The notes beneath the pieces were generated by a model. It had not been told where the DNA came from. It ran no database searches and saw only the letters and a list, made by a program, of their open reading frames with translations. This document shows, piece by piece, positions 1 to 64,000 of a stretch of DNA of 64,000 bases; the first letter of the stretch is position 1, and each line of letters begins with the position of its first letter. Position numbers and translations under genes: made by a program. The DNA comes from Bacteroidales bacterium UBA2295 (GTDB taxonomy: Bacteria; Bacteroidota; Bacteroidia; Bacteroidales; Tenuifilaceae): positions 3,778 through 67,777 of the forward strand of contig DDWD01000212.1 in the NCBI GenBank assembly GCA_002345825.1, read 5' to 3'.

Positions 1-975
1 GTAACAACTGGCTAGAGGCGCATTAAATTAACCCGTCAGGGTGCGAAGCTCCTGACGGCGTTAACGGAGCACCAAATAAAAAACGAGGGCTGGGTCTTGA
101 AGCGAACCTCTCAGCGCCGAGAAGCATGACAGCGTTCGAAAATATTCAACTTTCAATAAACGCTGACAGCTTGCTTGCCAATGGCAGGGCCTTGCGATGC
201 TGTCAGGTTTATCGGGGAGAGTTAACCCGTCAGCGTGCGCAGCTCCTGACGGCGTTAAAGGGAGTAGCAGACAGAATTAACGCTGACAGCTTGCTTGCCC
301 TTTGGCAGGACCTTGCGGCGCTGTCAGGTTTACAGAAAAAGTTAACCCGTAAGGGTGCGAAGCTCCTGACGGCGTTAAAGGGAGTAGCAGACAGAATTAA
401 CGCTGACAGCTTGCTTGCCCTTTGGCAGGACCTTACGGCGCTGTCAGGTTTATCGGGGGAGTTAACCCGTCAGCCCTGCCTGTCGCCAGACAGGGTGCGC
501 AGCTCCTGACGGCGTTAACTAGATGTCACTTTAAAAATGAGAGCTGGCTCTTAAGACGAACAGGTCAACGCTGGGAAGACCAGCCAAGGGCAGGTAAACT
601 GAAAGAGTTAACTACCATAGCACTTAATAAACGCTGACAGGGCCTTGCGGCGCTGTCTGGTTATTAACCCGTCAGCCCTGCCTGTCGCCAGACAGGGTGC
701 GTAGCTCCTGACGGCGTTAACTAGATGTCACTTTAAAAATGAGAGTTGGCTCTTAAGGCGACACTGTCAACGCTGGGAAGCCCTGCCATAAGGCAGGTAA
801 ACTGAAAGAGTTAGCTATCATAGCACTTAATAAACGCTGACAGGCCTTGCGGCGCTGTCAGGTTTACCGGGGAAGTTAACCCGTCAGCGTGCGTAGCTCC
901 AGACGGCGTTAATGGATTACCAAATAAAAGAACGAGGACTGGCTCTTGAAACGAACATATCAACGCTGTTAGCGT
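1..975. repeat. Mosaic REP/BIME-like array of palindromic units flanking the RAYT gene (left side)
   Basis: Hairpin A (AACGCTGACAG..CTGTCAGGTT) alternates with hairpin B (TTAACCCGTCAGG..CCTGACGGCGTTAA). The A+B composite recurs with an exact 120-bp period (250-289 identical to 370-409). A longer unit starting GGCGTTAACTAGATGTCAC occurs at 511 and 723. A third module, ACCAAATAAAA..CTTGAAGCGAAC, occurs at 71 and 919. Confidence 0.9.
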
Positions 976-979
976 TTTG

Positions 980-1642
980 CTAAATCAAGTCCTTTATCCT
1001 ATCTAAATCTTGCTCACATTGATGGAAGTATTTGAAGTTTGCCAAATCGCCAAACCACTCTATCACTTCTTGACGCATTAGGTTCGTCTGGTTTGGTGAG
1101 ATAATACCCTGGTACGAACTCCAAGGATACTTGCTCATATCATCGACAAAACCATGCTTTACCGGATTATGGTGAATGTAGTACACTAAATATCGCAGGT
1201 ATGTTTCATTCTCTACTCGAATCCGTTTAAATGGTCGCTCGAAAAGTGACCCGGTTCGGATGACTCTCCGATTAAAATGGCTGGCGTAGGCATTGAAAAG
1301 ATGAGAAAAATGCTTGGATGGGTTTGGAATCTTCTTTAAACTATCATTTGAGGTAGCAACCTCAAAACGACTGATTGTATCCCATTTAACCTCCTTAAAC
1401 CGTTTGGGGTTAATAGTGTTGTCTGAACCTGAATGTTTCTAAACAACATCTTCCTTAATCCTTACCAATAAATGAAAATGATTGCTCATTAGGCAGTAAG
1501 CAAAGGTATCGGCAATGGGGTCAATAAACGCTTTATAAAGTGAAAGAAAGTGGGTGTAATCATTAACACCATTAAAAAGGTTGGTAGAATTGATTCCACG
1601 GTTAAAGATATGATAGTAGGATCCAGGTTCCAACACTTCCAT
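980..1642 (-). pseudogene. REP-associated tyrosine transposase (RAYT, IS200/IS605 TnpA-like Y1 HUH enzyme) with a single in-frame TAG
   Basis: The minus-strand frame is continuous for 221 codons apart from TAG at 1441-1439. The N-terminal part has the HUH motif (SNHFHLLV). The central part reads GSLFERPFKRIRVENETYLRYL and the C-terminal part reads YYIHHNPVKHGFV. The gene is flanked on both sides by REP hairpins. Confidence 0.8.
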
Positions 1643-1726
1643 TTATCTATGATTTTAGATGGAAGTTACTTTGTTTTAGAATAAAGTACAAATAATCTGG
1701 AAGGATTAAGTTTTTATAAAAGAAAA

Positions 1727-1915
1727 AACGCTGACAGTCCTTGCGGCGCTGTCAGGTTTACCGGGGAAGTTAACCCGTCAGGGTGCGAAGCTCCTGACGG
1801 CATTAACGGTGTACCAAATAAAAAAACGAGGACTGTGGTTCTTGAAGCGAACCTGTCAGGCTTTGCAGCGCTGACAGGTTTATCAGAGAGAGCTAACCCG
1901 TCAGCCCTGCTTGTT
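1727..1915. repeat. REP-like units, right side of RAYT (proximal block)
   Basis: Uses the same hairpin A and B modules and the ACCAAATAAAA module (1813) as block 1-975. The last hairpin B, with its inner CCCTGC..CAGGG hairpin, is interrupted at 1915/1916. Confidence 0.85.
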
Positions 1916-2239
1916 GGCGATAGCCGTCAAGCTAAGGATACAAAACAAACAAATATTAACAAATATTTCTAGTGGATTGTGCAGAATATGAATACCATAG
2001 CCCTCGTAGAGCCTGCCTGGCTGGCAGACAGGGGCATATAGCGATTGAAGAGATTAATGCAAATGATTTTAAGCGCTTCGTAGACCTGCCTGCCGGCAAA
2101 GGCAGGTGCGCAATAAGGGATAAGAAATCATAATATCTATTGCACACCCTACGGGGTGCTTTAGGTTTTGAAATTTAGTCCAATCGCTATCAACCCTCTA
2201 CGAGGGTATTGAAAATTGCTTAGCTTGACGGCTATGGCC
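1916..2239. mobile_element. MITE-like non-coding palindromic element (copy 1), nested inside a REP hairpin
   Basis: Terminal inverted repeats are GGCGATAGCCGTCAAGCTAAG (1916-1936) and CTTAGCTTGACGGCTATGGCC (2219-2239). The element is flanked by the direct repeat TGTTGGC (1912-1918 and 2240-2246). Inside are the inverted repeats CCCTCGTAGAG../..CCCTCTACGAGGG and ATAGCGAT/ATCGCTAT. It is homologous to 37513-37750 in the opposite orientation. Confidence 0.75.
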
Positions 2240-2335
2240 TGTTGGCAGTCAGGGTACGAAGCTCCTGACGGCGTTAACGGGAGTAGCAGACAGAATAAAC
2301 GCTGAAAGGGTCTGGCGGCGCTATCAGGTTTGTGG
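2240..2335. repeat. REP-like units, right side of RAYT (distal block)
   Basis: Contains the second half of the split hairpin (..GGCAGTCAGGGTACGAAGCTCCTGACGGCGTTAAC). This is followed by the GGGAGTAGCAGACAGAAT linker and a degenerate hairpin A. The block ends at the deoC stop codon. Confidence 0.8.
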
Positions 2336-3238
2336 TTAATATTTTGCTCCCGAAGCCGATGCGGAAAAGTACTGAACTTTTTCGCCTACAATATCAGACA
2401 ACAAATTATCGGCCAGTCGACTAGCGCCTAAACGTAGCCACTTATTGTTGAGCCACTTCTCGCCAAGAATCTCCTCAACAATTGAGTAGAACATTATGGC
2501 ATCGGCGGCAACGGTCATACCCCCAGCAGGTTTAATGCCTACCATACGTCCTGTTGCATCGTAGTATTCCTTTGCAGCTTGGCACATGACGTAAAGTGCC
2601 TCTGGGGTTGCGGCCACATCAATTTTGCCTGTAGATGTTTTTATAAAATCGGCTCCAGCCTCCATGGCTAGGAAAGATGCCAAACGGATATCGGAGAGCG
2701 AGGGCATTGCTCCAGTCTCGAGAATGACCTTAACCTGTGCATCGCCGGCAACCTCTTTTATCTGCTGCAGCTCTGAAAATACGGTAAAGTAATCGCCCTC
2801 GAGGAAATAGCCCAACGAGATAACCACATCGAGTTCATCGGCACCCATCTCGAGGCACATTTGGCACTCGGAGAGTTTTATATCGATAAAAGTTTGTGAA
2901 GCAGGAAAACCAGCAGCTACCGAGGCAATTTTAACATCTTTTGCTGTTAACGTATTTCGTACTGACGATACAAGGCTTGGGTAAACACAAATAGCCGCTA
3001 CGTTTGGAATGTTAGGGTATTGTTTTGCCAAATTATTTACCCTTTCCGCAAACAGCTCACCACGTTCTATGCTATCGGTTGAGTTTAGTGTGGTTAAATC
3101 AATTAAGCTAAAGCATCTTTTTAATAAATCTTTATCGTTCAGCCTATCACCTACTTTTGTTTTAATTGCTTCAAGTGCATTGGCAATAGCGCTTTCATCA
3201 ACCTCTACGTTGAATTTCTCTTCAAATGACATATTCAT
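2336..3238 (-). CDS. deoC: Deoxyribose-phosphate aldolase (long form)
   Basis: Motifs LIDLTTL, AAICVYP, VAAGFPASQ, the Schiff-base Lys region DFIKTSTGK, and GIKPAGG. Start moved to ATG 3238 (MNMSFEEKF). Confidence 0.9.
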   Translation of the reverse strand: MNMSFEEKFNVEVDESAIANALEAIKTKVGDRLNDKDLLKRCFSLIDLTTLNSTDSIERGELFAERVNNLAKQYPNIPNVAAICVYPSLVSSVRNTLTAKDVKIASVAAGFPASQTFIDIKLSECQMCLEMGADELDVVISLGYFLEGDYFTVFSELQQIKEVAGDAQVKVILETGAMPSLSDIRLASFLAMEAGADFIKTSTGKIDVAATPEALYVMCQAAKEYYDATGRMVGIKPAGGMTVAADAIMFYSIVEEILGEKWLNNKWLRLGASRLADNLLSDIVGEKVQYFSASASGAKY

Positions 3239-3304
3239 AATCAATGATTTTTCGTTGAGTTGCAAAGATAATATAGATATTAGCAAAAACCTTTGCCGTA
3301 TTAA

Positions 3305-3643
3305 TTACTTTAGCTTGGGATTGTTTATATGACGGGTTGCATCGCGGGTATTCCGCTTGTGAAAAGCCTCCTCCATGGCTTTTTGCAAATCGACGCCAGT
3401 TTGGTTAGCAAGACACACGAGTACAAAAAGCACATCGGCCAACTCCTCTGCAATATTATCTGCTCTCTCACCCTTTTTGAACGATTGATCGCCATAAGTA
3501 CGAGTAAGAATACGAGCCAACTCGCCCACCTCCTCCATAAGGACGCCCATATTGGTAAGCTCACTAAAGTAGCGAACACCCTTGGTTTGTATCCATTTAT
3601 CAACCTGCGCCTGAAGTTGCCTAAGCGTTTGCTCCTCCTCCAT
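3305..3643 (-). CDS. MazG-type nucleotide pyrophosphohydrolase domain protein
   Basis: 112 aa, helical, with paired acidic motifs EEVGELA and EELADVLF. The start codon overlaps the dtd stop (TAATG at 3641-3645). Confidence 0.8.
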   Translation of the reverse strand: MEEEQTLRQLQAQVDKWIQTKGVRYFSELTNMGVLMEEVGELARILTRTYGDQSFKKGERADNIAEELADVLFVLVCLANQTGVDLQKAMEEAFHKRNTRDATRHINNPKLK

Positions 3644-4095
3644 TACTCCTTATTTTTAGTGTCGATAATTATGGTTACAGGGCCATCATTTTCCAGAGAA
3701 ACAAGCATCTTCGCACCAAATACTCCCTCTTTTACAGGTAGTTCCGATTGCTCTAGAAGTCTCTCGACAAACCTATTGTAAAGTGGAATGGCCACCTCAG
3801 GGCGAGCTGCATTGATGTATGAGGGTCGGTTTCCCTTTTTAGTTTTAGCATGCAGGGTAAACTGGCTAACCACAAGAAACTCGCCGCCAATATCAGTAAT
3901 TGAGAGATTCATTACGCCTTGGTTATCGTCAAATATCCTAAGGTTGCACAGCTTGTTAACCATCCAGTCAATATCATCAAAAGTATCGAACTCTTCAAAA
4001 CCTACCAGTATTAAGATTCCCTGTTCAATTGAACCTGTAACCGAATCATCAACAGATACCGATGCACTGGCTACTCTCTGTAAAACTACTCTCAT
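3643..4095 (-). CDS. dtd: D-aminoacyl-tRNA deacylase
   Basis: 150 aa with MRVVLQRV, GILILVG, VVSQFTLHA and NDGPVTIIID motifs. Confidence 0.92.
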   Translation of the reverse strand: MRVVLQRVASASVSVDDSVTGSIEQGILILVGFEEFDTFDDIDWMVNKLCNLRIFDDNQGVMNLSITDIGGEFLVVSQFTLHAKTKKGNRPSYINAARPEVAIPLYNRFVERLLEQSELPVKEGVFGAKMLVSLENDGPVTIIIDTKNKE

Positions 4096-4288
4096 AGAAA
4101 AATTAGTATAATTACGGGGTTATTGAAACTTGCGAATAGGTGCATCTTTCCTGAGATTAAAGTGCATTCGCATTTCTCGATGGCAAAATCAAGCCAGCCT
4201 CAAAAACCGATTAAACGAATACCCAAACAAAAATGGTTTAAAAACCTTTTGAATCCAATTTTCTGAGAGCAAAAAATCAAAAGGTTAG

Positions 4289-4296
4289 TATATTTG
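4289..4296 (+). promoter_or_regulatory. Bacteroidota-type -7 promoter box TATATTTG
   Basis: Matches TAnnTTTG and lies 31 nt upstream of ATG 4327. The ORF-track TTG start at 4294 falls inside the box. Confidence 0.5.
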
Positions 4297-4326
4297 CCCT
4301 CTAAATGGCAATTGGTTGTATCTATT

Positions 4327-5424
4327 ATGGGAAAACTTTTGGAAAACACTAGCTATAACAACCCTTTAACGCATCTTTGGAATCACCATAGTATTCAGCA
4401 AGATACTATTCCAAAAGTACAACCAAAGGATACAACCGAGGCTATACCCGAAGGGATTAACCCTCTATTCCTAATGATAGAGAGGAAAAGCCGAGAGGTA
4501 GAGGCCATAAAGGAACAGGTTGAAAAGCCAAAACCTGCAGTATTGCGCCGCCCTGTTGTAGCAAATGTGGATACAACATGCTACATCTGCAGAGACAAAG
4601 AATACACACCACTTCATGCTGTTGTTAGCGGTGGCGAACAATCCCCATTACCCCTCGTTGGCAGCACACTATACGATGTTGAGTATTACAATGAGTTTGT
4701 AAACCTAAACCAGCAAGTTTTCATAGAAACAAAGCCTAGCAAGCCAACAGGAAAAATTACTATTAAGCCATTAGAACGATCAGAAATAAATGCACCCTGG
4801 CTTTTTTTCCCAATGGTTGCCATGCTAATCCTGCTGGCTTTTCTTAAGATCTTTTTTTCCAAGGAATTAAGGGAAGTATTTAGGAGTGCTCTCTTTTTCC
4901 ACATTGGCAAAAAGATAACCCGAGAAAACCCAATTGTGCTTAACCGTTTTTTCAGGGTGCTCGATATAGCTACACTAATCTCATTACCAGTTGCTATTGT
5001 ACAAATCACAAACCTTATTGACTACCCAGATTACGGCAACATAGATACAACCAAACTTATTCTATATATTTTAATTGGGCTCACTATTTTTAGGGCATTC
5101 CGCTTTTTTTCTTTAAAGATTATTGGATTTGTGTCAAACCAAACGGTAGCCATCGACTTGCTTCATATTAACCAGCTAATTTACACCCGACTTTTGGGAG
5201 TTATTCTGATACCGCTAAACCTGCTTATGCTATATGCCGCTGGCAGTGCAAGGATGGCTTTTGTGTATATTACCCTTAGCGCATTAGCCATAATCATGAT
5301 ATACAGAGGGGTTAGGATAGTGCAAGTTTTTCTTTTTAATGGATTTTCGATGTTCTATTTATTTTTATATCTTTGTGCCCTCGAAATTATCCCCATTCTG
5401 ATAATTATCAGTGAGATTTTTTAG
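4327..5424 (+). CDS. Multi-pass membrane protein (DUF4271-like, unknown function)
   Basis: Soluble N-terminal half and a C-terminal half with at least 6 hydrophobic helices. It sits directly upstream of hemD, as I recall for DUF4271 genes in Bacteroidota. The family assignment is from memory only. Confidence 0.55.
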   Translation: MGKLLENTSYNNPLTHLWNHHSIQQDTIPKVQPKDTTEAIPEGINPLFLMIERKSREVEAIKEQVEKPKPAVLRRPVVANVDTTCYICRDKEYTPLHAVVSGGEQSPLPLVGSTLYDVEYYNEFVNLNQQVFIETKPSKPTGKITIKPLERSEINAPWLFFPMVAMLILLAFLKIFFSKELREVFRSALFFHIGKKITRENPIVLNRFFRVLDIATLISLPVAIVQITNLIDYPDYGNIDTTKLILYILIGLTIFRAFRFFSLKIIGFVSNQTVAIDLLHINQLIYTRLLGVILIPLNLLMLYAAGSARMAFVYITLSALAIIMIYRGVRIVQVFLFNGFSMFYLFLYLCALEIIPILIIISEIF

Positions 5425-5453
5425 GGGATATTGTGTTGTTGAATAAAACATCT

Positions 5454-6212
5454 ATGACCTTGAAGATCAAAAAGATTATCGTATCGCAACCCGAACCCCA
5501 AAGCGAAAAGTCACCTTACCTCGAGCTAATCAATAAGCACAATCTTAAGATTGATTTTCGACCCTTCATACAGGTCGAAGGGGTTTCGTCCAAAGAGTTC
5601 CGCCAACAGCGAATTGATATTCTGCAGCACACTGCTGTAATCTTCACCAGCCGCACAGCTATAGATCATTTTTTCCGTATCTGCGAAGAGGTTCGTGTAA
5701 CTGTTCCGGAAACTATGAAATACTTCTGCATTACAGAGGCCATTGCGCTTTACCTGCAAAAGTATATTGTGTACCGTAAGCGCAAAATTTTTTACGGTCC
5801 AGGAACTTTTTCACAGCTAATGGATGTGGTAAATAAGCACAAAACCGAGAAGTTTTTAGTTCCCCTCTCGGATATGCACAAGGCCGAGATCCCAAAATCG
5901 CTCGACAAATCAAAGGTAAAGTACAGCAAGGCTATTCTTTACCGAACTGTTAGCAGCGACCTATCTGACCTGAAAGACATTTATTACGACATCATAGTAT
6001 TTTATAGCCCCAGCGGAATAAAGTCGCTGTTCAAGAACTTCCCCGACTTTGAACAGAATAACACCAAAATTGCAGTGTTTGGCCCCACTACAGCAAAAGC
6101 TGTCAAGGATCACAAGCTCCGCATTGATATTCAAGCACCCACACCAGCTTGTCCTAGCATGACCCAAGCGCTTGACGAGTTCATCACAAAGTTCAACAAG
6201 GAAAACAAGTAG
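5454..6212 (+). CDS. hemD: Uroporphyrinogen-III synthase family protein
   Basis: HEM4-like two-lobe pattern: IIVSQPEP, AVIFTSRTAIDHFF, IVFYSPSGIKSL and IAVFGPTTAKA. Start moved to ATG 5454. Confidence 0.75.
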   Translation: MTLKIKKIIVSQPEPQSEKSPYLELINKHNLKIDFRPFIQVEGVSSKEFRQQRIDILQHTAVIFTSRTAIDHFFRICEEVRVTVPETMKYFCITEAIALYLQKYIVYRKRKIFYGPGTFSQLMDVVNKHKTEKFLVPLSDMHKAEIPKSLDKSKVKYSKAILYRTVSSDLSDLKDIYYDIIVFYSPSGIKSLFKNFPDFEQNNTKIAVFGPTTAKAVKDHKLRIDIQAPTPACPSMTQALDEFITKFNKENK

Positions 6213-6294
6213 GCCCTATCCTTAAATTATACGATTATCAGTAATGGCAAATTAACCTTACTGTGGGCTGATATAAACAACACAACGTACAGCC

Positions 6295-6705
6295 ATGAGG
6301 CCATTTAGCTTCCCTAAAAGCGAGCGCCTTTGCAGCAAGAAAACCATCGATTCAATTTTTGAATGTGGGCTAAGCGTGTTTTCATACCCAATTAAGGTTA
6401 ACTACTTAATCGAACCCTTTCAGCAGGATCAAGCGCTGGCCAAAGCACTTTTTGTGGTTCCCAAAAAAAAGTTTAAGCGAGCGGTTCATCGAAATGCAAT
6501 CCGCAGAAAGATGCGGGAAGCCTACCGCCTAAATAAGCATACGCTTGCCCCTTGGTGTAACGAAAACAACATTCAGGTTAGCATTGCCTTTATATACATT
6601 GCATCGGAAATGCTTAGCTTTGAACAAATCCAGTTGGCAATCGTTAAATCATTTTCGTTAATTAAGCAGCAACACAACAAGCACCAACCCAAATCGGCAC
6701 AATGA
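6295..6705 (+). CDS. rnpA: Ribonuclease P protein component
   Basis: FPKSERL start and the basic RNR-like motif [21 protein letters not shown]. It lies upstream of yidD with a 4-nt ATGA overlap. Confidence 0.9.
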
Positions 6706-6932
6706 AATCCATAAGAAAAGTATTTGTATTTTTACTTTCACTGCCCATTAGGGCATACCAACTTTTCATTAGCCCTCACACGCAGCCCAGCTGCCGTTAC
6801 TACCCCACTTGCTCAACCTACTGCCTCGAAGCGCTGAAGAAACACGGCCCAATTAAGGGTTTATGGCTTTGTGTAAAACGGGTTGTGAGCTGTAACCCTT
6901 GGGGTGGTCATGGTTACGACCCAGTACCCTAG
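6702..6932 (+). CDS. yidD: Membrane protein insertion efficiency factor YidD
   Basis: [17 protein letters not shown] and [12 protein letters not shown] motifs. Confidence 0.93.
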
Positions 6933-7047
6933 ACAAAAAGGATTTACCCGCATTTGCTTTTTTTAACTCAAAACACATCTTTGAGTTTACTTATTGGATT
7001 AATATTTGTTTACTTTGTTTTTCTGTTTTCAACAAACACGACTTATT

Positions 7048-8826
7048 ATGGCAAGCATAAAACCCAAGCTAAAAAAGATTTCCATATTTCTGATTGCAAC
7101 AATCGTTGTTATTGGCACCTTCTCCTTCAGCTCAGTCGATTTTAAAGTATCCAAAAGTCTCGACACTTTCTTCTCCTTTTTTAGGGAAGTTAGTATTTTT
7201 TATGTGGATAAACCCGACCCAGAAAAACTAGTTAAGGTTGCCATAGACGCCATGCTTGAATCGCTCGATCCGTATAACGAATTTATCCCAGAGGAAAACA
7301 AAGCAGAGCTTGAGTTCCAAACCACAGGCGAGTACGGAGGGATGGGGGCACTAATAAGGCAAAGCACCGACCATCCGATTATTGCTGAAGTATATGAGGG
7401 TAGCCCAGCTCACAACGCAGGTCTTTTGGCAGGTGATAAAATCCTTGAAATAAATGGCACCAGCGTTTTCAACCTTCCGGTTGATAGGGTTAGCAAAATG
7501 CTCAAGGGGATTCCAAAATCTGACATAGAGCTAATAGTACAACGATACTCCGAGCCCGACTCATTGAAATACTCCTTTAAGCGCGACAAGATACATATCC
7601 CCAGCGTTCCATATCACGGAATGGTTTCCGATGGAATGGGGTATATCCGACTCTCAAACTTTACGGCAAACTGCCACAAAGAGGTTGAAAGTGCGCTTAA
7701 AGACTTAAATAGGAACAACGCTCAGGGCATAATTTTAGACCTGCGAGGAAACCCCGGTGGCCTGCTTAACGAAGCTGTAAGCATAGTTAATCTCTTTGTT
7801 GCAAAAGACGAGCTAGTGGTTTACACTCGTGGACAAATTAAAGAGTTCGACCAGGAATATAAAACAACTTCTCGACCCGTAGACACCAAGATTCCTCTAG
7901 TTGTTTTGGTGGATAGAATTTCGGCATCGGCATCTGAGATTGTGGCAGGAGCGCTTCAGGATTTAGACCGAGCCATAATTATTGGCGAAAGAACTTTTGG
8001 CAAAGGGCTTGTACAGGCAACCCGACCTTTACCCTATAATGCTCAACTGAAAATAACTACAGCCAAATATTACATCCCAAGCGGCAGGTGTATTCAAGCA
8101 GTTGACTTCACGCAAAGAGCTGACGATGGAAGCATAAGCTTTATTCCCGACTCCTTAATATCAGAATTCAAAACCCGCAACGGAAGAACTGTCCGCGATG
8201 GCGGAGGAATTACACCCGACATCGAACATTCAGTATCGATGTATAGCCGATTATCGTCGGTACTTTATGCCCGAAATTTACTTTTCGATTATGCCACACG
8301 TTTCTACTCAAAGCACAACACCATTGAAAGCCCTAACGAATTTGCCCTTAACGATGAGCAATACGATGATTTTATAGCCTTCCTTAACGAATTAGGCTTT
8401 GAGTACGAAAGCCAAACCGAATCGGTTCTCAACGAGCTGGTTAAAGTATCGGAGCAAGAAAAATACTACGATATGATTCAGTCGCTTACCGATAGCTTGA
8501 AGGCCCAGATAAAGGGAAAAGAGGTTGTGGAGATGGAGGCCTTTAAACCCGAAATAAAGAAATTGCTCGAAGAGGAAATAATTGGCAGATACTACCTTCA
8601 ACGGGGTAAAGCCAAGTACGGGATTACAAACGATATGATTATTCCAAAATCAGTAGATATTTTAAAAAACATCGACAAGTATACCTCCATACTAGTTGAA
8701 CCGCAAAGCGATACCGATTTGGGCGAACAGGTAAGCAGCAATTACCCTAGCATGGGTAATAGCTCAACAATCAACAGGAATATGCTGGTTTTCAACCCAG
8801 AGCATTCAATGCAGCTACCAAGTTAG
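7048..8826 (+). CDS. Carboxy-terminal processing peptidase (S41 family) with PDZ domain
   Basis: PDZ segment (EGSPAHNAGLLAGDKILEINGTSV), LDLRGNPGGLL, catalytic Ser region DRISASASEIVAGALQD, and GERTFGKGLVQ. N-terminal TM anchor. Start moved to ATG 7048. Confidence 0.9.
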   Translation: MASIKPKLKKISIFLIATIVVIGTFSFSSVDFKVSKSLDTFFSFFREVSIFYVDKPDPEKLVKVAIDAMLESLDPYNEFIPEENKAELEFQTTGEYGGMGALIRQSTDHPIIAEVYEGSPAHNAGLLAGDKILEINGTSVFNLPVDRVSKMLKGIPKSDIELIVQRYSEPDSLKYSFKRDKIHIPSVPYHGMVSDGMGYIRLSNFTANCHKEVESALKDLNRNNAQGIILDLRGNPGGLLNEAVSIVNLFVAKDELVVYTRGQIKEFDQEYKTTSRPVDTKIPLVVLVDRISASASEIVAGALQDLDRAIIIGERTFGKGLVQATRPLPYNAQLKITTAKYYIPSGRCIQAVDFTQRADDGSISFIPDSLISEFKTRNGRTVRDGGGITPDIEHSVSMYSRLSSVLYARNLLFDYATRFYSKHNTIESPNEFALNDEQYDDFIAFLNELGFEYESQTESVLNELVKVSEQEKYYDMIQSLTDSLKAQIKGKEVVEMEAFKPEIKKLLEEEIIGRYYLQRGKAKYGITNDMIIPKSVDILKNIDKYTSILVEPQSDTDLGEQVSSNYPSMGNSSTINRNMLVFNPEHSMQLPS

Positions 8827-8844
8827 TAGGCTTTTCTTTTTGAT

Positions 8845-10023
8845 TTAGGCGTGCGATTTGCGGAGTACGATTCGGAATGTTGTTCCCTTGTCAATCTCCG
8901 ATCCGTTCACGAATAGTTTACCGTTGTGGTACACTTCAATAATCCTTTTTGATAGGGTTAACCCCAGTCCCCAACCTCGGCTTTTGGTAGTATAGCCGGG
9001 CTGAAAAACTGTTTTAAAGTGACTCCTAGGGATTCCTTTTCCGGTATCGGTAATATCAATAAAAACTACCTGCGTATTGTCAACTATTGATACCGACACC
9101 TCGCCGCTCGACTGAATAGCATCAACTGAGTTTCGGATAATATTCTCGATCACCCATTCGAATAGCGTTTCGTTAACCGGCACCAATATGGATTCGGTTT
9201 GATCAAAATTGATCACCAGCTGTATCTTGCTTGATATTCGATTGCGGATATATTCAACAGTGCTTGATATTGTTGCAACAATATCAAGTGTTTTAAGCGA
9301 TGGGGTTGAACCAATTTTCGAAAACCGATCTACTACCTTTTCGAGCCTTGAGATGTCTTTCTCGAAATGAGCCACCAGCTCCGGATCGGTGTCTGACTGG
9401 CGAATGAGTTCCAGCCAAGCCAAAAGCGATGAGGTTGGTGTACCGAGCTGATGCGCCGTTTCTTTGGCTAACCCAACCCATACCCGGTTTTGCTCGGCCT
9501 TTCGAGAATGGCTAAAAGCATAGTACGACACCAAAATAAAAAGAATTATAACTATAAGCTGAACGTATGGGTAGTATGTGAGCTTCACTAGGGTTGTACT
9601 ATCCTTATAGTACACAATATTCTTGCTGCCATCGATAAGGGTGACCACAATGGGTTCCTTTGACGATTTCATTTGAGCAAGCATTTTTTCGGCTCCCTCC
9701 TTGGTTTCCAACTTCGAGGGTTTGATGTTTCTATACGACAAGATATTGTCGTTCTCATCGGTAAGCAAAACCGGAACCGTAGTGTTATTCTGTAAAACCT
9801 CAAAAACAATGGTGAAGTTCTGGCTCGAGTCGGCCATATTGCTAATATGCGATATCTCTCGGATAGCCTCGGCCCACAGCTCAATCTTTTTACGCTCCTC
9901 GTGCGACAAATCCTGAACAAGGCTATTTGTAATGTATAGCGATGCAAATCCTATTAGAATTGCAACAACCAGAAGTAGTGCCTTCCACCTTTGTTTTGCC
10001 ACGTAAATTTCCAATGCCAGCAA
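8845..10023 (-). CDS. Sensor histidine kinase (orphan, two TM helices)
   Basis: H-box AHQLGTPTSSLLAWLEL, N box IIRNSVDA, G1 DTGKGI and G2 GWGLGL. No response regulator gene is adjacent. Confidence 0.85.
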   Translation of the reverse strand: MLALEIYVAKQRWKALLLVVAILIGFASLYITNSLVQDLSHEERKKIELWAEAIREISHISNMADSSQNFTIVFEVLQNNTTVPVLLTDENDNILSYRNIKPSKLETKEGAEKMLAQMKSSKEPIVVTLIDGSKNIVYYKDSTTLVKLTYYPYVQLIVIILFILVSYYAFSHSRKAEQNRVWVGLAKETAHQLGTPTSSLLAWLELIRQSDTDPELVAHFEKDISRLEKVVDRFSKIGSTPSLKTLDIVATISSTVEYIRNRISSKIQLVINFDQTESILVPVNETLFEWVIENIIRNSVDAIQSSGEVSVSIVDNTQVVFIDITDTGKGIPRSHFKTVFQPGYTTKSRGWGLGLTLSKRIIEVYHNGKLFVNGSEIDKGTTFRIVLRKSHA

Positions 10024-10086
10024 TCTTTAATGTAAAAACTCAAACTTAGTTTTAACCGATTTAGTATATCGGAGAGGTAAAAATAG

Positions 10087-12621
10087 TTAGTCCCACTCGA
10101 TGGTAAACTTTGTCGACTCCTCCTCTTTCTTCTTGTCTGTAGCAGGTACTTTTTTCGTAGTATCAACTCTAGTGGCTGGGATAAGGAATGAGAATTCATC
10201 ACGAAGGATTGCCCGCAAATTAAGCCCCTCACTCCGTAGGTTTTGCCTAAAAGCATCGCGGGCACTGGCCTTATCGTACGATACGGTATAATCATTGCTA
10301 TCGCCCTCGAGCTTAAGGTATAGCTTAACCCTTCCGCTTCCATCGTCCTCAACCTCACCAAAAGGGTCGTTTTGGGCTTTTTGGCGCATACTCTTGCTTA
10401 AAAGCACATCCGACAGGTACAGCTGGGTTCTGTACCGATAAGCTCCGCTAAAGGTATGTGTTCCCGAAACTTTCAGGTCAATGGCCGAAGAGCTTATGTC
10501 CATCTCAGGGATAATAATTACACTATCGGTTATTCTTAGGGTATTCTCGAGAGTTGAAAACTTTATGTCCATAAGGTCTTCCAATTCGATAAATCGAGAC
10601 AGACTCTTTAGCTGGTCAAGATTAACCAACCGGCCATTGCTCACCTTCACATCAGCCCTAGCGTCAATCTGGTCTGCCACCAATGCTCCATCGCTATATG
10701 GTACCGATAACTGTATGGATCCATTAAGGTTGCCAAAAACATTATCGCTGGTAATCACACCCTGACCAAAATTGTTGAAAGATTTAAAGAGCATGTTGAT
10801 GTCAATACCATCGGCATCCAAATCGGCGGAGAATACATTTAAATTGTTATCATCGTATGAGGAGCTGAATTTCCCAGTAAGCAAGCCACCGCATGATCGT
10901 GCTAGGAAACTATTGCAGTAAAAACTGTTTCCGTGTGTTGAGAAACTTGCGCTAAGTGGAGTTGCAACAAACTGGTTGTGCACCAACCTATCGATGAACA
11001 CATCGCCTGTAACGGTTTGAATCCGATCCCAAGTTGTTTCCTTTGGCTCATCGGACGATACTGAAGACCGTTTCAAAGTCAACCAGTTGGTATTTAATGA
11101 ATCGATAGTTATGCTGGTGTTAATAGATGTTTTCTGGTCGCCAAAAACAATGGCTGAGGCATTGCTTGCCTGAAAATCGGCTGTGAATTTTGATCCATGC
11201 ATCAAGCCAAAAATACTTGCACTACTAATATCCTGATTGTTTATTTTTATTTGTCCCCCAATGGACTTTAGGTCAGGAATCAATCCAACCTCCTCAAAAT
11301 CTAGATTACTTAGCTCAAGGGAAGAATAAAATTTGGAATCTTCGAACGATTTTAGCGAAATGCTACCCAAATCGTCGAGCAAACCCAACACTTCAAGGTT
11401 ACCCGAAATCTGGCCCGATTTAATGGGAGCCTTCACGCCCCAGTTCAAAATATCGGGAATATTAAGCCAATGAGTTACTTTAAGATGATATAATGGGCTA
11501 TTAAGATTTTTGAACCGAAGGCTTCCGCTTACCGTTGAAACGCCGGTGCTAAACTCGATGTTTGACAAGAAAACCTCTGATGATTGGGGCTTACCCTGTT
11601 GCCCGTTATTAAACTTACCCACTATCTTGCTAAAGATTAGCTCGGGTTTATTGGGTAGCTGAACCGTAAGCCCATTGGACTGAAACTCTAGGTTTAGCAG
11701 ATATGGTTCCTCCATTTTGGTGAGCCCATCAACAGCCAGCGTAAAAGCAACATTACCTTTGGTTTTGGTGTTGTGGGGCAAAGCAATATTGTGCTGCGAT
11801 AAGAAGGAGATCAGGTGTTCAATATCGAAATTTTCGCCGCTAACGGAAACCCACACAGGCGCTCCTTTTTCCCTGCCTATATTTCCCGAAAGGGTAAGTT
11901 TGCTCCGCCCCAAACTCCCAGTGCTAGGCCATACTTCAATTTGATTATCGTTAATAAGGAACTGAGTCTCTAGAGTGGCTCTCTGATTCTGTATGTAATA
12001 AAACGCTCCCTGTCGCAAAACACCAATTGACGCTTTAACACTAGTGTTAAGGAGTATTTGCTGTGCCGACAACTGGCCATTGAGCGCTGCATTATCGATT
12101 AGCCCCTTGAAAATCCATCCTGTTCTCAAATCGATGTAGCTGAGGTTAATGTTCTCCAGCCGAAACTCCTGAAGACTAAACAGCCAACCATTGCTTTGAT
12201 CTTGCCCTTTCTCAAAAATTTCAAAGTTTCCTTTCCCTCTTGTGTCGAAGTAGAGATTTAACCATCCGTTGCGTAGGATAACCTTCTCGAAAGTGTACTC
12301 ACTTTTAAGTAGTCCCAATAGCCCCATTCGAATAGATACCTCGTCAATAGATAAAAGCCCTGGCTCAAGCTCTGGTGGGGTATCTAAACTTCCCTCAAAA
12401 ATCTCAACCCCTTTTAAATCAACCGAAACAAAAGGAAATCCTTTTAGCATCGACACGTCGACGGATTTAACCTTTAGCTCTGCCTTAATCTGCTTATTCA
12501 AGTAGTTCAGGGTACTTTCCGTTAGCTTATCCTTAAGGAAATAACCAGCAATAGCTAGGCTCAGGATAAAAGCTAGCAAAAAGGAAACGATAACGAGGAA
12601 TATTTTTAATGCTATACGCAT
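10087..12621 (-). CDS. AsmA/TamB-like large envelope protein
   Basis: 844 aa with a single N-terminal membrane anchor followed by a long beta-rich region. Assigned from architecture only. Confidence 0.55.
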   Translation of the reverse strand: MRIALKIFLVIVSFLLAFILSLAIAGYFLKDKLTESTLNYLNKQIKAELKVKSVDVSMLKGFPFVSVDLKGVEIFEGSLDTPPELEPGLLSIDEVSIRMGLLGLLKSEYTFEKVILRNGWLNLYFDTRGKGNFEIFEKGQDQSNGWLFSLQEFRLENINLSYIDLRTGWIFKGLIDNAALNGQLSAQQILLNTSVKASIGVLRQGAFYYIQNQRATLETQFLINDNQIEVWPSTGSLGRSKLTLSGNIGREKGAPVWVSVSGENFDIEHLISFLSQHNIALPHNTKTKGNVAFTLAVDGLTKMEEPYLLNLEFQSNGLTVQLPNKPELIFSKIVGKFNNGQQGKPQSSEVFLSNIEFSTGVSTVSGSLRFKNLNSPLYHLKVTHWLNIPDILNWGVKAPIKSGQISGNLEVLGLLDDLGSISLKSFEDSKFYSSLELSNLDFEEVGLIPDLKSIGGQIKINNQDISSASIFGLMHGSKFTADFQASNASAIVFGDQKTSINTSITIDSLNTNWLTLKRSSVSSDEPKETTWDRIQTVTGDVFIDRLVHNQFVATPLSASFSTHGNSFYCNSFLARSCGGLLTGKFSSSYDDNNLNVFSADLDADGIDINMLFKSFNNFGQGVITSDNVFGNLNGSIQLSVPYSDGALVADQIDARADVKVSNGRLVNLDQLKSLSRFIELEDLMDIKFSTLENTLRITDSVIIIPEMDISSSAIDLKVSGTHTFSGAYRYRTQLYLSDVLLSKSMRQKAQNDPFGEVEDDGSGRVKLYLKLEGDSNDYTVSYDKASARDAFRQNLRSEGLNLRAILRDEFSFLIPATRVDTTKKVPATDKKKEEESTKFTIEWD

Positions 12622-12867
12622 ATAACAAAAATATGGCGGTTATATCTACAAAAACAAAGGATAATAAGAGTTGCTTTTCTCAAAATTAGAGAAATGGAAT
12701 ATATCTCCTTACGCTCCACAAACATAAGACAAAAACCTATGTTTTAAAAGCTTGTTACGCTGTTTTTATTTGCGCACATTGGAAATAGTTTGTTAAAACA
12801 ATTTTACCTCAATTTATTGGTTTTTTCGATTTTTAGTAAAAACATCAACTACTTAAAAAGCATTGGT

Positions 12868-12875
12868 TAAATTTG
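12868..12875 (+). promoter_or_regulatory. -7 promoter box TAAATTTG
   Basis: TAnnTTTG match 31 nt upstream of ATG 12906. Confidence 0.45.
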
Positions 12876-12905
12876 TATTTCATTTGTTGCCTAATCTGCT
12901 GAAAA

Positions 12906-14939
12906 ATGAAGCTGATAAAAACATTACTTGTTACGCTTTTCATCTCTTCAACATTTTCCGTACTCGGGAACAATAGTCAGCAGATTGATAGCCTCCTTAC
13001 CATATTGGAAACGCAAAGAGATTCGTCTCGAATACCCACCCTACTGGCAATAACCTGGAACTTGCGGAACTCTAACCCCGAGCAAGCAGTAACCTTTGGC
13101 CTTGAAGCTATAGAACTATCAGAAAAATACAGTGATTTTAAAAATTTAGCCAAAGCACATAGCTTTGTGGGAGTTGCCTTCCGGGTGATGGGAAAGTATT
13201 CCAAATCCATCGACTTTTATTTCAACGGTTTAGATATTGCTAAGGAGTATGGTATAACCGAGCAAGAGGGATATGCCTACCTTAACCTTGCCAACCTTTA
13301 CATCTATCAGGAGTACTGCAACAACGCAATTGAAAATCTAAAAAAAGCCGAGGAGATAGCCCTAGGTATCCAAAGCAAATCGATGCTATCCTACGTATAT
13401 CTGTATTTTGGCAGGGCACTTGTAATCAAGGAGGAGCTTGCAAACGCACTTGATTACTTCCAAAGAGCACTCGACTTACGCAAAGAGCTCAACAAGCTTC
13501 CCGAACAGGCTGTTTGCTACAAGTATATTGGCGATGTATACCTAAGTATGCATAACCTAAATTCTGCCACAACGAGCTATAACCAATCGCTGGCTGTAAT
13601 TGATAGTGATGCGGATAAAAGCCTGTATGCCGATTTACTTGAGAGGAAATCTTTAATTTCTTTTCAGCAAAACGATATGGTTAGTGCCCTAAAGCTGGCC
13701 AAACAAAGCGTGAGCATTGCCACCGAAATTGGCGCTATTTATACAGTTCGAAACGCCACCCAAACCTTAGCCAATATTGCCAAAAACAAAAAAGAGTTTA
13801 GCAAAGCCACCAAACAATTTGAAAAAATAATTGATTACAACAATCAACTTTTCGGACAACAGCTATCAGAGAAAATTTTTTTTCTGGAGTACCAGCTTGA
13901 ACGTCAACAAAAGGAAAGCGAAATAGAAATGCTGAACAAGGATAGCATCATCAAGAAATTTGAGCTAAGCAAGGCCAAATCGTACAATGTAACCCTTCTC
14001 ATAATTGCTGCTATTTTTCTGATACTCTTTTTCATAACGCTTTACTTGCTAAAGATTCGACAAAAGCGGTCAGCAATTCTTGAGAAGCAAAATATGGAAA
14101 TAGTTTCCCAGCGGCACAATATCGAACAAAAAAACTCGCACCTGCAAAGCGCCTACTCGGTTATTGAGGGTTACATTAGCAAAATTACCGATAGCATACA
14201 GTACGCCAAAAAAATTCAGGAAGCAATACTCCCTAATTCCAGCAGCCTTAATGCATACTTCGCCGAGAGCTATTGCTACTACCTACCAAAAGATTTTGTT
14301 AGCGGAGACTTTTACTGGATAACAACCAAAGGAGATTTGCTTTATGTTGCAGTTGCCGATTGCACCGGGCATGGAGTTCCTGGTGCCTTTATGAGCATTA
14401 TTGGTATGGATTTGCTTAACCAAGCGGTGAACCAACAGAACATTAGTGAGCCCTCCAAGATCCTCGATTTTCTAAATACTGAACTGCGCAAGAAGCTGCG
14501 CAAGGACGCTCAGGAGGAACTTATTCTAAAAGATAGTATGGACATCGGCCTATTCTCGCACAAAAAGGGAAGCAACACTATTCAGTTCAGCGGGGCATTA
14601 GTTCCCCTTACCATTGTGCGCGATGGAAATCTTCAGGATTATAAAGCCCAATTCACGTCCATTGGCATTTCAAAAGAACTTTTCAATCGCCCATTTAAGC
14701 AGGAAGAGATAAAGATACAGCCAGGCGATTGGATATATTTGTTTTCCGATGGGTATATGGATCAGTTTGGAGGAAAGGAAAATCGCAAGTATATGCGGTC
14801 GAGGTTCTTCTCTACACTTGTTGAAATTAGCAACCTCAACAGCGATCTGCAAAAAGATGAGCTGGAAAAAAGATTCTACGATTGGAAAGGCAATAATGAG
14901 CAGATAGACGATGTTCTTGTTCTGGGTATAAAGGTGTAG
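12906..14939 (+). CDS. TPR-repeat / transmembrane / PP2C (SpoIIE-RsbU type) serine phosphatase
   Basis: Signal peptide, about 300 aa of TPR-like repeats, a coiled coil and one TM helix (VTLLIIAAIFLILFFITLYLL). The cytoplasmic PP2C motifs are VSGDFYW, VADCTGHGVPGAFMS and LFSDGYMDQ. Confidence 0.8.
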   Translation: MKLIKTLLVTLFISSTFSVLGNNSQQIDSLLTILETQRDSSRIPTLLAITWNLRNSNPEQAVTFGLEAIELSEKYSDFKNLAKAHSFVGVAFRVMGKYSKSIDFYFNGLDIAKEYGITEQEGYAYLNLANLYIYQEYCNNAIENLKKAEEIALGIQSKSMLSYVYLYFGRALVIKEELANALDYFQRALDLRKELNKLPEQAVCYKYIGDVYLSMHNLNSATTSYNQSLAVIDSDADKSLYADLLERKSLISFQQNDMVSALKLAKQSVSIATEIGAIYTVRNATQTLANIAKNKKEFSKATKQFEKIIDYNNQLFGQQLSEKIFFLEYQLERQQKESEIEMLNKDSIIKKFELSKAKSYNVTLLIIAAIFLILFFITLYLLKIRQKRSAILEKQNMEIVSQRHNIEQKNSHLQSAYSVIEGYISKITDSIQYAKKIQEAILPNSSSLNAYFAESYCYYLPKDFVSGDFYWITTKGDLLYVAVADCTGHGVPGAFMSIIGMDLLNQAVNQQNISEPSKILDFLNTELRKKLRKDAQEELILKDSMDIGLFSHKKGSNTIQFSGALVPLTIVRDGNLQDYKAQFTSIGISKELFNRPFKQEEIKIQPGDWIYLFSDGYMDQFGGKENRKYMRSRFFSTLVEISNLNSDLQKDELEKRFYDWKGNNEQIDDVLVLGIKV

Positions 14940-14945
14940 ATCATT

Positions 14946-16073
14946 ATGCGCTTCGGATTCGCTTCACTTATCGTTGCTATAATTACCTTTCCGTGGGCAC
15001 TATCGGCTCAGGTTAGGCAAATTGATCTACCTGAAAATTTGTACGCATTCACATTTCAGGAAGACTCATTCGGAAAGGTTTGGATTGGCCTTAGCGATGG
15101 CAACACATCTGGGGCTCTAGGATACTTCAACGACACCTCCTTTGTGCAGGTATCGGGAACCGAGGAATTGCCCAACGGATCATACCACGCTTCAATAAAA
15201 CTACCCGACGGTAGCCTTATGTTTGGGGGCAACCTGCTAGACCAGCAGGGCAAATCATTCATTGCCTGGATATTCTCGGAAAAACCCGACACCATTCATA
15301 TTCCGTATTCGCTCTACAATCCATTTATTAACTCATTCGCACTTATAAATAGGCACGAAATATGGATCGGAACGGGTAGCGGTTTACTCCGGAACAACCG
15401 AGGGCAATGGAGTCACTTCTCGGTCCAAGACGGGCTTCCCCATAATTTTATAACCTCAATTTATCAAGATTTTCGAGGAATAGTATGGATTGGGACGGAG
15501 GTTGGGGCAGCCTTTTTTGAGGACAACCAGTTTCACCAAATACCATCGGGTACAAGAATTATTAGCTCCATCACTCAATTTTTTGGCGATAACCGGGGAT
15601 ACGTTTGGTGCGGATCTCGCTATACTTCCGAAGGAATTAGCGTTTACAATGGCGAACTTTGGGAAACATTTTCGGGTCGTCATGGGCTAGTAGACAACTC
15701 CTCAAGCGTTTTTTTTCAAGCACCAGACGGAAAACTTTGGGTAGGCAGTTGCTACAACCGGTCGAGGGGTGGAGCCTCTGTGTTCGATGGCAGGCAATGG
15801 GCTGCATATAGCTCCGACGATATGCTGGCCAAGCCTTGTGTTGATGCCATAGCAGCAGACGGCAAAGGCCGTATTTGGCTTGGGGGCTCACTTACACCCC
15901 GCCGCGAAAAAGGAATAACAATATACTACGAGGGTAATTGGCACCAGATTGTTGATAACAAAGAGCTTCCCGCCGAAAGGATCTTAACCTTCTTTCTTGA
16001 TTCGAAGAATCGGTTCTGGATATCATCATTCGAAGGGCTATTTATCCTCGACCCCGATTTTGAAATTCCATAG
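14946..16073 (+). CDS. Secreted beta-propeller protein (two-component-regulator propeller type repeats)
   Basis: Signal peptide (..WALSAQ). WIGT/WVGS..GL repeats recur about every 45-50 aa (VWIGLSDG, IWIGTGSGL, VWIGTEVG, VWCGS, LWVGS, IWLGG, FWISSFEGL). Starts 6 nt after the PP2C gene. Confidence 0.6.
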   Translation: MRFGFASLIVAIITFPWALSAQVRQIDLPENLYAFTFQEDSFGKVWIGLSDGNTSGALGYFNDTSFVQVSGTEELPNGSYHASIKLPDGSLMFGGNLLDQQGKSFIAWIFSEKPDTIHIPYSLYNPFINSFALINRHEIWIGTGSGLLRNNRGQWSHFSVQDGLPHNFITSIYQDFRGIVWIGTEVGAAFFEDNQFHQIPSGTRIISSITQFFGDNRGYVWCGSRYTSEGISVYNGELWETFSGRHGLVDNSSSVFFQAPDGKLWVGSCYNRSRGGASVFDGRQWAAYSSDDMLAKPCVDAIAADGKGRIWLGGSLTPRREKGITIYYEGNWHQIVDNKELPAERILTFFLDSKNRFWISSFEGLFILDPDFEIP

Positions 16074-16125
16074 TCAAAAGCTCACGTAACAGCTTTAAAA
16101 TTGATAGATTTACATCCCCAAAAAG

Positions 16126-16845
16126 TTGAGCATATTGAACAACGTAGAGGAAAAAATCATAAAACACAGCGTTTTGCTCCCGGCACTATTTTTACTGGTG
16201 CTATGGCTTATTGCCATCACGGAACACACGTTAGATTTAAGTTTTCATCAGTTAGGAGTTTACCCCAGAAGCCTAATTGGTTTGCCCGGCATTATAATGT
16301 CTCCCTTTGTGCATGGCGACTTTAAACATCTCTTTGCCAACTCAGTACCTCTTTTCGTAATGGGTGCGGGTATTATCTACTTTTACCGATCGCTAAGCTA
16401 CAGGGTATTTCTGATTATTTGGATTGCCTCGGGAATCTGCTTGTGGATTGGGGGCAGGCCCAGCTACCACATTGGAGCCAGTGGTTTGGTTTACGGCATG
16501 GCTGCATTTCTATTTTTCAGTGGAGCCATTAGGCGCGATCCCCGATTAGCTGCTATATCACTAATTATAGTGTTTCTGTACGGCGGAATGGTGTGGGGAA
16601 TTTTCCCCATATGGCCCACCATTTCATGGGAGGGCCATTTATTTGGCGGCATTTCTGGGTTAGCCTGCGCAATTGCATATAGACACCATGGCCCCCAACG
16701 AAAAATTTACTCGTGGGAAATTGAGGAAGAAGAACCAGAAGTGGATGATGAGTTTAATCCCGAGAGTCAGCCTACATCGAGCCCAACCAATAACACAAGC
16801 ATCACACAAACAGATAGCGATATTCGGTATACGTCCAATAGTTAA
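16126..16845 (+). CDS. Rhomboid family intramembrane serine protease
   Basis: Catalytic Ser motif HIGASGLVYGM and His motif EGHLFGGISG, with 6 TM helices. Only a TTG start is available, so the start is uncertain. Confidence 0.85.
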   Translation: MSILNNVEEKIIKHSVLLPALFLLVLWLIAITEHTLDLSFHQLGVYPRSLIGLPGIIMSPFVHGDFKHLFANSVPLFVMGAGIIYFYRSLSYRVFLIIWIASGICLWIGGRPSYHIGASGLVYGMAAFLFFSGAIRRDPRLAAISLIIVFLYGGMVWGIFPIWPTISWEGHLFGGISGLACAIAYRHHGPQRKIYSWEIEEEEPEVDDEFNPESQPTSSPTNNTSITQTDSDIRYTSNS

Positions 16846-16892
16846 TAAATCAAAAAAAAACGCATTACTGACCTTTAGTTAATTTCATTTTA

Positions 16893-16900
16893 TATTTTTG
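16893..16900 (+). promoter_or_regulatory. -7 promoter box TATTTTTG
   Basis: TAnnTTTG match 41 nt upstream of ATG 16942, at the head of the bactofilin-atp gene string. Confidence 0.45.
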
Positions 16901-16941
16901 TCAGTTGTAATTGAAATCATTAACCCAAATATTTAAACAAC

Positions 16942-17352
16942 ATGGCAAAATATAACGAGAACGAAAACAACTCAAACAACATAAACCTTATCGGTTTAGG
17001 CACTGAGATCCACGGTGATATTATGAGCAATGGCGATTTGCGTATTGACGGAAGCCTTGTGGGTAATATTACAGCCAAAGGCAAAGTGGTAATTGGCGAA
17101 ACGGGTAAGATTAAGGGTGAAATTACTTGCAAGAATTGTGACGTATCGGGTGTTGTAGATGGTAAAATTATAGTTTCCGAACTTCTTTCACTAAAATCGA
17201 GTGCTAAAATTATTGGCGATATGGCAACCAGCCGATTGGCCATTGAGCCTGGCAGCCGTTTCACTGGCTACTGCGATATGACCAGCGAAAACGACGGAAA
17301 AGCAAAAAGTCCAGGATTTACAGCCCCAGCTAGCGACGACAAGAAAGCATAA
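16942..17352 (+). CDS. Bactofilin (polymer-forming cytoskeletal protein)
   Basis: Beta-helix repeat pattern: G..I.GDI.S.GDLRIDGSL.GNI.AKGKVVIGETGKIKGEI. Confidence 0.85.
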   Translation: MAKYNENENNSNNINLIGLGTEIHGDIMSNGDLRIDGSLVGNITAKGKVVIGETGKIKGEITCKNCDVSGVVDGKIIVSELLSLKSSAKIIGDMATSRLAIEPGSRFTGYCDMTSENDGKAKSPGFTAPASDDKKA

Positions 17353-17363
17353 AACCAATTCCT

Positions 17364-17762
17364 ATGGACGACTCCACGGCCTTACGGAAATTCACAAAAA
17401 AGCTTAGTATTGAATTCATCCTTTTAGGAACTGTTTGTGCTGCTGTGTTTTATTTTTTTGCACAGCAGCACTACTTCCATTTTGCCCCAGCAATTTTTGC
17501 CTACTTTTACCTGCTTAACCTACTCACCTTTTCAATTCTTGTAAAATCGCACAACCAGTCCATGGCTGCCTTCACCAAACGATTTATGATTCTTTCCATG
17601 GCCAAATTTTTCGCATCTCTGGCCTTTGCCACTACTTTCATCATTTTTGCTCGCGAACATACAATTCCCTTTCTGGTGATTTTTATCATCCTCTACTTCC
17701 TGTCTCTATTTCAATTAGTTCGAGAGTTCCAAACATTCCTCAGCCAAAAAAAAGGTGAATAG
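17364..17762 (+). CDS. Small 4-TM membrane protein, AtpZ/AtpI-like (ATP synthase protein I position)
   Basis: 132 aa and hydrophobic, immediately upstream of atpB. Assigned from position and topology. Confidence 0.5.
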   Translation: MDDSTALRKFTKKLSIEFILLGTVCAAVFYFFAQQHYFHFAPAIFAYFYLLNLLTFSILVKSHNQSMAAFTKRFMILSMAKFFASLAFATTFIIFAREHTIPFLVIFIILYFLSLFQLVREFQTFLSQKKGE

Positions 17763-17818
17763 CCGCTGTTTTACCATTTAAAGTTTCTAATTTTGAGTTC
17801 GGTGTAAATTCAAAATAC

Positions 17819-18940
17819 ATGAAACTGGGTTTTTCCTTTCTATCCATTGTGCTATGGAGTCTTATAACCATTATCCCTGCCCATTCAGAGGAGATAACAA
17901 TGGCTATTGACTCCAACCAAGAGGCACATCAGTCAGAGGAAAACCACGCCCCCAAAAAGTTTAACCCAGGCGAATTTATTTTCGATCATATTGGCGATGC
18001 CCACGACTGGCACATTGTTACCATTGGGCAAAAACACATTTCGGTTCCCCTACCCATAATACTTTTCAGTAGAACTCGTGGTCAGCTATTCACTTTCTGG
18101 TCGAGTAAATTTCACCACGGACATGATACATACAAGGGCTTTAAGCTTGTAACCGAAGGAGACCTCAAGGGGAAAATTGTGGAGGTTGACGAAAACAGCA
18201 GGATTATTGATAAACCACTGCCCTTAGACTTTTCGATGACAAAGAACGTGGTTGGTATCCTATTCTCTATCTCCCTGCTACTAATTATTTTTATTGGCAT
18301 AGCCAATAAGTATAAGGCAAATCCGCACTCAGCCCCAACAGGAATTCAAAGCCTCATGGAAACGCTTATTCTTTTCGTTCGCGACGATATTGCAAAGCCA
18401 TCTATTGGCAATAAGTATTATTTAAAATTTACACCATTCCTGCTAACCATCTTTTTCTTCATATTTCTGAATAACCTGTTGGGACTAATTCCAATATTCC
18501 CTGCTGGAGCAAATATCACTGGAAATATTGCTGTAACCCTAGTGCTAGCATTTGTGACCCTACTTACTATACTTTTTAATGCAAATAAGAATTTTTGGAA
18601 ACACATTGTAAATCCCCCGGGTGTTCCAATGTTCCTTAAGTTACCCATACCAATAATGCCAGTAGTTGAAGCAGCTAGTTGGATTATTAAGCCTGCCGTA
18701 CTTATGATTCGACTTTTTGCAAACATCCTTGCTGGTCATATGATAGCCCTGGTGCTTTTTGGGCTGATCTTCATTTTTGGAACGGTAAACATATATTATG
18801 GATATGGAATTTCGATAATTTCGATAATGCTTACAGTTTTTATGACCCTGCTCGAACTGTTAGTTGCCTTTATTCAAGCCTTTGTTTTTACCATGCTCAG
18901 CGCCCTATTCCTTGGCATGGCTACCGAAGAACATCACTAG
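17819..18940 (+). CDS. atpB: F0F1 ATP synthase subunit a
   Basis: RLFANILAGHM motif and a multi-pass membrane protein, in operon context. Confidence 0.93.
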   Translation: MKLGFSFLSIVLWSLITIIPAHSEEITMAIDSNQEAHQSEENHAPKKFNPGEFIFDHIGDAHDWHIVTIGQKHISVPLPIILFSRTRGQLFTFWSSKFHHGHDTYKGFKLVTEGDLKGKIVEVDENSRIIDKPLPLDFSMTKNVVGILFSISLLLIIFIGIANKYKANPHSAPTGIQSLMETLILFVRDDIAKPSIGNKYYLKFTPFLLTIFFFIFLNNLLGLIPIFPAGANITGNIAVTLVLAFVTLLTILFNANKNFWKHIVNPPGVPMFLKLPIPIMPVVEAASWIIKPAVLMIRLFANILAGHMIALVLFGLIFIFGTVNIYYGYGISIISIMLTVFMTLLELLVAFIQAFVFTMLSALFLGMATEEHH

Positions 18941-18964
18941 TTATTAACCATAAAAATTACACAC

Positions 18965-19225
18965 ATGACAACACTAATCATTCTATTACAGGCAGCAGCA
19001 TCAGGAGCAGCCCTGGCAAAAATTGGCGCAGCCATAGGGTCGGCCATCGTAGTGTTAGGTGCATCGTTTGGTATTGGCAAAATTGGATCATCTGCACTTG
19101 AATCCATGGCTCGCCAACCCGAAGCAGCTGGCGACATTAGAAGCAGTATGGTAGTTGCAGCCGCACTTATCGAGGGTGTTTCTTTCTTCGCCATCATTAT
19201 CTGTGCACTTGCAATTCTTCTGTAA
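18965..19225 (+). CDS. atpE: F0F1 ATP synthase subunit c
   Basis: 86-aa hairpin with the loop ARQPEAAG and the carboxylate helix ALIEGVSFFAIII. Confidence 0.95.
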   Translation: MTTLIILLQAAASGAALAKIGAAIGSAIVVLGASFGIGKIGSSALESMARQPEAAGDIRSSMVVAAALIEGVSFFAIIICALAILL

Positions 19226-19244
19226 TCATTAAAATCTCGAAGCT

Positions 19245-19742
19245 ATGGGTTTAATAACTCCCGATTATGGCCTCTTGTTCTGGATGCTGGTTTCCTTTAG
19301 TATTCTTGTGTTTCTACTAAAGAAATTTGCTTGGAAACAGATTATCAACAGCATAAAGAGCCGAGAAGAAGAGGTGTCCAAAGCTCTTCGTGAAGCAGAG
19401 TATGCCCGTAACGAGGTGGCTAAACTTGAGGAGCGACAGGCACAAGTAATAGCCAAGGCCCAAGCCGAAAGAGAAAGCATTTTGGCCCAAGCCAAAAAGA
19501 CAAAAGAGAAGATAATTGAGGACGCTAACAATAAATCGCTGAAGGATTCGCAAAGAATGATTGACCAAGCGAGAGAAACTATCAGGCGTGAAAAGGAAGC
19601 CGCTCAGCAGGAGTTAAGGGCTTACACCTCAAGCATTGTTATTCAGGCCACGGAGCGTATCCTTCGCAAAGAGCTTGAAGACAAAGGGAAATACGAAGAT
19701 CAGATTAACTCCATTATCAACGAAATTTCAATTCAAAACTAG
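19245..19742 (+). CDS. atpF: F0F1 ATP synthase subunit b
   Basis: N-terminal TM helix followed by a long charged coiled coil, in operon position. Confidence 0.9.
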   Translation: MGLITPDYGLLFWMLVSFSILVFLLKKFAWKQIINSIKSREEEVSKALREAEYARNEVAKLEERQAQVIAKAQAERESILAQAKKTKEKIIEDANNKSLKDSQRMIDQARETIRREKEAAQQELRAYTSSIVIQATERILRKELEDKGKYEDQINSIINEISIQN

Positions 19743-19744
19743 CG

Positions 19745-20284
19745 ATGAATCAGGGAAGGGTTTCGGTTAGCTACGCACGCGCATTGCTCGAGTGGACAAG
19801 TTCAAACAACTTGGCTGGAGAAGTGTACGCCCAATCGAAACAATTTTATCTGTTCATGAACCAAAGCCCGGAGTTTGGCCAGCTGTTAAGTTCGCCAGCA
19901 GTATCCATTGGCCGAAAACAACAAGTGATTGAAACTTTAGTTGCCGAATTTGCTCCACAACTATCAAGGCTTATCACGGTTGTTTTGAAAAAACGAAGGG
20001 AAAACCAACTGCCCTATATTCTTTTGATGTTCCAAAAGCTCTATCGAGCTAAGTTTGGAATAGCCAGGGTGCAGATTGAGAGTTCAACCAAACTTAGCAA
20101 CGATTCAATAAAAGGAATCGTGAGCTATTTAAAATCCAAGCTGGGTAAAGAAATTGAAATTGAACAAAAGGTTAATCCGGCACTGATTGGCGGTTTCACG
20201 CTTACCATTGATGACCTGTTTATGGACAGAAGCGTTAAGGGCGAGCTGGAGCTATTCAGTAAAAAATTATTGGGAATTGTATAG
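19745..20284 (+). CDS. atpH: F0F1 ATP synthase subunit delta
   Basis: 179 aa, OSCP-like (VNPALIGGFTLTIDDLFMDRSVKGEL), located between atpF and atpA. Confidence 0.9.
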   Translation: MNQGRVSVSYARALLEWTSSNNLAGEVYAQSKQFYLFMNQSPEFGQLLSSPAVSIGRKQQVIETLVAEFAPQLSRLITVVLKKRRENQLPYILLMFQKLYRAKFGIARVQIESSTKLSNDSIKGIVSYLKSKLGKEIEIEQKVNPALIGGFTLTIDDLFMDRSVKGELELFSKKLLGIV

Positions 20285-20297
20285 TTAAAGTATCACT

Positions 20298-21878
20298 ATG
20301 GCAGATATAAAGGCATCAGAGGTATCGGAGGTTCTTAGAAAAGAACTAGAGGGCATTGACATGAAGTCCGGGTTCGAGGAGGTAGGCACAGTACTCCAGG
20401 TGGGCGATGGTATTGCCCGAGTATTTGGTCTTTCCAATGTTCGATCCAACGAGCTGGTAGAGTTCGAGTCGGGAGTAATGGGCATTGTGCTTAACCTTGA
20501 GGAGGATAATGTGGGCGTTGTACTACTTGGATCCTCTGATTCTATCCGCGAAGGCTTTAGAGTTAAGCGAACAAACCATATCGCATCAATTTATGTGGGC
20601 AACGGTTTGCTTGGTCGTGTGGTGAATACTCTTGGCGAACCCATTGATGGCAAAGGCCCCATATCGGGCGAAACTTACGAAATGCCGCTCGAACGTAAGG
20701 CACCCGGGGTAATATACCGCCAACCCGTAAGCGAGCCCTTGCAAACAGGCATTAAAGCCATTGATGCGATGATCCCCATAGGGAGAGGACAGCGCGAACT
20801 AATTATTGGCGATCGCCAAACAGGGAAAACGGCCATTGCAATTGATACAATCCTTAACCAACGTTACTTGTTTGATAAGGGCGAACCCGTGTACTGTATT
20901 TACGTTGCAATTGGTCAAAAAGGATCAACCGTGGCCAGCATAGCCAACACCCTTACCCGCTACGGAGCAATGGACTATACTGTAATCGTATCGGCAACAG
21001 CATCTGACCCCGCCGCACAACAATTCTACGCACCATTTGCAGGTGCAGCCATAGGTGAGTTTTTCCGCGACACGGGTCGACACGCTCTGGTAATTTTCGA
21101 TGACCTTTCGAAACAAGCAGTTTCGTACCGCGAAGTTTCGCTGCTGCTGCGCCGCCCACCCGGACGCGAAGCATATCCTGGCGATGTATTCTATCTGCAT
21201 AGTCGGCTACTAGAGCGCGCAGCAAAAATCATCAACTCCGATGAGATTGCCGCTCAGATGAACGATCTGCCCGAATCCATAAGACCCCTTGTTAAGGGAG
21301 GTGGATCGCTCACAGCACTTCCCATAATTGAGACTCAGGCTGGCGATGTTTCGGCATACATTCCAACCAATGTTATCTCCATTACCGATGGTCAGATTTT
21401 CCTCGAATCGAATCTTTTCAACAGCGGTGTGCGACCAGCCATTAACGTGGGAATCTCGGTATCGCGTGTTGGCGGAAAAGCTCAAATTAAATCGATGAAA
21501 AAGGTAGCCGGTACGCTAAAACTCGACCAAGCACAGTACCGCGAGTTGGAAGCTTTTGCCAAGTTTGGATCGGATCTCGATGCCGCCACGCTGAATGTAC
21601 TCGACAAGGGCTCGAAAAACGTTGAGATATTGAAACAGGGCGAGAATAGCCCCCTACCCATTGAGGAGCAAATAGCAATTATATACTGTGGTACAATGGG
21701 GCTTCTCAAGAGTATCCCGGTTGATAAGGTTAGAAAGTTTGAAGCAGCGTTTCTTGAAAGAATCAGAACGTCTCACCCCGGGATGCTGGCAAAGATTGCT
21801 GGAGGAGAATTTTCCGATGAATTCGCCGAAACTATTACCAACGTTGCCAAGGAGGTATCGATAAATTTTGCAAAATAA
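20298..21878 (+). CDS. atpA: F0F1 ATP synthase subunit alpha
   Basis: Walker A GDRQTGKT plus [20 protein letters not shown] and other alpha-subunit signatures. Confidence 0.97.
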
Positions 21879-21881
21879 GCT

Positions 21882-22772
21882 ATGGCTGGGCTAAAAGAAA
21901 TACGCACAAGGATTAATTCCATCGCATCGACGCAGAAGATTACTAGCGCCATGAAGATGGTTTCGGCGGCAAAGTTCCATAAGGCCCAAGATACATTCTT
22001 CCGATTTAAGCAGTACTCCAATAAGGTTGATGAGGTGTTGCAACAGGTAGCCTCAACTGCTCATGATCCATCGGTAAGCAAATGGTTTAAAAAACAAAAA
22101 AACACGCGTAATATTGCGCTGGTTGTACTATCCTCAAACTCGAGCATGTGCGCTGGTTTTAACCAAAACTTGGCCAAAAAGATTGTGGAAGATGGTGCGA
22201 AAACCCTAGGAAGTGCATGGGGAACCGACGGGCTTACAATATTTGGTCTGGGGAAAAAGGGTGCCGATATACTATCCAAAAAAGGGATTAGCATTAACCT
22301 TACCGATTCAGAAATTACGATATCGCCCAACTTTGATGATACGGCCAGCTTCTGTGAGCAGCATATACTAACCCCATTTAATGATGGCACCTACGATGCA
22401 GTATACATTGCTTACAACGAGTTCCGTAATCCAGCAGTACAAGTGCCAACCATTATTCAGTATTTACCCTACAAACTGCCAGAGGGTATTGAAAAATCTT
22501 CGAACGAAAGCGACAATTTCGTCTTTGAGCCCAACAGGGAAGATATTTTGAAGGTAATTATCCCCATGGCACTAAAAACATCTTTTTACGAGCTGATCCT
22601 GGAGAATTCGATTGGAGAGCATGGTGCCCGAATGACGGCAATGCATCAGGCCACCGAGAATGCCATTGAGCTAAGCAAGCAGCTTAAGCTGCAATACAAC
22701 AAGGCACGGCAGGCAGCCATTACTAAAGAAATCCTTGAGATTGTGTCGGGCGCCGAGGCGCTAAGGGGCTAA
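21882..22772 (+). CDS. atpG: F0F1 ATP synthase subunit gamma
   Basis: N-terminus MAGLKEIRTRINSI..TQKIT.AMKMVSAAK and C-terminus ITKEILEIVSGAEAL. Confidence 0.95.
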   Translation: MAGLKEIRTRINSIASTQKITSAMKMVSAAKFHKAQDTFFRFKQYSNKVDEVLQQVASTAHDPSVSKWFKKQKNTRNIALVVLSSNSSMCAGFNQNLAKKIVEDGAKTLGSAWGTDGLTIFGLGKKGADILSKKGISINLTDSEITISPNFDDTASFCEQHILTPFNDGTYDAVYIAYNEFRNPAVQVPTIIQYLPYKLPEGIEKSSNESDNFVFEPNREDILKVIIPMALKTSFYELILENSIGEHGARMTAMHQATENAIELSKQLKLQYNKARQAAITKEILEIVSGAEALRG

Positions 22773-22779
22773 AAAGCCC

Positions 22780-24504
22780 CTATTTCTGTAATACCGCCTT
22801 TTTAACAGGCTGGTTAATCTCAGCAATATCTTCCGAAACATTTATAATGTAATCGGCCAGTTTCTCTGCTTCGGAGAACAGATCGTTATAAATTACTCCC
22901 GCCTGGTATTTGTACTTCTCCTCCTCAACATTTTTCAGGTGTTGCTTGCGCAGCTTGTTTCTAAACTGGTTAATTTTTTCTTCTGCTTCGTAGGCTGGTC
23001 CCAAATTGATGCCACTATAACTGCCGTCAAGATTGTCAAGCATAATCACATAAGCCTCCTCAACCAGTTCAAACATGTAGTTAAGGTTATCGCGAACCTC
23101 CTGATTAAACCATATGTTTGCCTTTCGCTTACGACGCATCGTTTTAGCCAAGTTGTAGTTACTATCCGATACGCTCTCGATATCGTTAATAATGTTAAAC
23201 ATAGCCTGCAGGCGCTTTGAGCTCTCGTCGCTCAAATCATGCACTGATATCTTGGTAAGGTAAGTTGCAATTTCAACCTCAACCCTATCGCTTATCTCCT
23301 CGTACTTTTCAATTCTATCGAACAACTCCTTAAACTTTTTCTCGTTGGTTTCAACAAACATATCTTTGAAAAAACCATACATCTTATGGCTTCGCTTGGC
23401 GTAGGTAACTATCTCCTTTTTGGCCTGAATGAGTGACAGTTCTGCTGTAGAAAGCAAACCAATATTGATATGCTGCAAGCGGAATTCTTCCTCCTCGCCT
23501 TTGCGGGAGGGGACTAGCTTGGTTACAATATTTACGATATAGGGCGTAAAGAATACCAATAAGAAGGTGTTTATGATATTAAATGCCGAGTGAAAAATGG
23601 AAAGTGCAACGGGAACACTCTCGTGATTGGCAGGGTCGAAAGGATCCTGTCCACCCATTTCCACAACAAAGCTGGCCACGTTATTCAAGAAAAATTTGAA
23701 AATAAACAACATCCACACCACACCAAACATATTGAAGATAAGGTGCGCGCGGGCCGTTCGTTTGGCCGAGACATTGGCAACCGCTGCAGCAATGTTAGCC
23801 GTAATGGTTGTACCAATATTTTCGCCCAATACCATGGCAGCAGCCAGCTCAAAGCTTATCCACCCACTATTACACATCACTAGAGTAAGAGCCATTGTGG
23901 CGCTTGATGATTGGATAACCACAGTAAGAATGGTTCCAATGGCGACAAAGAGTAGCAGAGAGAAAATCCCGCTATCGGTATAGTTCGAGAGGAAGGCAAG
24001 TATCTCGGGGCTTTCGCTAATGTTGGGAACAGAGTTTTTCAGAAAATCGAGCCCTAAAAACAAAAGGGCAAACCCCACCATAAGTTCTCCCCAAGATCTA
24101 CGACTGTGATTTTTACTAAAAACCAACGGAAAACCAATGCCAATCAAAGGCAAAGAAATGGCGCTAATGGAAAATTTGAACCCCAAAAGCGATATTAACC
24201 AAGCGGTAAATGTTGTGCCAATATTAGCTCCCATTATCACACCCACCGACTGGGTTAAGGAGATTAGGCCGGCATTAACAAAGCTAACCAGCATTACGGT
24301 TGTAGCAGAACTCGATTGAACCACAGTAGTTACTATCAACCCGGTAAGAATTCCTTTGAATCGGTTGGATGTCATAGCAGCCAGAATATTTCGCATTCTA
24401 TCGCCAGCCACCTTTTGTAACGACTCACTTAGCATTTTCATTCCGAACAAGAAAAGCCCCAGGGAGCCCACCAGGGTTAGAAACTGGATCAAACTGTAGT
24501 TCAT
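22780..24504 (-). CDS. Na/Pi cotransporter family protein with C-terminal PhoU-like domain
   Basis: Duplicated QSSSAT motifs (VVQSSSATTVM and VIQSSSATMAL) in a polytopic N-terminal region, plus a helical cytoplasmic C-terminal half. Confidence 0.9.
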   Translation of the reverse strand: MNYSLIQFLTLVGSLGLFLFGMKMLSESLQKVAGDRMRNILAAMTSNRFKGILTGLIVTTVVQSSSATTVMLVSFVNAGLISLTQSVGVIMGANIGTTFTAWLISLLGFKFSISAISLPLIGIGFPLVFSKNHSRRSWGELMVGFALLFLGLDFLKNSVPNISESPEILAFLSNYTDSGIFSLLLFVAIGTILTVVIQSSSATMALTLVMCNSGWISFELAAAMVLGENIGTTITANIAAAVANVSAKRTARAHLIFNMFGVVWMLFIFKFFLNNVASFVVEMGGQDPFDPANHESVPVALSIFHSAFNIINTFLLVFFTPYIVNIVTKLVPSRKGEEEEFRLQHINIGLLSTAELSLIQAKKEIVTYAKRSHKMYGFFKDMFVETNEKKFKELFDRIEKYEEISDRVEVEIATYLTKISVHDLSDESSKRLQAMFNIINDIESVSDSNYNLAKTMRRKRKANIWFNQEVRDNLNYMFELVEEAYVIMLDNLDGSYSGINLGPAYEAEEKINQFRNKLRKQHLKNVEEEKYKYQAGVIYNDLFSEAEKLADYIINVSEDIAEINQPVKKAVLQK

Positions 24505-24647
24505 ACTTTTACATTTTTAAAAGGAGCGTAAAAATAGATATTCAAAATAGTATACACACATAATCCAATGTTAACTTAAAGCTAATTATTCAACGATGCA
24601 AACCTTTTGATACAAATTTTGATCATTAGTTGTTAACCCAAAATTAT

Positions 24648-24655
24648 TACCTTTG
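24648..24655 (+). promoter_or_regulatory. -7 promoter box TACCTTTG
   Basis: TAnnTTTG match 22 nt upstream of ATG 24677. The ORF-track start at 24653 lies inside the box. Confidence 0.5.
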
Positions 24656-24676
24656 CGGCATTATTTTTTGCAAGTT

Positions 24677-26995
24677 ATGGCTTTTCAATTTTTGGCTCGA
24701 TTTATTCTTCGTAACAGGTTGTTCATTCTGATCACGGTTGGTGTAATCACCGCCTTTATGGCGTATATGATCACATCGCTGAGGTTTAACTACGAACCCA
24801 CCCCACTACTCCCGTCTACCGATAGCTTATTGATACAGCATAAAAATTACACCCAGCTGTTTGGTAAGGGCGAGAACATGATGGTTATTGGTGTGCAGGA
24901 TGATAATTTTTTTAGCAAGGAGAATTTGAGAGAATGGCAAAAGCTCGAGGCCGAACTTTTGGCAATTGACGGGGTGGAACAGGTTTTTTCCATTTTCGAC
25001 ATCTATTCTCTCGACAGGAATACCCAGGAAAAGGTTTTTGAATTCAACAGGGTATTCCCCTTAGATTTTAATGAGACTAACGTAGACTCGTTAAAGGACG
25101 TTGCCCTATCGTTACCATTTTACGAAGATCTCATATACAATAAAGAGAACAACGTATACCTGATGATGCTTACCCTGCGATATGAGAAGATAAGCACGCC
25201 AATCAGGATACCCTTTATGGAATCGATACTAGAAACCTGCACAAATTACGAAAAGAGCACAGGAAAAGAACTTCGATACTCGGGATTGCCATACATAAGA
25301 ATTACCGTGGGCGAAATGATAAAGGGTGAAATGATTATGTTCATCTTTTTGGCCGTAATTATTACTGCGGTTATCATATACCTACTATTCAAATCGTTTC
25401 GGATAATGATGTTCGTGCTGCTAGTTGTGGCAACCTCAGTTGTATGGGGGCTGGGCATTATGTCGCTTTTGGGCTATGAAATAACCCTACTCACAGCGGT
25501 TATTCCTCCGTTAATAATCGTAATTGGAGTCCCCAACTGCGTGTATCTGCTCAATAAGTATCATCATGAGTACAGCGTTCATGGCAATAAGATTAAGGCC
25601 CTACAACGGGTAATTCAAAAAATTGGTAGCGCAACATTCCTAACCAACCTAACCACAGCAGCCGGTTTTGGAACATTTATGTTTACCAGCATCAATATTC
25701 TAACCGAATTTGGACTGGTTGCCGCACTGGACATAATGGTAGTTTTTGTAATATCGCTGCTGCTAATCCCTACAATATTTAGCTTTTTGCCCCCACCCGA
25801 ACCCCGACACCTTCAGCATCTGGAGAGTTCTAGGGTACGAAATGCCATTACACGAGTAATTGTTATTGGCCTTTACCGCCGTAAAATTGTTTTTGCCCTC
25901 ACATCATTACTGGTCATCTTCGGCCTTTGGGGTTTATCTAGAGTTCAAAGTTTGGGTTTTATGGTGGACGATATCCCCAAGAACCATACGGTTTATATCG
26001 ATTTAAAATTTTTTGAGAAGAATTTTTCGGGCGTTATGCCTTTCGAAATAATTGTTGATACCGATGCACCGCGGGGCGTATTGCAGGCAAAAACGTTAAA
26101 CCGAATAAACTCCCTGCAGGAAAAGCTTAAGGAGTATCCAGAACTCTCTAAACCCCTATCTGTTGTCGAAGCAGCTAAGTTTGCAAGGCAAGGCTATTAC
26201 AACGGCAGTAAAAGTCAATATCGATTACCCTATGGGCCAGAGCGGAACTTCATCCTCTCGTATCTACCAAAAAAAGCGGGAAACAACCAAATGCTGAATA
26301 GGTTTGTAGATTCAACCGCAAGCATTACCCGTGTAATATACAACGTTGCCGACATTGGCTCAATTAGGGTAAAGGAACTTAAAGACAGGATTAGAGTTGA
26401 TGTGGACTCGATTTTTGGTGAAGATTCGGGCAAAGTAGCCATTTCTGGGGGGAGCGTAATTGCGGCAAAGGGTAACGACTATCTAGTTCGAAGTCTTTTT
26501 GTTAGCCTTATGGCAGCCATTGCCATCATATCTGTATTCATGATATGGATGTTTAGAAAAGGGAAAATGGTATTGCTCTCAATCTTACCAAACCTTATTC
26601 CACTGCTATTTACGGCTGCAGCAATGGGATTTATTGGAATACCACTCAAGCCCAGCACTGTAATTGTATTTAGCATAGCTTTTGGTATTTCTGTAGATAA
26701 CTCTATCCACTTCCTCGCAAAGTACCGGCAAGAGTTGGCACGTACCCGAAACAACCAAAAAGCCTCGGTACTGTGTGCAATTCGAGAAACAGGTGTAAGT
26801 ATGATATATACTTCCATTGTGCTCTTTTTTGGCTTTGGAATATTTATCGCATCGAAATTTGGAGGAACCGTTTCGCTAGGTTTACTGGTTTCGCTAACGC
26901 TGTTAATTGCGCTTTTTAGTAACCTCATTCTCCTTCCTTCCGTTTTACTATCCTTTTCAAAGCACAATAAGGAAGAATCGAATTGTTTACAATAA
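24677..26995 (+). CDS. MMPL/RND-superfamily transporter (sterol-sensing-domain type)
   Basis: Two repeats of TM1, a large loop and a 5-TM bundle (12 TM in total). Start moved to ATG 24677 (MAFQFLARF). Confidence 0.8.
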   Translation: MAFQFLARFILRNRLFILITVGVITAFMAYMITSLRFNYEPTPLLPSTDSLLIQHKNYTQLFGKGENMMVIGVQDDNFFSKENLREWQKLEAELLAIDGVEQVFSIFDIYSLDRNTQEKVFEFNRVFPLDFNETNVDSLKDVALSLPFYEDLIYNKENNVYLMMLTLRYEKISTPIRIPFMESILETCTNYEKSTGKELRYSGLPYIRITVGEMIKGEMIMFIFLAVIITAVIIYLLFKSFRIMMFVLLVVATSVVWGLGIMSLLGYEITLLTAVIPPLIIVIGVPNCVYLLNKYHHEYSVHGNKIKALQRVIQKIGSATFLTNLTTAAGFGTFMFTSINILTEFGLVAALDIMVVFVISLLLIPTIFSFLPPPEPRHLQHLESSRVRNAITRVIVIGLYRRKIVFALTSLLVIFGLWGLSRVQSLGFMVDDIPKNHTVYIDLKFFEKNFSGVMPFEIIVDTDAPRGVLQAKTLNRINSLQEKLKEYPELSKPLSVVEAAKFARQGYYNGSKSQYRLPYGPERNFILSYLPKKAGNNQMLNRFVDSTASITRVIYNVADIGSIRVKELKDRIRVDVDSIFGEDSGKVAISGGSVIAAKGNDYLVRSLFVSLMAAIAIISVFMIWMFRKGKMVLLSILPNLIPLLFTAAAMGFIGIPLKPSTVIVFSIAFGISVDNSIHFLAKYRQELARTRNNQKASVLCAIRETGVSMIYTSIVLFFGFGIFIASKFGGTVSLGLLVSLTLLIALFSNLILLPSVLLSFSKHNKEESNCLQ

Positions 26996-27061
26996 AGCCA
27001 TTTTTCATCATCATAATTTTTATACCTTTACATAGCAGTAAAGGATTAACAAATATTTCAA

Positions 27062-28036
27062 ATGTATAGCATTGAAGAATTAACAGACATTGCCGACAAA
27101 GGAATTCATAACATCTCAATTCCTGAGGAACCAAATCGATTGTATGAGCCCATTCGTTACTCCCTTGCCTCGGGTGGAAAGCGGATTAGACCCGTATTGG
27201 TTCTTGCGGCTTGCAATATGTACTCAAACTCAATTGATAAGGCATTATACCCCGCCCTTGCTATAGAGCTTTTCCATAACTTCACCCTTATTCACGATGA
27301 CATAATGGACAAGGCTCCCCTCAGACGAAACCAGCCAACGGTTTATGCCAAGTGGGGTCAGGACATAGCCATCTTGTCGGGTGATGCGCTTAACATTTTA
27401 GCTTATCAACTTTTGGCCAAATCTGACAAAGAAATCCTTGCTCAGGTGCTTAATACTTTTAACAAGATAGCCCTAAGCGTATGCGATGGCCAGCAGTACG
27501 ATATGGATTTTGAAACGGCTCAATATATTACCCAGGAAGAATACCTTAATATGATTGAGCTAAAAACATCGGTGCTACTAAAAGGGGCTATGCAAATTGG
27601 AGGAATTGTTGCTGGTGCTTCCCAGTCCGACATTATTAAGCTGGGCGAGTTTGGGCTAAACCTTGGACTTGCTTTTCAACTGCAGGACGATCTGCTTGAT
27701 GCCTTTGGAAACTCGAACACGTTTGGGAAAAAAATTGGGGGCGATATTGTGGCCAACAAAAAAACCTTCCTAACCATCAAGGCATTTAGCTTGGCCAAGG
27801 GCAAGTCGCTCGAGCTGCTTAGCAGCTACTTCAAAGCTCAAAATGTTGATCCAATACAGAAGGTTCAGGAAGTGCTGAAAATTTACAATGAACTTGAGGT
27901 AAAGCATGAAACAGAATCAAAGATCAACGAATATTTTGATAATGCCTTGGTTGCTTTAGAAAAGATCAATATAAGTAGTGAGAAAAAAACGGTACTTCTC
28001 TCCCTCGCACAGAAAATGATGAACAGGGACCGGTAG
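27062..28036 (+). CDS. Polyprenyl diphosphate synthase (trans-IPPS, FPP/GGPP synthase family)
   Basis: First Asp-rich motif LIHDDIMD and second Asp-rich motif QLQDDLLD. Confidence 0.92.
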   Translation: MYSIEELTDIADKGIHNISIPEEPNRLYEPIRYSLASGGKRIRPVLVLAACNMYSNSIDKALYPALAIELFHNFTLIHDDIMDKAPLRRNQPTVYAKWGQDIAILSGDALNILAYQLLAKSDKEILAQVLNTFNKIALSVCDGQQYDMDFETAQYITQEEYLNMIELKTSVLLKGAMQIGGIVAGASQSDIIKLGEFGLNLGLAFQLQDDLLDAFGNSNTFGKKIGGDIVANKKTFLTIKAFSLAKGKSLELLSSYFKAQNVDPIQKVQEVLKIYNELEVKHETESKINEYFDNALVALEKINISSEKKTVLLSLAQKMMNRDR

Positions 28037-28082
28037 TGCAATTTATCTTAAATCGTTGCCTAATTATAAATTAATAAAGCAG

Positions 28083-28946
28083 ATGCTCGCCAATAAGTGG
28101 CTTGGTAGAAGATGTCCTCAGAATTTCATAATCAAGAAACCTTGGGCAGGTTCGCTTGTCTTAGCAAGCCTTGTGGCTGTATTTTTAATAGTATATAAAC
28201 CATTAGGCGTTCATGCCAGCTATAGGCTTAGTTTCGAAGCAACTGTAATTATATACTGCATAATTGTGGCCATACCGGTTGCCCTTGCAGCAATTCTGCT
28301 CAAAAAAATTTCCTATTTTAACAATCCAAGAGAGTGGACAATAAAAAAGGAACTTGCTGCAATTGCCCTCATTGTTCTGCTGATGGGCACAATTATATAC
28401 TTTACTGCTTTTATTATTGAAGAACCTTCCGATAGGTGGAACCTAAAAACATTGCTCGATTCGTACACTAGAACCATACTGGGTGCCGCTATCCCGCTGC
28501 TTCTAATCTCACTTATTAATTACCCATATTGGTTTTTTCCGGAGAGGCTACTAACCGAAGAAACCCACAGCAAACCAATTAATAACGGAAGCGAATCGGA
28601 TGTAAACATAAACATCAGTTCGATGCTTAAAAAGGAAAAGCTTAGTTTTTCCCTAAACGAGTTTGTATACGCAGCATCAGAAGGTAACTATGTTAACTTT
28701 TACCTTTTACAAAAAGGCAAAATAGTTAAGGCTGTTATTCGAAACTCTATAAACAACGTTGAACAACAGCTAGCTTACTACAAACGTGTAATGAGGGTTC
28801 ACCGGGCTTTTATTGTTAATGTAGATATGGTTAGGTCGATGAGGGGAAACTCACTGGGGTATACGCTAAAGCTTAATGGACTTGACCAAGAAATACCTGT
28901 TTCGCGTAAAAATACATCGACATTCCGCACACTTTTCCAAGGATAA
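28083..28946 (+). CDS. Membrane-anchored LytTR-family DNA-binding protein (no receiver domain)
   Basis: About 4 TM helices in the N-terminal 160 aa. C-terminal LytTR domain (FVYAASEGNYVNFYL..VHRAFIVNVDMV..LKLNG..IPVSR). Start moved from TTG 28056 to ATG 28083. Confidence 0.8.
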   Translation: MLANKWLGRRCPQNFIIKKPWAGSLVLASLVAVFLIVYKPLGVHASYRLSFEATVIIYCIIVAIPVALAAILLKKISYFNNPREWTIKKELAAIALIVLLMGTIIYFTAFIIEEPSDRWNLKTLLDSYTRTILGAAIPLLLISLINYPYWFFPERLLTEETHSKPINNGSESDVNINISSMLKKEKLSFSLNEFVYAASEGNYVNFYLLQKGKIVKAVIRNSINNVEQQLAYYKRVMRVHRAFIVNVDMVRSMRGNSLGYTLKLNGLDQEIPVSRKNTSTFRTLFQG

Positions 28947-28949
28947 CCA

Positions 28950-28989
28950 TATCCACCCATCACAACTTTTTATCCACCCATCACAACTT
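28950..28989 (+). promoter_or_regulatory. Perfect 19-bp direct repeat (TATCCACCCATCACAACTT x2, 21-bp period); candidate LytTR operator
   Basis: Copies at 28950-28968 and 28971-28989. The repeat starts 4 nt after the LytTR gene stop and lies 125 nt upstream of ATG 29115. The repeat itself is certain; its function is inferred. Confidence 0.5.
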
Positions 28990-29114
28990 CTCTTTTTCAT
29001 TTATCATCTCACACCAAACCCTTGCTATGCATACCAAATAATAGGCAATAGCACACGTAACCCTTTTTCTTTGCAGTACAGTTTAATTGTGTTTGCAAAT
29101 AAAAATTTTGGGTT

Positions 29115-31472
29115 ATGAAAAAAACAATGAGAGTTATTTGTCGTGCAACAGCTTCGATTATGGTGGTGCTAGTTACTGCTGCTAATGTAAATGCGCAGAA
29201 CAATCTATCTGTTACTGGTTCTGTAGTCGAGTTGGGAACAAACGAGCCAATTCCTTTTGCCAACGTGGCACTTTACAATGCCGATGGGCAAACCCTGGTT
29301 GCAGGAGCAAGCTGCACCTTAGCTGGGGATTTTACTGTTAATGCTAGCCGCAAGGGTCTTTATAAGTTAACAATTAGTGCCATTGGTTTTGAAAGTGTAA
29401 GCAAAAAGATTGATTTATCATCTAATCCCAGGGTTGATTTGGGCACAACGCATCTAACCGAACAGGCTATTGGTTTGCAAGGGGTTAGGGTTTTTGGCGA
29501 AAGGGTTAGGGCAAAAAGCGAAGCCAGCAAAAACTCTTACAACATCAGCAGCGAGATGAAGCAAGCATCTAGCACAGGTGTAGACATACTAAAATTCGTT
29601 CCAGGAGTTCAGGTTGACTTTATGCACAATATCTCGCTCGAGGGAAATAGGAACGTTTTAATTTTGGTGGATGGAATAGAGCGCGATGCTTCATTTATAA
29701 ATCAGCTCAATGCACAAAACATTGAGCGAATAGAGATTTCCAATATTCCCCCTGCACGATACGACGGAAATGTTTCGGGGGTTATCAATATAATTCTAGC
29801 CAAGAATAAGGCTAAGGGAGTTGATGGCCACCTGTTTTTCGAATTGCCAACGTCAAAAAATATGGTGTACCTATTCCCATCCTATAGTCTCAATGTTAGC
29901 TTAGGGAAGTTAAGAATTTTTACCTCTTACAACGGCGAGGTAAGTAAGCTAAAATTGTATGAAGAAAGTCAACTCCAAGTTTTTGAAACGCTTAATGATA
30001 ATGCCATAGAAATTGCTAGTAACCAGTCTGTATTTCAAAACAACTGGTCGCATCGTTTTAACTACGGAATCGACTACTTTATCAACAGCAAAAATCAACT
30101 TAACGTATATGCTTATCACAACCGTTTTTCGCAAGAATATAACGGAAATGTGACAGCTATTTACAATGGAGACACAAGCAATACATGGGAAGCCAACAAG
30201 GAGGATGAGGACAAGAATACTAGTAACTTTTACTCCCTATACTATGTACACTCTTTTAAAGATTCAACAAAACATACTATTAGCGTCGATCTTAGCCTGC
30301 AACATTTTGAAGCAACCAGCATAACACAATATACAACAGGTATTGATAGCCCTAGCTTGGACAATTTAACAACCCCTCAGCAACAAAATGGAAGTATAAA
30401 ACTAGATTACAACCTTCCAATCTCAAAAATGTTGTCAATAAAATTGGGAGCAAAAGGAGTAGCCAGAGAACTGGAAAACGGGAGTGAATTCCTGTACAAG
30501 AATAATCAAGTTTCGGGCTATTCCGAGATGATGTACAAGAGACAAAAGCTGGACGCCAGCATAGGGTTGCGTTACGAGAGATCAGAAGTAGAGCTGGCAA
30601 ACAATTTTTCCAGAATTGCCCACAACTTTCTCCCAACCCTTTCGGTGGGTTACAAACACAGCAAAAAGCATAATACTCGGCTATCATACAGAAATTCAAT
30701 GATCTACCCAATTCTTTATCAACTTAATCCACAAGTAAATACAACTAACCCGTATACCCAGCATAGCGGAAATGCTTTGCTCGAACCATCGATACTACAC
30801 AACGTTGTTCTTGAACACAGCACACGAATTAAGAAGGGTTTTGTTAATATGCGGCTATACTACACGGTGAACGAAAACACAATAGACAACCTTTTAACGA
30901 TTGACGATGAAGGTGCTTCCCATACAAAACCATACAACCTGGGAACTCTAAAGCAGCTTGGCCTAAAAGTTTCGGGAATAATCACTGCAGGTACATTCCT
31001 CACCATTAGCCCTAGTATTAGCTTTTTTAATTATGGCACCACTGCAAATAGCCTAGCACAACAAAATTCAATCGAAGACAGGAAAGGATTTGGATTATCC
31101 ACAAGCTTGTCGTCAATCGTATCGCTTGGAAAAGGGTTATCCTTTTCGGGCACCTTTCAGTATTTTACACCCATTGCAAACATTCAAAGCAGCAGGTTTG
31201 AAGATGCAATATACTTTTTGGCTCTGGATAAAGAATTTAAGAACGGACTTAAAATTGGGGTTGTAAGCGCCATTCCTCTAGCAAAAGAGTTTACTTACTT
31301 TGGCCAAAAAACCATTCATAACAATTATAGCAGCCACCACAGTGGCCAAATTGAAAAATCACTTGTTCCATTCTGGTTTCGCATAACCTACCGATTTGCA
31401 TCAGGACAAAGGAAACCGAGTATCAATAGGGATATTGAAGACCTTGAAACGATTCCCCGAAAAGGATTTTAA
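29115..31472 (+). CDS. TonB-dependent-receptor-like outer membrane beta-barrel protein with N-terminal carboxypeptidase-regulatory-like domain
   Basis: Signal peptide (..ANVNAQ), CarbopepD_reg-like segment (GSVVELGTNEPIPFANVALYN), a plug-like region, a long beta-rich C-terminal part and a terminal Phe. Confidence 0.75.
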   Translation: MKKTMRVICRATASIMVVLVTAANVNAQNNLSVTGSVVELGTNEPIPFANVALYNADGQTLVAGASCTLAGDFTVNASRKGLYKLTISAIGFESVSKKIDLSSNPRVDLGTTHLTEQAIGLQGVRVFGERVRAKSEASKNSYNISSEMKQASSTGVDILKFVPGVQVDFMHNISLEGNRNVLILVDGIERDASFINQLNAQNIERIEISNIPPARYDGNVSGVINIILAKNKAKGVDGHLFFELPTSKNMVYLFPSYSLNVSLGKLRIFTSYNGEVSKLKLYEESQLQVFETLNDNAIEIASNQSVFQNNWSHRFNYGIDYFINSKNQLNVYAYHNRFSQEYNGNVTAIYNGDTSNTWEANKEDEDKNTSNFYSLYYVHSFKDSTKHTISVDLSLQHFEATSITQYTTGIDSPSLDNLTTPQQQNGSIKLDYNLPISKMLSIKLGAKGVARELENGSEFLYKNNQVSGYSEMMYKRQKLDASIGLRYERSEVELANNFSRIAHNFLPTLSVGYKHSKKHNTRLSYRNSMIYPILYQLNPQVNTTNPYTQHSGNALLEPSILHNVVLEHSTRIKKGFVNMRLYYTVNENTIDNLLTIDDEGASHTKPYNLGTLKQLGLKVSGIITAGTFLTISPSISFFNYGTTANSLAQQNSIEDRKGFGLSTSLSSIVSLGKGLSFSGTFQYFTPIANIQSSRFEDAIYFLALDKEFKNGLKIGVVSAIPLAKEFTYFGQKTIHNNYSSHHSGQIEKSLVPFWFRITYRFASGQRKPSINRDIEDLETIPRKGF

Positions 31473-31587
31473 AATCCACACAACCTGTTTTGACCTTAAT
31501 AAACCCTATAATATGTTGGAATGTAAACACTTTTTAGCCCGATCTGTTTGGTATCAATATTTTATTCTGTTTTCAAATTGTTTATAC

Positions 31588-31595
31588 TAATTTTG
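31588..31595 (+). promoter_or_regulatory. -7 promoter box TAATTTTG
   Basis: TAnnTTTG match 44 nt upstream of ATG 31640. Confidence 0.4.
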
Positions 31596-31639
31596 CAGCC
31601 AAATTAAAAAAACCTCAACTTCAAAAAAACCACCTCATT

Positions 31640-32548
31640 ATGAGCTACGTATCAAAAGAAAAGCTGTTCTCAAAGGAATGGTTTAGAGTATGGAGCCTAA
31701 TAACCATTGGGGCGTTTATCCTTGCCTCTGGATTTGTTTTCTTTATCGATCCTCACAGAATTGCTCCGGGCGGAGTTTACGGAATAGGTATCATTGTTCA
31801 CTACCTAACCAAGGGTATGTTCAGCTGGGCTCCCGAGGGATTCCCCATTGGTACCGTTGGGCTTATTCTTAACATTCCGCTTACAATTATTGGCATAAAA
31901 CTACTTGGCCCACGCTTTGGGGTAAAAACAGTAATTGGATTTATACTCACTTCGGTATTTATCGACGCGCAACACTACCTGTTTGGCTACGATCCGCTGG
32001 TTGACGATGCATTACTATCGTCAGTTTTTGGAGGTGTGCTGGTGGGGTTCGGTCTCGGCCTAATTTTTAAATCGAAGGCTACCAGTGGCGGTCCCGATAT
32101 AATTGCCATGATAATTGCCAAGTACACCCGCCTGCCCCTTGGTCAGCTGATGATTTATGTAGATTCGGCCATTGTGCTTATTGCCCTAGCCGCATTTCAG
32201 GATTGGAAAATTCCGCTGTACTCATGGATCGTTATCTACATCACCGGAAAGGTTATTGACATGACCATCCAGGGTGCCAGCTACGATAAAACCCTCTTTA
32301 TTATCTCCGACAAGTATGAAGAGATAAGGGAGAAGCTAATTGTTGACCTGGATCGGGGTGGAACGCTTATAAATGCTGTTGGAATGTACAAAGGGCAGGA
32401 AAAGAAAATCATCTTTACCAACGTGAATCGCCGAGAGGTTTACATGCTCCGCGACTTTATTGAGCAGATTGACCCAAGAGCCTTTATAACAGTTATTGAT
32501 GCCAACGAAATTTTGGGCAACGGCTTTAAACCTATTAAAGAGGAGTAG
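31640..32548 (+). CDS. YitT family membrane protein (DUF2179 C-terminal domain)
   Basis: 5-TM N-terminal region with GGVYGIG and SGGPDIIA motifs. The C-terminal soluble domain ends with ..AFITVIDANEILGNGF. Confidence 0.85.
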   Translation: MSYVSKEKLFSKEWFRVWSLITIGAFILASGFVFFIDPHRIAPGGVYGIGIIVHYLTKGMFSWAPEGFPIGTVGLILNIPLTIIGIKLLGPRFGVKTVIGFILTSVFIDAQHYLFGYDPLVDDALLSSVFGGVLVGFGLGLIFKSKATSGGPDIIAMIIAKYTRLPLGQLMIYVDSAIVLIALAAFQDWKIPLYSWIVIYITGKVIDMTIQGASYDKTLFIISDKYEEIREKLIVDLDRGGTLINAVGMYKGQEKKIIFTNVNRREVYMLRDFIEQIDPRAFITVIDANEILGNGFKPIKEE

Positions 32549-32572
32549 CTAAGCATAAACAAAAACCACAAA

Positions 32573-32612
32573 AAGGCGCAGGGAGCGTTTTAAGCCCCCT
32601 GCGCCTTTTTTG
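32573..32612 (+). terminator. Rho-independent terminator
   Basis: 9-bp GC-rich stem GGCGCAGGG (32575-32583) / CCCTGCGCC (32597-32605), followed by TTTTTT. Confidence 0.8.
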
Positions 32613-32686
32613 GCACAAAGTTGTACTACCCAAAGACAACAAGCCATTAAAATGCTAATTTTACGCCAACAAAACGATTTTTGGAG

Positions 32687-33613
32687 ATGAAAGGAAAGGT
32701 ACTAAAGTCAACCGGTAGCTGGTATACCATCATCGACGAGGATGGTAACCACTACAAGTGTAAGATTAGAGGAAAATTGCGGCTAAAATCATCGCGAACA
32801 ACCAACCCCATTACCGTTGGCGATACGGTTGAGTTTAGCACCGAGAGCGATGGCGTTACCGGCAATATTGATGGCATAGAGCCAAGAAGGAATTACATAA
32901 TCCGGAAATCATCAAACCTTTCGCGCGAGTCGCACATTATTGCAGCAAACATCGACCAAGCCATTCTGGTGGTAACCATCGATTTTCCGGAGACCAACCT
33001 TGTTTTTATCGACCGGTACTTGGCCACATCGGAGGCATACCAAATTCCAGCCATATTGCTCTTCAACAAAATTGACCTTTATTCCGATGAGATTTTTCAA
33101 GAGAAGCTAAACTACTACGAATCAATATACAAGCCCCTTTACCCTTGCTACAGGGTGTCGGCCAAAACGGGCGAGGGTATTGAAGAGGTACGCGAAATTA
33201 TCCGAGGGAAATCGAGCCTTTTCTCAGGCAACTCGGGGGTTGGAAAAAGCACCCTGATTAATAGGGTTGAACCCAACCTGAACCTGAAGACTGCCGATAT
33301 ATCGCACTACCATCTAAAGGGGAAGCACACAACAACATTTAGCGAGATGTTTCCACTTGAAGGAGGGGGCTTTATTATTGATACTCCCGGTATCAAAGGA
33401 TTTGGCCTAGTAGATATGGACAAAAGGGAGATTTTCCACTTTTTCCCCGAAATTTTTAAGGTTTCGGCAACGTGTCAATACAAAAACTGCACACACGAGC
33501 ACGAGCCCGGATGTGCAGTTAAAGATGCTGTTGAAAACTATTTGATTCATCCCTCGCGCTACTACAGCTACCTAAGCATAATGAACGAGCAGGAGGGAAA
33601 GTACCGAACCTAA
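32687..33613 (+). CDS. rsgA: Ribosome small-subunit-dependent GTPase A
   Basis: Circularly permuted GTPase with NKIDL, GNSGVGKSTLIN, DTPG and the zinc finger C..C.HEHEPGCAV. Confidence 0.92.
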   Translation: MKGKVLKSTGSWYTIIDEDGNHYKCKIRGKLRLKSSRTTNPITVGDTVEFSTESDGVTGNIDGIEPRRNYIIRKSSNLSRESHIIAANIDQAILVVTIDFPETNLVFIDRYLATSEAYQIPAILLFNKIDLYSDEIFQEKLNYYESIYKPLYPCYRVSAKTGEGIEEVREIIRGKSSLFSGNSGVGKSTLINRVEPNLNLKTADISHYHLKGKHTTTFSEMFPLEGGGFIIDTPGIKGFGLVDMDKREIFHFFPEIFKVSATCQYKNCTHEHEPGCAVKDAVENYLIHPSRYYSYLSIMNEQEGKYRT

Positions 33614-33617
33614 AAGG

Positions 33618-34448
33618 CTATACCATTGCTGGATTTACACACAGTACGGGTATCTTTGCCGTATTAGCAATAACATATTGCTCCTGCGCACCGAATATGT
33701 AATCGGTAAAGTCGAGGTTTGGCGTGGTCATGATAAGTATTAAGTCAGCCTCAATGTCAACCGCTAGCTTAACAACCTCGTCGGAAAAATTGGTTCCTTT
33801 AGCTGCATTGTGAACGTCTATTTCAATCTCGTTGGCTTCAAGATGTTTCTTTGCAAAAGCCAAGTTGTAGTTTATCTTTTTCTGTATACCAGCATCGGTT
33901 GCGTAGGGCAAAATAACGTGAACTCTAGAGTTGAACTGGTGTGCAGTACGGATGGCCCAACGAAGTCTTTCTTTCTCATTCAATCTGTAATCGAGTGGGA
34001 ACACAATATTTTCAAAAATTCTGCCCTCTTTTGGCGCATCCTGAATGACCAGGAATGGTACATTTGATCCTGCAATAACCTTTAGCGCCTTGCTTCCGGT
34101 TAACTTCTGAACACCCTTAATTCCATGGGTTCCCATAATTACCGTATCGGCCTCGATATCGAAAGCATACTCGCTAATGGTGTGAAAAATATTCCCTTCC
34201 TGAATCACTGTTTTAACATCAATGCCATGTTGCTCTTTGATGCGAACAGCATCAGCCTTAATTTGCTCTGCAGCCTCTTTTTCGTTTAGCTTACCCTTTG
34301 CGAACATCCCGCCGGCCTCTATAACGTGAATCAGATCGACAGTAAAACTATCGGTAAAGGATCCAATTTTAAGTGCGTAAAGTAGGGCGTTCTCCGAAAC
34401 TTGTGTAAAATCCCACGGTACGATTAATTTTTGAGATTTGATTTCCAT
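33618..34448 (-). CDS. Universal stress protein (tandem Usp domains)
   Basis: Two Usp repeats, each with a G-x2-G-x9-G(S/T)-like ATP motif region (IMGTHGIKGVQKLTGSKALKV). 276 aa. Confidence 0.8.
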   Translation of the reverse strand: MEIKSQKLIVPWDFTQVSENALLYALKIGSFTDSFTVDLIHVIEAGGMFAKGKLNEKEAAEQIKADAVRIKEQHGIDVKTVIQEGNIFHTISEYAFDIEADTVIMGTHGIKGVQKLTGSKALKVIAGSNVPFLVIQDAPKEGRIFENIVFPLDYRLNEKERLRWAIRTAHQFNSRVHVILPYATDAGIQKKINYNLAFAKKHLEANEIEIDVHNAAKGTNFSDEVVKLAVDIEADLILIMTTPNLDFTDYIFGAQEQYVIANTAKIPVLCVNPAMV

Positions 34449-34604
34449 AGTTACTGGGTTTTAGGACAAAAACTAATTTTTGAAGATATAAATTTAGGGT
34501 ATTTATTTATTTAACCATATAAAATTTTTGCAAAAAAAATTTTTGCGATAGCAATTCAATTCGTTAAACGCTAATATTCTTTGCATTAAAACCATTCGGG
34601 CCGA

Positions 34605-34844
34605 TTAACTTGTTACTATTTTTATTGCTTGTACCGGACAAACATTTACCAACTCTTGTGCAATATCGCTAAATAGGGCAGGTTCATCAATGGTTTGTGT
34701 ATCGTCACTAAAGTTAGCCGTGTTAACCCAGGAAACCCTACCGTCTTGTGATGAATAGGTTAACATTTCGGGAGCAATTGAAACACAAAACCCACAGGCA
34801 ATGCACTTGTACCTATGTATCTGTATCTTGACTAGGTGAATCAA
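34605..34844 (-). CDS. Small single-cluster ferredoxin
   Basis: 79 aa with CIACGFC near the N-terminus and a distal CPV motif (VNVCPVQAI). Confidence 0.75.
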   Translation of the reverse strand: MIHLVKIQIHRYKCIACGFCVSIAPEMLTYSSQDGRVSWVNTANFSDDTQTIDEPALFSDIAQELVNVCPVQAIKIVTS

Positions 34845-35025
34845 CCTTAACTATTGTAAAAGTGTAAACTTAAATTACAGGATAATTGAATATCAAGTCC
34901 AAAAATAGTAATAAATCGAGTTTTATGGGTAGCTAAGCCTTGGGGTAATCTCTTTTTGACAATAATTTTTGTTAGGTGTCCGAAAAAATCTATCTTTAAC
35001 CTATATCCAAAATTCAGAAGAACAG

Positions 35026-35577
35026 ATGAACAAAGAAAATTCACCGGCAGAAAAAGGGAGCACCCTCGATCAAAGAAAGAAAAGCATATTCAAAAATTTG
35101 GGTGAATTCATAAAGAGAAACCCGACCCTAACAGTGAGCATAATTGCTATAGGCATAATACTGGGGTTATGGAGCTTTATGAAAATAGATAAAACCCGAA
35201 TGGGAAACCGATACAAAACCCAAATGGTTTTGCAGCGTGACAGTATAAACATTGGACATACAAAGAATAACGTACGAATTTTCTCTTGGGCTGTTCGTAG
35301 CGAGCTAATTCGTGGTAACAAGGAGCAGGTTGAACATTTCTTTACAAATTACTTAGAAACAGGTAAGGTGGTGCGTGTTTTGCTAATTGATCCGGAAACT
35401 AGTAAGGTTATAATATCTACAAACAAAAAAGATGTTGACACCACAGCAACTGATAACGAAATACTTGATGCAACAGCAATCATAACTATCGATGCTGGTG
35501 AAACTTATATGATAGCCAACCCAATAATGGGTCTCGATAAAAAAATTGGAATTTTAGTAGTTGAAATCGAAAAGTAA
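35026..35577 (+). CDS. Hypothetical single-pass membrane protein
   Basis: Charged N-terminus, one TM helix (LTVSIIAIGIILGLWSF) and an extracytoplasmic domain of about 120 aa. No recognisable motif. Start moved to ATG 35026. Confidence 0.5.
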   Translation: MNKENSPAEKGSTLDQRKKSIFKNLGEFIKRNPTLTVSIIAIGIILGLWSFMKIDKTRMGNRYKTQMVLQRDSINIGHTKNNVRIFSWAVRSELIRGNKEQVEHFFTNYLETGKVVRVLLIDPETSKVIISTNKKDVDTTATDNEILDATAIITIDAGETYMIANPIMGLDKKIGILVVEIEK

Positions 35578-35588
35578 ATAGAAAAATT

Positions 35589-35987
35589 ATGCGCACACTT
35601 GGAAACATCATTTGGCATATCCCATTCCTTGGATTTGTAACCGCATTTTGGACTTTTATAATAGGAGGTATTCTTACGCTCACAATCGTAGCATCCCCCA
35701 TTGGGTTGGGGTTAATTCAACTTTCAAGGTTTTTGCTTACACCCTTTTCAATGAAAATGGTTAGTAAGAACACGTTAAACAAAAAACAAAATCAGCTTTG
35801 GAAAGCCTATGGGTTTATTGTGCGCATTATATACTTTCCCATAGGGTTAGTTCTGGCCATTGTAACCATCTTCCAAATTGTGGGCCTTTTCATATCGATA
35901 ATTGGTATACCAACAGCAATAGTTCTGGCCAAATCGCTCGAAACGTACTTTAACCCTGTGAACAAGGTTTGTGTACCCGAAAACTAA
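35589..35987 (+). CDS. YccF domain-containing inner membrane protein
   Basis: GNIIWHIPFLGF..GGILTLTIVASPIGLG, with a duplicated YccF-type motif (ISIIGIPTAIVLAKS). Confidence 0.8.
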   Translation: MRTLGNIIWHIPFLGFVTAFWTFIIGGILTLTIVASPIGLGLIQLSRFLLTPFSMKMVSKNTLNKKQNQLWKAYGFIVRIIYFPIGLVLAIVTIFQIVGLFISIIGIPTAIVLAKSLETYFNPVNKVCVPEN

Positions 35988-36024
35988 ATTGGTAATAGTT
36001 TTCGCACAATTTTTCGTTGTTGTG

Positions 36025-37284
36025 TTAAAGTAACTTGGACTTAACTGAAATTACTTGGTAAACCTTGTCGTTTCGTCGGACCAACTCGGGGGTGATAAAC
36101 GAACATTTTACCCCCTTGGGGCAATGTTCCACGGATTTATCGTCAACACGAATATCCTCAGCTATTAGTTCAACTACTCCTGTTGTTGGGCCAATAATCA
36201 GTACTTTATCGTTCTTGTTAAACTGGGTTGCCTCAACTTTTAACTCGGCCACTCCAAGGTTTGAGAAGTAGTTGGAAATTTTCCCCACGTATACCTTTCG
36301 CTCTGTTGCAACGCTACCATAATAGTGGCTCCATTCGCCAAGCTTTTGCCCCAGGTAGTAACCATCCCAAAACCCCCGATTAAAAACTTTGGAGAGTCGC
36401 TCCATCCAACCATCTATCTTTTGCTGATTATATGTTCCATCGGCAATGGCCTCAACCGCTTCGCGGTAGCATTGGGTAACCGTTTTCACGTACTCGGGGC
36501 TACGGGCACGACCCTCAAGTTTAAGAACCCTAACGCCCGATGCAATTATCTTGTTCAGGAAACCAATGGTACACAAATCTTTGGGCGACATGATGTACTC
36601 GTTGTCAATTTCAAGCTGATCGCCGGTTTCGTTATCGGTCACAGTGTATGATCGACGGCAAATTTGCAGACAAGCTCCGCGATTGGCCGATGAGTTGGCC
36701 TGATGCAAGCTCATGTAGCACTTGCCCGAAACCGCCATGCATAGCGCTCCGTGAGCAAAAATCTCGAGTTGTACCTTTTGGCCCGATGGGCCAACGATAT
36801 TTTGCTCCTCAATATTACGAGCAATAACAGCCACCTGATCGAGGGTTAGCTCACGCGCCAGCACGGCCACATCGGCCCACTGAGAGTAGAACTTAAGCGA
36901 CTCGGTATTACTGATATTTAGCTGAGTAGATAGATGTACCTCAACTCCTTGTTCGCGTGCATAGCTTATGGCCGATTGATCAGAAGCAATTATGGCCGAA
37001 ACCCCAGCTTTTGCTGCCGCTTCAATTGTTGAGCGCATTGGAGGAATATCGTGATCGTAAAGTACAGTATTTACCGTAAGGTAGGTCTTTACGTTATGTT
37101 CGGAACAAATTCGGACTATCTCAGGCAAATCGTCGGTAGTAAAATTTACCGTAGATTTGGCGCGCATATTAAGGTGTCCCACGCCAAAGTAAACCGAGTT
37201 TGCACCACCCTGTATGGCTGCCATTAGCGATTCAAAGTTGCCGGCTGGCGCCATTATCTCAATATCCGAAGGATTAAATATCAT
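36025..37284 (-). CDS. Peptidase U32 family protein
   Basis: U32 signature EIFAHGALCMAVSGKCYMS, a TIM-barrel-like N-terminal part and a C-terminal beta domain. Confidence 0.88.
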   Translation of the reverse strand: MIFNPSDIEIMAPAGNFESLMAAIQGGANSVYFGVGHLNMRAKSTVNFTTDDLPEIVRICSEHNVKTYLTVNTVLYDHDIPPMRSTIEAAAKAGVSAIIASDQSAISYAREQGVEVHLSTQLNISNTESLKFYSQWADVAVLARELTLDQVAVIARNIEEQNIVGPSGQKVQLEIFAHGALCMAVSGKCYMSLHQANSSANRGACLQICRRSYTVTDNETGDQLEIDNEYIMSPKDLCTIGFLNKIIASGVRVLKLEGRARSPEYVKTVTQCYREAVEAIADGTYNQQKIDGWMERLSKVFNRGFWDGYYLGQKLGEWSHYYGSVATERKVYVGKISNYFSNLGVAELKVEATQFNKNDKVLIIGPTTGVVELIAEDIRVDDKSVEHCPKGVKCSFITPELVRRNDKVYQVISVKSKLL

Positions 37285-37512
37285 GCTACAAAATTTTGAT
37301 GCAAAGATAGGAAATATGATAGGGCAAATGCATTGGAAATTAGTTAAAATAATCTATCTGATTCACTGTCCCGCTAGGAACATAATATGTGTAAAACTTA
37401 AATACAGAATAATAACCCCGTGACGGAATATTCTTTACTTGCTACAGGCAAGACTTAGTCGTAAAATTAAACACAATTTTAATGTATATAAAACCGATAA
37501 TTTCTTTATTCA

Positions 37513-37750
37513 CACCCTCGTAGAGGGTATATAGCGATAGGGTATTGATTGCGAAGGTAAAGCACCCCGTGGGGGTGCAATAGATATCAGCAGCCCATAT
37601 TGCGCATCTACGAAGCGCTAAATTATTTTCATTAATTTATTCAATCGCTATGTGCCCTCTACGAGGGCTATAGTATTAATATTCTGATCAAACCAATAAA
37701 TAAATTGTTAATATTTGTTTGTTTTGTATTCTTATCTTGACGGCTATGGC
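37513..37750. mobile_element. MITE-like palindromic element, copy 2 (inverted relative to copy 1; left boundary unclear, may extend to ~37441)
   Basis: Collinear with the reverse complement of 1916-2205. Shared blocks include CCCTCGTAGAGGGTATATAGCGAT, GCACCCCGTGGGGGTGCAATAGATAT, GCGCATCTACGAAGCGC, CAATCGCTATGTGCCCTCTACGAGGGCTATAG, and TTAATATTTGTTTGTTTTGTATTCTTATCTTGACGGCTATGGC. Confidence 0.7.
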
Positions 37751-37934
37751 AGGCAAGCAGGCTTGACGGCACAGGAAAATCCGTTTGCATAACATCAGCT
37801 ACAAATATATTGTCCCTAACGGGACAGGCTTTTCTTGATTGCGTAAACCCTTAGCAATTGATTCAAATTAAGATTTTTAAGTTTGTTGCTGGGTGTGATG
37901 GCAAACATCATCTTTTCAAACCGAATAAACAAAC

Positions 37935-37942
37935 TATCTTTG
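37935..37942 (+). promoter_or_regulatory. -7 promoter box TATCTTTG
   Basis: TAnnTTTG match 21 nt upstream of ATG 37963. It lies inside the ORF-track N-terminal extension, which argues for the shorter gene. Confidence 0.5.
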
Positions 37943-37962
37943 CGCCTCATTTAAATTTTGCT

Positions 37963-39603
37963 ATGATTTCAGTTGACAGCTTAACCCTTGAATTTGGGGG
38001 AACAACGCTTTTTAAGGATATCTCCTTTGCCATAAATGATAAGGATAGAATTGCCCTTATGGGCAAGAATGGCGCAGGCAAATCGACATTGCTAAAAATA
38101 ATTGCTGGAGTAAAAGCGCCAACCCGTGGCCGGGTAACTGCACCTAACGATGCGGTAATTGCATATCTGCCTCAACACCTAATTACCGAGAATGACCGCA
38201 CGGTTTTCGATGAGGCATCGCAGGCATTTGCCAGTATCTTTGAGATGAAACGGGAGATTGATGAGCTCAACCATCAGCTTACCGTTCGCACCGACTACGA
38301 GTCGGACAGCTACTACAAGCTTATTGAAGATGTATCGACCCTAAGCGAGAAGTACTACACCATTGAGGAGATAAATTTTGATGCCGAGGTTGAGAAAATA
38401 TTGATAGGACTTGGCTTTCACCGCGAGGATTTTACGAGACCTACCAGCGAGTTCAGCGGAGGATGGCGCATGCGCATTGAGCTGGCCAAAATCCTGCTGC
38501 AAAAACCCGACCTCATTCTGCTCGATGAGCCCACCAACCATATGGATATTGAGTCGGTGCAGTGGCTGGAGGAGTTTTTGATAAACAGCGCCAAGGCAGT
38601 AATCTTGATTTCGCACGACAGGGCTTTTGTTGATAATATCACCACCCGCACCATTGAGATTACCATGGGCCGTATTTACGACTACAAGGTGAACTACACA
38701 ACCTACCTGCAGCTGCGCGGGGAGCGCAGGGAGCAACAGCAAAAGCAGTACGATGAGCAGCAGAAAATGATTGCCGATAATCAGGAGTTTATCGAGCGAT
38801 TTAAGGGTACCTACTCCAAAACCAATCAGGTGCAGTCGCGGGTGCGAATGCTTGAGAAGTTAGAAATACTAGAGGTTGATGAGGAAGATACCTCTGCCCT
38901 TAAACTACGATTTCCCCCTTCGCCCCGCTCGGGCAGTTGGCCAGTAGTTGCCGAGGGTGTCTCAAAAAGCTACGGCGATCTTAACGTTTTCTCAAATGCA
39001 TCGTTCTCCATTGAACGTGGCGAAAAGATTGCATTCGTTGGTCGAAATGGCGAGGGAAAATCGACTATGATTAAGGCCATTATGGGCGAGATACATTTTG
39101 ACGGAAAAATGGCCCTTGGGCATAACGTTAAAATTGGATACTTTGCGCAAAACCAAGCTTCGCTGCTCAACGAGGAGCTAACCGTTTTTCAAACAATCGA
39201 CGATGTGGCTGTGGGTGATATACGAACTAAGATCAAGGATCTGCTTGGTGCATTTATGTTTGGAGGCGATGACATAAACAAAAAGGTTAAGGTTTTGTCG
39301 GGAGGAGAAAGAACCCGTCTATCGATGATAAAACTGCTACTTGAGCCGGTAAATCTACTAATTCTCGATGAGCCAACCAACCACCTGGATATGCGCACCA
39401 AGGATATTCTTAAAAGCGCACTCCTAGCCTTTGATGGCACGCTAATACTTGTTTCTCACGACCGCGATTTTCTTGACGGGCTGGTTACAAAGGTTTACGA
39501 ATTTGGAAACAGGGAAGTTAAGGAGCATCTTTACGATATCCGTGGCTTTTTGGAAAAGAAGAAGATGGAGAATTTGAAGGAGATTGAGCGGAAAGGGAAT
39601 TGA
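37963..39603 (+). CDS. ABC-F family ATPase (two ABC cassettes, no TM domain)
   Basis: Walker A GKNGAGKST and GRNGEGKST, signatures FSGGWRMR and LSGGERTR, Walker B LLLDEPTNH and LILDEPTNH, and a charged inter-domain linker. Confidence 0.93.
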   Translation: MISVDSLTLEFGGTTLFKDISFAINDKDRIALMGKNGAGKSTLLKIIAGVKAPTRGRVTAPNDAVIAYLPQHLITENDRTVFDEASQAFASIFEMKREIDELNHQLTVRTDYESDSYYKLIEDVSTLSEKYYTIEEINFDAEVEKILIGLGFHREDFTRPTSEFSGGWRMRIELAKILLQKPDLILLDEPTNHMDIESVQWLEEFLINSAKAVILISHDRAFVDNITTRTIEITMGRIYDYKVNYTTYLQLRGERREQQQKQYDEQQKMIADNQEFIERFKGTYSKTNQVQSRVRMLEKLEILEVDEEDTSALKLRFPPSPRSGSWPVVAEGVSKSYGDLNVFSNASFSIERGEKIAFVGRNGEGKSTMIKAIMGEIHFDGKMALGHNVKIGYFAQNQASLLNEELTVFQTIDDVAVGDIRTKIKDLLGAFMFGGDDINKKVKVLSGGERTRLSMIKLLLEPVNLLILDEPTNHLDMRTKDILKSALLAFDGTLILVSHDRDFLDGLVTKVYEFGNREVKEHLYDIRGFLEKKKMENLKEIERKGN

Positions 39604-39673
39604 AAAAAACTTTTTTGAACATTCCCATCCTTTAGGACTTTTTCGCATACTCTATCAATCATCCTGTTGGCAG

Positions 39674-40066
39674 CTAATTATTAAGTTTGGCTAATGATTG
39701 ACAATAACAAATACTCTCACTCATATCGTTTCCACATACATTATGGATTACGATATAAGAGAGTGCGTGTATTAATTTTGTGCCGGAAAATATATCCTGG
39801 GGTTTTAACCTGTTTTTTATAGTGCTACCAGATCGAACCAACAAAATAAAAAGAATAGACATTAGGTATAAAAACCCAATTAGATAGTAAATTAGGTAAA
39901 CTCGTGAAGAACCTTGGGACAACATGATTTGAGCCGTTAATACTGCGCCGATGCTATTGAGAAAAAGTATCACTATCATCATACTTTTGCTAAACTTTTT
40001 GTACAGAAGAAAACCTGTTAAACTTATAAGCACAAGTATGGATAGGATTATACCACCTACAAACAT
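39674..40066 (-). CDS. Hypothetical small membrane protein (3 TM)
   Basis: Hydrophobic 130-aa ORF in an AT-rich segment with no recognisable motif. Confidence 0.4.
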   Translation of the reverse strand: MFVGGIILSILVLISLTGFLLYKKFSKSMMIVILFLNSIGAVLTAQIMLSQGSSRVYLIYYLIGFLYLMSILFILLVRSGSTIKNRLKPQDIFSGTKLIHALSYIVIHNVCGNDMSESICYCQSLAKLNN

Positions 40067-40138
40067 ACCATCTTCAAAGCAGCTAGGAATAACAGTAACG
40101 AATGAGGTTACAAAAACAATAAGAGAAAATCGCTCAAG

Positions 40139-41011
40139 CTAATTTGCCCTGTTAGTTTGCTTAGGGCTAGGCTCAAAAAATTTAAAACTATCGACAATAC
40201 CATCAAACTCATAGGGGCTAAGGGGAGATTTTACACCCATATTTTTTGTAAAAACAACAACAAGCATAAGGTTTACCAACATAGCCGTCCAAAGGAAGAT
40301 GTAAAAAGTGGCATTATCGGCATAACCAAAATATTCGCCATTAGGGTTCTGCACAAGAAAGAGAAATGCATCATGAATGTAATGATATACAATACCCGCT
40401 ATTAATGCTCTTGTACGCAATGCCACAAAAGAAAAAGTAATACCAATTATGAACACAGAAATAACCTCGAAAAGGGCTTCTGGCGTAAATCCAGTTATAT
40501 GACACAACGCAAAAATTACTGTTTGTAACCAAAATGCTTTACTTATGCTCCTATAATGGCGAATTAGGATAATCATTAGCACACCCCGAAACATTATCTC
40601 CTCCCAAATTCCAGGAGTTAAGGAGAAAACAAAATGCCCAAGCGATAGGTTACTCCAGTTAAACTCGAATTTGCCGGTGAAATGCGAACCAAAATACATC
40701 CCGGTAAGAGAAACAACCCCGAGAAGAATCCCTAGAAATATTTGCTTCACAACACCCGATGGTACAAAAACACCAACTGAGCGCAGCCACTCCCATATGG
40801 CTTTTTTCCCAAAAGGAATTTTAAAAACTCTTGGAAATAAAAAAAGAATTGAGGCGCTAGTAACCGTAAATGCTATTATTGCTTTTTGTAATTTTGACAT
40901 ATCGAGGTCGAAGCCTTTGTTAACTAGCATTACAATTAACGGCCCAATCACTGAAAACAGTATTGCAAGGTATATTTGCATTCCTGTTCTACCAAGAATT
41001 TTTTTTCCCAT
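40139..41011 (-). CDS. CPBP family intramembrane glutamic endopeptidase (CAAX protease/Abi type)
   Basis: Motif 1 WEEIMFRG, motif 2 FALCH, motif 3 YHYIHDAF, and 7-8 TM helices. Confidence 0.8.
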   Translation of the reverse strand: MGKKILGRTGMQIYLAILFSVIGPLIVMLVNKGFDLDMSKLQKAIIAFTVTSASILFLFPRVFKIPFGKKAIWEWLRSVGVFVPSGVVKQIFLGILLGVVSLTGMYFGSHFTGKFEFNWSNLSLGHFVFSLTPGIWEEIMFRGVLMIILIRHYRSISKAFWLQTVIFALCHITGFTPEALFEVISVFIIGITFSFVALRTRALIAGIVYHYIHDAFLFLVQNPNGEYFGYADNATFYIFLWTAMLVNLMLVVVFTKNMGVKSPLSPYEFDGIVDSFKFFEPSPKQTNRAN

Positions 41012-41231
41012 CGCTTTACTTGTTATCTGATAAATTTAAAATATGTGGTAAATTACTTTTAAAACAAACTAAAAAAACAATTCTTGCCCTTCATTAACAA
41101 GCGGAATAGTAGTGAACCCAAATAAATCTTACTTCCAAATCATTAAATAAATATACGTTTTTCTACAAAACGAACGTTCAAACCATAGTCGTTATATTTC
41201 AGCGTTATTCATTTACCCAAAACAATAACGG

Positions 41232-41990
41232 TTAAATACATTTAAACATATGGTTTAACTTGCTATCTATTAAATGCTCTTCACCAAGCTGTTTAATAAT
41301 ATCGTTCTTATACTTCCAGGTAATAGAAATACATTGGCATTTATCCCCAATCAATTTAAGTAGGTGAATGATGTGGGTTAGATAATTGAGATTATTCTCA
41401 TCAATTGAGTGGATAAAAAAATCGACGTTAAAACTAATTGCCTCAGGCTCATTATACCTTAACATCTCAAGCCACAAAACTAGGGGATAAAAATACACCC
41501 AGGGCTCGCTGTGAACACAGCTGCCCTCTATGATTATATCAACAGAATCGTCGTAGTAAACAAGAGGAGCAGCGTCTGTCATTATATGACTAAACGTACT
41601 AGGTAATTGCTTTTCAGTAATATTGAAGGGGAATTTAAAAAATTCAGCAAACTCTTCGCCATCTTCTTTGATATCAATATCATCTGCAAAGTAGTGCCAG
41701 TTTACAACTACTTGCTTACCCTTGTCATGCTGTTTCTCGAGCAGCTTAAAAAGATCATAAAAAGATTTGGACGAAGAGTTGCCAAAATACATCATAGAAA
41801 AACTAACCTCGAGGCTAATCCCACCCGAAAAAAAATATTTATCAACCCAATTTATAAGTGCCGTGTAGAATAAAGTAGGGTTTTCGGGTATTGAAATCCC
41901 CGACACCTGCACAGTACCCTTTTGGGAGTCTGCAACTATAAGCGGTTCTCGATTTGAGGGGGAGTTTATTAGGTTTTCCATTTTGCTCAC
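41232..41990 (-). CDS. Tandem DUF1987 (SiaC-like) domain protein
   Basis: The first half matches the DUF1987 pattern as I remember it: VSGISIPENPTLFYTALINWVDKY, then YFGNSSSKSFYDLFKLLE, then VVVNWHY. The second half repeats the fold pattern (IIEGSCVHSEPWVYFYPLVLWLEML..ISITWKY) but has no SSS motif. Confidence 0.6.
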   Translation of the reverse strand: MSKMENLINSPSNREPLIVADSQKGTVQVSGISIPENPTLFYTALINWVDKYFFSGGISLEVSFSMMYFGNSSSKSFYDLFKLLEKQHDKGKQVVVNWHYFADDIDIKEDGEEFAEFFKFPFNITEKQLPSTFSHIMTDAAPLVYYDDSVDIIIEGSCVHSEPWVYFYPLVLWLEMLRYNEPEAISFNVDFFIHSIDENNLNYLTHIIHLLKLIGDKCQCISITWKYKNDIIKQLGEEHLIDSKLNHMFKCI

Positions 41991-42197
41991 GTTTGGTTAA
42001 ACTAAAATAGCTCTAAATTTAAAATTATCACTCAGTGGGAGTAAAACTCTTATTTAAAACTTGGTTCTCCATTCGGTAAAATTATATCGGTGGGAGTTGC
42101 AATCGGTGCACTGGTGTTAACCAAAACAGGGAACCTAATTGATGTAGCTTGAGGAGAAGTGCAAATAATTTGTTTTCCTTATGAATCCTTAAACTAA

Positions 42198-42226
42198 GGC
42201 AGGCGAGCACTCGGTGCTCGCCTGCC
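42198..42226 (-). terminator. 13-bp perfect hairpin, terminator of the caspase operon
   Basis: GGCAGGCGAGCAC-TCG-GTGCTCGCCTGCC, 30 nt downstream of the lipoprotein stop codon. T-rich tracts lie on both sides, so it may act in both directions. Confidence 0.7.
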
Positions 42227-42256
42227 TGTAGTTTTTAAGTAAATTTATTGAGTGAA

Positions 42257-43828
42257 CTAAATATCCTCATTGGGATCGTAAACCCAAAAATCCTTTTTGT
42301 AACCAACGGGTTGGGTGTACTCTGCTCCCGTTCCAAAATAGCCTTTACCATTTAGAGCAACGCCAATGGCTGAGTACCGACTCCCTGGCTTCATGTATGT
42401 TTTTTGTGTCCATGTATTATCTGCAGGCGAAAACTCCCACAAATCGTAATAGGGTGTTGATCCTGTGTATCCAGAGCCAACATAAGCCTTGTCGCCAATA
42501 ACAAAGCTTATAGCTGAGAACCTTCTATTATCCCAGGTAGGTTCAATACCTGCTGCTTCGGCCCAGGTATCGGCACTAGGATTATACTCCCAAAATTCAG
42601 CTCTCACTTCGTTGTTATAACCAGTACCAATGTACCCCTTGCCATTAACAGCAAAGCCAACCGCTTTGTATATTAAGCCGCCGCCATAAGATTGCTTCTG
42701 AGTCCACACATCGGTTTGGGAGTCGTACTCCCAAAAGTCAGGATTAAACAGATTACTTACCCCCATTCCAACGTACCCCTTATCACCAATGGCAAAGGCA
42801 GCAGCGCCGTCTCTAGGAGAGCCACCAAAATCGGCTATTCGTGCCCACTGGCCAGTTGTTGGGTTGTACGCCCAAAAATCCTTGCTATCGCCCCCTTGAA
42901 TTGCACCTGTGCCCACATATCCCTTGCCGTTAATTACAAATGCAACTGCTGTGTGACGGGGTTCTCCGGGGAAGTCTGCAATTCTGCTCCACTGGTCTGT
43001 ATCGGGGTTGTACTCCCAAAAATCGGAAGTGAACTCATTGCTTGGGGTTGTTCCGGTACCAACATATATCCTATTGCCAATGGCAAAGGACACTGCTGCG
43101 CTCCTCTCCTCGCCACCAAAATCGGCTAGCTGCGTCCAAGGATCAGGAAGGGTTCTAAATTCAAGTTCTTGGCCATAAGAAGTTCCTATGGAATTTGTTG
43201 CGTAGGCTCGGGTGAAGTAAACTGTATTGGGCAGCAAATTAGATAGGTTACAAGTAAACTCATAGTCTTCCCACTCATTAAGTTCTCCTTGTATCTTAAA
43301 ATCATCAATCGTTGGATTAGGTGTAGTGGCCCAACAAACTCCCGCTGTGGTGGTTGCACCGCCATCATATAGCAACTTTCCGCCAAAAACTGCGGAATTT
43401 GTGGTTATGTTTTCAACAGCAGCGAAACTCTGTACAATAGGTGCTCCAACCACAGTTGAGAACATCTTTTCGTCTCCGTAGTACACACCCCTATCGGTCT
43501 GTGCAAAAACCCGATAGTTATAATGGGTATTTGATGAAAGGCCATTTGCCTGAACAGTAAAAGTAGAATTACCCAATGAACCCTCAACATATCCATCAAC
43601 TATTGTTGGCATAGGATGTGGACTAAAACAGATGCCCAATTTCTGGATCGTTGCACCACCATCGGAAACTAATTCGCCCTTAAGGGTTGCCGATTCGGCA
43701 TTTATTTCTGTTGCCTCAAGGGTGCGCAGCTCGGGATCTGTTAAAACCTCGTCAGAACAAGAAATTACAACCGCTAGGCACACTAGGACAACTGCAAACA
43801 CTTTGAATATATTTTGAATAGATCTCAT
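42257..43828 (-). CDS. Lipoprotein with two Ig/FN3-like repeats and a six-bladed Kelch-like beta-propeller
   Basis: Lipobox (..VVISC SDE). Two repeats of about 90 aa (ATLKGELVSDGGATIQ.. and AVFGGKLLYDGGATTT..). Six repeats of the pattern W..IADFGG..R..AV.F.I..KGYVGTG....DFWEYNP. Confidence 0.75.
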   Translation of the reverse strand: MRSIQNIFKVFAVVLVCLAVVISCSDEVLTDPELRTLEATEINAESATLKGELVSDGGATIQKLGICFSPHPMPTIVDGYVEGSLGNSTFTVQANGLSSNTHYNYRVFAQTDRGVYYGDEKMFSTVVGAPIVQSFAAVENITTNSAVFGGKLLYDGGATTTAGVCWATTPNPTIDDFKIQGELNEWEDYEFTCNLSNLLPNTVYFTRAYATNSIGTSYGQELEFRTLPDPWTQLADFGGEERSAAVSFAIGNRIYVGTGTTPSNEFTSDFWEYNPDTDQWSRIADFPGEPRHTAVAFVINGKGYVGTGAIQGGDSKDFWAYNPTTGQWARIADFGGSPRDGAAAFAIGDKGYVGMGVSNLFNPDFWEYDSQTDVWTQKQSYGGGLIYKAVGFAVNGKGYIGTGYNNEVRAEFWEYNPSADTWAEAAGIEPTWDNRRFSAISFVIGDKAYVGSGYTGSTPYYDLWEFSPADNTWTQKTYMKPGSRYSAIGVALNGKGYFGTGAEYTQPVGYKKDFWVYDPNEDI

Positions 43829-43856
43829 AGTTGTATGTATGAAATTTTAGTATCAA

Positions 43857-45251
43857 TTAAAACAGCTCGCTGATGTGAAGTCCAAGGGCAAGTTCTATGT
43901 TGATTGATGAATATCTTCTTGAATTTTCATCAAATCCAAGCCGTAAGGCGTGCATATCGAACATATGCCATGAGTCGGCATAATTTAATTTTAACAGGTG
44001 CATAGCCGATGAGATGCGAAAATAGAAGTACTTACTAGGCTGAATATTCATATTGATGCGCCCAAACAGATAACCATAACTTTTATTCTCCTGCGTAAGT
44101 CGTACCACATCATCGTCCCACTCATATTTACCAAATGGTAGGGTGGGGTGCGAATAAATCATTTGATTCGTTGCAAGATCAAGGCCAGTAAACTCAGCAT
44201 TACCCCATATGGAGCTCTCATAGGAAGGCTTTACCTGAATCTGAGCACCCAAATCGAAGGAGAAGTTAAATTTTGGTTTACCGGTCTGGAATCTTACAAA
44301 TACTGGTACAGCGCTGTATTCAACTTTTATATAATGGTAAAAATGGGCAAAATTGAGAATTGGTATAAAACCCTGTATCTCGTCAGCCACTATATACTGG
44401 TTGGCACTCACCTCAAAACGAGCAATATGTTTATCCTTACCGTATCCCACACCAAAACCAAACCATGGCTTGGGCATATATACAAGATTAAATATAAGGC
44501 CATTGTAAGCTGATGAGGTTCGATAATCGCCTGAATATGTTAATTCATTTGATAAGGAATAGGTGTAATAAAAATCATTAATCTGGTCGTAAGCCTCATA
44601 TGTAAAGGGGTTTCCATTAGAACTATAGCGATAAGGAAACATCCCTGCCATGGCCACAATATTTGAACTAATCTCAAGAAACAACCCCTCGCGAAACATT
44701 TTCTTCCTAAAAACCTTATTATGATAGTCTGCCGAAGCAATTCTGGAGATGGATTTTTTTGAACCAGCAGATCGGATATAGAAGTACTGATGGTCGGCAA
44801 AGCTAAGAATCTTCCCATCTTTTCGAATTCCGGAGTATTCAACGGGAGCTTTAAACACATGGGTTTTTGAAAAGATACTTCCTCGGATATCTAATAGTTC
44901 TATGCTGTCTACACTAAACGCCGTGCCTAAACCATCGGGGTAACTGCCCACAATGTGCGTATGAAATTGCAGGGGTGATATAAAATCGCCTTTAAAATGC
45001 TCTTTGGATAGGAAGTTATGAATAATCTTGCTTTTGGAACTACCAAAAAGAGATAGAAGATCCTGAGCATTATTGGCATAATCGTCGGGGTTATTGGCAT
45101 ACCTATCGAAAGTCTTTAGGTAAAGAGTAACTTGCCCCTTCGATTCCAAGGCTCTTGGGCTATCGGCTTTTTTGTGCTGAGCCCACAAGTTGTTAGCCAA
45201 AAATATTAAACCAATGCTAAAAACAATATACTTTATTGTATTGCTATTCAT
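43857..45251 (-). CDS. Outer-membrane beta-barrel protein with N-terminal soluble domain (unknown function)
   Basis: Signal peptide (..ANNLWAQ), alternating-hydrophobicity strands in the C-terminal ~290 aa, and a C-terminal ..HISELF. Start moved to ATG 45251, 20 nt after the caspase stop. Confidence 0.7.
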   Translation of the reverse strand: MNSNTIKYIVFSIGLIFLANNLWAQHKKADSPRALESKGQVTLYLKTFDRYANNPDDYANNAQDLLSLFGSSKSKIIHNFLSKEHFKGDFISPLQFHTHIVGSYPDGLGTAFSVDSIELLDIRGSIFSKTHVFKAPVEYSGIRKDGKILSFADHQYFYIRSAGSKKSISRIASADYHNKVFRKKMFREGLFLEISSNIVAMAGMFPYRYSSNGNPFTYEAYDQINDFYYTYSLSNELTYSGDYRTSSAYNGLIFNLVYMPKPWFGFGVGYGKDKHIARFEVSANQYIVADEIQGFIPILNFAHFYHYIKVEYSAVPVFVRFQTGKPKFNFSFDLGAQIQVKPSYESSIWGNAEFTGLDLATNQMIYSHPTLPFGKYEWDDDVVRLTQENKSYGYLFGRINMNIQPSKYFYFRISSAMHLLKLNYADSWHMFDMHALRLGFDENSRRYSSINIELALGLHISELF

Positions 45252-45271
45252 ATGGTAAAAGGTTATAGTGA

Positions 45272-46906
45272 TTACCGATTTAGTTTCCAACTACGCCAAT
45301 CGTTGCTTAGCTGATGGCTCACATTAAGGGTTGGGTTCTGCTCTCTATTGTTGTGGATAATGGAAGATGTGGCCACCTTTGATGTAACATAGTCAACCAG
45401 CTCGCCCATGGTAATATCTCCACTGCTGTCCTGCAATGCTTTTAAAAGATAGTACGAGAACATTCCGTGAAACTTATTCCTGTAGGGCAAAGCCGACTCA
45501 TTACCCGCGCTAGCCGATAGCACCAAAACATTTCCCTTAACCGGTTCCTCACGAGGACGAATCCTAACTGCTCTTGCGGCAAGTAGGCCCTGCTCGCGGC
45601 CACCACCGCTAAAACAAGCATCGAGAAAAACGGTGATGCCCTTGGATGGATTTTCGCCTAGCTTGGCATACAAATCCTTTAGCTTAATGGCAAACTCTAG
45701 GTCATTTCCGCTAACATCAACAGGTATAATATGGCCTTCGCGGGTTTTCTCATCGGGAAAGCCATGGCCAGCAAAAAACATAATGGCTTCGCCATTGCCT
45801 TGGGTCGCCTTAAGCAGCGAAGTTAGCTGATTAATTCCTCGATGCATTTCAACAGCTTTAGCATCGAGCATAAAAATGATGTTCGACTCCTTTACCCCCA
45901 GAGTATTTATGGCATACTGCTTAAAGGTTTCGGCATCGCGGCGAGCAAATTCTACGTTCGACTCGTAGTTTAGCCCCTTTTGGTGCGAGCGGTAGTCCTC
46001 GTTGCCTACAATTAGCGCAAATCGGTTTTCGTAAACCCTGCCTATGGATGGAATAAGCGTATCGACATCCGACACCATCTCCACCTTTAGCTGCTCTGCC
46101 AAAAGTCTTTGTTCAACATCGGAGGCAACCTTGGCCTCAACAAAAAACTCCTGCTCGCCTACATTGCCCGCTAAATCATTTGCGGTTACACGAATTGGAT
46201 AGGTACCGCCAATGCGCGATAGCGGAACTTTTGCAATAAAAACAGAATCGTTCAGTGGAACGGCCTTGGTGCTATTTACATTTACCTCGGCAAGCGGATT
46301 CCGGTCCTTAACCAATACCTTAACCTCAACCTCGTTGGTGAAAATTTGAGGCCTGAAACCATCCATAACCCCATCGGGAGTAAGAACAGTAATCTGTGGC
46401 GGTGTAACATCTTTTATATCCGAAGGGTTGATGGTGAAATGAGCCAGAAAGTTACGAGGCGATCGTGCCAAAAAGTTTTGCCACTGCGATGGGTTAAGCG
46501 CAGCATCAATGGTTGGGGCAAAGCTAAATGGAATATCAACAGTAAACTTGTTTTGATCTATGTTGATATCGTCATCCACAACAAATTTTAGGGTTAGCGT
46601 TGAATTGAAGTAGAAAAGGTTGCTTCGGCTCTCCTCAAAGGTTTTGCAAACAATTTTACCGTCGCCGGGCATCTTCACCTTGTTCTTATCGAACACAATT
46701 AGCGATCGCTTATCGTCAATTGGTTTACGATCCTTATCGAGCCAATCGACCTGAAGAGCCAGAACAAACTCATTAGCCTCAACTTTTCCTGAACTTATTT
46801 TCAGTAGTCCCTGTTTGCTGCCAGGAGCAGTAAAAATAAGGGTTTGGCTTTGTAAATTAACAATTGAAACCAGTAATCCCAATAGCAATAACAATTTAGT
46901 CTTCAT
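45272..46906 (-). CDS. Exported caspase-family (peptidase C14) protein with N-terminal Ig-like domains
   Basis: Signal peptide MKTKLLLLLGLLVSIVNLQSQ. Caspase domain with ALIVGNEDY, catalytic His in MFFAGHG and catalytic Cys in VFLDACFSGG. Start moved to ATG 46906. Confidence 0.85.
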   Translation of the reverse strand: MKTKLLLLLGLLVSIVNLQSQTLIFTAPGSKQGLLKISSGKVEANEFVLALQVDWLDKDRKPIDDKRSLIVFDKNKVKMPGDGKIVCKTFEESRSNLFYFNSTLTLKFVVDDDINIDQNKFTVDIPFSFAPTIDAALNPSQWQNFLARSPRNFLAHFTINPSDIKDVTPPQITVLTPDGVMDGFRPQIFTNEVEVKVLVKDRNPLAEVNVNSTKAVPLNDSVFIAKVPLSRIGGTYPIRVTANDLAGNVGEQEFFVEAKVASDVEQRLLAEQLKVEMVSDVDTLIPSIGRVYENRFALIVGNEDYRSHQKGLNYESNVEFARRDAETFKQYAINTLGVKESNIIFMLDAKAVEMHRGINQLTSLLKATQGNGEAIMFFAGHGFPDEKTREGHIIPVDVSGNDLEFAIKLKDLYAKLGENPSKGITVFLDACFSGGGREQGLLAARAVRIRPREEPVKGNVLVLSASAGNESALPYRNKFHGMFSYYLLKALQDSSGDITMGELVDYVTSKVATSSIIHNNREQNPTLNVSHQLSNDWRSWKLNR

Positions 46907-47074
46907 ATGCTTATGTTTTAAAAAGTGAACCTTATACGTTTGTTCAAATCGCTTAAAATTAGACATAGGAAACCCACGGAGTAGGGCTACATAAAGTCCC
47001 CTGCTCTGTGTTCGAAATTTGGCTTACACCTTAGTCGATAAAATTTGGATTAGGGTTAAATATAAAAACAGGGC

Positions 47075-47884
47075 TTAAAAGGCTTTAACAGCCTTGCGCC
47101 TGAGCTTAAATCTTGTATCCTCATCGGAAATACGCTCATGGTTGTAAATATTCTTCTCCCACTCGCCATACATTGGGTTGGGGAATGCAATAAATCTCCG
47201 ACCAAACTCCTCGCGATACTCATCAACTATTGGCTGGCCCCAGCTATCAGTGCGATCCTCAAACACCTCGGCAAAATCGTTAAGGTTATCGCCTAACAAA
47301 AGAATAATATCGAATTTTTGCGACACAAGTTGCCTGCGTGGCTCCTTGCCACTGGTGGTATCCTTTAAAAAGAAATTTTCGGGTTTAACAAAGGCAAATC
47401 CTATCTTCTCCATATTACGCATAGTGGCATCCTGCTCATCAACGGTGCGATTACTCAGGTAAATTACATCGACACCTACCGATTGGCAGAATTGCGAGAA
47501 CTCAACCGCACCGGGGAGCGCCTCAGCCTGCTCAAGGGCAACCCACTCGCCCCACATTTCAGGCGTAAAAGGTTTACCGGTTTCAATCATTTTCCCTTGA
47601 AAGGGGCTGTTATCAATCATTGTTTCATCTAAATCAACAACAACTGCTTTGGGTTTGGAACTCTTTTGCTTGCTGTATTCAACTACCCTTTCCTTAGCAA
47701 TATTGAAACCCTGGTAATACAGCGCTTTCATCTCGGGTGAACTCTGATACCATATGGTAGCTAGGGTTATATTCTCTTGATTTATATTATGCTCACTATC
47801 TTTTACCTGCGAAGTACAGCCTAAAATTATAGTTGAAGTAATAAGAGCAATAATTATTCTTTTCATCTCTACGTGTTTTGTCAT
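47075..47884 (-). CDS. Class C acid phosphatase / 5'-nucleotidase lipoprotein e(P4) family (HAD IIIB)
   Basis: DxDxT motif VVDLDETMIDN, plus LSNR and GDNLNDF. Lipobox ILGC. An alternative start at 47866 (MKRIII) is possible. Confidence 0.85.
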   Translation of the reverse strand: MTKHVEMKRIIIALITSTIILGCTSQVKDSEHNINQENITLATIWYQSSPEMKALYYQGFNIAKERVVEYSKQKSSKPKAVVVDLDETMIDNSPFQGKMIETGKPFTPEMWGEWVALEQAEALPGAVEFSQFCQSVGVDVIYLSNRTVDEQDATMRNMEKIGFAFVKPENFFLKDTTSGKEPRRQLVSQKFDIILLLGDNLNDFAEVFEDRTDSWGQPIVDEYREEFGRRFIAFPNPMYGEWEKNIYNHERISDEDTRFKLRRKAVKAF

Positions 47885-48018
47885 TGTTGATTACTATTAC
47901 AATCTTAATAATTTTTTTTATTTATCTATACCTTTGGTTTTAAATTTGAGTATGCTTTGTGCAATTTTTTTTGCTGCACACCACATTTCCAAATCTAGCG
48001 TAACAAAAATATATTTGT

Positions 48019-48050
48019 CCTGTAACTTTTTTAAGAGACCACCGTCTTAC
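48019..48050 (+). promoter_or_regulatory. ECF-type promoter (CCTGTAAC-N16-CGTC) upstream of the sigma factor gene
   Basis: -35-like GTAAC at 48022-48026, a 16-nt spacer and CGTC at 48043-48046. It lies 24 nt upstream of ATG 48074. A near-identical motif occurs at 49623-49654. Confidence 0.55.
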
Positions 48051-48073
48051 AACCGAAATTTCGAAACAATAGA

Positions 48074-48559
48074 ATGACCGCCAAGGAATACAATTTATGT
48101 GTCGATAAGTTTGCCGATGGACTGTATCGTTTTGCCCTAAAAACGCTAAACGATGCCGACAGGGCTAACGATGTGGTGCAGGATTGTTTTGAGCGGCTGT
48201 GGGTAAAACACAACGATGTTGATAACACCAAGGCAAAGTCGTACCTGTTCACTTCGGCTTATCACGCTTGCATAGATGTGATTAGAGCGAATAAGCGCAG
48301 CGGGGCTATGGACGAAAGCATTGAAGATAGCCTATATACCACAACACAATATAGCGATTTGCAAGAGGTGCTGCACGAGGCGCTAAAAAAGCTATCGGAA
48401 ATTCAGCGATCGGTAATTTTACTAAGAGACTACGAAGGATATTCGTACGAGGAGATTGGGAATATTACGGGGCTTACCGAATCGCAGGTAAAAGTTTACA
48501 TATATAGGGGGCGTTTGGCGCTTAAGCAATACATTGGACATTTAGAAACAGTAATATAG
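48074..48559 (+). CDS. RNA polymerase ECF-type sigma-70 factor
   Basis: Region 2 (DVVQDCFERLW, YLFTSAYHACID) and region 4 (RSVILLRDYEGYSYEEIGNITGLTESQVKVYIYRGR). Confidence 0.9.
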   Translation: MTAKEYNLCVDKFADGLYRFALKTLNDADRANDVVQDCFERLWVKHNDVDNTKAKSYLFTSAYHACIDVIRANKRSGAMDESIEDSLYTTTQYSDLQEVLHEALKKLSEIQRSVILLRDYEGYSYEEIGNITGLTESQVKVYIYRGRLALKQYIGHLETVI

Positions 48560-48561
48560 TC

Positions 48562-49608
48562 ATGCCAATTAACAGAAACAACTACGAGGTTTACTTCATC
48601 GATTACATCGATGGCAATCTTTCGTCTTCGCAGGCAAAGGAGTTGCTGGCATTCCTCGAGCAAAACCCCGACCTGGCAGCTGAACTAAATGGTATTGACA
48701 ACGCACACCTACAACCCATTGAAAGTCCATATTCAAAAAGTGAGTTTTTAAAAAAGGATTTACAGTGGGGTGTAGCGAACCGATTAGATTACCTATGCAT
48801 TGCAAAAATTGAGGGCGATATATGTAACGAAGAGGAGAGCGAGTTGCAGGAACTTTTAGTAGCCAGCTCTGTGGCAAAATCTGACTTTGCCTCTTTTGAA
48901 AAATCGAGGCTACTTGCTGACTCAAAAATTGCTTTCTCAAATAAATCGGCTATAAAGCATATTAACATTCTAGGCCTCACCTACAAAACCATTTGGGCCT
49001 TAGGTTCCAGTGTGGCTGCTGTATTTATAGTTTTATTTGGATTAGCCATAGGGCTTAATAGATTTTCCAAAATGCCCGATCAGCCTCTGGCCTTGAGCAG
49101 CAAAAATAATGATGGAATTGAAAAAGCTATTGAACCGATTGAAATTGAGAATAGCATAAAAAAACCACAGGTTGAAATGCCCACTGCTGATATTGTTGAA
49201 AAACACTCACAACCCATACCAGTTAAGGCGTCATCGGCAAAGACCACAGATCAGGACCAACCCGAACCCTCTAGATTTGTGGCCGACAATAAAATTGAAG
49301 TAATCTCGAGAATTGAACTAGCCTCAATACCACAATCGGTAACAATAGAGGATAGCAAAGCCCTACTAGCAATGGCGGGTATTTCGGTAAATTCGGTGGC
49401 AAATTCCCAAAAGAGTAATATTCAAAAGCAATCTGGCGTCCGCGAGATTGGCCTCTTTGAGCTAGCTCAAATGGGCTTCGACCGGCTATCGGAGGTAACT
49501 GGCAAAACCCTAAGTCTTAATGCCCATAAGGATAGTGATGGGGATATTAGAAAAATTAATTTCGAGTCGGAGCTGTTTGCCTTATCGGTTCCCGTTAGGA
49601 AAAAATAA
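48562..49608 (+). CDS. Putative anti-sigma factor (single-pass membrane protein)
   Basis: Starts 3 nt after the sigma gene. Cytoplasmic N-terminal ~135 aa, one TM helix (IWALGSSVAAVFIVLFGLAIGL) and a low-complexity C-terminal part. Assigned from context only. Confidence 0.5.
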   Translation: MPINRNNYEVYFIDYIDGNLSSSQAKELLAFLEQNPDLAAELNGIDNAHLQPIESPYSKSEFLKKDLQWGVANRLDYLCIAKIEGDICNEEESELQELLVASSVAKSDFASFEKSRLLADSKIAFSNKSAIKHINILGLTYKTIWALGSSVAAVFIVLFGLAIGLNRFSKMPDQPLALSSKNNDGIEKAIEPIEIENSIKKPQVEMPTADIVEKHSQPIPVKASSAKTTDQDQPEPSRFVADNKIEVISRIELASIPQSVTIEDSKALLAMAGISVNSVANSQKSNIQKQSGVREIGLFELAQMGFDRLSEVTGKTLSLNAHKDSDGDIRKINFESELFALSVPVRKK

Positions 49609-49622
49609 GAATTTGCCAAGAG

Positions 49623-49654
49623 CCTGTAACTTTTAGTTTAGCTCACCGTCATAC
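49623..49654 (+). promoter_or_regulatory. Second copy of the ECF-type promoter (CCTGTAAC-N16-CGTC) upstream of the OMP gene
   Basis: CCTGTAACTTTT and CACCGTC[A/T]TACA are shared with 48019-48050. The spacer is again 16 nt. It lies 49 nt upstream of ATG 49703. Confidence 0.55.
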
Positions 49655-49702
49655 AGCAAAATTATCAACCAAAATTTTATTAATCACTAAAGAAAATTGA
49701 AT

Positions 49703-50662
49703 ATGAAATTACTATTAACAACACTGCTGCTGGCCGTTTACACAACCTTTTCGATGGCCCAAAATGATAGCCTAAAAGTTTTAAGAGAATTGGAGGAATC
49801 TGACACTACAAAAACCACTATGCAAGACACCTCCAAATTGGGCAAAACAGTCAAGGCACTTGCAGGAGAAACAAACAAGGATACCACAAAAATTAGAATT
49901 GGGAAACGGGAAGTTATTATTATTGAAAAAGATGGAACCACTTCGATTGAAATCCCCGAATCTGGCGATAAGCATACCTTTGACATCGATACAGACAAAG
50001 ATTTTACCTACAAGCGTAAACCAAAGTTTAAAGGCCATTGGGCTGGATTTGAATGGGGTTTCAACGGCTTTATGGATGCTGATCAATCGATCAACATGCA
50101 GGATGATCTTAAATATCTTGAACTTAAACAGGGTCGTTCATGGAATTTTAATCTTAACTTCTTGCAGTACAGCTTTGGGTTTGGTACCGATAAGGTTGGG
50201 TTAGTAACCGGTTTGGGTTTTGAGTTTAATAATTACCACTTCAGAAACGGGAATTCTATTGAAGTGGTTGACGGGCAAACGGTAGCAGACAACTCGTATT
50301 TAACAGATCCCGGTATAATTGTCACCAAGTCTCGATTATCAACAACTTACATCACCGCCCCATTGTTACTCGAGTTCCAGATTCCAACAAGCTATAGGCA
50401 TAGAATATATTTCTCGGCAGGAGTTGTAGGGGGTGTAAAAATTGGTTCAAACACCAAGGTGGTATACGAGGGTGTAAACAAAGGAAAAGATAAGATTCGT
50501 GACGACTTCAACATCTCTCCCTTTCGATATGGAATCACATCTCGCATAGGATATCGTGGACTGAGCCTATTTGCTACCTACTACCCAGTGCAGTTCTTCG
50601 AAAAAAACAAGGGTGATGAGGTGTATCCTTTCAGCATTGGCTTGAGACTCCTAAACTTCTAA
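49703..50662 (+). CDS. Outer membrane beta-barrel protein (porin-family/OmpA-barrel-like), probable ECF regulon member
   Basis: Signal peptide (..TFSMAQ), a charged linker, then amphipathic beta strands. C-terminus ..IGLRLLNF. Confidence 0.7.
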   Translation: MKLLLTTLLLAVYTTFSMAQNDSLKVLRELEESDTTKTTMQDTSKLGKTVKALAGETNKDTTKIRIGKREVIIIEKDGTTSIEIPESGDKHTFDIDTDKDFTYKRKPKFKGHWAGFEWGFNGFMDADQSINMQDDLKYLELKQGRSWNFNLNFLQYSFGFGTDKVGLVTGLGFEFNNYHFRNGNSIEVVDGQTVADNSYLTDPGIIVTKSRLSTTYITAPLLLEFQIPTSYRHRIYFSAGVVGGVKIGSNTKVVYEGVNKGKDKIRDDFNISPFRYGITSRIGYRGLSLFATYYPVQFFEKNKGDEVYPFSIGLRLLNF

Positions 50663-50692
50663 TAAACAAAGCAGTAACCGTATACAGAAAAG

Positions 50693-50720
50693 GCTTCTCC
50701 TTTAAGGAGAGGCTTTTTTT
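50693..50720 (+). terminator. Rho-independent terminator
   Basis: 8-bp stem (GCTTCTCC / GGAGAGGC, including one G-U pair), loop TTTAA, followed by TTTTTTT. Confidence 0.65.
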
Positions 50721-50743
50721 GTTTAATATTTAACCTATATAAC

Positions 50744-50751
50744 TATATTTG
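50744..50751 (+). promoter_or_regulatory. -7 promoter box TATATTTG
   Basis: TAnnTTTG match 30 nt upstream of ATG 50782. The ORF-track start at 50749 lies inside the box. Confidence 0.5.
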
Positions 50752-50781
50752 CGGGGTATAGTTCACCAAAACTATCAGCCA

Positions 50782-52800
50782 ATGGTCAGATTTTTCACCA
50801 CCCTTATAATGCTAGCAACATTGTCCTGCCTTGGTAGCTGGGCCAATAGCATTAACCACATCGATAGCCTTAAGCAACTAGAAAAGTCTGCACCACATGA
50901 CTCCATTAGGATAAAAATTCTTAGCGAAATAGCCATAGCATATTCCGACAGCTCATACGCTAAAAGCATAAACACTTGGAAAGAGGCGCTTGCAATTGCT
51001 AATAAGCTTAGAGATAGGCAGCAGATGGGCGACATCCATCATCAAATTGGATACATACTTTACCAACAGGGAGAGTTTAAAAACGCACTGCAAGAGTATA
51101 ACAACGCTTTGTCGGTATACAACTACATTAGCAATAAGCAGGAAGTTGCAAGAGTATATAACGATATTGGTCTTGTATACAAAACCTGGGGACGATACGA
51201 ACTTGCCATTGAAAGTTTTATAAAAGGGCTTGAACTGTTTGAGGAGATACCTGATGAGGAGGGTATGGCAATGGTCTCTAACAATATAGGGCAAATACAT
51301 TTTTTTAGGGAAGATTATAATAAAGCCATTAGCTACTTCAACACATATTTAACCATAAACGAGCAAAACAAACGTCCCCGAGCAGTAGCTGGAGCATCCA
51401 ATAATATCGCAGCAGCATATATGGAGCTTAAGAACTACAACCAAGCCTTAAGCTACTACAACAAATCATTAAGTATTTACGATTCCCTTGACCTAACGAT
51501 TGGTGTAGCAATTCTAAGCGACAACATAGGTATGCTACATACTAATAAAAATAATTTTAAAGAAGCGCTAAAACATCATTTTAAGGCGCTTAAACTTTTC
51601 AACTCGCTCAATAGCCAATCGCGCATATCGTATACCCTAAAAAATATTGGTGTTGCCTACTACATGTTAGGCGATTATAACAATTCAGATAAATATTTAC
51701 TTCAAGCTAAAGATCTCGCAATACACTACCAGCAGAAAGAAACCGAGAAGGAAATATATTACAACCTCTGCAATGTTTACGAGGCAAAGAAACAACCAGC
51801 AAAAGCCCTTAAATACTACAAGCTGATGACAGCAATAAAAGATTCGCTGTTTACTGCTGAAACAACCAAGAACATCGCATCAATTGAACTACAATACGAA
51901 GCGGAAAAGAAAGAAAGAGAATTCAGGTACATACAACAAAAACTTGAACAGCAAAAAATGTTTAGGGTCATCACTGGCTCAATAATTATAATCATATTGG
52001 CCCTTATGGTTTTGCTGATAATTGACAATAACCGAAAGAGAGTGTTGATTAGCAAGCTATACCAACGCAAACTTTTTTTGATGCAAACCCTTGAGCACTG
52101 TATCGAAAACAGGTTGGGCCGACATGAACCTGGTGAAAGTTTGCCCATACACACAACAATTTTACCAAAAACCGTTGGTTCTCAACCGGAATGCCAATTA
52201 GCAATATACAATAGCCCAGAACTAAAAATTATAATAACACTTTGGTCTCAAGTTCCAGAAGTTCCTTTGACCATTATCAAAGCGTTTCTTCTTAATGAAC
52301 TACCAAAAAATCATAATAACAATAACCCGAAACAACCTAAAGACTTAATTGAACTAATACAAAGTAAGTTTCTATTTACTATGGATTTGTTCGACATTAA
52401 ACCCCACGATATCCTGCATACAGTTCTAGTTGTTGACTGCGAAAACAGAAAGGTTGTATTTGGTTCAAAAGCTGATAAACTTTGGGTTTGTAAGTCAAGT
52501 GGTACGGAGTTAATTCACCCCAATAGTGCCATAAGTGTTGACTCGCTAAAAAACAGTGAACCATTGCTTTATGCAATAACCAGCAGTAATCATCAGAATG
52601 CAAAGGCATTTGAGGAACACCTATTTAAAACCACCACAACAGTATCGGTTAACAACATGCAAAGCAAACTTGAGGTAATCAATAGCGCTCTAGAAACATG
52701 GAATCTCTCCGAGCTCCCATCTAAACAGTTCATATACTTGGCCGTTAGCATCGATTGTGATTTGCCCATCAGCATAGCTAACGTAGGTAAATTGTCATAA
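50782..52800 (+). CDS. TPR-repeat / transmembrane protein with uncharacterised cytoplasmic C-terminal domain
   Basis: Signal/anchor, about 330 aa of TPR repeats (A..Y....L.IY type), a coiled coil and a TM helix (ITGSIIIIILALMVLLII). The remaining ~240 aa lack the PP2C motifs seen in the 12906 paralog-like protein. Confidence 0.7.
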   Translation: MVRFFTTLIMLATLSCLGSWANSINHIDSLKQLEKSAPHDSIRIKILSEIAIAYSDSSYAKSINTWKEALAIANKLRDRQQMGDIHHQIGYILYQQGEFKNALQEYNNALSVYNYISNKQEVARVYNDIGLVYKTWGRYELAIESFIKGLELFEEIPDEEGMAMVSNNIGQIHFFREDYNKAISYFNTYLTINEQNKRPRAVAGASNNIAAAYMELKNYNQALSYYNKSLSIYDSLDLTIGVAILSDNIGMLHTNKNNFKEALKHHFKALKLFNSLNSQSRISYTLKNIGVAYYMLGDYNNSDKYLLQAKDLAIHYQQKETEKEIYYNLCNVYEAKKQPAKALKYYKLMTAIKDSLFTAETTKNIASIELQYEAEKKEREFRYIQQKLEQQKMFRVITGSIIIIILALMVLLIIDNNRKRVLISKLYQRKLFLMQTLEHCIENRLGRHEPGESLPIHTTILPKTVGSQPECQLAIYNSPELKIIITLWSQVPEVPLTIIKAFLLNELPKNHNNNNPKQPKDLIELIQSKFLFTMDLFDIKPHDILHTVLVVDCENRKVVFGSKADKLWVCKSSGTELIHPNSAISVDSLKNSEPLLYAITSSNHQNAKAFEEHLFKTTTTVSVNNMQSKLEVINSALETWNLSELPSKQFIYLAVSIDCDLPISIANVGKLS

Positions 52801-52940
52801 ATAATCCTGCTAAAGCGTTTGCCTGGCTAGTCAATATGTGAGCAATTAAATTTCCCATAGTATTTCACAATTGATAAAATTGTATGTATATTGTATCTTT
52901 ATAAAAACACGTTGCTCAAACATTAAATCCACTTAATACC

Positions 52941-53645
52941 ATGAGATTACTGCTAATAAGCAATTCTACCAATGCAGGAGAGGATTACCTTCAGCACCCA
53001 ATGGGCGAAATAGCTTCATTTTTAAAAGGGGTAAAGAAAGTACTATTTCTACCCTATGCCGCTGTTACCTTTAGTTTCGACGACTACGAGAAAAAAGTAC
53101 AGAAGAAATTCAGCGAGCTCGGTATTGAGGTTGACTCGCTGCATAAGCATAAGAACGCTAAAGATACCGTTCGAAATGCTGAGGCATTTGTTGTTGGAGG
53201 CGGCAACACCTTTAGGCTTTTGAAAATGATTCAGCAGCTCGATATTATTGAAACCCTCCGCTACAAAGTGCTCGATGGAGCCCCGTATGTAGGCTGGAGC
53301 GCTGGTTCAAACGTAGCCTGCCCAACCATTTGCACAACCAACGACATGCCCATTGTTGAACCCGATAACTTTAGCGCTTTCAATCTGGTTCGTTTCCAAA
53401 TCAACCCCCATTATCTAGATGCTAACCCCGATGGGCATGCAGGAGAAACCCGCGAACAACGAATAGAAGAGTTCGTTACCATGGATCCGTTCTCATACGT
53501 TGTGGGACTTAGGGAGGGTAGTATCATTAGAGTTGAAGATGGTGATATTAGCCTAATTGGAGGCAAACCCATGAGGGTGTTTAAAAATGGGATGGCTCCC
53601 AAGGAATTCAATGCTGGTGATGATTTAGATTTTCTTTTCGAATAA
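52941..53645 (+). CDS. pepE: Dipeptidase E (peptidase S51)
   Basis: VVGGGNTFRLL, nucleophile region YVGWSAGSNV and a His region (QINPHY). Confidence 0.85.
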   Translation: MRLLLISNSTNAGEDYLQHPMGEIASFLKGVKKVLFLPYAAVTFSFDDYEKKVQKKFSELGIEVDSLHKHKNAKDTVRNAEAFVVGGGNTFRLLKMIQQLDIIETLRYKVLDGAPYVGWSAGSNVACPTICTTNDMPIVEPDNFSAFNLVRFQINPHYLDANPDGHAGETREQRIEEFVTMDPFSYVVGLREGSIIRVEDGDISLIGGKPMRVFKNGMAPKEFNAGDDLDFLFE

Positions 53646-53670
53646 AATACTGAAACAATTACACAATATG

Positions 53671-53698
53671 AAGCCACGCTTTTCGCGTGGCTTTTTTT
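53671..53698 (+). terminator. Rho-independent terminator
   Basis: AGCCACGC (53672-53679) / GCGTGGCT (53685-53692), followed by TTTTTT. Confidence 0.8.
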
Positions 53699-53722
53699 GG
53701 TTCGTAAAACCTTAATTTTTCG

Positions 53723-53730
53723 TACATTTG
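53723..53730 (+). promoter_or_regulatory. -7 promoter box TACATTTG
   Basis: TAnnTTTG match 26 nt upstream of ATG 53757. Confidence 0.5.
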
Positions 53731-53756
53731 CCCTCTTAACCCAACTCGCAAATTGT

Positions 53757-54098
53757 ATGAACGACTGGAAAGATAAGCTAAAATTTGCCTATTCAACCAA
53801 TCCTGAGTATACACCCGAAGAGCAGGAAGAACCAATCGAAACCGTTGAGCCCAGCAAACAAATCATACGCGTTTGGCTCGAAAAGAAAAACCGGGGAGGA
53901 AAAGTTGTTTCAATTGTTTCGGGCTTTGTTGGACCCGATGAGGATTTAAAAAATTTAGGGAAAATTTTAAAAAGCCGCTGTGGTGTGGGGGGCAGCGTAA
54001 AAGATGGCGAGATAATCGTTCAAGGCGATTTTCGCGATAGAATTTTGTCCATACTCAATGAACTGGGGTATAAAAATGTAAAGAAAGCTGGAGGATAA
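53757..54098 (+). CDS. Translation initiation factor SUI1/YciH family
   Basis: IRVWLEKKNRGGKVVSIVSGF..LKSRCGVGGSVKDGEIIVQGDFRD. Start moved to ATG 53757, downstream of the terminator and promoter box. Confidence 0.85.
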   Translation: MNDWKDKLKFAYSTNPEYTPEEQEEPIETVEPSKQIIRVWLEKKNRGGKVVSIVSGFVGPDEDLKNLGKILKSRCGVGGSVKDGEIIVQGDFRDRILSILNELGYKNVKKAGG

Positions 54099-54136
54099 TA
54101 CCACATCGCTTCCCTTTCTACTCTTAATCAACTTTT

Positions 54137-55408
54137 ATGATCAAACGAAATACGTTTCTGTTTCTCCTCTTGCTAACCTCTGCTTGGCCTGTGTTTGCAG
54201 GCGATACCATTAGGGTAATGCATTACAACCTGCTATACTACGATATGAACACCTCGTGGTGTACCAGCGTAAATAACAATGTGACCGAAAAAGACTCATA
54301 CCTTAAGACGATTACATCCTATTACAAGCCCGATATTTTTACTGTGAATGAAATGAACGGAAGCGTTAGCAGCGTTGACAGGATTATTGAGAATGTTTTA
54401 AACGACGATGGATCGACTAACTATAAAAGAGCAAATTACGCAGGAAGCTACCTTGTTAATATGCTTTATTACAACACCAACAGGCTTGCCCTTAAGTCGC
54501 AAACCTACATTTTAACCTCACCACGAATTACCGATGTCTATCGTTTGTACTACAAATCGGACGACTTGGCTAAGGGCGACACCATTTTCGTAACCTGTAT
54601 TGTTACTCACCTTAAGGCAGGAAGCGGATCGAGCGAAGCGGCAACCAGAGCCCAAGCCGCATTGCAAATAATGAGCCATATCGATAAGTACAATGTTGAT
54701 GACAACATCCTTTTTATGGGCGATTTTAATGTTTACACATCAGCCGAGGAGGCCTTTCAGTCGTTTATAACACCAACACCCTCTGGAGTACAAATCTTCG
54801 ATCCTATTGATGCTGTTGGTAGCTGGAATAACAATTCATACTATGCACCCTACCACACGCAGTCAACACACACATCGGGCGATTGCCACTCAGGAGGTGG
54901 TATGGATGATCGATTCGACTTTATTCTATCCTCAAAATCAATATTAGAAGGGAGTTCAAGAACAAATTACGTTAAGGATTCCTATTGGGCATATGGTCAG
55001 GATGGTAACCGTTTCAACCAATCTCTAATCAGCCCCAGTAATACAACATTGCCCAGCCACGTGCTCAACGCCCTGTACAATATGTCCGATCACCTCCCCG
55101 TAACGCTTAAACTTTATGTTGATGCAAACCCTTTAATGGGTTCAGATGTTAATATCAGCAATTCGGGTAACATTAGGGTTAAAAACCCAATTGACAATTC
55201 AATCTTGCTATGGAGCAAAAGCGACAAAGCCGAGTACGTTGAAATAATGGTTACAAACCTACTGGGAAGTGTAATGATAAGAGAAAACCTTACGCTGTAC
55301 CCCAACGAAAAATGTAGTTTCGGTGCAGCTCAGTTACCATCGGGTATATACATAATAACGGTGAAAGGTAAAAGCATCTCGTTTATTTCAAAAATCATTA
55401 AAAGATGA
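54137..55408 (+). CDS. Endonuclease/exonuclease/phosphatase (EEP) family protein with T9SS C-terminal sorting domain
   Basis: Signal peptide. EEP motifs (VMHYNL, FTVNEMN, GDFN, DRFDFIL, SDHLPV). The last ~80 aa resemble a T9SS type A CTD (..LPSGIYIITVKGKSISFISKIIK). Confidence 0.75.
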   Translation: MIKRNTFLFLLLLTSAWPVFAGDTIRVMHYNLLYYDMNTSWCTSVNNNVTEKDSYLKTITSYYKPDIFTVNEMNGSVSSVDRIIENVLNDDGSTNYKRANYAGSYLVNMLYYNTNRLALKSQTYILTSPRITDVYRLYYKSDDLAKGDTIFVTCIVTHLKAGSGSSEAATRAQAALQIMSHIDKYNVDDNILFMGDFNVYTSAEEAFQSFITPTPSGVQIFDPIDAVGSWNNNSYYAPYHTQSTHTSGDCHSGGGMDDRFDFILSSKSILEGSSRTNYVKDSYWAYGQDGNRFNQSLISPSNTTLPSHVLNALYNMSDHLPVTLKLYVDANPLMGSDVNISNSGNIRVKNPIDNSILLWSKSDKAEYVEIMVTNLLGSVMIRENLTLYPNEKCSFGAAQLPSGIYIITVKGKSISFISKIIKR

Positions 55409-55415
55409 TTAGCCT

Positions 55416-58307
55416 ATGCGTTACGCCCTGTTTTTGTTTACAATCCTTTTGATATCGGGACAAGCAATTGGCCAGTACTACGTAAGTGGTCAGGAGCCTT
55501 TTCGTTTCAAATGGGAGCAAATTCAGAATGAAAACTTCCGCCTAGTTTTCCAAGAAGGGGCTGACTCTACTGCCACAGTTTTCGAAAAATATATAGATCA
55601 ATCCCTACTACGAGTATCTACAACCCTAAACCATAATCCTAGTAAGTTCTCGGCTGTAATACATAGCAATAGCATCCTATCGAATGGTTTTGTATCGTGG
55701 GCTCCACGCAGAATGGAGGTAATTTCAACCCCATCCCTCGATGCCTCACCAGATCCGTGGCTGCTGCATCTTGCGTTACACGAAACACGGCATGTTGTAC
55801 AACTCGATAAAATTTTTGGGAATAAATATAGAGTTGGAAACCTATTATTCGGAGAGCAAGCCATTGGTTTTAAACTACTGCTAACACCCCTTTGGTTCCT
55901 CGAGGGCGATGCTGTTTTCGCCGAGACAGCTTATTCTAAAGCAGGTAGGGGCAGACAATCTGCATTTTACATACACTACCTTGCTCATATGGCTCAAAAC
56001 GGAGGCTCAAAATATAGCTACGACAAGTGGTTACTGGGTTCTTATAAAGACTACATCCCTAATCATTACAGCTTTGGATATCAGATGGTGGGATACACCA
56101 ACATGAAGTATGGAACTAATGTTTGGAGCAATGCTTTAACCGATGTTTCGCGAAAGCTATTTTTTACTTTTCCATTTTATCGCTCTGTAAAACGAAGCAC
56201 TAAACAATCAACAAAACAACTATTTGCCGAGATAATTCTGTACCACGATTCGCTTTGGCAAACAATTAAAGTTAATGATGAGATAAATATTCATAAACAG
56301 CTTCTTTACAAAAGTTACAAGCATAATAACTTTATTGAATACACCCACCCATATTTAATAAACGACTCAACCTTAATCTCACTAAAAAAATCACTATCCC
56401 AAAGGCCCCAGTTTATTATTGCTAGGTTGAATGACAAATCGGAGAAAAGGATACATACACCAGGCATACTCACTGGGCCAGTAAACTACTCAACCAATCA
56501 AATACTTTGGAGCCAGTATAGTGCTCACCCTCGATGGGAGTACGTTGATTACTCCGAAATCTGGCAATACGATTTAACATTGCAAAAAGCCCAAAGAATT
56601 ACTACCAAAACAAGGTGCTTCAACCCAATTGAATATGCCAATGGCTCCATTGCAGTAATTGAGAATAGTGCTAGGGGTGACTATTTCATCGCCGTAATTG
56701 ACCAACAGGGCAAAAAATTGCATAGCCTAAAAATGCCCAACACCCTTGAGCTAAAAGAGATTTGCAGGGGCGATAACACCGAAATATTTGCCAGATGTGC
56801 ATCGCCTAACGGAATGGTCATACTTAAATATCCTGATATGTATAGCCAACCCGACACAACCTTAGGGCCAATACACAACGATATTTCCAACTTAACCTAC
56901 AATCAAGATTATCTTTACTTCACCAAGACACACAATTACAGAGAGAATATATATGCAATTAATACACTCTCTAACAAAGTATATAGTATTTCAAACTCAA
57001 CATTTGGTTTAAGTAATTTAAGTTATAACAAGCAGCTTGTTGCCAGCGAATTTTCAACCTCGGGCGCATATCCCGTTGTGGTATCCATTGACTCTACATT
57101 TATAGGAACGCTGGAGAAAGAGGAACTACCCCTATTTTTTAGCAAAAACACATATTTGGACTATAACTTGCCACACAATGCTCCCGATCATAATAACCAC
57201 AATAGCGAATATGGTAAGTATGTAAAAGCAAAAAATATTTTCAACATACACAGTTGGGCTCCTATTTATTACAATCCAATGGACCTAATAAACGGAAGCA
57301 CAACAATATACCCAGGGGTTTCTTTTATATCGCAAAACCTAACCAGCACTGTGGTTTCAAGCATAGGATACTCCTACAATAAAACCCACGGAGGGCACGC
57401 CCACATTGAATATATGGGGTGGTATCCAAAAATTATGGCTGGTATAGACTATGGCAATGAGTACTCAGTTATACAGCATGGCCCGCTGGCCCCCAACCTT
57501 ATAAGCTACTCGGACCAACCCAGAGCGAAAGCACAGCTAAGAGTTCGAATACCTTACACCTTTTCGTCTGGGAATATTGTAAGCTCGGCCAACTTGGGGA
57601 TTTCACTAGTCTATAGCAACGATTGGATGTGGAGTTATGCCGATGAGCTCTACCAGAAATGGTATGGCTCACTTGAGCCATACATTTCGTTTTATGCGCT
57701 AACCAGAAAAGCCCATAGGGATATTAGATCCAAATATGGAGTGCAACTATTTGCAGCAACGCTAAGCTCACCAACGAGCAAGGTTCTAGGAAATTCATCG
57801 TTTATTAAAGGTTGGCTTTTCTTGCCTGGTTTGAGCGCAAACCACAGCTTGTTGCTTACGGGGCAGAGCGAGACCCAAACACCACAGCAATACGTTAGAA
57901 CCTTGCGCTACACGCCCGCAAGGGGTTATGACCGATCACTCTCCAAATCGGTTGTAACTGCCTCAATCGATTATACCTTCCCTGCAGCTTATCTAGACAT
58001 AGCAATCGGTCCCGTATTGTATATAAAAAGGTTGGTGGGGAACTTTTTCTACGATAATGCTGTTGAAGACAGGTATATACAGAGCGATAATGGTCTTATT
58101 CCCCAAAGGGAAAGGATACAAACCGTTGGCCTTGATATAACCACCGATTTTCATCTATTTAGAACATCATACCCACTCAATGTTGGTTATAGAGGTGGAT
58201 TCAGGCTAAACGAAGGGACTTTTTTCCATAGCATAATTTTTTCGGCTTCACTCGAAAGTCTTACAGGTTACCTACCTTCGCTGCACAATGCTGTATTTAA
58301 TTTTTAG
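55416..58307 (+). CDS. Large exported protein: N-terminal HExxH domain, central repeat region, C-terminal beta-barrel-like region
   Basis: Signal peptide (..GQAIGQ). LALHETRHVV followed by FLEGDAVFAE, a gluzincin-like H-E-x-x-H..E arrangement. The C-terminal ~350 aa are beta-rich and end with ..NAVFNF. Confidence 0.7.
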   Translation: MRYALFLFTILLISGQAIGQYYVSGQEPFRFKWEQIQNENFRLVFQEGADSTATVFEKYIDQSLLRVSTTLNHNPSKFSAVIHSNSILSNGFVSWAPRRMEVISTPSLDASPDPWLLHLALHETRHVVQLDKIFGNKYRVGNLLFGEQAIGFKLLLTPLWFLEGDAVFAETAYSKAGRGRQSAFYIHYLAHMAQNGGSKYSYDKWLLGSYKDYIPNHYSFGYQMVGYTNMKYGTNVWSNALTDVSRKLFFTFPFYRSVKRSTKQSTKQLFAEIILYHDSLWQTIKVNDEINIHKQLLYKSYKHNNFIEYTHPYLINDSTLISLKKSLSQRPQFIIARLNDKSEKRIHTPGILTGPVNYSTNQILWSQYSAHPRWEYVDYSEIWQYDLTLQKAQRITTKTRCFNPIEYANGSIAVIENSARGDYFIAVIDQQGKKLHSLKMPNTLELKEICRGDNTEIFARCASPNGMVILKYPDMYSQPDTTLGPIHNDISNLTYNQDYLYFTKTHNYRENIYAINTLSNKVYSISNSTFGLSNLSYNKQLVASEFSTSGAYPVVVSIDSTFIGTLEKEELPLFFSKNTYLDYNLPHNAPDHNNHNSEYGKYVKAKNIFNIHSWAPIYYNPMDLINGSTTIYPGVSFISQNLTSTVVSSIGYSYNKTHGGHAHIEYMGWYPKIMAGIDYGNEYSVIQHGPLAPNLISYSDQPRAKAQLRVRIPYTFSSGNIVSSANLGISLVYSNDWMWSYADELYQKWYGSLEPYISFYALTRKAHRDIRSKYGVQLFAATLSSPTSKVLGNSSFIKGWLFLPGLSANHSLLLTGQSETQTPQQYVRTLRYTPARGYDRSLSKSVVTASIDYTFPAAYLDIAIGPVLYIKRLVGNFFYDNAVEDRYIQSDNGLIPQRERIQTVGLDITTDFHLFRTSYPLNVGYRGGFRLNEGTFFHSIIFSASLESLTGYLPSLHNAVFNF

Positions 58308-58345
58308 ATAATGTAGTATACATTAACATAACATACTATAGTATA

Positions 58346-58903
58346 ATGGATCCTAATGAAACGATAAAACAACTTAAGTCAGATCTTCGAAAGGAGATTC
58401 GCCAACGAAAAAAACAAGCGGATTCTTCCGCCATGGATTACGAATCATTAAAAATATTTCAAGATGTTGAACAGCTCGAAGAGTTCAAGAAGGCTAAGGT
58501 AGTTCTTGCCTACTGGTCGATGCCTGATGAGGTTCAAACCCACAACTTTGTAATGAAATGGTACAAGCATAAACAAATATTCCTACCGCTTGTGGTTGGT
58601 GATGTACTTGAACTGCGAGAGTTTAGTGGAATGGAATGCATGCGGGTTGGCCCATCGTTTGGAATTCTGGAACCGCAGGATGGAAAAGCTTACCAAAGCC
58701 AACCCATTGATCTTGCTATTATTCCTGGTGTGGCATTCGACACCAAGAATAACAGAATGGGCCGCGGTAAGGGCTACTACGACAAGCTGCTTAAAACACA
58801 AAATATGTACAAAGTGGGCGTTGCTTTTAGTTTTCAAATGGTTCCATCTGTACCTATCGACTCTTTTGATATCCCTATGGATATGGTTATTTACCCCAAA
58901 TAA
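58346..58903 (+). CDS. 5-formyltetrahydrofolate cyclo-ligase
   Basis: IPGVAFDTKNNRMGRGKGYYDKLL motif. 185 aa. Confidence 0.88.
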   Translation: MDPNETIKQLKSDLRKEIRQRKKQADSSAMDYESLKIFQDVEQLEEFKKAKVVLAYWSMPDEVQTHNFVMKWYKHKQIFLPLVVGDVLELREFSGMECMRVGPSFGILEPQDGKAYQSQPIDLAIIPGVAFDTKNNRMGRGKGYYDKLLKTQNMYKVGVAFSFQMVPSVPIDSFDIPMDMVIYPK

Positions 58904-58913
58904 ATTAGTTACT

Positions 58914-59972
58914 ATGAGAAGATTTTACATCAACATTTTATTTTTATTTATTGCCTCTTTTGCTTGTGCCCAAGCGCCAGATGGATACTACAACACAGCC
59001 CAGGATAAATACGGCGAAGACCTGATGGAGGCGCTACACCTCATCATAAAAGATCATACCGTGCTAAGCTATACTCCTGGAATTTGGAATGCATTTTACG
59101 AAACCGATGTCCGCTCTGATGGAAAGGTATGGGATATGTACTCATCATGCGACTTCACTTTTGGCGACGATCAGGATTCAGGATCGGGAGGAACCGAGGA
59201 GTGTCAATTCTACAATAGGGAGCACTCATTTCCGCGGAGCTGGTTTGGAGGGACAGTTGAACCCATGAATACCGATCTTTTTCATATATACGCTTCGGAC
59301 AAAAAGGTTAATGCAGTTAGAAGCAGCTACCCCTTTGGCGAGGTTGGTACAGCCACTTACACCTCATCGAATGGAAGCAAGTTGGGTTCTTCGTCGTATG
59401 CAGGTTACAGCGGTACAGTTTTCGAGCCTATTGATGAGTACAAAGGCGATTTTGCTCGCACTTATTTTTATATGGCCACACGTTACTACGATCAGATGTA
59501 CACATGGTCCAACGATATAACTAACGGTACTCAGCATCCTGCTTTCGATGATTGGGTGGTAAGTCTGTTGATTGAATGGCACCTTAACGATCCGGTGAGC
59601 GAAAAAGAAATCAATAGAAACAACACTATTTACGAGAATTATCAGCATAACCGCAACCCGTTTATTGATAATCCGGATTTTGTTGAGCGAATATGGGACA
59701 GCCAAGCTTCATCGGATTACACTGAAGCCCCTTATCAAGTTAATATCTTCCCAAATCCTGCTCAGGATAACATCAGCATAACAAGTCCGTATTTGGGTGT
59801 AAACGTAATTGTTATCTATTCAATTGATGGTGGTGAGATAAAAAGGTTTGAAACGGCTAATTACTCTGAACAAATTCAAATACCTGTTGACGATATTGCA
59901 AACGGAATCTACATCGTAGAGATTACGGGTGGTGAAACCAGCCATTCGGTTCGGCTTGTTATCTCCAGATAA
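58914..59972 (+). CDS. Endonuclease I family secreted nuclease with T9SS C-terminal sorting domain
   Basis: Signal peptide MRRFYINILFLFIASFACAQ. Endonuclease I motifs NREHSFPRSWF, DLFHIYASD..VN..R, ARTYFYMATRY and NRNPFIDNP. CTD: VNIFPNPAQDNISIT..GIYIVEITGG.. Start moved to ATG 58914. Confidence 0.85.
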   Translation: MRRFYINILFLFIASFACAQAPDGYYNTAQDKYGEDLMEALHLIIKDHTVLSYTPGIWNAFYETDVRSDGKVWDMYSSCDFTFGDDQDSGSGGTEECQFYNREHSFPRSWFGGTVEPMNTDLFHIYASDKKVNAVRSSYPFGEVGTATYTSSNGSKLGSSSYAGYSGTVFEPIDEYKGDFARTYFYMATRYYDQMYTWSNDITNGTQHPAFDDWVVSLLIEWHLNDPVSEKEINRNNTIYENYQHNRNPFIDNPDFVERIWDSQASSDYTEAPYQVNIFPNPAQDNISITSPYLGVNVIVIYSIDGGEIKRFETANYSEQIQIPVDDIANGIYIVEITGGETSHSVRLVISR

Positions 59973-59996
59973 TCCTAAGTATAAACCCCAGAAACA

Positions 59997-60026
59997 GAAA
60001 AGCCTGGCGTAAACCAGGCTTTTTGT
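59997..60026. terminator. Bidirectional rho-independent terminator between convergent genes
   Basis: AGCCTGG (60001-60007) / CCAGGCT (60014-60020), with an A tract on the 5' side and TTTTT on the 3' side. Confidence 0.75.
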
Positions 60027-60044
60027 TTATCTTATGCTTATCTA

Positions 60045-61052
60045 TTACTTCTGCAAGTTACCATCGTAAGCCCACTTAAGGTAAGTGGCGCCCCAAGTAA
60101 AACCAGCACCAAAGGTTGCAATAATAATGTTATCGCCCTTACGCAACTGTGGCTCCCACTCCCAAAGGCAAAGGGGTATAGTTGCGCTGGTAGTGTTGCC
60201 GTATCGTTCGATATTAATCATTACTTGCTCCTTTTTAATTCCCATACGCTTTGCAGTGGCCTCAATTATACGCATATTGGCTTGGTGTGGTACTAGCCAA
60301 GCAAGCTTCTCGGGAGCAATATTATTCTGCTTCATTATTTGAACAGCGGTGTCGGCCATATGCGAAACAGCTGCTTTGAAAACGGGTTGACCCTCCTGGT
60401 ATATGAAATGCTGGCGCTTAGCAACAGTTTCAGCCGATGCGGGATAGCATGAGCCACCAGCCACCTGGTGTAGATGCTTACGACCCGATCCGTCGACCTG
60501 CATTAGCGAATCCAAAACACCATAGCCTTCCTCTGATGGTTCTAATAGAACTGCACCAGCACCATCGCCAAATATGGGACAGGTTTGCCTGTCGGTGTAA
60601 TCGGTAATTGACGACATTTTATCGGCACCAACCACCACAACCTTTTTATGCGATCCGGTTTCAACAAACTTGGATGCGGTAACTAGAGCATACAAGAAAC
60701 TTGAACAACCAGCATTAATATCGTAACCAAAAGCATTCTTAATCCCACACTTATCGCTAATAATATTTGCGGTAGCGGGGAACTGCATATCGGGTGTTAC
60801 CACGCCACAAATAAGCATATCAACCTCATCGGGGTGGGTGTTTGTCTTGCGCAACAAGTCGTTTACAGCGTGCATTGCCATATGGCTGGTTCCTAAACCC
60901 TCGCTTTTGAGGATTCTACGCTCCTTAATTCCGATACGGGTCATAATCCACTCATCAGTGGTGTCGACCATTTGACTAAGCTCCTGATTGGTGAGAACGT
61001 AATCGGGAACGTAACCGGCTATTCCTGTGATTGCAGCTGTAATTTTTCCCAT
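60045..61052 (-). CDS. fabH: Beta-ketoacyl-ACP synthase III
   Basis: Active-site region NAGCSSFLYAL, then VPHQANMRII and GNTTSATIP. Confidence 0.95.
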   Translation of the reverse strand: MGKITAAITGIAGYVPDYVLTNQELSQMVDTTDEWIMTRIGIKERRILKSEGLGTSHMAMHAVNDLLRKTNTHPDEVDMLICGVVTPDMQFPATANIISDKCGIKNAFGYDINAGCSSFLYALVTASKFVETGSHKKVVVVGADKMSSITDYTDRQTCPIFGDGAGAVLLEPSEEGYGVLDSLMQVDGSGRKHLHQVAGGSCYPASAETVAKRQHFIYQEGQPVFKAAVSHMADTAVQIMKQNNIAPEKLAWLVPHQANMRIIEATAKRMGIKKEQVMINIERYGNTTSATIPLCLWEWEPQLRKGDNIIIATFGAGFTWGATYLKWAYDGNLQK

Positions 61053-61993
61053 TAGTTAAATGCTTCTTTAATTTTACCACATAGGTCTGAGCTGATAACT
61101 GATTTGGTCTGCAAAACCATATTCATTATGGCTTTTGCATTGGAAACTCCATGGCCAATTATCACGGGTGCATTCACACCCAGTATTGGTGTTCCACCAT
61201 AATTCTCGAAGTTGAACATCTCGAAAAATGGATCAGAAATATTACGCTTTCGAATAAGATGATAAAAGGCTTCGGCTTCTTTGAGCACTACGTTACCAAC
61301 AAATCCATCACATACAACAACATCAGCCTTTTTGTTGGAAAAAATCTCGTTACCTTCAACATTCCCAACAAAGTTGAACTGAGTTGAGTCTTTCATGAGC
61401 TCATAGGTGCTTTTGGTTACAAGATTGCCTTTTTCTTCCTCTTCGCCAATATTTAGCAATCCAATGCGTGGATTTTCAATACCAAATATGAGCTTGGCAT
61501 ATATATCTCCAAGAATCCCATACTGGTTAAGCACATCAGGCCTACAGTCGGGATTGATACCTACGTCAAGCAAAAGGTTAAACTTTCCGTCGGCAACAGG
61601 GATATAGCTTGCAATTGCTGGGCGAATAATACCAGCTACCGATTTGATAGTGTACATTGTGCCAACCAGCATTGCGCCGGTGTTCCCTGCGCTGGCAAAG
61701 CCATCTATTTTTTTCTGAGCCAACCAAGAAAAACCAACGGTGATGCTCGAATCGGTTTTCTTGCTGAAAGTTTTTGCGGGGTTTTCTCCCATCCCAATAA
61801 CCTCAGAGCAATGTACAATATCAAAATTGGATTCGTCCACACCCTCATTTTTGAGAATGTGAAGAATCTGCTCTTGATCACCAAATAGAACTATGCGTTC
61901 CTCGGGTAATAGTTGTTTTTGGGCTTCTATGGCACCTTTTACAATAGCATCAGGTGCATAATCTCCACCCATTGCATCTACACCAATCTTCAT
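61052..61993 (-). CDS. plsX: Phosphate acyltransferase
   Basis: MKIGVDAMGGDYAP, SAGNTGA and CDGF.GNV motifs. Its stop overlaps the fabH start (TAATG). Confidence 0.95.
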   Translation of the reverse strand: MKIGVDAMGGDYAPDAIVKGAIEAQKQLLPEERIVLFGDQEQILHILKNEGVDESNFDIVHCSEVIGMGENPAKTFSKKTDSSITVGFSWLAQKKIDGFASAGNTGAMLVGTMYTIKSVAGIIRPAIASYIPVADGKFNLLLDVGINPDCRPDVLNQYGILGDIYAKLIFGIENPRIGLLNIGEEEEKGNLVTKSTYELMKDSTQFNFVGNVEGNEIFSNKKADVVVCDGFVGNVVLKEAEAFYHLIRKRNISDPFFEMFNFENYGGTPILGVNAPVIIGHGVSNAKAIMNMVLQTKSVISSDLCGKIKEAFN

Positions 61994-62039
61994 AAAAGTT
62001 GTTTTTTTTGATTGTAGGAATGGGGAAAATCAGTGGCTG

Positions 62040-62225
62040 CTATGCAGTTACTGTTTTCTCAATTGCTAACTTACCACGGTAGTAACCGCACTCAGGACAA
62101 ACCCTGTGGTACTGGGTGGTTGATCCGCAATTTGAGCATGTTGCAAGAGTTGGTTCTTGTGCTTTGTAATGGGTCCTACGCTTGTTCTTCCTCTGCTTCG
62201 AAATTCTACTCTTTGGATGTGCCAT
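62040..62225 (-). CDS. rpmF: 50S ribosomal protein L32
   Basis: MAHPKSRISKQRKNKRRTHYK, with C..CG....H.VC..CG zinc-ribbon cysteines. Confidence 0.95.
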   Translation of the reverse strand: MAHPKSRISKQRKNKRRTHYKAQEPTLATCSNCGSTTQYHRVCPECGYYRGKLAIEKTVTA

Positions 62226-62259
62226 TTTGGTAATTATTTATTGTTTCGTAAAAAAGTAT

Positions 62260-62838
62260 TTAATTTTTATTGTTCATCAAGTCTTTCAACTTATCCCAGC
62301 GGGAATCGGTATCGGGCTCTTCCTTCTCTTCATCGTTTGGAGCTAACATATTGAGGTGAGTGAGCATTTCGCTATCGCAGTCGTCGGTAGATGTACCGAG
62401 CATACCGTGATATCGCTGGATGGGTATACTTAGGCAAATGCTCTCGTAGATATATTGGCCCAAGGATATTTCGTGTTCGTTGCTACTCACATACAAGATT
62501 TCATCATTGTCGTTCTCACTCTCATCCACAGAATCGGAAATCCTAACAATTAGCTTTCCCTCGAATTGAGTAGGTATTGTGAAGGGCTCTAGGCAACGAT
62601 CGCATTTCACCTCAACATCCCCCTCGATATAAACATCGAGTTCGAGCATATTGCTTAACTTATTGAGAATAACCTCAACACTTAAAGAACCATCGGTTAT
62701 GTCACTCGCTTCAAATTCATCAAATAACGCCTTGTCAACATCGTAACTAAAAACATGCTGACCAACTGCAAGTCCCTTGAATTGAACTAAATATCTATTT
62801 AAAATCTTGCTCACTTCGTCCAAAAAAACATCCCGCAA
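62260..62838 (-). CDS. yceD: YceD/DUF177 family protein
   Basis: Conserved position upstream of rpmF-plsX-fabH, CDRCL motif and acidic C-terminus. The start is uncertain (TTG 62838 or GTG 62814). Confidence 0.8.
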   Translation of the reverse strand: MRDVFLDEVSKILNRYLVQFKGLAVGQHVFSYDVDKALFDEFEASDITDGSLSVEVILNKLSNMLELDVYIEGDVEVKCDRCLEPFTIPTQFEGKLIVRISDSVDESENDNDEILYVSSNEHEISLGQYIYESICLSIPIQRYHGMLGTSTDDCDSEMLTHLNMLAPNDEEKEEPDTDSRWDKLKDLMNNKN

Positions 62839-62908
62839 AGGTAATTAATAATATCAAAACACAAAATCTGTTATGTAAAAGATAGGAATGATGCAGTATT
62901 TTTTAAAA

Positions 62909-64000
62909 CTACTGTTTACTCTGCTTTTTCCTGTCGTGCTCGTTTAGCAATATTTTTCTAATCCTCATCGATTTAGGAGTAATCTCCACATATTCATCTC
63001 CCTGAATGTATTCGAGGGCCTCCTCGAGGCTGAATTTTATGGGTGGGGCCAAAGACACCTTCTCGTCGGCTCCTGATGACCGCATATTGGAAAGTTTTTT
63101 AGACTTGGTTACGTTGATAACCATATCGCCAGCACGACTATTTTCTCCAACTACCTGTCCGGCATACACCTCATCATGCGATTCGATAAAGTACCTTCCC
63201 CTATCCTGTAGCTTGTTTAATGCGTACGCATAGGCAGTTCCACTCTCCATCGCAATCAGGGAGCCATTTTGGCGAAGTTCAATTTCGCCTCGGTATGGTT
63301 CAAACCCTTTGAAACGGTGGGCTATTACAGCTTCACCGGCTGTGGCAGTAAGCAGAATGTTACGCAAACCGATTATTCCTCGGGCAGGAATTTCAAACTC
63401 CAGATGAACCCTATCGGCGCGGCGCTCCATAATTAGCAGACTACCCCGCCGTTGAGTAACCATTTCTATAGCTTTACCAGAAACCTCATCGGGCAAATCG
63501 ATCGTTAGAATCTCAATGGGTTCGCACTTCTCGCCCCCAACCATTTTTATAATTACCTGCGGTTGGCCTACCTGTAGTTCATAGCCCTCACGGCGCATAG
63601 TTTCAATTAGTATGGATAGGTGCAGAACTCCGCGGCCAAAAACGGTAAACGAGTCGGCCGAGTCAGTGGGCAGTACTTTTAAGGCAAGATTTTTTTCTAA
63701 CTCCTTATCGAGGCGATCCTTCAGATGCCGCGATGTAACAAATTTTCCGTCCTTGCCAAAAAAGGGAGAATCGTTAATTGTAAAGAGCATGCTCATGGTA
63801 GGCTCATCCACGGCAATGGAAGGAAGGGCTTCGGGTGTTTCAATATCGGTAACGGTATCGCCAATATCAAACCCATCAATTCCGACTAATGCGCAAATAT
63901 CTCCTGCCACAACCCTCTCAACCTTTAGCTTACCTAACCCCTCGAAGGTAAGAAGCTCCTTTATTTTGCATTTTATAAGCTTACCATTATGCTTGAGTAG
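62909..64000 (-). CDS. typA: Translational GTPase TypA/BipA (C-terminal ~363 codons; 5' end outside the window)
   Basis: The frame stays open to the window edge (..KELLTFEGLGKLKVERVVAGDICALVG..). EF-G-like domains III-V and the BipA C-terminal domain (YVEITPKSMRIRK) are present. Confidence 0.93.
   Translation of the reverse strand, partial: LLKHNGKLIKCKIKELLTFEGLGKLKVERVVAGDICALVGIDGFDIGDTVTDIETPEALPSIAVDEPTMSMLFTINDSPFFGKDGKFVTSRHLKDRLDKELEKNLALKVLPTDSADSFTVFGRGVLHLSILIETMRREGYELQVGQPQVIIKMVGGEKCEPIEILTIDLPDEVSGKAIEMVTQRRGSLLIMERRADRVHLEFEIPARGIIGLRNILLTATAGEAVIAHRFKGFEPYRGEIELRQNGSLIAMESGTAYAYALNKLQDRGRYFIESHDEVYAGQVVGENSRAGDMVINVTKSKKLSNMRSSGADEKVSLAPPIKFSLEEALEYIQGDEYVEITPKSMRIRKILLNEHDRKKQSKQ

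Follow-up and report, generated by a model that had tools for sequence, protein, structure and literature searches.

Short CCTG..CAGG palindromes at hairpin tips of a MITE, of REPs and of one another in Tenuifilaceae-like Bacteroidales

Two copies of one small element lie in the window analysed here (the whole 64,000-nt stretch of Bacteroidales bacterium UBA2295 contig DDWD01000212.1), and they raise the question of how one of them came to carry two short palindromes at points where the other is continuous. The initial annotation suggested that these extra segments might be minimal mobile hairpins inserted behind a fixed short motif. The element is a miniature inverted-repeat transposable element (MITE), and the features concerned are the following.

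1919 to 2236, forward strand: MITE copy 1, family 1, short subfamily, with terminal inverted repeats (G/C)ATAGCCGTCAAGCTAAG .. CTTAGCTTGACGGCTATG
2011 to 2031, forward strand: mini-hairpin unit of type A, GCCTGCCTGGCTGGCAGACAG (or CCTG..CAGG shifted by 1 nt), at site s1, 2-3 nt 3' of the GTA triloop of hairpin H1
2085 to 2106, forward strand: mini-hairpin unit of type E, CCTGCCTGCCGGCAAAGGCAGG, at site s2 in hairpin H2, exactly between CGTAGA and TGCGC
MITE hairpin H2, sequence: AAGCGCTTCGTAGATGCGCAATA
37456 to 37748, reverse strand: MITE copy 2, family 1, long subfamily, with all four hairpin sites empty and a degenerate right terminal repeat

Both extra segments in copy 1 proved real and exact on sequence reading and MAFFT alignment against copy 2. 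Insert 1 (2011-2031, 21 nt) lies in the context ..CCCTCGTAGA[GCCTGCCTGGCTGGCAGACAG]GGGCATATAGCGAT.. and insert 2 (2085-2106, 22 nt) in ..GCGCTTCGTAGA[CCTGCCTGCCGGCAAAGGCAGG]TGCGCAATA..; the reverse complement of copy 2, which had been given the range 37513-37750 and is a full-length copy rather than one truncated at 37513, is uninterrupted at both points. The junction of insert 1 slides by 1-2 G and that of insert 2 is unambiguous, and both inserts lack a target duplication and, as had been noticed at the outset, inverted-repeat ends. Neither is a chance palindrome: other genomes carry exactly this 21-mer at the same site, and exactly this 22-mer stands free as an array repeat at three other loci (L032, L069, and L087); the type A unit is also found, in mirror orientation, in H4 of other MITE copies. 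The inserts had been described as self-complementary hairpins, and their stability as isolated DNA strands is only modest: insert 2 folds with a z of -2.3 against composition-matched shuffles, and insert 1 with a z of -0.6, 46 of 200 such shuffles folding as well. Units in general have hairpin stems of 5-9 bp and the same modest stability, with z from -0.6 to -3.3.

The host element has the 17-18-bp terminal repeats, the duplications of ~9-11 bp, and the length (270-330 nt) of a MITE; its ORFs, of 53 and 63 aa, are spurious, its core consists of four GC-rich triloop hairpins (H1-H4), and copy 2 is flanked by the duplication CTTGCCTG. We surveyed 85 MITE copies (55 distinct copies or alleles) of family 1 and a sister family, family 2, drawn from related Tenuifilaceae genomes and metagenomes with the window included, and read the filled or empty state of each site from an alignment-based map. 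No autonomous partner turned up when one was sought for the family-1 MITE. An extra terminal repeat at locus L073 is a one-mismatch coincidence, the 507-aa DDE_Tnp_1 transposase near it has different ends, and the 1.6-kb 'long' copies at L035 and L051 are MITEs interrupted by an IS110 element.

Throughout the survey the units are 19-31 nt long, start with CCTG and end with CAGG, and they are confined to fixed sites, of which family 1 has four and family 2 has three; each occupied site is no more than about 3 nt away from the loop in a GC-rich hairpin. In an all-against-all indel census, CCTG..CAGG units accounted for 12 of 20 clean 12-60-nt indels; length variants include a type A unit extended by CTGG to 25 nt and a type C unit extended by CTGC to 31 nt. 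Filled and empty sites co-occur in many combinations. Among distinct family-1 copies or alleles, s1 is filled in 10 of 42, s2 in 13 of 39, s3 in 27 of 37, and s4 in 16 of 35; in family 2, the counts are 2 of 13 at s1, and 3 of 13 and 3 of 12 at the other sites.

Palindromes are prone to deletion, and the hairpins could be original to the element, with copy 2 and the other empty copies having lost them by palindrome-stimulated deletion. The high occupancy of s3 in family 1 would suit such losses, as would the 1-2 nt of G/GG microhomology at the s1, s3, and s4 junctions. Yet both sites filled in the window are mostly empty elsewhere (s1 in 32 of 42 distinct family-1 copies or alleles, s2 in 26 of 39), copies from the Perlabentimonas gracilis isolate are always empty at s1, s2, and s4 and filled at s3 only at locus L025, and most family-2 copies lack units altogether, 9-11 of 12-13 being empty at any one site. 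Moreover, the s2 junction, TAGA|CCTG..CAGG|TGCG, is exact, unduplicated, and devoid of microhomology (the other junctions are ambiguous by at most 2 nt), so that neither slippage nor microhomology-primed copying is favoured there; unrelated unit types occur in one site, and the REP A and B hairpins at an orthologous transposase locus, described below, are uniformly empty. Deletion is disfavoured by these observations, and we regard it as very improbable. Because the empty state is the commonest at both window sites, copy 2 is not explained by simple loss, and the initial reading of the segments as insertions into an ancestrally empty element stands.

The identity of the units adds to this. The s2 bond that holds the 22-mer in the window is occupied in 12 other copies by a different 19-nt unit, CCTGCCTGC[C/T/A]GCAGGC[T/A]GG, and s2 of family 2 holds either a 23-mer or a 27-mer, the 27-mer being the exact reverse complement of the s3 unit of that copy. 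Such variety at a single site argues that one bond was hit repeatedly or had its unit replaced. This 27-mer, or a version that differs by one base, is found at s3 of family 1, in the flank CCCTACGG^GGTGC, at s3 of family 2 (CTCTACGA^GGCGC), and at s2 of family 2 (AGCACC^CCAGAG).

Presence/absence polymorphism at orthologous sites was found, as anticipated, at two loci. The MITE at L025, in the P. gracilis isolate, differs from that at L042/L056 by the 19-nt s2 unit and 1-3 SNPs, and the MITE at L074 is 100% identical to that at L075/L077 except for a 27-nt s3 unit and a 21-nt s4 unit; the unit family is apparently still changing. At a further locus, L066/L067 and L084 share an identical left two-thirds and differ in the right third, which belongs to a different subfamily, and in their s2 and s4 states. 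Gene conversion between MITE copies thus demonstrably occurs and also shuffles units, and it could explain many presence/absence differences, including those at orthologous loci, without new insertions.

This mosaic allele is what would be expected if units had entered each MITE site once, in a few ancient insertions, and had since only been shuffled by transposition, by conversion or recombination, and by precise loss, with no ongoing mobility. The same history would account for the predominance of one unit type at each site and for the scatter of filled and empty states over near-identical backbones, as recombination would give. It nevertheless still requires about 8-10 non-homologous founding insertions at hairpin tips, and so is no substitute for an origin of the units as mobile DNA. 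It must also accommodate two different units on one bond, both at s2 of family 1 and at s2 of family 2, and the same 27-mer in non-homologous flanks of the two families; between L042/L056 and L025, differences specific to the donor come as close as ~13-15 nt to the unit without having been co-converted. We consider a purely ancient set of insertions unlikely, with a real if minor chance of being correct.

The positions of the units could alternatively reflect an RNA. The core fold is conserved, base changes between the two MITE families being compensatory in H2-H4 at 8 of 34 predicted pairs, and every insert lengthens an existing helix, such that the inserts could be selected 'expansion segments' of a functional RNA from the MITE core, placed where its fold tolerates them. 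Rfam, searched with the whole window at the gathering threshold and with clean MITE copies at E<=1, gave no family for the MITE core or the units, however, and the AT-rich linkers of the MITE, which should tolerate insertion, are free of units in all 85 copies. Units also lie in REP loops and in each other, where there is no such RNA, and an RNA function offers no DNA-level origin for them; we give this explanation very little weight.

In the window, the family units outside the MITE lie in the array of REP hairpins.

1897 to 2272, forward strand: REP hairpin B, CCCGTCAG .. CCTGACGGC, whose loop holds a split mini-hairpin
1905 to 1918, forward strand: left half of the split mini-hairpin, CCCTGCTTGTTGGC, including the left target duplication CTTGTTGGC
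2237 to 2254, forward strand: right half of the split mini-hairpin, GCCTGTTGGCAGTCAGGG, including the right target duplication CCTGTTGGC
475 to 494, forward strand: mini-hairpin CCTGCCTGTCGCCAGACAGG in a REP B loop, its stem being that of the 2011-2031 unit, C/A mismatch included
677 to 696, forward strand: second REP B hairpin with the same 20-nt unit as 475 to 494
290 to 310, forward strand: degenerate unit CTTGCTTGCCCTTTGGCAGGA in a REP A loop, found again at 410-430 and as a variant at 170-188

The inserts in REP loops that had been noticed from the letters are confirmed, in B as well as in A, and form one family with the MITE inserts; REP B is also present 15 times in its plain form, where the loop is the 12-nt GGTGCGAAGCTC. 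All units of the window with the family stem CCTG[CT]C..G[GA]CAGG fall within the REP array or the MITE. The REP B hairpin at 1897-2272 is nested at three levels, the REP loop containing the split mini-hairpin and this in turn the MITE with its two inserts, and compound structures of a unit within a unit within a unit are also present. For these compound hairpins, expansion of the arms by target-duplication footprints is less parsimonious than nesting of unit in unit.

The units are themselves targets. At most family-1 loci, the MITE has a duplication of ~10 bp that spans the loop of a CCTG..CAGG hairpin, and the s2 unit hosts both a second element with the same terminal repeats and an IS110-family insertion sequence (Pfam PF01548 and PF02371). 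Both the family-1 MITE and an IS110-family element insert preferentially into the units, which serve them as REP-like landing pads. The converse idea, that the units are excision footprints of the MITE, was set aside because their sequences are not derived from local flanks.

That last point bears as well on the possibility that the palindromes were built in place, by template switching or slippage at stalled hairpins, with nothing transferred from elsewhere. The tetranucleotide length variants (the 25-nt type A and the 31-nt type C) do look like slippage products, and the hairpin at 782-797 apparently arose on the spot out of a sequence that reads CCCTACTTAGGGCAGG in the sister lineage. The inserts, however, are unrelated to their flanks and identical to units in other loci and genomes, including the C/A mismatch, and local templating cannot yield CCTGCC.. 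beside TAGA|TGCG. As an origin of the units it is disfavoured, and we see scarcely any prospect of its being correct; it likely remains a source of length variants.

What, then, marks a site? The proposal that CGTAGA is the target does not hold as a general rule: across 86 distinct unit contexts in ~0.69 Mb (the window plus related loci, a sample centred on the MITE in which other sites are under-represented), GTAGA precedes the unit in only 10, all of them inside the MITE's own hairpins H1, H2, and H4. The 5' flanks are CGTAGA at s1, s2, and s4, and CTACGG or CTACGA at s3, where the H3 unit sits on the opposite side of the GTA/TAC loop (CTACGG^, or AGCACC^CCGTAG on the other strand); at s2 of family 2 the unit follows AGCACC^, with no GTAG close by. 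Outside the MITE, units follow GTCAG(C) and GACAG in REP loops and TTTGC(C) when within another unit. A polarity rule, in which the CCTGCCTG end always faces the host loop, is true at the seven MITE sites and false at REP B. The factor common to the sites is structural: each is about 3 nt or less from the edge of the loop in a hairpin that was already there.

A candidate enzyme is encoded beside the REP array.

980 to 1642, reverse strand: RAYT-like Y1 transposase gene with one in-frame TAA and with REP A and B hairpins on both sides

The gene matches NCBIfam REP_Tyr_transpos with an E value of 2.5e-13 and 50 bits, which is under the 80-bit cut-off. The syntenic locus of a sister lineage codes for an intact RAYT orthologue, 84% identical (P0001, 220 aa, the intact candidate enzyme), and there the REP A and B hairpins are plain, without inserts and without the MITE. 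Both the window gene and this orthologue adjoin REP A/B and not mini-units directly. RAYT homologues more distant than this orthologue have CCTGNCAGG-stem hairpins alongside, with CCTGTCTG..CAGGCAGG / CCTGCCTGACGCAGGCAGG at L096 and L102; for homologues at 57-61% identity, the flanking hairpin stems are CCTGACAGG/CCTGTCAGG or CCTGTCTG..CAGGCAGG. The RAYT-flanking hairpins of this clade have the outer stem of the units, CCTGNC..GNCAGG. Related loci totalling ~680 kb, searched by tblastn with the RAYT, yielded no further Y1 gene. In vitro, RAYTs can cut REP DNA and join it again. A RAYT-type Y1 (HUH) transposase is a plausible candidate for mobilising the units.

We favour, as the probable explanation, that the units are REP-like mobile palindromes of 19-31 nt that were transferred into hairpin tips by an enzyme of the RAYT clade and later shuffled within MITEs. 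Their arms are essentially (CCTG)n and (CAGG)n, and the family occurs in one clade of Bacteroidales that resemble Tenuifilaceae. Each unit goes in as an exact block and leaves its target unduplicated, landing in MITE triloop hairpins, in the loops of RAYT-flanking REPs, and in the centres of other units, which produces nested 'fractal' palindromes. The hairpin-tip sites, the allele polymorphism, the units in REP loops and in one another, and their use as targets all point to REP-like mobile behaviour. We predict that a unit would be cut at the foot of its stem as a single strand and pasted into an exposed hairpin tip, and that the Y1 (HUH) transposase of the RAYT clade encoded beside REP arrays would carry out both steps. 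Once inside a MITE, a unit would be redistributed by transposition of the MITE, by gene conversion between copies, and by occasional precise loss, which could give today's mosaic of filled and empty sites.

Several observations count against this explanation. The RAYT gene in the window carries an in-frame stop and flanks REP A/B, not mini-units; there is no single 5' target motif, unlike in IS200/IS605 elements; the s3 and s1/s4 junctions have 1-2 nt of microhomology that would allow slippage loss; and insert 1 is thermodynamically unexceptional. We offer a stronger version only tentatively: that the units are mobile today and, at 19-27 nt, form the smallest class of mobile DNA known from Bacteroidota, that they are moved as single strands by a RAYT-clade Y1 transposase that chooses extruded GC-rich hairpin tips by shape and not by sequence, and that their recursive insertion into REPs, MITEs, and themselves creates new landing pads for the MITE and the IS110 element.

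To our knowledge, a single REP has seldom been observed in the act of entering a new site. The conserved 290-nt MITE backbone is a natural reporter of such events, recording gains and losses to the base at four hairpin tips, and it can be read over many copies and in co-existing strains, some of them close to the cultured P. gracilis M08_MB. Small palindromes, MITE, and IS110 element build on one another to form deeply nested repeat regions, which break assemblies and may reshape intergenic regulation. Structure-directed targeting, if confirmed, would be a new mode of target selection for such elements, and active mobility targeted by shape, if true, would amount to a 'palindrome ecosystem' that reinforces itself, and would offer direct access to how REPs spread.

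Among known systems, the units resemble REPs and REPINs with their RAYTs (E. coli BIMEs, Pseudomonas REPINs, and GTAG- or CGTC-tagged REPs; PMC3116915, PMC3733652) in being short imperfect extragenic palindromes, in clustering in arrays by a RAYT-like gene, and in serving as insertion targets for insertion sequences; for REPs, this last property is covered by works in the reference list of PMC3116915, including IS1397 into palindromic units and Tobes and Pareja 2006. The units had been thought much smaller than usual REPs, and at 19-31 nt they are not, REPs being 20-40 bp (PMC3733652). They differ from REPs in that neither a GTAG nor a CGTC tag is conserved in the unit itself, GTAGA being supplied by the host hairpin only; the larger host REP B carries a CGTC tag. 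Whereas CGTC REPs are reported to lack a dedicated transposase (PMC3733652), a CGTC-type hairpin flanks the RAYT here. REP families within other palindromes are on record, namely, A. variabilis GTAG-15, T. roseum GTAG-23, and H. neapolitanus CGTC-1 (PMC3733652); a literature search for nested REPs in Bacteroidetes returned nothing specific. The units are also set apart from REPs by their recursive nesting and their precise presence or absence at hairpin tips inside a MITE, and from REPINs by being single rather than doublets.

Cyanobacterial SDRs, studied by Elhai et al. in 2008, are reportedly 21-27 nt long and also found inside MITEs. As they are cited in PMC3116915, PMC5861425, and PMC4390886, they are likewise very small repeat modules whose mobility was inferred from precise insertion, and the description of SDR5 and HIP1 (PMC4390886) matches the units as precise insertions of ~20-30 nt in palindromic or structured sequence with empty counterparts. 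The units differ from SDRs, known as SDR1-8 in Nostocaceae, in coming from Bacteroidota and not Cyanobacteria, apparently in their (CCTG)n..(CAGG)n sequence, in having a hairpin tip and not a fixed octamer as target, and in having a concrete candidate enzyme, the linked RAYT clade with its stem-sharing REPs.

The 'peel and paste' elements of the IS200/IS605 type (IS608, ISDra2; PMC6006769) likewise have neither target duplication nor terminal inverted repeats; as with them, unit ends are set by a hairpin, and single-stranded DNA, in the form of hairpin tips, would be a natural target. IS200/IS605 elements always go in on the 3' side of a single set motif of four or five nucleotides, in contrast to the units with no single motif, and they carry separate left and right ends and a transposase gene, where a unit is one non-coding hairpin. 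Like REP-targeting insertion sequences, the family-1 MITE and the IS110-family element enter palindromes, here the loop or centre of a unit, and these two are consumers of units and not units. Mobile GC clusters and double-hairpin elements of fungal mitochondria are likewise short, GC-rich and palindromic and have spread through AT-rich DNA and into structured RNA genes, with reported target duplications; being organellar, eukaryotic, and of other sequences, they are an analogy only. The closest precedents are REPs and the cyanobacterial SDRs, so the kind is known, and the present example of it is a clean one.

Direct reading and pairwise alignment of copy 1 of the MITE (window 1919-2236, plus strand) against the reverse complement of copy 2 (~37456-37748, minus strand) show a single element present twice, with ~80% identity, and bear out the observation in the initial annotation that copy 1 contains two extra segments at points that are contiguous in copy 2:

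2011-2031, plus strand (copy 1): extra block 1, GCCTGCCTGGCTGGCAGACAG, following CCCTCGTAGA; exact
2085-2106, plus strand (copy 1): extra block 2, CCTGCCTGCCGGCAAAGGCAGG, between GCGCTTCGTAGA and TGCGCAATA; exact

The junction of block 2 is unambiguous, with neither duplication nor microhomology, and the position of block 1 slides by 1 or 2 G. Copy 2 is not truncated: it belongs to the long subfamily and is full-length, although its right end has decayed. As isolated DNA strands, these small CCTG..CAGG palindromes (units) are modest hairpins only (shuffle test, z -0.6 for insert 1 and -2.3 for insert 2). The segments are real; their interpretation as mobile mini-hairpins inserted 3' of CGTAGA holds only in part.

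The host element is a MITE of 270-330 nt that has no real ORF, generates target duplications of ~9-11 bp and, in family 1, has terminal inverted repeats of 17-18 bp (CATAGCCGTCAAGCTAAG..CTTAGCTTGACGGCTATG). Two pattern scans (species-representative genomes and JGI metagenomes), allowing 0-30 nt at site 1, identified 83 real loci from Perlabentimonas gracilis M08_MB, Tenuifilaceae MAG BF1_30, Rikenellaceae- and Bacteroidales-labelled MAGs, and related metagenomes; six matches in GC-rich genomes were due to chance. A second MITE family has other ends (TTAGAAACTGTTTAAGTT..) and a core in common with family 1: four GC-rich hairpins (H1-H4), most of them having a GTA or TAC triloop, together with a closing stem (ATAGCGAT/ATCGCTAT). 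Between the families, 8 of the 34 predicted pairs carry double changes, fully compensatory in H2, H3, and H4, and no Rfam family matches this core. The covarying core is conserved despite unrelated terminal repeats (window 1919-2236 and 37456-37748; L019 5664-5953; the family-2 locus L004); it may act as a structured RNA or as a signal in single-stranded DNA, and one rival reading takes the units as RNA expansion segments. At position 108 of the family-2 backbone, a ~145-160-nt insertion with small internal palindromes, present in the orthologous L029 and L043 and absent from L041, may be another nested element.

When 85 MITE copies (55 distinct copies or alleles) were placed on uninserted backbones, only four positions in family 1 had CCTG..CAGG units:

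s1, in H1 at CGTAGA^GGG: unit of 21 or 25 nt; filled in 10 of 42
s2, in H2 at CGTAGA^TGCGC: 19-nt unit (window copy 1: 22 nt); filled in 13 of 39
s3, in H3 at C(T/C)ACGG^GGTGC: unit of 27 or 31 nt; filled in 27 of 37
s4, in H4 at ACC^CTCTACG: the s1 unit in mirror image; filled in 16 of 35

Three positions are filled in family 2 (s1, 2/13; s2 after AGCACC^, 3/13; s3 after CTACGA^, 3/12), and most family-2 copies have all sites empty. Every unit site lies ~3 nt or less from the loop of its host hairpin, and no unit lies in the AT-rich linkers of the 85 mapped copies. The four tip windows of ~9 nt make up ~12% of the backbone, so that finding 4/4 independent sites there has a chance probability of ~2e-4. 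The proposed insertion 3' of CGTAGA applies at s1, s2, and s4 (the last on the opposite strand), but not at H3, where the unit is on the opposite side of the GTA/TAC loop, at family-2 s2, where GTAG is absent, or at the REP loops and unit-in-unit sites, where the 5' flanks are GTCAG or GACAG and TTTGC(C), respectively. Only 10 of 86 distinct contexts are GTAGA-flanked, all of them s1, s2, or s4 MITE hairpins. A polarity rule fits the MITE sites and fails at REP B. The factor common to all unit sites is the hairpin tip.

Ancestral presence of the units followed by loss is another rival reading, for which the initial annotation predicted that most copies would be filled at both window sites. Among distinct copies, s1 and s2 are mostly empty, and no P. 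gracilis isolate copy has a unit at either, a pattern that favours insertion over loss. Near-identical backbones show filled and empty states in a scattered pattern. At one locus, an s2 unit carried by two metagenome strains (L042 and L056) is missing from the P. gracilis isolate (L025), the MITE being otherwise 1-3 SNPs apart and the flanking gene ~93% identical; the closest paralogues also lack s2, so a gain is the simplest reading. Between L074 and L075/L077, the only MITE differences are the s3 and s4 units; the rest of the MITE is 100% identical and the flanks are the same. The right third of the MITE comes from a different subfamily in L066/L067 versus L084, a mosaic showing that copies also recombine or undergo gene conversion with one another; another rival reading explains the dynamics by conversion only. 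In an unbiased all-against-all census, units account for 12 of the 20 clean 12-60-nt indels and tandem duplications for the other 8. Long tandem arrays of 7-nt (GTTCAGT / GTTCGGT / GTTCAGA) and 8-nt (GATTGGTT) repeats directly adjoin hairpin arrays (L074-L077; L051 2740-2780 and 4450-4560; L011 4280-4350), and their length differs between alleles. Unit content is apparently still in flux in natural populations.

The REP hairpins at the window's left end do carry the optional inserts also described initially; the REP B loop, GGTGCGAAGCTC, has 15 instances:

475-494 and 677-696: added CCTGCCTGTCGCCAGACAGG in the REP B loop
170-188, 290-310, and 410-430: a degenerate relative, in REP A

Several comparisons indicate that the units originate outside the sites they occupy. 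The s1 and REP B units have a common stem, C/A mismatch included, and units across sites and genomes are identical or near-identical. Bond s2 holds a 19-mer in other MITE copies and a 22-mer in the window, the latter recurring unchanged as a free-standing array repeat in L032, L069, and L087. At family-2 s2 the unit is 23 or 27 nt long; the 27-mer of L041 exactly matches the reverse complement of the unit at s3 in that copy, and the 27-mer is found at three sites with dissimilar flanks. Compound structures such as GCCTGCCTTTGC-CCTGCCTTTGC-CCTGCCTTTGCCGGCAGGCAGG-CGGCAGGCAGG.. are most simply explained by a unit inserted into the middle of another, itself inserted into the middle of a third. The hairpin CCTGCCATAAGGCAGG (window 782-797) corresponds to CCAGCCAAGGGCAGG in a paralogous array unit (574-600) and, in the sister lineage (L090 2765-2785), to CCCTACTTAGGGCAGG, and therefore some CCTGCC hairpins arise or are homogenised in place rather than inserted. 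A 127-aa ORF crossing the REP array (126-509) is almost certainly spurious. A perfect 13-bp inverted repeat, GGCAGGCGAGCAC-TCG-GTGCTCGCCTGCC (42198-42229), lies between two minus-strand ORFs (41232-41990 and 42257-43828); its GGCAGG/CCTGCC words are in reversed order, and a terminator is more probable than membership of the unit family.

Units are themselves targets. Most family-1 MITE loci, including both window copies, have a ~10-bp duplication across the loop of a CCTG..CAGG hairpin (for example GCTTGCCAGC, GCTGGCAAGC, and TCCAAAGGGC), and the family is hairpin-targeting, inserted in such a loop almost always; its transposase was not found in the related loci.

L025 3780-4130, L021 7400-7760, and window 1905-2254: family-1 MITE in a hairpin loop
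L051 2797-4452, also L035 484-2140: IS110-family insertion exactly within a MITE's 19-nt s2 unit

Window copy 1 therefore has three levels of nesting, REP B > mini-unit > MITE > two mini-units. In L064 (484-1310), a ~480-nt element with the terminal repeats of family 1, a different interior, and a duplication (GCCTGCAGC) occupies the s2 unit of a MITE, so that one MITE lies within a unit that itself lies within another. The IS110-family element (PF01548 + PF02371) codes in L051 for a 332-aa DEDD transposase and has the junctions ..CCTGCCTGCCG / IS / CAGGCTGG...

The units cluster in arrays around the RAYT-like gene (980-1642, minus strand), whose immediate flanks are REP A and B; the gene has a single in-frame TAA and matches NCBIfam REP_Tyr_transpos with E 2.5e-13, below the family cut-off. 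An intact orthologue (P0001; L090 3001-3663; 84% identity) lies in a sister lineage at a syntenic dtd-mazG-deoC-RAYT-polA locus, flanked by plain REP A and B without inserts or MITE; the window array is therefore a derived, expanded, nested version. In more distant RAYT-clade homologues, the flanking hairpins have CCTGACAGG/CCTGTCAGG or CCTGTCTG..CAGGCAGG stems, and their outer stem is that of the mini-units.

The units are precise, unduplicated blocks ending at the foot of their own stem, with hairpin-tip targets, repeated use of one bond, and strain-level differences. We propose that a candidate RAYT-clade Y1 (HUH) enzyme would cut and paste, or copy and paste, a single-stranded hairpin into another hairpin, extruded and single-stranded at its tip, and that units would later spread with the MITE, be shuffled by conversion, and occasionally be lost. 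The lack of duplications, the lack of junction microhomology at s2, the structure-defined ends, and the stem common to RAYT-flanking REPs argue for this reading; the lack of a fixed target motif and the inactivated local RAYT argue against it. The rival readings of conversion alone, ancestral presence with loss, local template switching, and RNA expansion segments would all still need ~8-10 non-homologous founding insertions.

The phenomenon has precedents, and the units are a variant within the known REP-type kind, not a new kind, although the case is unusually clean and experimentally approachable. REPs are 20-40-bp palindromes, often RAYT-associated, and some families already lie inside other palindromes (PMC3733652); REPINs are replicative doublets of Pseudomonas (PMC3116915). 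The units are REP-like in size and clustering, in being palindromic, and in serving as IS targets, but they lack their own tag, are single rather than doublet, and are recursively nested. CGTC REPs are reported without a dedicated RAYT (PMC3733652), whereas here a CGTC-type hairpin (CCCGTCAGG..CCTGACGGCG) flanks the RAYT-like gene. SDR5 in HIP1 of Nostocaceae (Elhai 2008, cited via PMC4390886 and PMC5861425) is the closest parallel to the precise insertion of very small units into a palindrome.

Follow-up and report, generated by a model that had tools for sequence, protein, structure and literature searches.

Three close-set genes, encoding a caspase-like protease, a 464-residue outer-membrane (OM) protein and a lipoprotein, lie on the minus strand of the window (the whole stretch of 64,000 nucleotides that was analysed). 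Their orientation, the short gaps between them and the perfect terminal hairpin, as given in the initial annotation of this DNA, were confirmed by ORF calling, spacer and hairpin analyses, and the coordinates are listed in Table 1. The terminator scan counts the hairpin as 14 pairs, ten of which are G-C, and it is likely to be the terminator of the three-gene unit. The protease reading frame was taken to start at the ATG at position 46906; an alternative reading of 564 residues starts at 46966, and the former was preferred because all homologs begin at a signal peptide that runs from MK through a hydrophobic stretch to Gln. The flanking genes comprise those for an e(P4) phosphatase, a SiaC-like protein and a CPBP protease, and an ECF sigma operon. 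Their synteny is shared with Perlabentimonas gracilis alone and, because it is missing from the other homologous loci, they were rejected as members of the module.

Table 1. Features of the three-gene locus, in window coordinates.
Feature	Position	Strand	Evidence
Exported C14 caspase-fold protease, 544 aa	45272–46906	-	ORF, Pfam PF00656, AF2, Foldseek, alignment A1
Codon of catalytic His381 (FFAGHGF)	45764–45766	-	Invariant in 32 homologs; aligns with MALT1 YAGHGY
Codons D429-A430-C431 (DACFSGG; C431 is the catalytic Cys)	45614–45622	-	Invariant; aligns with MALT1 LLDMCRK
Post-Cys loop, aa 434–449, with invariant R437 and R445	45560–45607	-	pLDDT <50 at 434–438 and 442–449
Caspase/barrel intergenic spacer, 20 nt	45252–45271	-	
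Outer-membrane protein, 464 aa	43857–45251	-	ORF, homolog alignment A3, AF2, Foldseek, strand map
Predicted surface loop L1, aa 199–247, Tyr/Asn/Asp-rich	44511–44657	-	Alignment A3, strand map
Barrel/lipoprotein intergenic spacer, 28 nt	43829–43856	-	
Predicted surface-exposed lipoprotein, 523 aa	42257–43828	-	ORF, Pfam Kelch, lipobox, repeats
Hairpin, perfect 13-bp stem, 3-nt loop, G+C-rich	42198–42226	-	Hairpin and terminator scans

An exported protease with a caspase-like domain

The protease consists of a signal peptide (residues 1–20, predicted cleavage between S20 and Q21), a β-sandwich domain (residues 21–165), an Ig-like domain (residues 170–258), a helical linker and a caspase domain (residues 295–544), as delineated in an AF2 model with a pLDDT of 84. 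The Ig-like N-terminal region that had been proposed for this product is thus recovered in the model. Pfam matches at E≤1 in this region are weak and Ig-like for the second domain (Glucodextran_B, Big_13, Big_7), and nothing consistent was obtained for the first. Residues 295–530 match Peptidase_C14 (PF00656) with an E-value of 7.7e-18 and a score of 65.5 bits (cut-off 21.4). The best Foldseek matches of the model are the MALT1 paracaspase (E=1.8e-10) and caspases-8, -9 and -7 (target-normalised TM about 0.7), and a caspase-hemoglobinase fold with p20-like and p10-like parts is present in the model. No solved structure in the PDB was matched by the caspase profile at E≤0.01.

Both residues of the catalytic dyad, His381 and Cys431, are invariant across the 32 family members of alignment A1. 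The residues critical for activity are therefore retained and, with the Sec signal peptide and a C14 domain scoring above its cut-off, uphold the earlier description of an exported caspase with an intact dyad. Asp429, two residues before the cysteine, would correspond to the S1 acidic residue of paracaspases and metacaspases, which suggests a specificity for Arg or Lys (basic P1) from a single aligned Asp in a weak alignment with MALT1 (E=0.007, single-domain search). The Arg-containing loop that follows the cysteine is a candidate autoprocessing site, in the position of the p20/p10 linker.

The signal peptides of all 32 family caspases end in A/S/G-Q, and the predicted cleavage sites of both the caspase and the outer-membrane protein agree with the Q-rule for signal peptidase I substrates of Bacteroidetes (PMC5837995). 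In the caspase, the signal peptide is of type I, with the Bacteroidetes A/S-Q cleavage pattern and no lipobox, and the Pfam scan found Peptidase_C14 alone, with no C-terminal domain (CTD) of the T9SS (Por_Secre_tail). Because it lacks both a lipobox and a T9SS tail, the protein is most likely periplasmic, judging by these sorting signals; of the two locations that had been put forward, periplasm or surface, the first is favoured and the second is not.

Export of a caspase-fold protein is not unusual here as such. Signal-peptide or lipoprotein-like N-termini were found in 57 of 65 related caspase ORFs that lack the N-terminal domains of the module (several of these ORFs are truncated fragments), and exported caspase-fold proteins are numerous in Bacteroidota genomes. 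Probable signal peptides in many prokaryotic metacaspases had already been noted in a 2012 survey (PMC3501461). The view of the exported caspase as an exception to cytoplasmic relatives was consequently not borne out.

The outer-membrane protein and its surface-destined partner

The 464-residue protein is composed of a signal peptide (cleavage between A24 and Q25, with Q25 invariant across the 21 homologs of alignment A3), a periplasmic N-terminal domain (residues ~26–185) and a β-barrel (residues 189–462) with loops L1–L4 and a C-terminal Phe (...SELF). The strands show conserved alternating hydrophobicity (residues 189–198, 248–261, 263–272, 312–325, 325–338, 393–406, 408–419 and 448–462), and are connected by long external loops and short periplasmic turns. 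The AF2 model, based on a four-sequence alignment, is weak (pLDDT 54 overall), with an all-β C-terminal half at 70–79 and an N-terminal domain of ~160 residues, devoid of Pfam and PDB matches, at <50. Foldseek relates the barrel to OmpA/OmpX/Ail/OmpW and to Pla/OmpT, with target-normalised TM values of 0.5–0.65 for OmpA, OmpX, Ail and OmpW. Pfam (E≤1) and NCBIfam scans of the window copy gave no match; two of the 21 homologs match PF13568 (best 5.8e-6) and two match PF13505, the window copy matching neither at E≤1, and the family profile retrieved nothing from PDB sequences even at E≤10. The homolog alignment and the strand map support the initial outline of a signal peptide, an N-terminal domain and a barrel ending in Phe; the assignment as an eight-stranded OM barrel is likewise supported, if not strongly for the window copy. 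As to the suggestion that the barrel is an anchor or translocon for the system, the anchor part is plausible, whereas a translocon is implausible because the barrel has only eight strands and, being of OmpA/OmpX size, is too small.

The barrel family is rare: in a set of 1.84 billion proteins it accounts for 23 representative clusters. Among six syntenic genes, that of the barrel evolves fastest (dN 0.18, compared with 0.02–0.10); within the module, conservation is highest for the caspase and lowest for the barrel. Loop L1, an insertion restricted to gene-order group A (see below), is a divergence hot spot, with an identity to P. gracilis of 30–50% in residues 201–240 compared with 70% for the whole protein.

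The third protein contains a lipobox (V-I-S-C24) followed by S-D-E, which resembles a lipoprotein export signal. Consensus motifs of this signal have been described (PMC5080379), and the criterion applied was a lipobox Cys, then a polar or basic residue, then acidic residues. The corresponding motifs in the seven other group-A partners are C-T-D-E, C-K-K-E-E, C-K-K-D-E, C-K-M-E-E, C-K-Q-D-E, C-Q-K-D and C-D-E. On this sequence motif, the lipoprotein is predicted to be surface-exposed. Lys or Arg is also found 9–16 residues past the lipidated Cys in seven of the eight group-A partners.

Residues 30–226 of the lipoprotein form two FN3-like repeats that are 36% identical to each other (E=1e-15), and residues 227–523 contain six recognisable Kelch blades. 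The lipobox, the repeat alignment and the Pfam Kelch matches all agree with the initial description of this product. Its database name, NanM/YjhT sialic-acid mutarotase, was rejected because its scores stay below the NCBIfam cut-offs (67 bits versus a cut-off of 416 for NF010730, and 60 versus 256 for TIGR03547); only generic Kelch repeats match.

Conservation of the module and its possible role

Co-occurrence was analysed in about 20 species-level genomes, in which loci with the caspase–barrel pair were compared with 56 paralog loci (L026–L081). Family caspases were defined by family-specific N-terminal β-sandwich domains, which are carried by 24 ORFs. The automated test found an adjacent barrel for 21 of them; in the remaining three, the caspase either overlaps the barrel gene by 11 nt (L020) or is cut by a contig end (L002 and L006), and the barrel gene directly adjoins the family caspase in every assessable locus. 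Among the 65 caspase ORFs that were scored as lacking the N-terminal domains, a barrel adjoins just one, which belongs to L009 and is a family caspase with a frameshift; no barrel homolog is present in any of the paralog loci. Strict conservation extends to the caspase, with its family N-terminal domains, and to the barrel; the locus as a whole is a conserved module of Tenuifilaceae-like Bacteroidales. In the cultured P. gracilis, the caspase is 92% identical and the gene order is the same.

Two gene orders (groups A and B) are observed. The barrel gene is central in both, at 5–57 nt from the gene of a surface-destined protein, which lies beside it in every assessable locus across the permutation. 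The partner is a surface-type lipoprotein with Kelch or Fib_succ_major domains in group A, and a giant T9SS cargo with a Por_Secre_tail (type-A CTD) in group B; overall, the partner domains are heterogeneous (Kelch, Fib_succ_major, LamG, PKD and FG-GAP). An ORF with FN3-like repeats is found in 17 of 22 pair loci, whereas just 3 of the 56 paralog loci have one (Fisher p=4e-10, for loci that are phylogenetically non-independent), and the cargo of two pair loci, L015 and L017, has no detectable FN3-like repeats. LuxR-type or response-regulator genes occur near several loci. Conservation of the trio thus holds for the pair with an adjacent surface-destined protein, usually with FN3-like repeats, and fails for the Kelch propeller, in place of which Fib_succ_major or a giant T9SS cargo is found elsewhere.

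It is most improbable that three unrelated exported proteins are merely adjacent here. The barrel and the module have no functional annotation and their database names are 'hypothetical protein', as such a reading would allow, but the pair occurs in all assessable loci of about 20 species, whichever of the two gene orders they have, and the 56 paralog loci lack it, as expected of a conserved module. The leading, and still tentative, interpretation is an OM-tethered, Arg/Lys-specific periplasmic protease that would act on the co-encoded surface protein. The caspase would be exported by the Sec route and, for want of a lipid anchor and a T9SS tail, would stay in the periplasm, where it would probably first activate itself by cutting the Arg-containing loop after Cys431. 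The barrel would span the OM, with its N-terminal domain of ~160 residues on the periplasmic side and four long loops outside, and this domain may dock the family-specific N-terminal β-sandwich domains of the caspase; the docking is conjecture because the barrel domain is modelled at low pLDDT and matches nothing in Pfam or the PDB. Docking would keep the protease beneath the OM, and the third component, a variable adhesin-like surface protein (here the FN3-like and Kelch lipoprotein), could be cut en route to the surface for maturation, trimming, anchor release or turnover. Secreted clan-CD peptidases have already been proposed to process surface proteins and toxins (PMC3482391). It speaks against such a tether that a periplasmic protease with an eight-stranded barrel would meet the surface protein only transiently.

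The strict conservation of the pair alone, the widely varying domains of the third gene, and the ranking of the caspase as most and the barrel as least conserved would also fit an envelope housekeeping pair, by analogy with OM-lipoprotein/periplasmic-protease pairs. The barrel would then be an OM adaptor that places the periplasmic caspase on other envelope proteins (peptidoglycan hydrolases, misfolded OMPs), and the surface-protein gene would be co-regulated or hitch-hiking rather than encode a substrate. We consider this unlikely, given the constant proximity of the surface-destined gene to the barrel gene in both gene orders, the strong enrichment of FN3-like repeat proteins relative to paralog loci, and a rarity of the family that housekeeping does not predict. 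Distinctly unlikely, in our estimate, is a bridge across the OM, a type of complex that would be new to the literature, in which the barrel surface loops would hold the adhesin-like protein and the periplasmic domain the caspase, either as a cargo-specific maturation or attachment route parallel to PorU/PorV and serving surface lipoproteins too, or as an outside-in proteolytic switch by which events at the adhesin would be turned into periplasmic caspase activity.

Caspase-fold proteases are effectors in other bacterial defence systems, and an outside-in sensing or suicide device could be envisaged, in which the barrel loops, together with the surface protein, would detect a ligand, damage to the OM or the attachment of phage, and the periplasmic caspase would be released or activated, with signalling or cell death as the outcome. 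The rapid evolution of the surface loops, especially at L1, the varying partner cassette, which is typical of conflict and recognition systems, and the nearby response-regulator or LuxR-type genes are consistent with this idea. It is nevertheless given still less weight: a dN/dS of 0.12 points to purifying rather than diversifying selection, a rigid eight-stranded barrel would be a poor signal transducer, and no conserved regulator or immunity gene was found at the homologous loci. PADLOC returned only a generic caspase match of 28.5 bits, with no matches for the barrel and the partner, and a defence-type EACC1-associated caspase was rejected with a score of 49.2 bits where NCBIfam NF047832 requires 140. 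Less probable again is the proposal of the initial annotation, a surface protease that would use the barrel for anchoring or translocation and would bind a substrate or ligand through the Kelch propeller, perhaps as a digestive or adhesive complex at the surface or on OMVs. In its favour, all three products are exported, the lipoprotein has a surface-export-like motif, the long external loops could hold partners, and OMVs can carry periplasmic proteins out of the cell. However, eight strands leave no translocation pore, the caspase lacks a lipobox as well as a T9SS CTD, and the propeller is missing from most homologous loci, so the proposal was not sustained.

Significance and comparison with known systems

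Searches of the literature on Perlabentimonas and on caspases in the context of the T9SS, Bacteroidetes or the periplasm yielded neither a description of the module nor a described function for it or for the caspase family, in line with the earlier remark that the trio could not be linked to a described system. The genes form a rare, conserved envelope module rather than encoding a cytoplasmic cell-death enzyme, and they are unusually well suited to genetic analysis, with a single protease family, a single dedicated OM partner, an obvious candidate substrate and a cultured host. Should surface lipoproteins and T9SS cargo prove to be matured or released by the protease, this would constitute a new step in Bacteroidota surface-protein biogenesis and would place bacterial caspase homologs beyond cytoplasmic roles in death and defence.

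The barrel shares eight amphipathic strands, short turns, long loops and a terminal aromatic residue with the OmpA/OmpX/PorT-type barrels (PF13568/PF13505), but adds a conserved N-terminal domain of ~160 residues without detectable relatives, and the window copy is too diverged for the Pfam model. An autotransporter or two-partner translocon (passenger, helix, and a 12- or 16-strand barrel) was rejected on the eight conserved strands and the absence of any such Pfam match; NalP appears only at rank 39 of the Foldseek search, with a probability of 0.35. Like the genes of PorP/SprF-type barrels, the barrel gene lies directly beside that of a large surface adhesin-like protein; however, the CTDs of the module cargo are type-A rather than type-B and a protease gene invariably accompanies the barrel gene. 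Membership in this group was rejected, as none of the 21 barrel members matches PF11751 at E≤1.

In PorU/PorV of the T9SS, a clan-CD sortase-like protease and an OM barrel act on CTD cargo. The module similarly brings together a clan-CD cysteine protease, a barrel and a surface-destined cargo, and the neighbouring cargo in group B has a type-A T9SS CTD. In contrast to PorU, the module protease is a C14 enzyme (PF00656 only) rather than a gingipain-like C25 one and, as it lacks a CTD, the T9SS route to the surface is closed to it; the barrel has 8 strands instead of the FadL-like 14, and the partner in the window is a lipoprotein without a CTD. The module was thus rejected as a member of the PorU/PorV system.

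The protease itself resembles bacterial orthocaspases (metacaspase-like C14) and MALT1 in its Pfam C14 domain, caspase-hemoglobinase fold, His-Cys dyad and Asp at Cys-2, and in a flexible Arg-containing loop after the cysteine, possibly autoprocessed. It differs from the described members in being Sec-exported, in possessing two N-terminal β-sandwich domains that they lack, and in the obligate association of its gene with that of an OM barrel.

Locus organization and flanking genes

The trio comprises genes for a caspase-like protease, an outer-membrane (OM) barrel protein and a lipoprotein, with intergenic gaps of 20 nt and 28 nt. The ORF calls, these gaps and the hairpin stem agree with the positions, tight spacing and terminal hairpin described in the initial annotation. 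A longer, 564-aa reading of the caspase gene is possible; all homologs open at the signal peptide corresponding to 46906.

Features of the trio and its surroundings
Feature	Position	Strand	Description
Caspase-like protease gene	45272-46906	-	544 aa, ORF
Barrel protein gene	43857-45251	-	464 aa, ORF
Lipoprotein gene	42257-43828	-	523 aa, ORF
Hairpin	42198-42226		13-bp perfect G+C-rich stem, 3-nt loop; directly past last stop codon of trio
SiaC/DUF1987 protein	41232-41990	-	252 aa; two matched stretches of PF09345 (E=2.5e-39)
CPBP/Rce1-like intramembrane protease	40139-41011	-	PF02517
Divergent unit	48074-50662	+	ECF sigma factor, 348-aa protein, 321-aa PF13568 OM barrel
TPR protein	50749-52800		683 aa; after the ECF sigma unit
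T9SS-sorted protein	54137-55408	+	Type-A C-terminal sorting domain
ORF	55416-58307		963 aa; between the two T9SS-sorted genes
T9SS-sorted protein	58590-59972	+	Type-A C-terminal sorting domain

The SiaC/DUF1987 gene, directly downstream of the hairpin, is syntenic in Perlabentimonas gracilis and missing from the remaining trio loci, and no SiaA/SiaB-like partner is adjacent to it. The CPBP/Rce1-like product weakly resembles the myxosortase-type models MrtJ and Mrt_core, with all similarities under the NCBIfam cut-offs, and its surroundings revealed no obvious substrate with a sorting signal. The 348-aa protein of the divergent unit has no Pfam match and occupies an anti-sigma-like position. 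The presence of a type IX secretion system in the organism follows from the T9SS type-A sorting domains on two of the gene products, one being an Endonuclease I; the 963-aa ORF between their genes has no Pfam match.

A conserved caspase-barrel module

An exported C14 protease, catalytically intact by sequence, and a dedicated small OM barrel form a conserved module, which is genetically coupled to a variable surface-destined protein. The conservation scan covered a single genome for each GTDB species and yielded 79 loci. The closest, in P. gracilis M08_MB, shares the gene order and flanking genes of the window trio (identities of 92% for the caspase, 70% for the barrel and 88% for the Kelch protein). 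Over the full set of loci, the family-specific N-terminal domains are present in 24 caspase ORFs, and a barrel homolog directly adjoins 21 of these in an automated test. The L020 caspase overlaps its own barrel gene by 11 nt, contig ends cut loci L002 and L006, and at L009 the barrel adjoins a frameshifted caspase. No barrel homolog was found in the paralog loci (L026-L081), where the catalytic domains are 45-57% identical and the N-terminal domains differ.

The gene order is caspase, barrel, lipoprotein in group A (caspase identity at least 56%) and giant cargo, barrel, caspase in group B (40-44%); the barrel gene is always central, with 5-57 nt separating it from the gene for the surface protein. 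The initial annotation envisaged a trio with a Kelch propeller; the pair is indeed conserved, but the third gene varies. It encodes FN3-like repeats with Kelch blades in the window, L001, L003 (P. gracilis) and L004 (twice), and FN3-like repeats with Fib_succ_major in L007, L008 and L009. The group-B cargo reaches 1,851 aa, several ORFs being truncated by the locus edge, and combines FN3-like, Fib_succ_major, LamG, PKD, FG-GAP or GLUG domains with a type-A T9SS C-terminal domain. FN3-like repeat ORFs are present at 17/22 pair loci versus 3/56 paralog loci (p=4e-10, loci not independent).

Of six syntenic genes compared with P. gracilis, the barrel gene has diverged furthest (dN 0.18, dS 1.5, versus dN 0.02-0.10 and dS 0.37-1.1 for the other five), yet its dN/dS of 0.12 shows that purifying selection persists. 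Its divergence peaks at residues 201-240 (30-50% identity), a group-A-specific insertion predicted to be surface loop L1. In Tenuifilaceae BF4_52 (L009), the caspase is 83% identical, the barrel only 36%, and the partner belongs to the Fib_succ_major type; thus, barrel and partner change together, faster than the protease.

Three further observations concern individual loci. Between the window and L003 (barrel gene at 2845-4239), dS is uneven among the six syntenic genes (Kelch 0.37, caspase 0.68, barrel 1.5); this pattern may reflect, instead of uniform divergence, recombination at the barrel gene or replacement of its allele. In Bacteroidales UBA2287 (L004 2550-11621), the entire trio is duplicated in tandem, and the copies have diverged (their barrels share 29% and 34% identity with that of the window). 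In BF4_52 (L009 6944-8585), two overlapping ORFs make up the family caspase, one for its N-domains and the other for its caspase domain, beside intact barrel and partner genes; this is a frameshift or a pseudogene, or else a sequencing error.

Protease, barrel and lipoprotein

By every available sequence and predicted-fold test, the protease belongs to peptidase family C14. Peptidase_C14 (Pfam) covers residues 295-530 (65.5 bits, cut-off 21.4), and when 32 full-length relatives (38-70% identity) are aligned, H381 (AGHGF) and D429-A-C431 (DACFSGGGR) are invariant, which upholds the catalytic dyad proposed earlier. In the AlphaFold2 model from this alignment (mean pLDDT 84), a signal peptide precedes a beta-sandwich (21-165) and an Ig-like domain (170-258), from which a helical linker leads to a caspase fold that is complete (295-544). 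Foldseek ranks the MALT1 paracaspase (E=1.8e-10), together with caspases-8/9/7 (target-normalised TM about 0.7), as nearest to the catalytic domain; MALT1 is its only solved relative by sequence (E=0.007). In the sequence alignment, FAGHGF is paired with YAGHGY and LDACFSG with LDMCRK, so that the MALT1 Asp two residues ahead of the catalytic Cys is retained. In para- and metacaspases this Asp helps to form the basic-P1 pocket, and from the MALT1 alignment we infer a specificity for Arg/Lys. The loop past the catalytic Cys (434-449) is predicted to be disordered, holds invariant R437 and R445, and is a plausible self-cleavage site.

Signal peptides end in A/S/G followed by Q in 32/32 family caspases and 21/21 barrels, a cleavage pattern shared by Bacteroidetes signal-peptidase-I substrates (PMC5837995). 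Because neither a lipobox nor a Por_Secre_tail domain was found in the caspase protein, it should be a soluble protein of the periplasm. Caspase export is in itself not new, since signal-peptide-like or lipoprotein-like N-termini occur in 57/65 related caspase ORFs without the N-domain (crude hydrophobic-run test and inspection; several ORFs are truncated fragments) and a 2012 survey (PMC3501461) had recorded many metacaspases of prokaryotes as having probable signal peptides.

The window barrel has no match in Pfam, NCBIfam or PDB sequences; 2/21 homologs match PF13568 (OMP_b-brl_2, best 5.8e-6) and 2/21 match PF13505. Scanned column by column for alternating hydrophobicity, the 21-member alignment gave exactly eight conserved amphipathic segments (residues 189-198, 248-261, 263-272, 312-325, 325-338, 393-406, 408-419 and 448-462); on one side the connections between them are very short turns, on the other they are long loops of 28-54 aa. 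The AF2 model from a 4-sequence alignment is poor (pLDDT 54), with an all-beta C-terminal half (pLDDT 70-79); its Foldseek matches are OmpA, OmpX, Ail and OmpW (target-normalised TM 0.5-0.65) and also Pla/OmpT. The protein is predicted to form a barrel of eight strands, with an N-terminal domain of ~160 aa in the periplasm and four long loops at the cell surface. Among 1.84 billion proteins, a profile of group-A barrels retrieves no more than 23 representative clusters, and all named copies are "hypothetical protein" from Tenuifilaceae except a 54-aa E. coli fragment. This fragment ("T3SS effector NleG family protein, partial") was probably placed in the cluster of barrel homolog P0246 by an artefact of its short length.

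The lipoprotein has a V-I-S-C24 lipobox followed by S-D-E, two FN3-like repeats (mutually 36% identical, E=1e-15) and six Kelch blades. In it and seven group-A counterparts, the residues after the Cys are polar or basic, then acidic, which fits the lipoprotein export signals that drive surface exposure in Bacteroidetes (PMC5080379). The database name "mutarotase" is unjustified, as the Kelch protein scores far under the NanM/YjhT cut-offs.

Proposed function and known systems

The module is real, conserved and rare. It consists of an exported protease of clan CD and its obligate OM partner, and neighbours a gene for a surface-destined protein. As the caspase N-domains and the barrel co-occur strictly, the periplasmic domain of the barrel may tether the protease through these N-domains, and the protease would act on the neighbouring-gene protein during its passage through the periplasm. 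The same co-occurrence excludes chance adjacency of the trio genes. The initial annotation, whose observation is confirmed, suggested as a possibility a surface protease with its own anchor or translocon and a substrate- or ligand-binding propeller; that interpretation is only partly supported and stands as a rival, the eight-stranded barrel being too small for a translocon. A housekeeping protease-adaptor pair and an outside-in sensing or suicide device are further rivals to periplasmic processing, and a known defence system receives no support from PADLOC.

A literature search found no papers describing a caspase-barrel module. Tests for defining features of the PorU/PorV pair, the PorP/SprF barrel, autotransporters, the NanM mutarotase and EACC1-type defence caspases each came out negative, and the trio is therefore none of these. 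Secreted clan-CD peptidases were earlier proposed as processors of surface proteins and toxins (PMC3482391). The module contradicts no established idea and offers a clean, testable way into the role of exported caspases in Bacteroidota.
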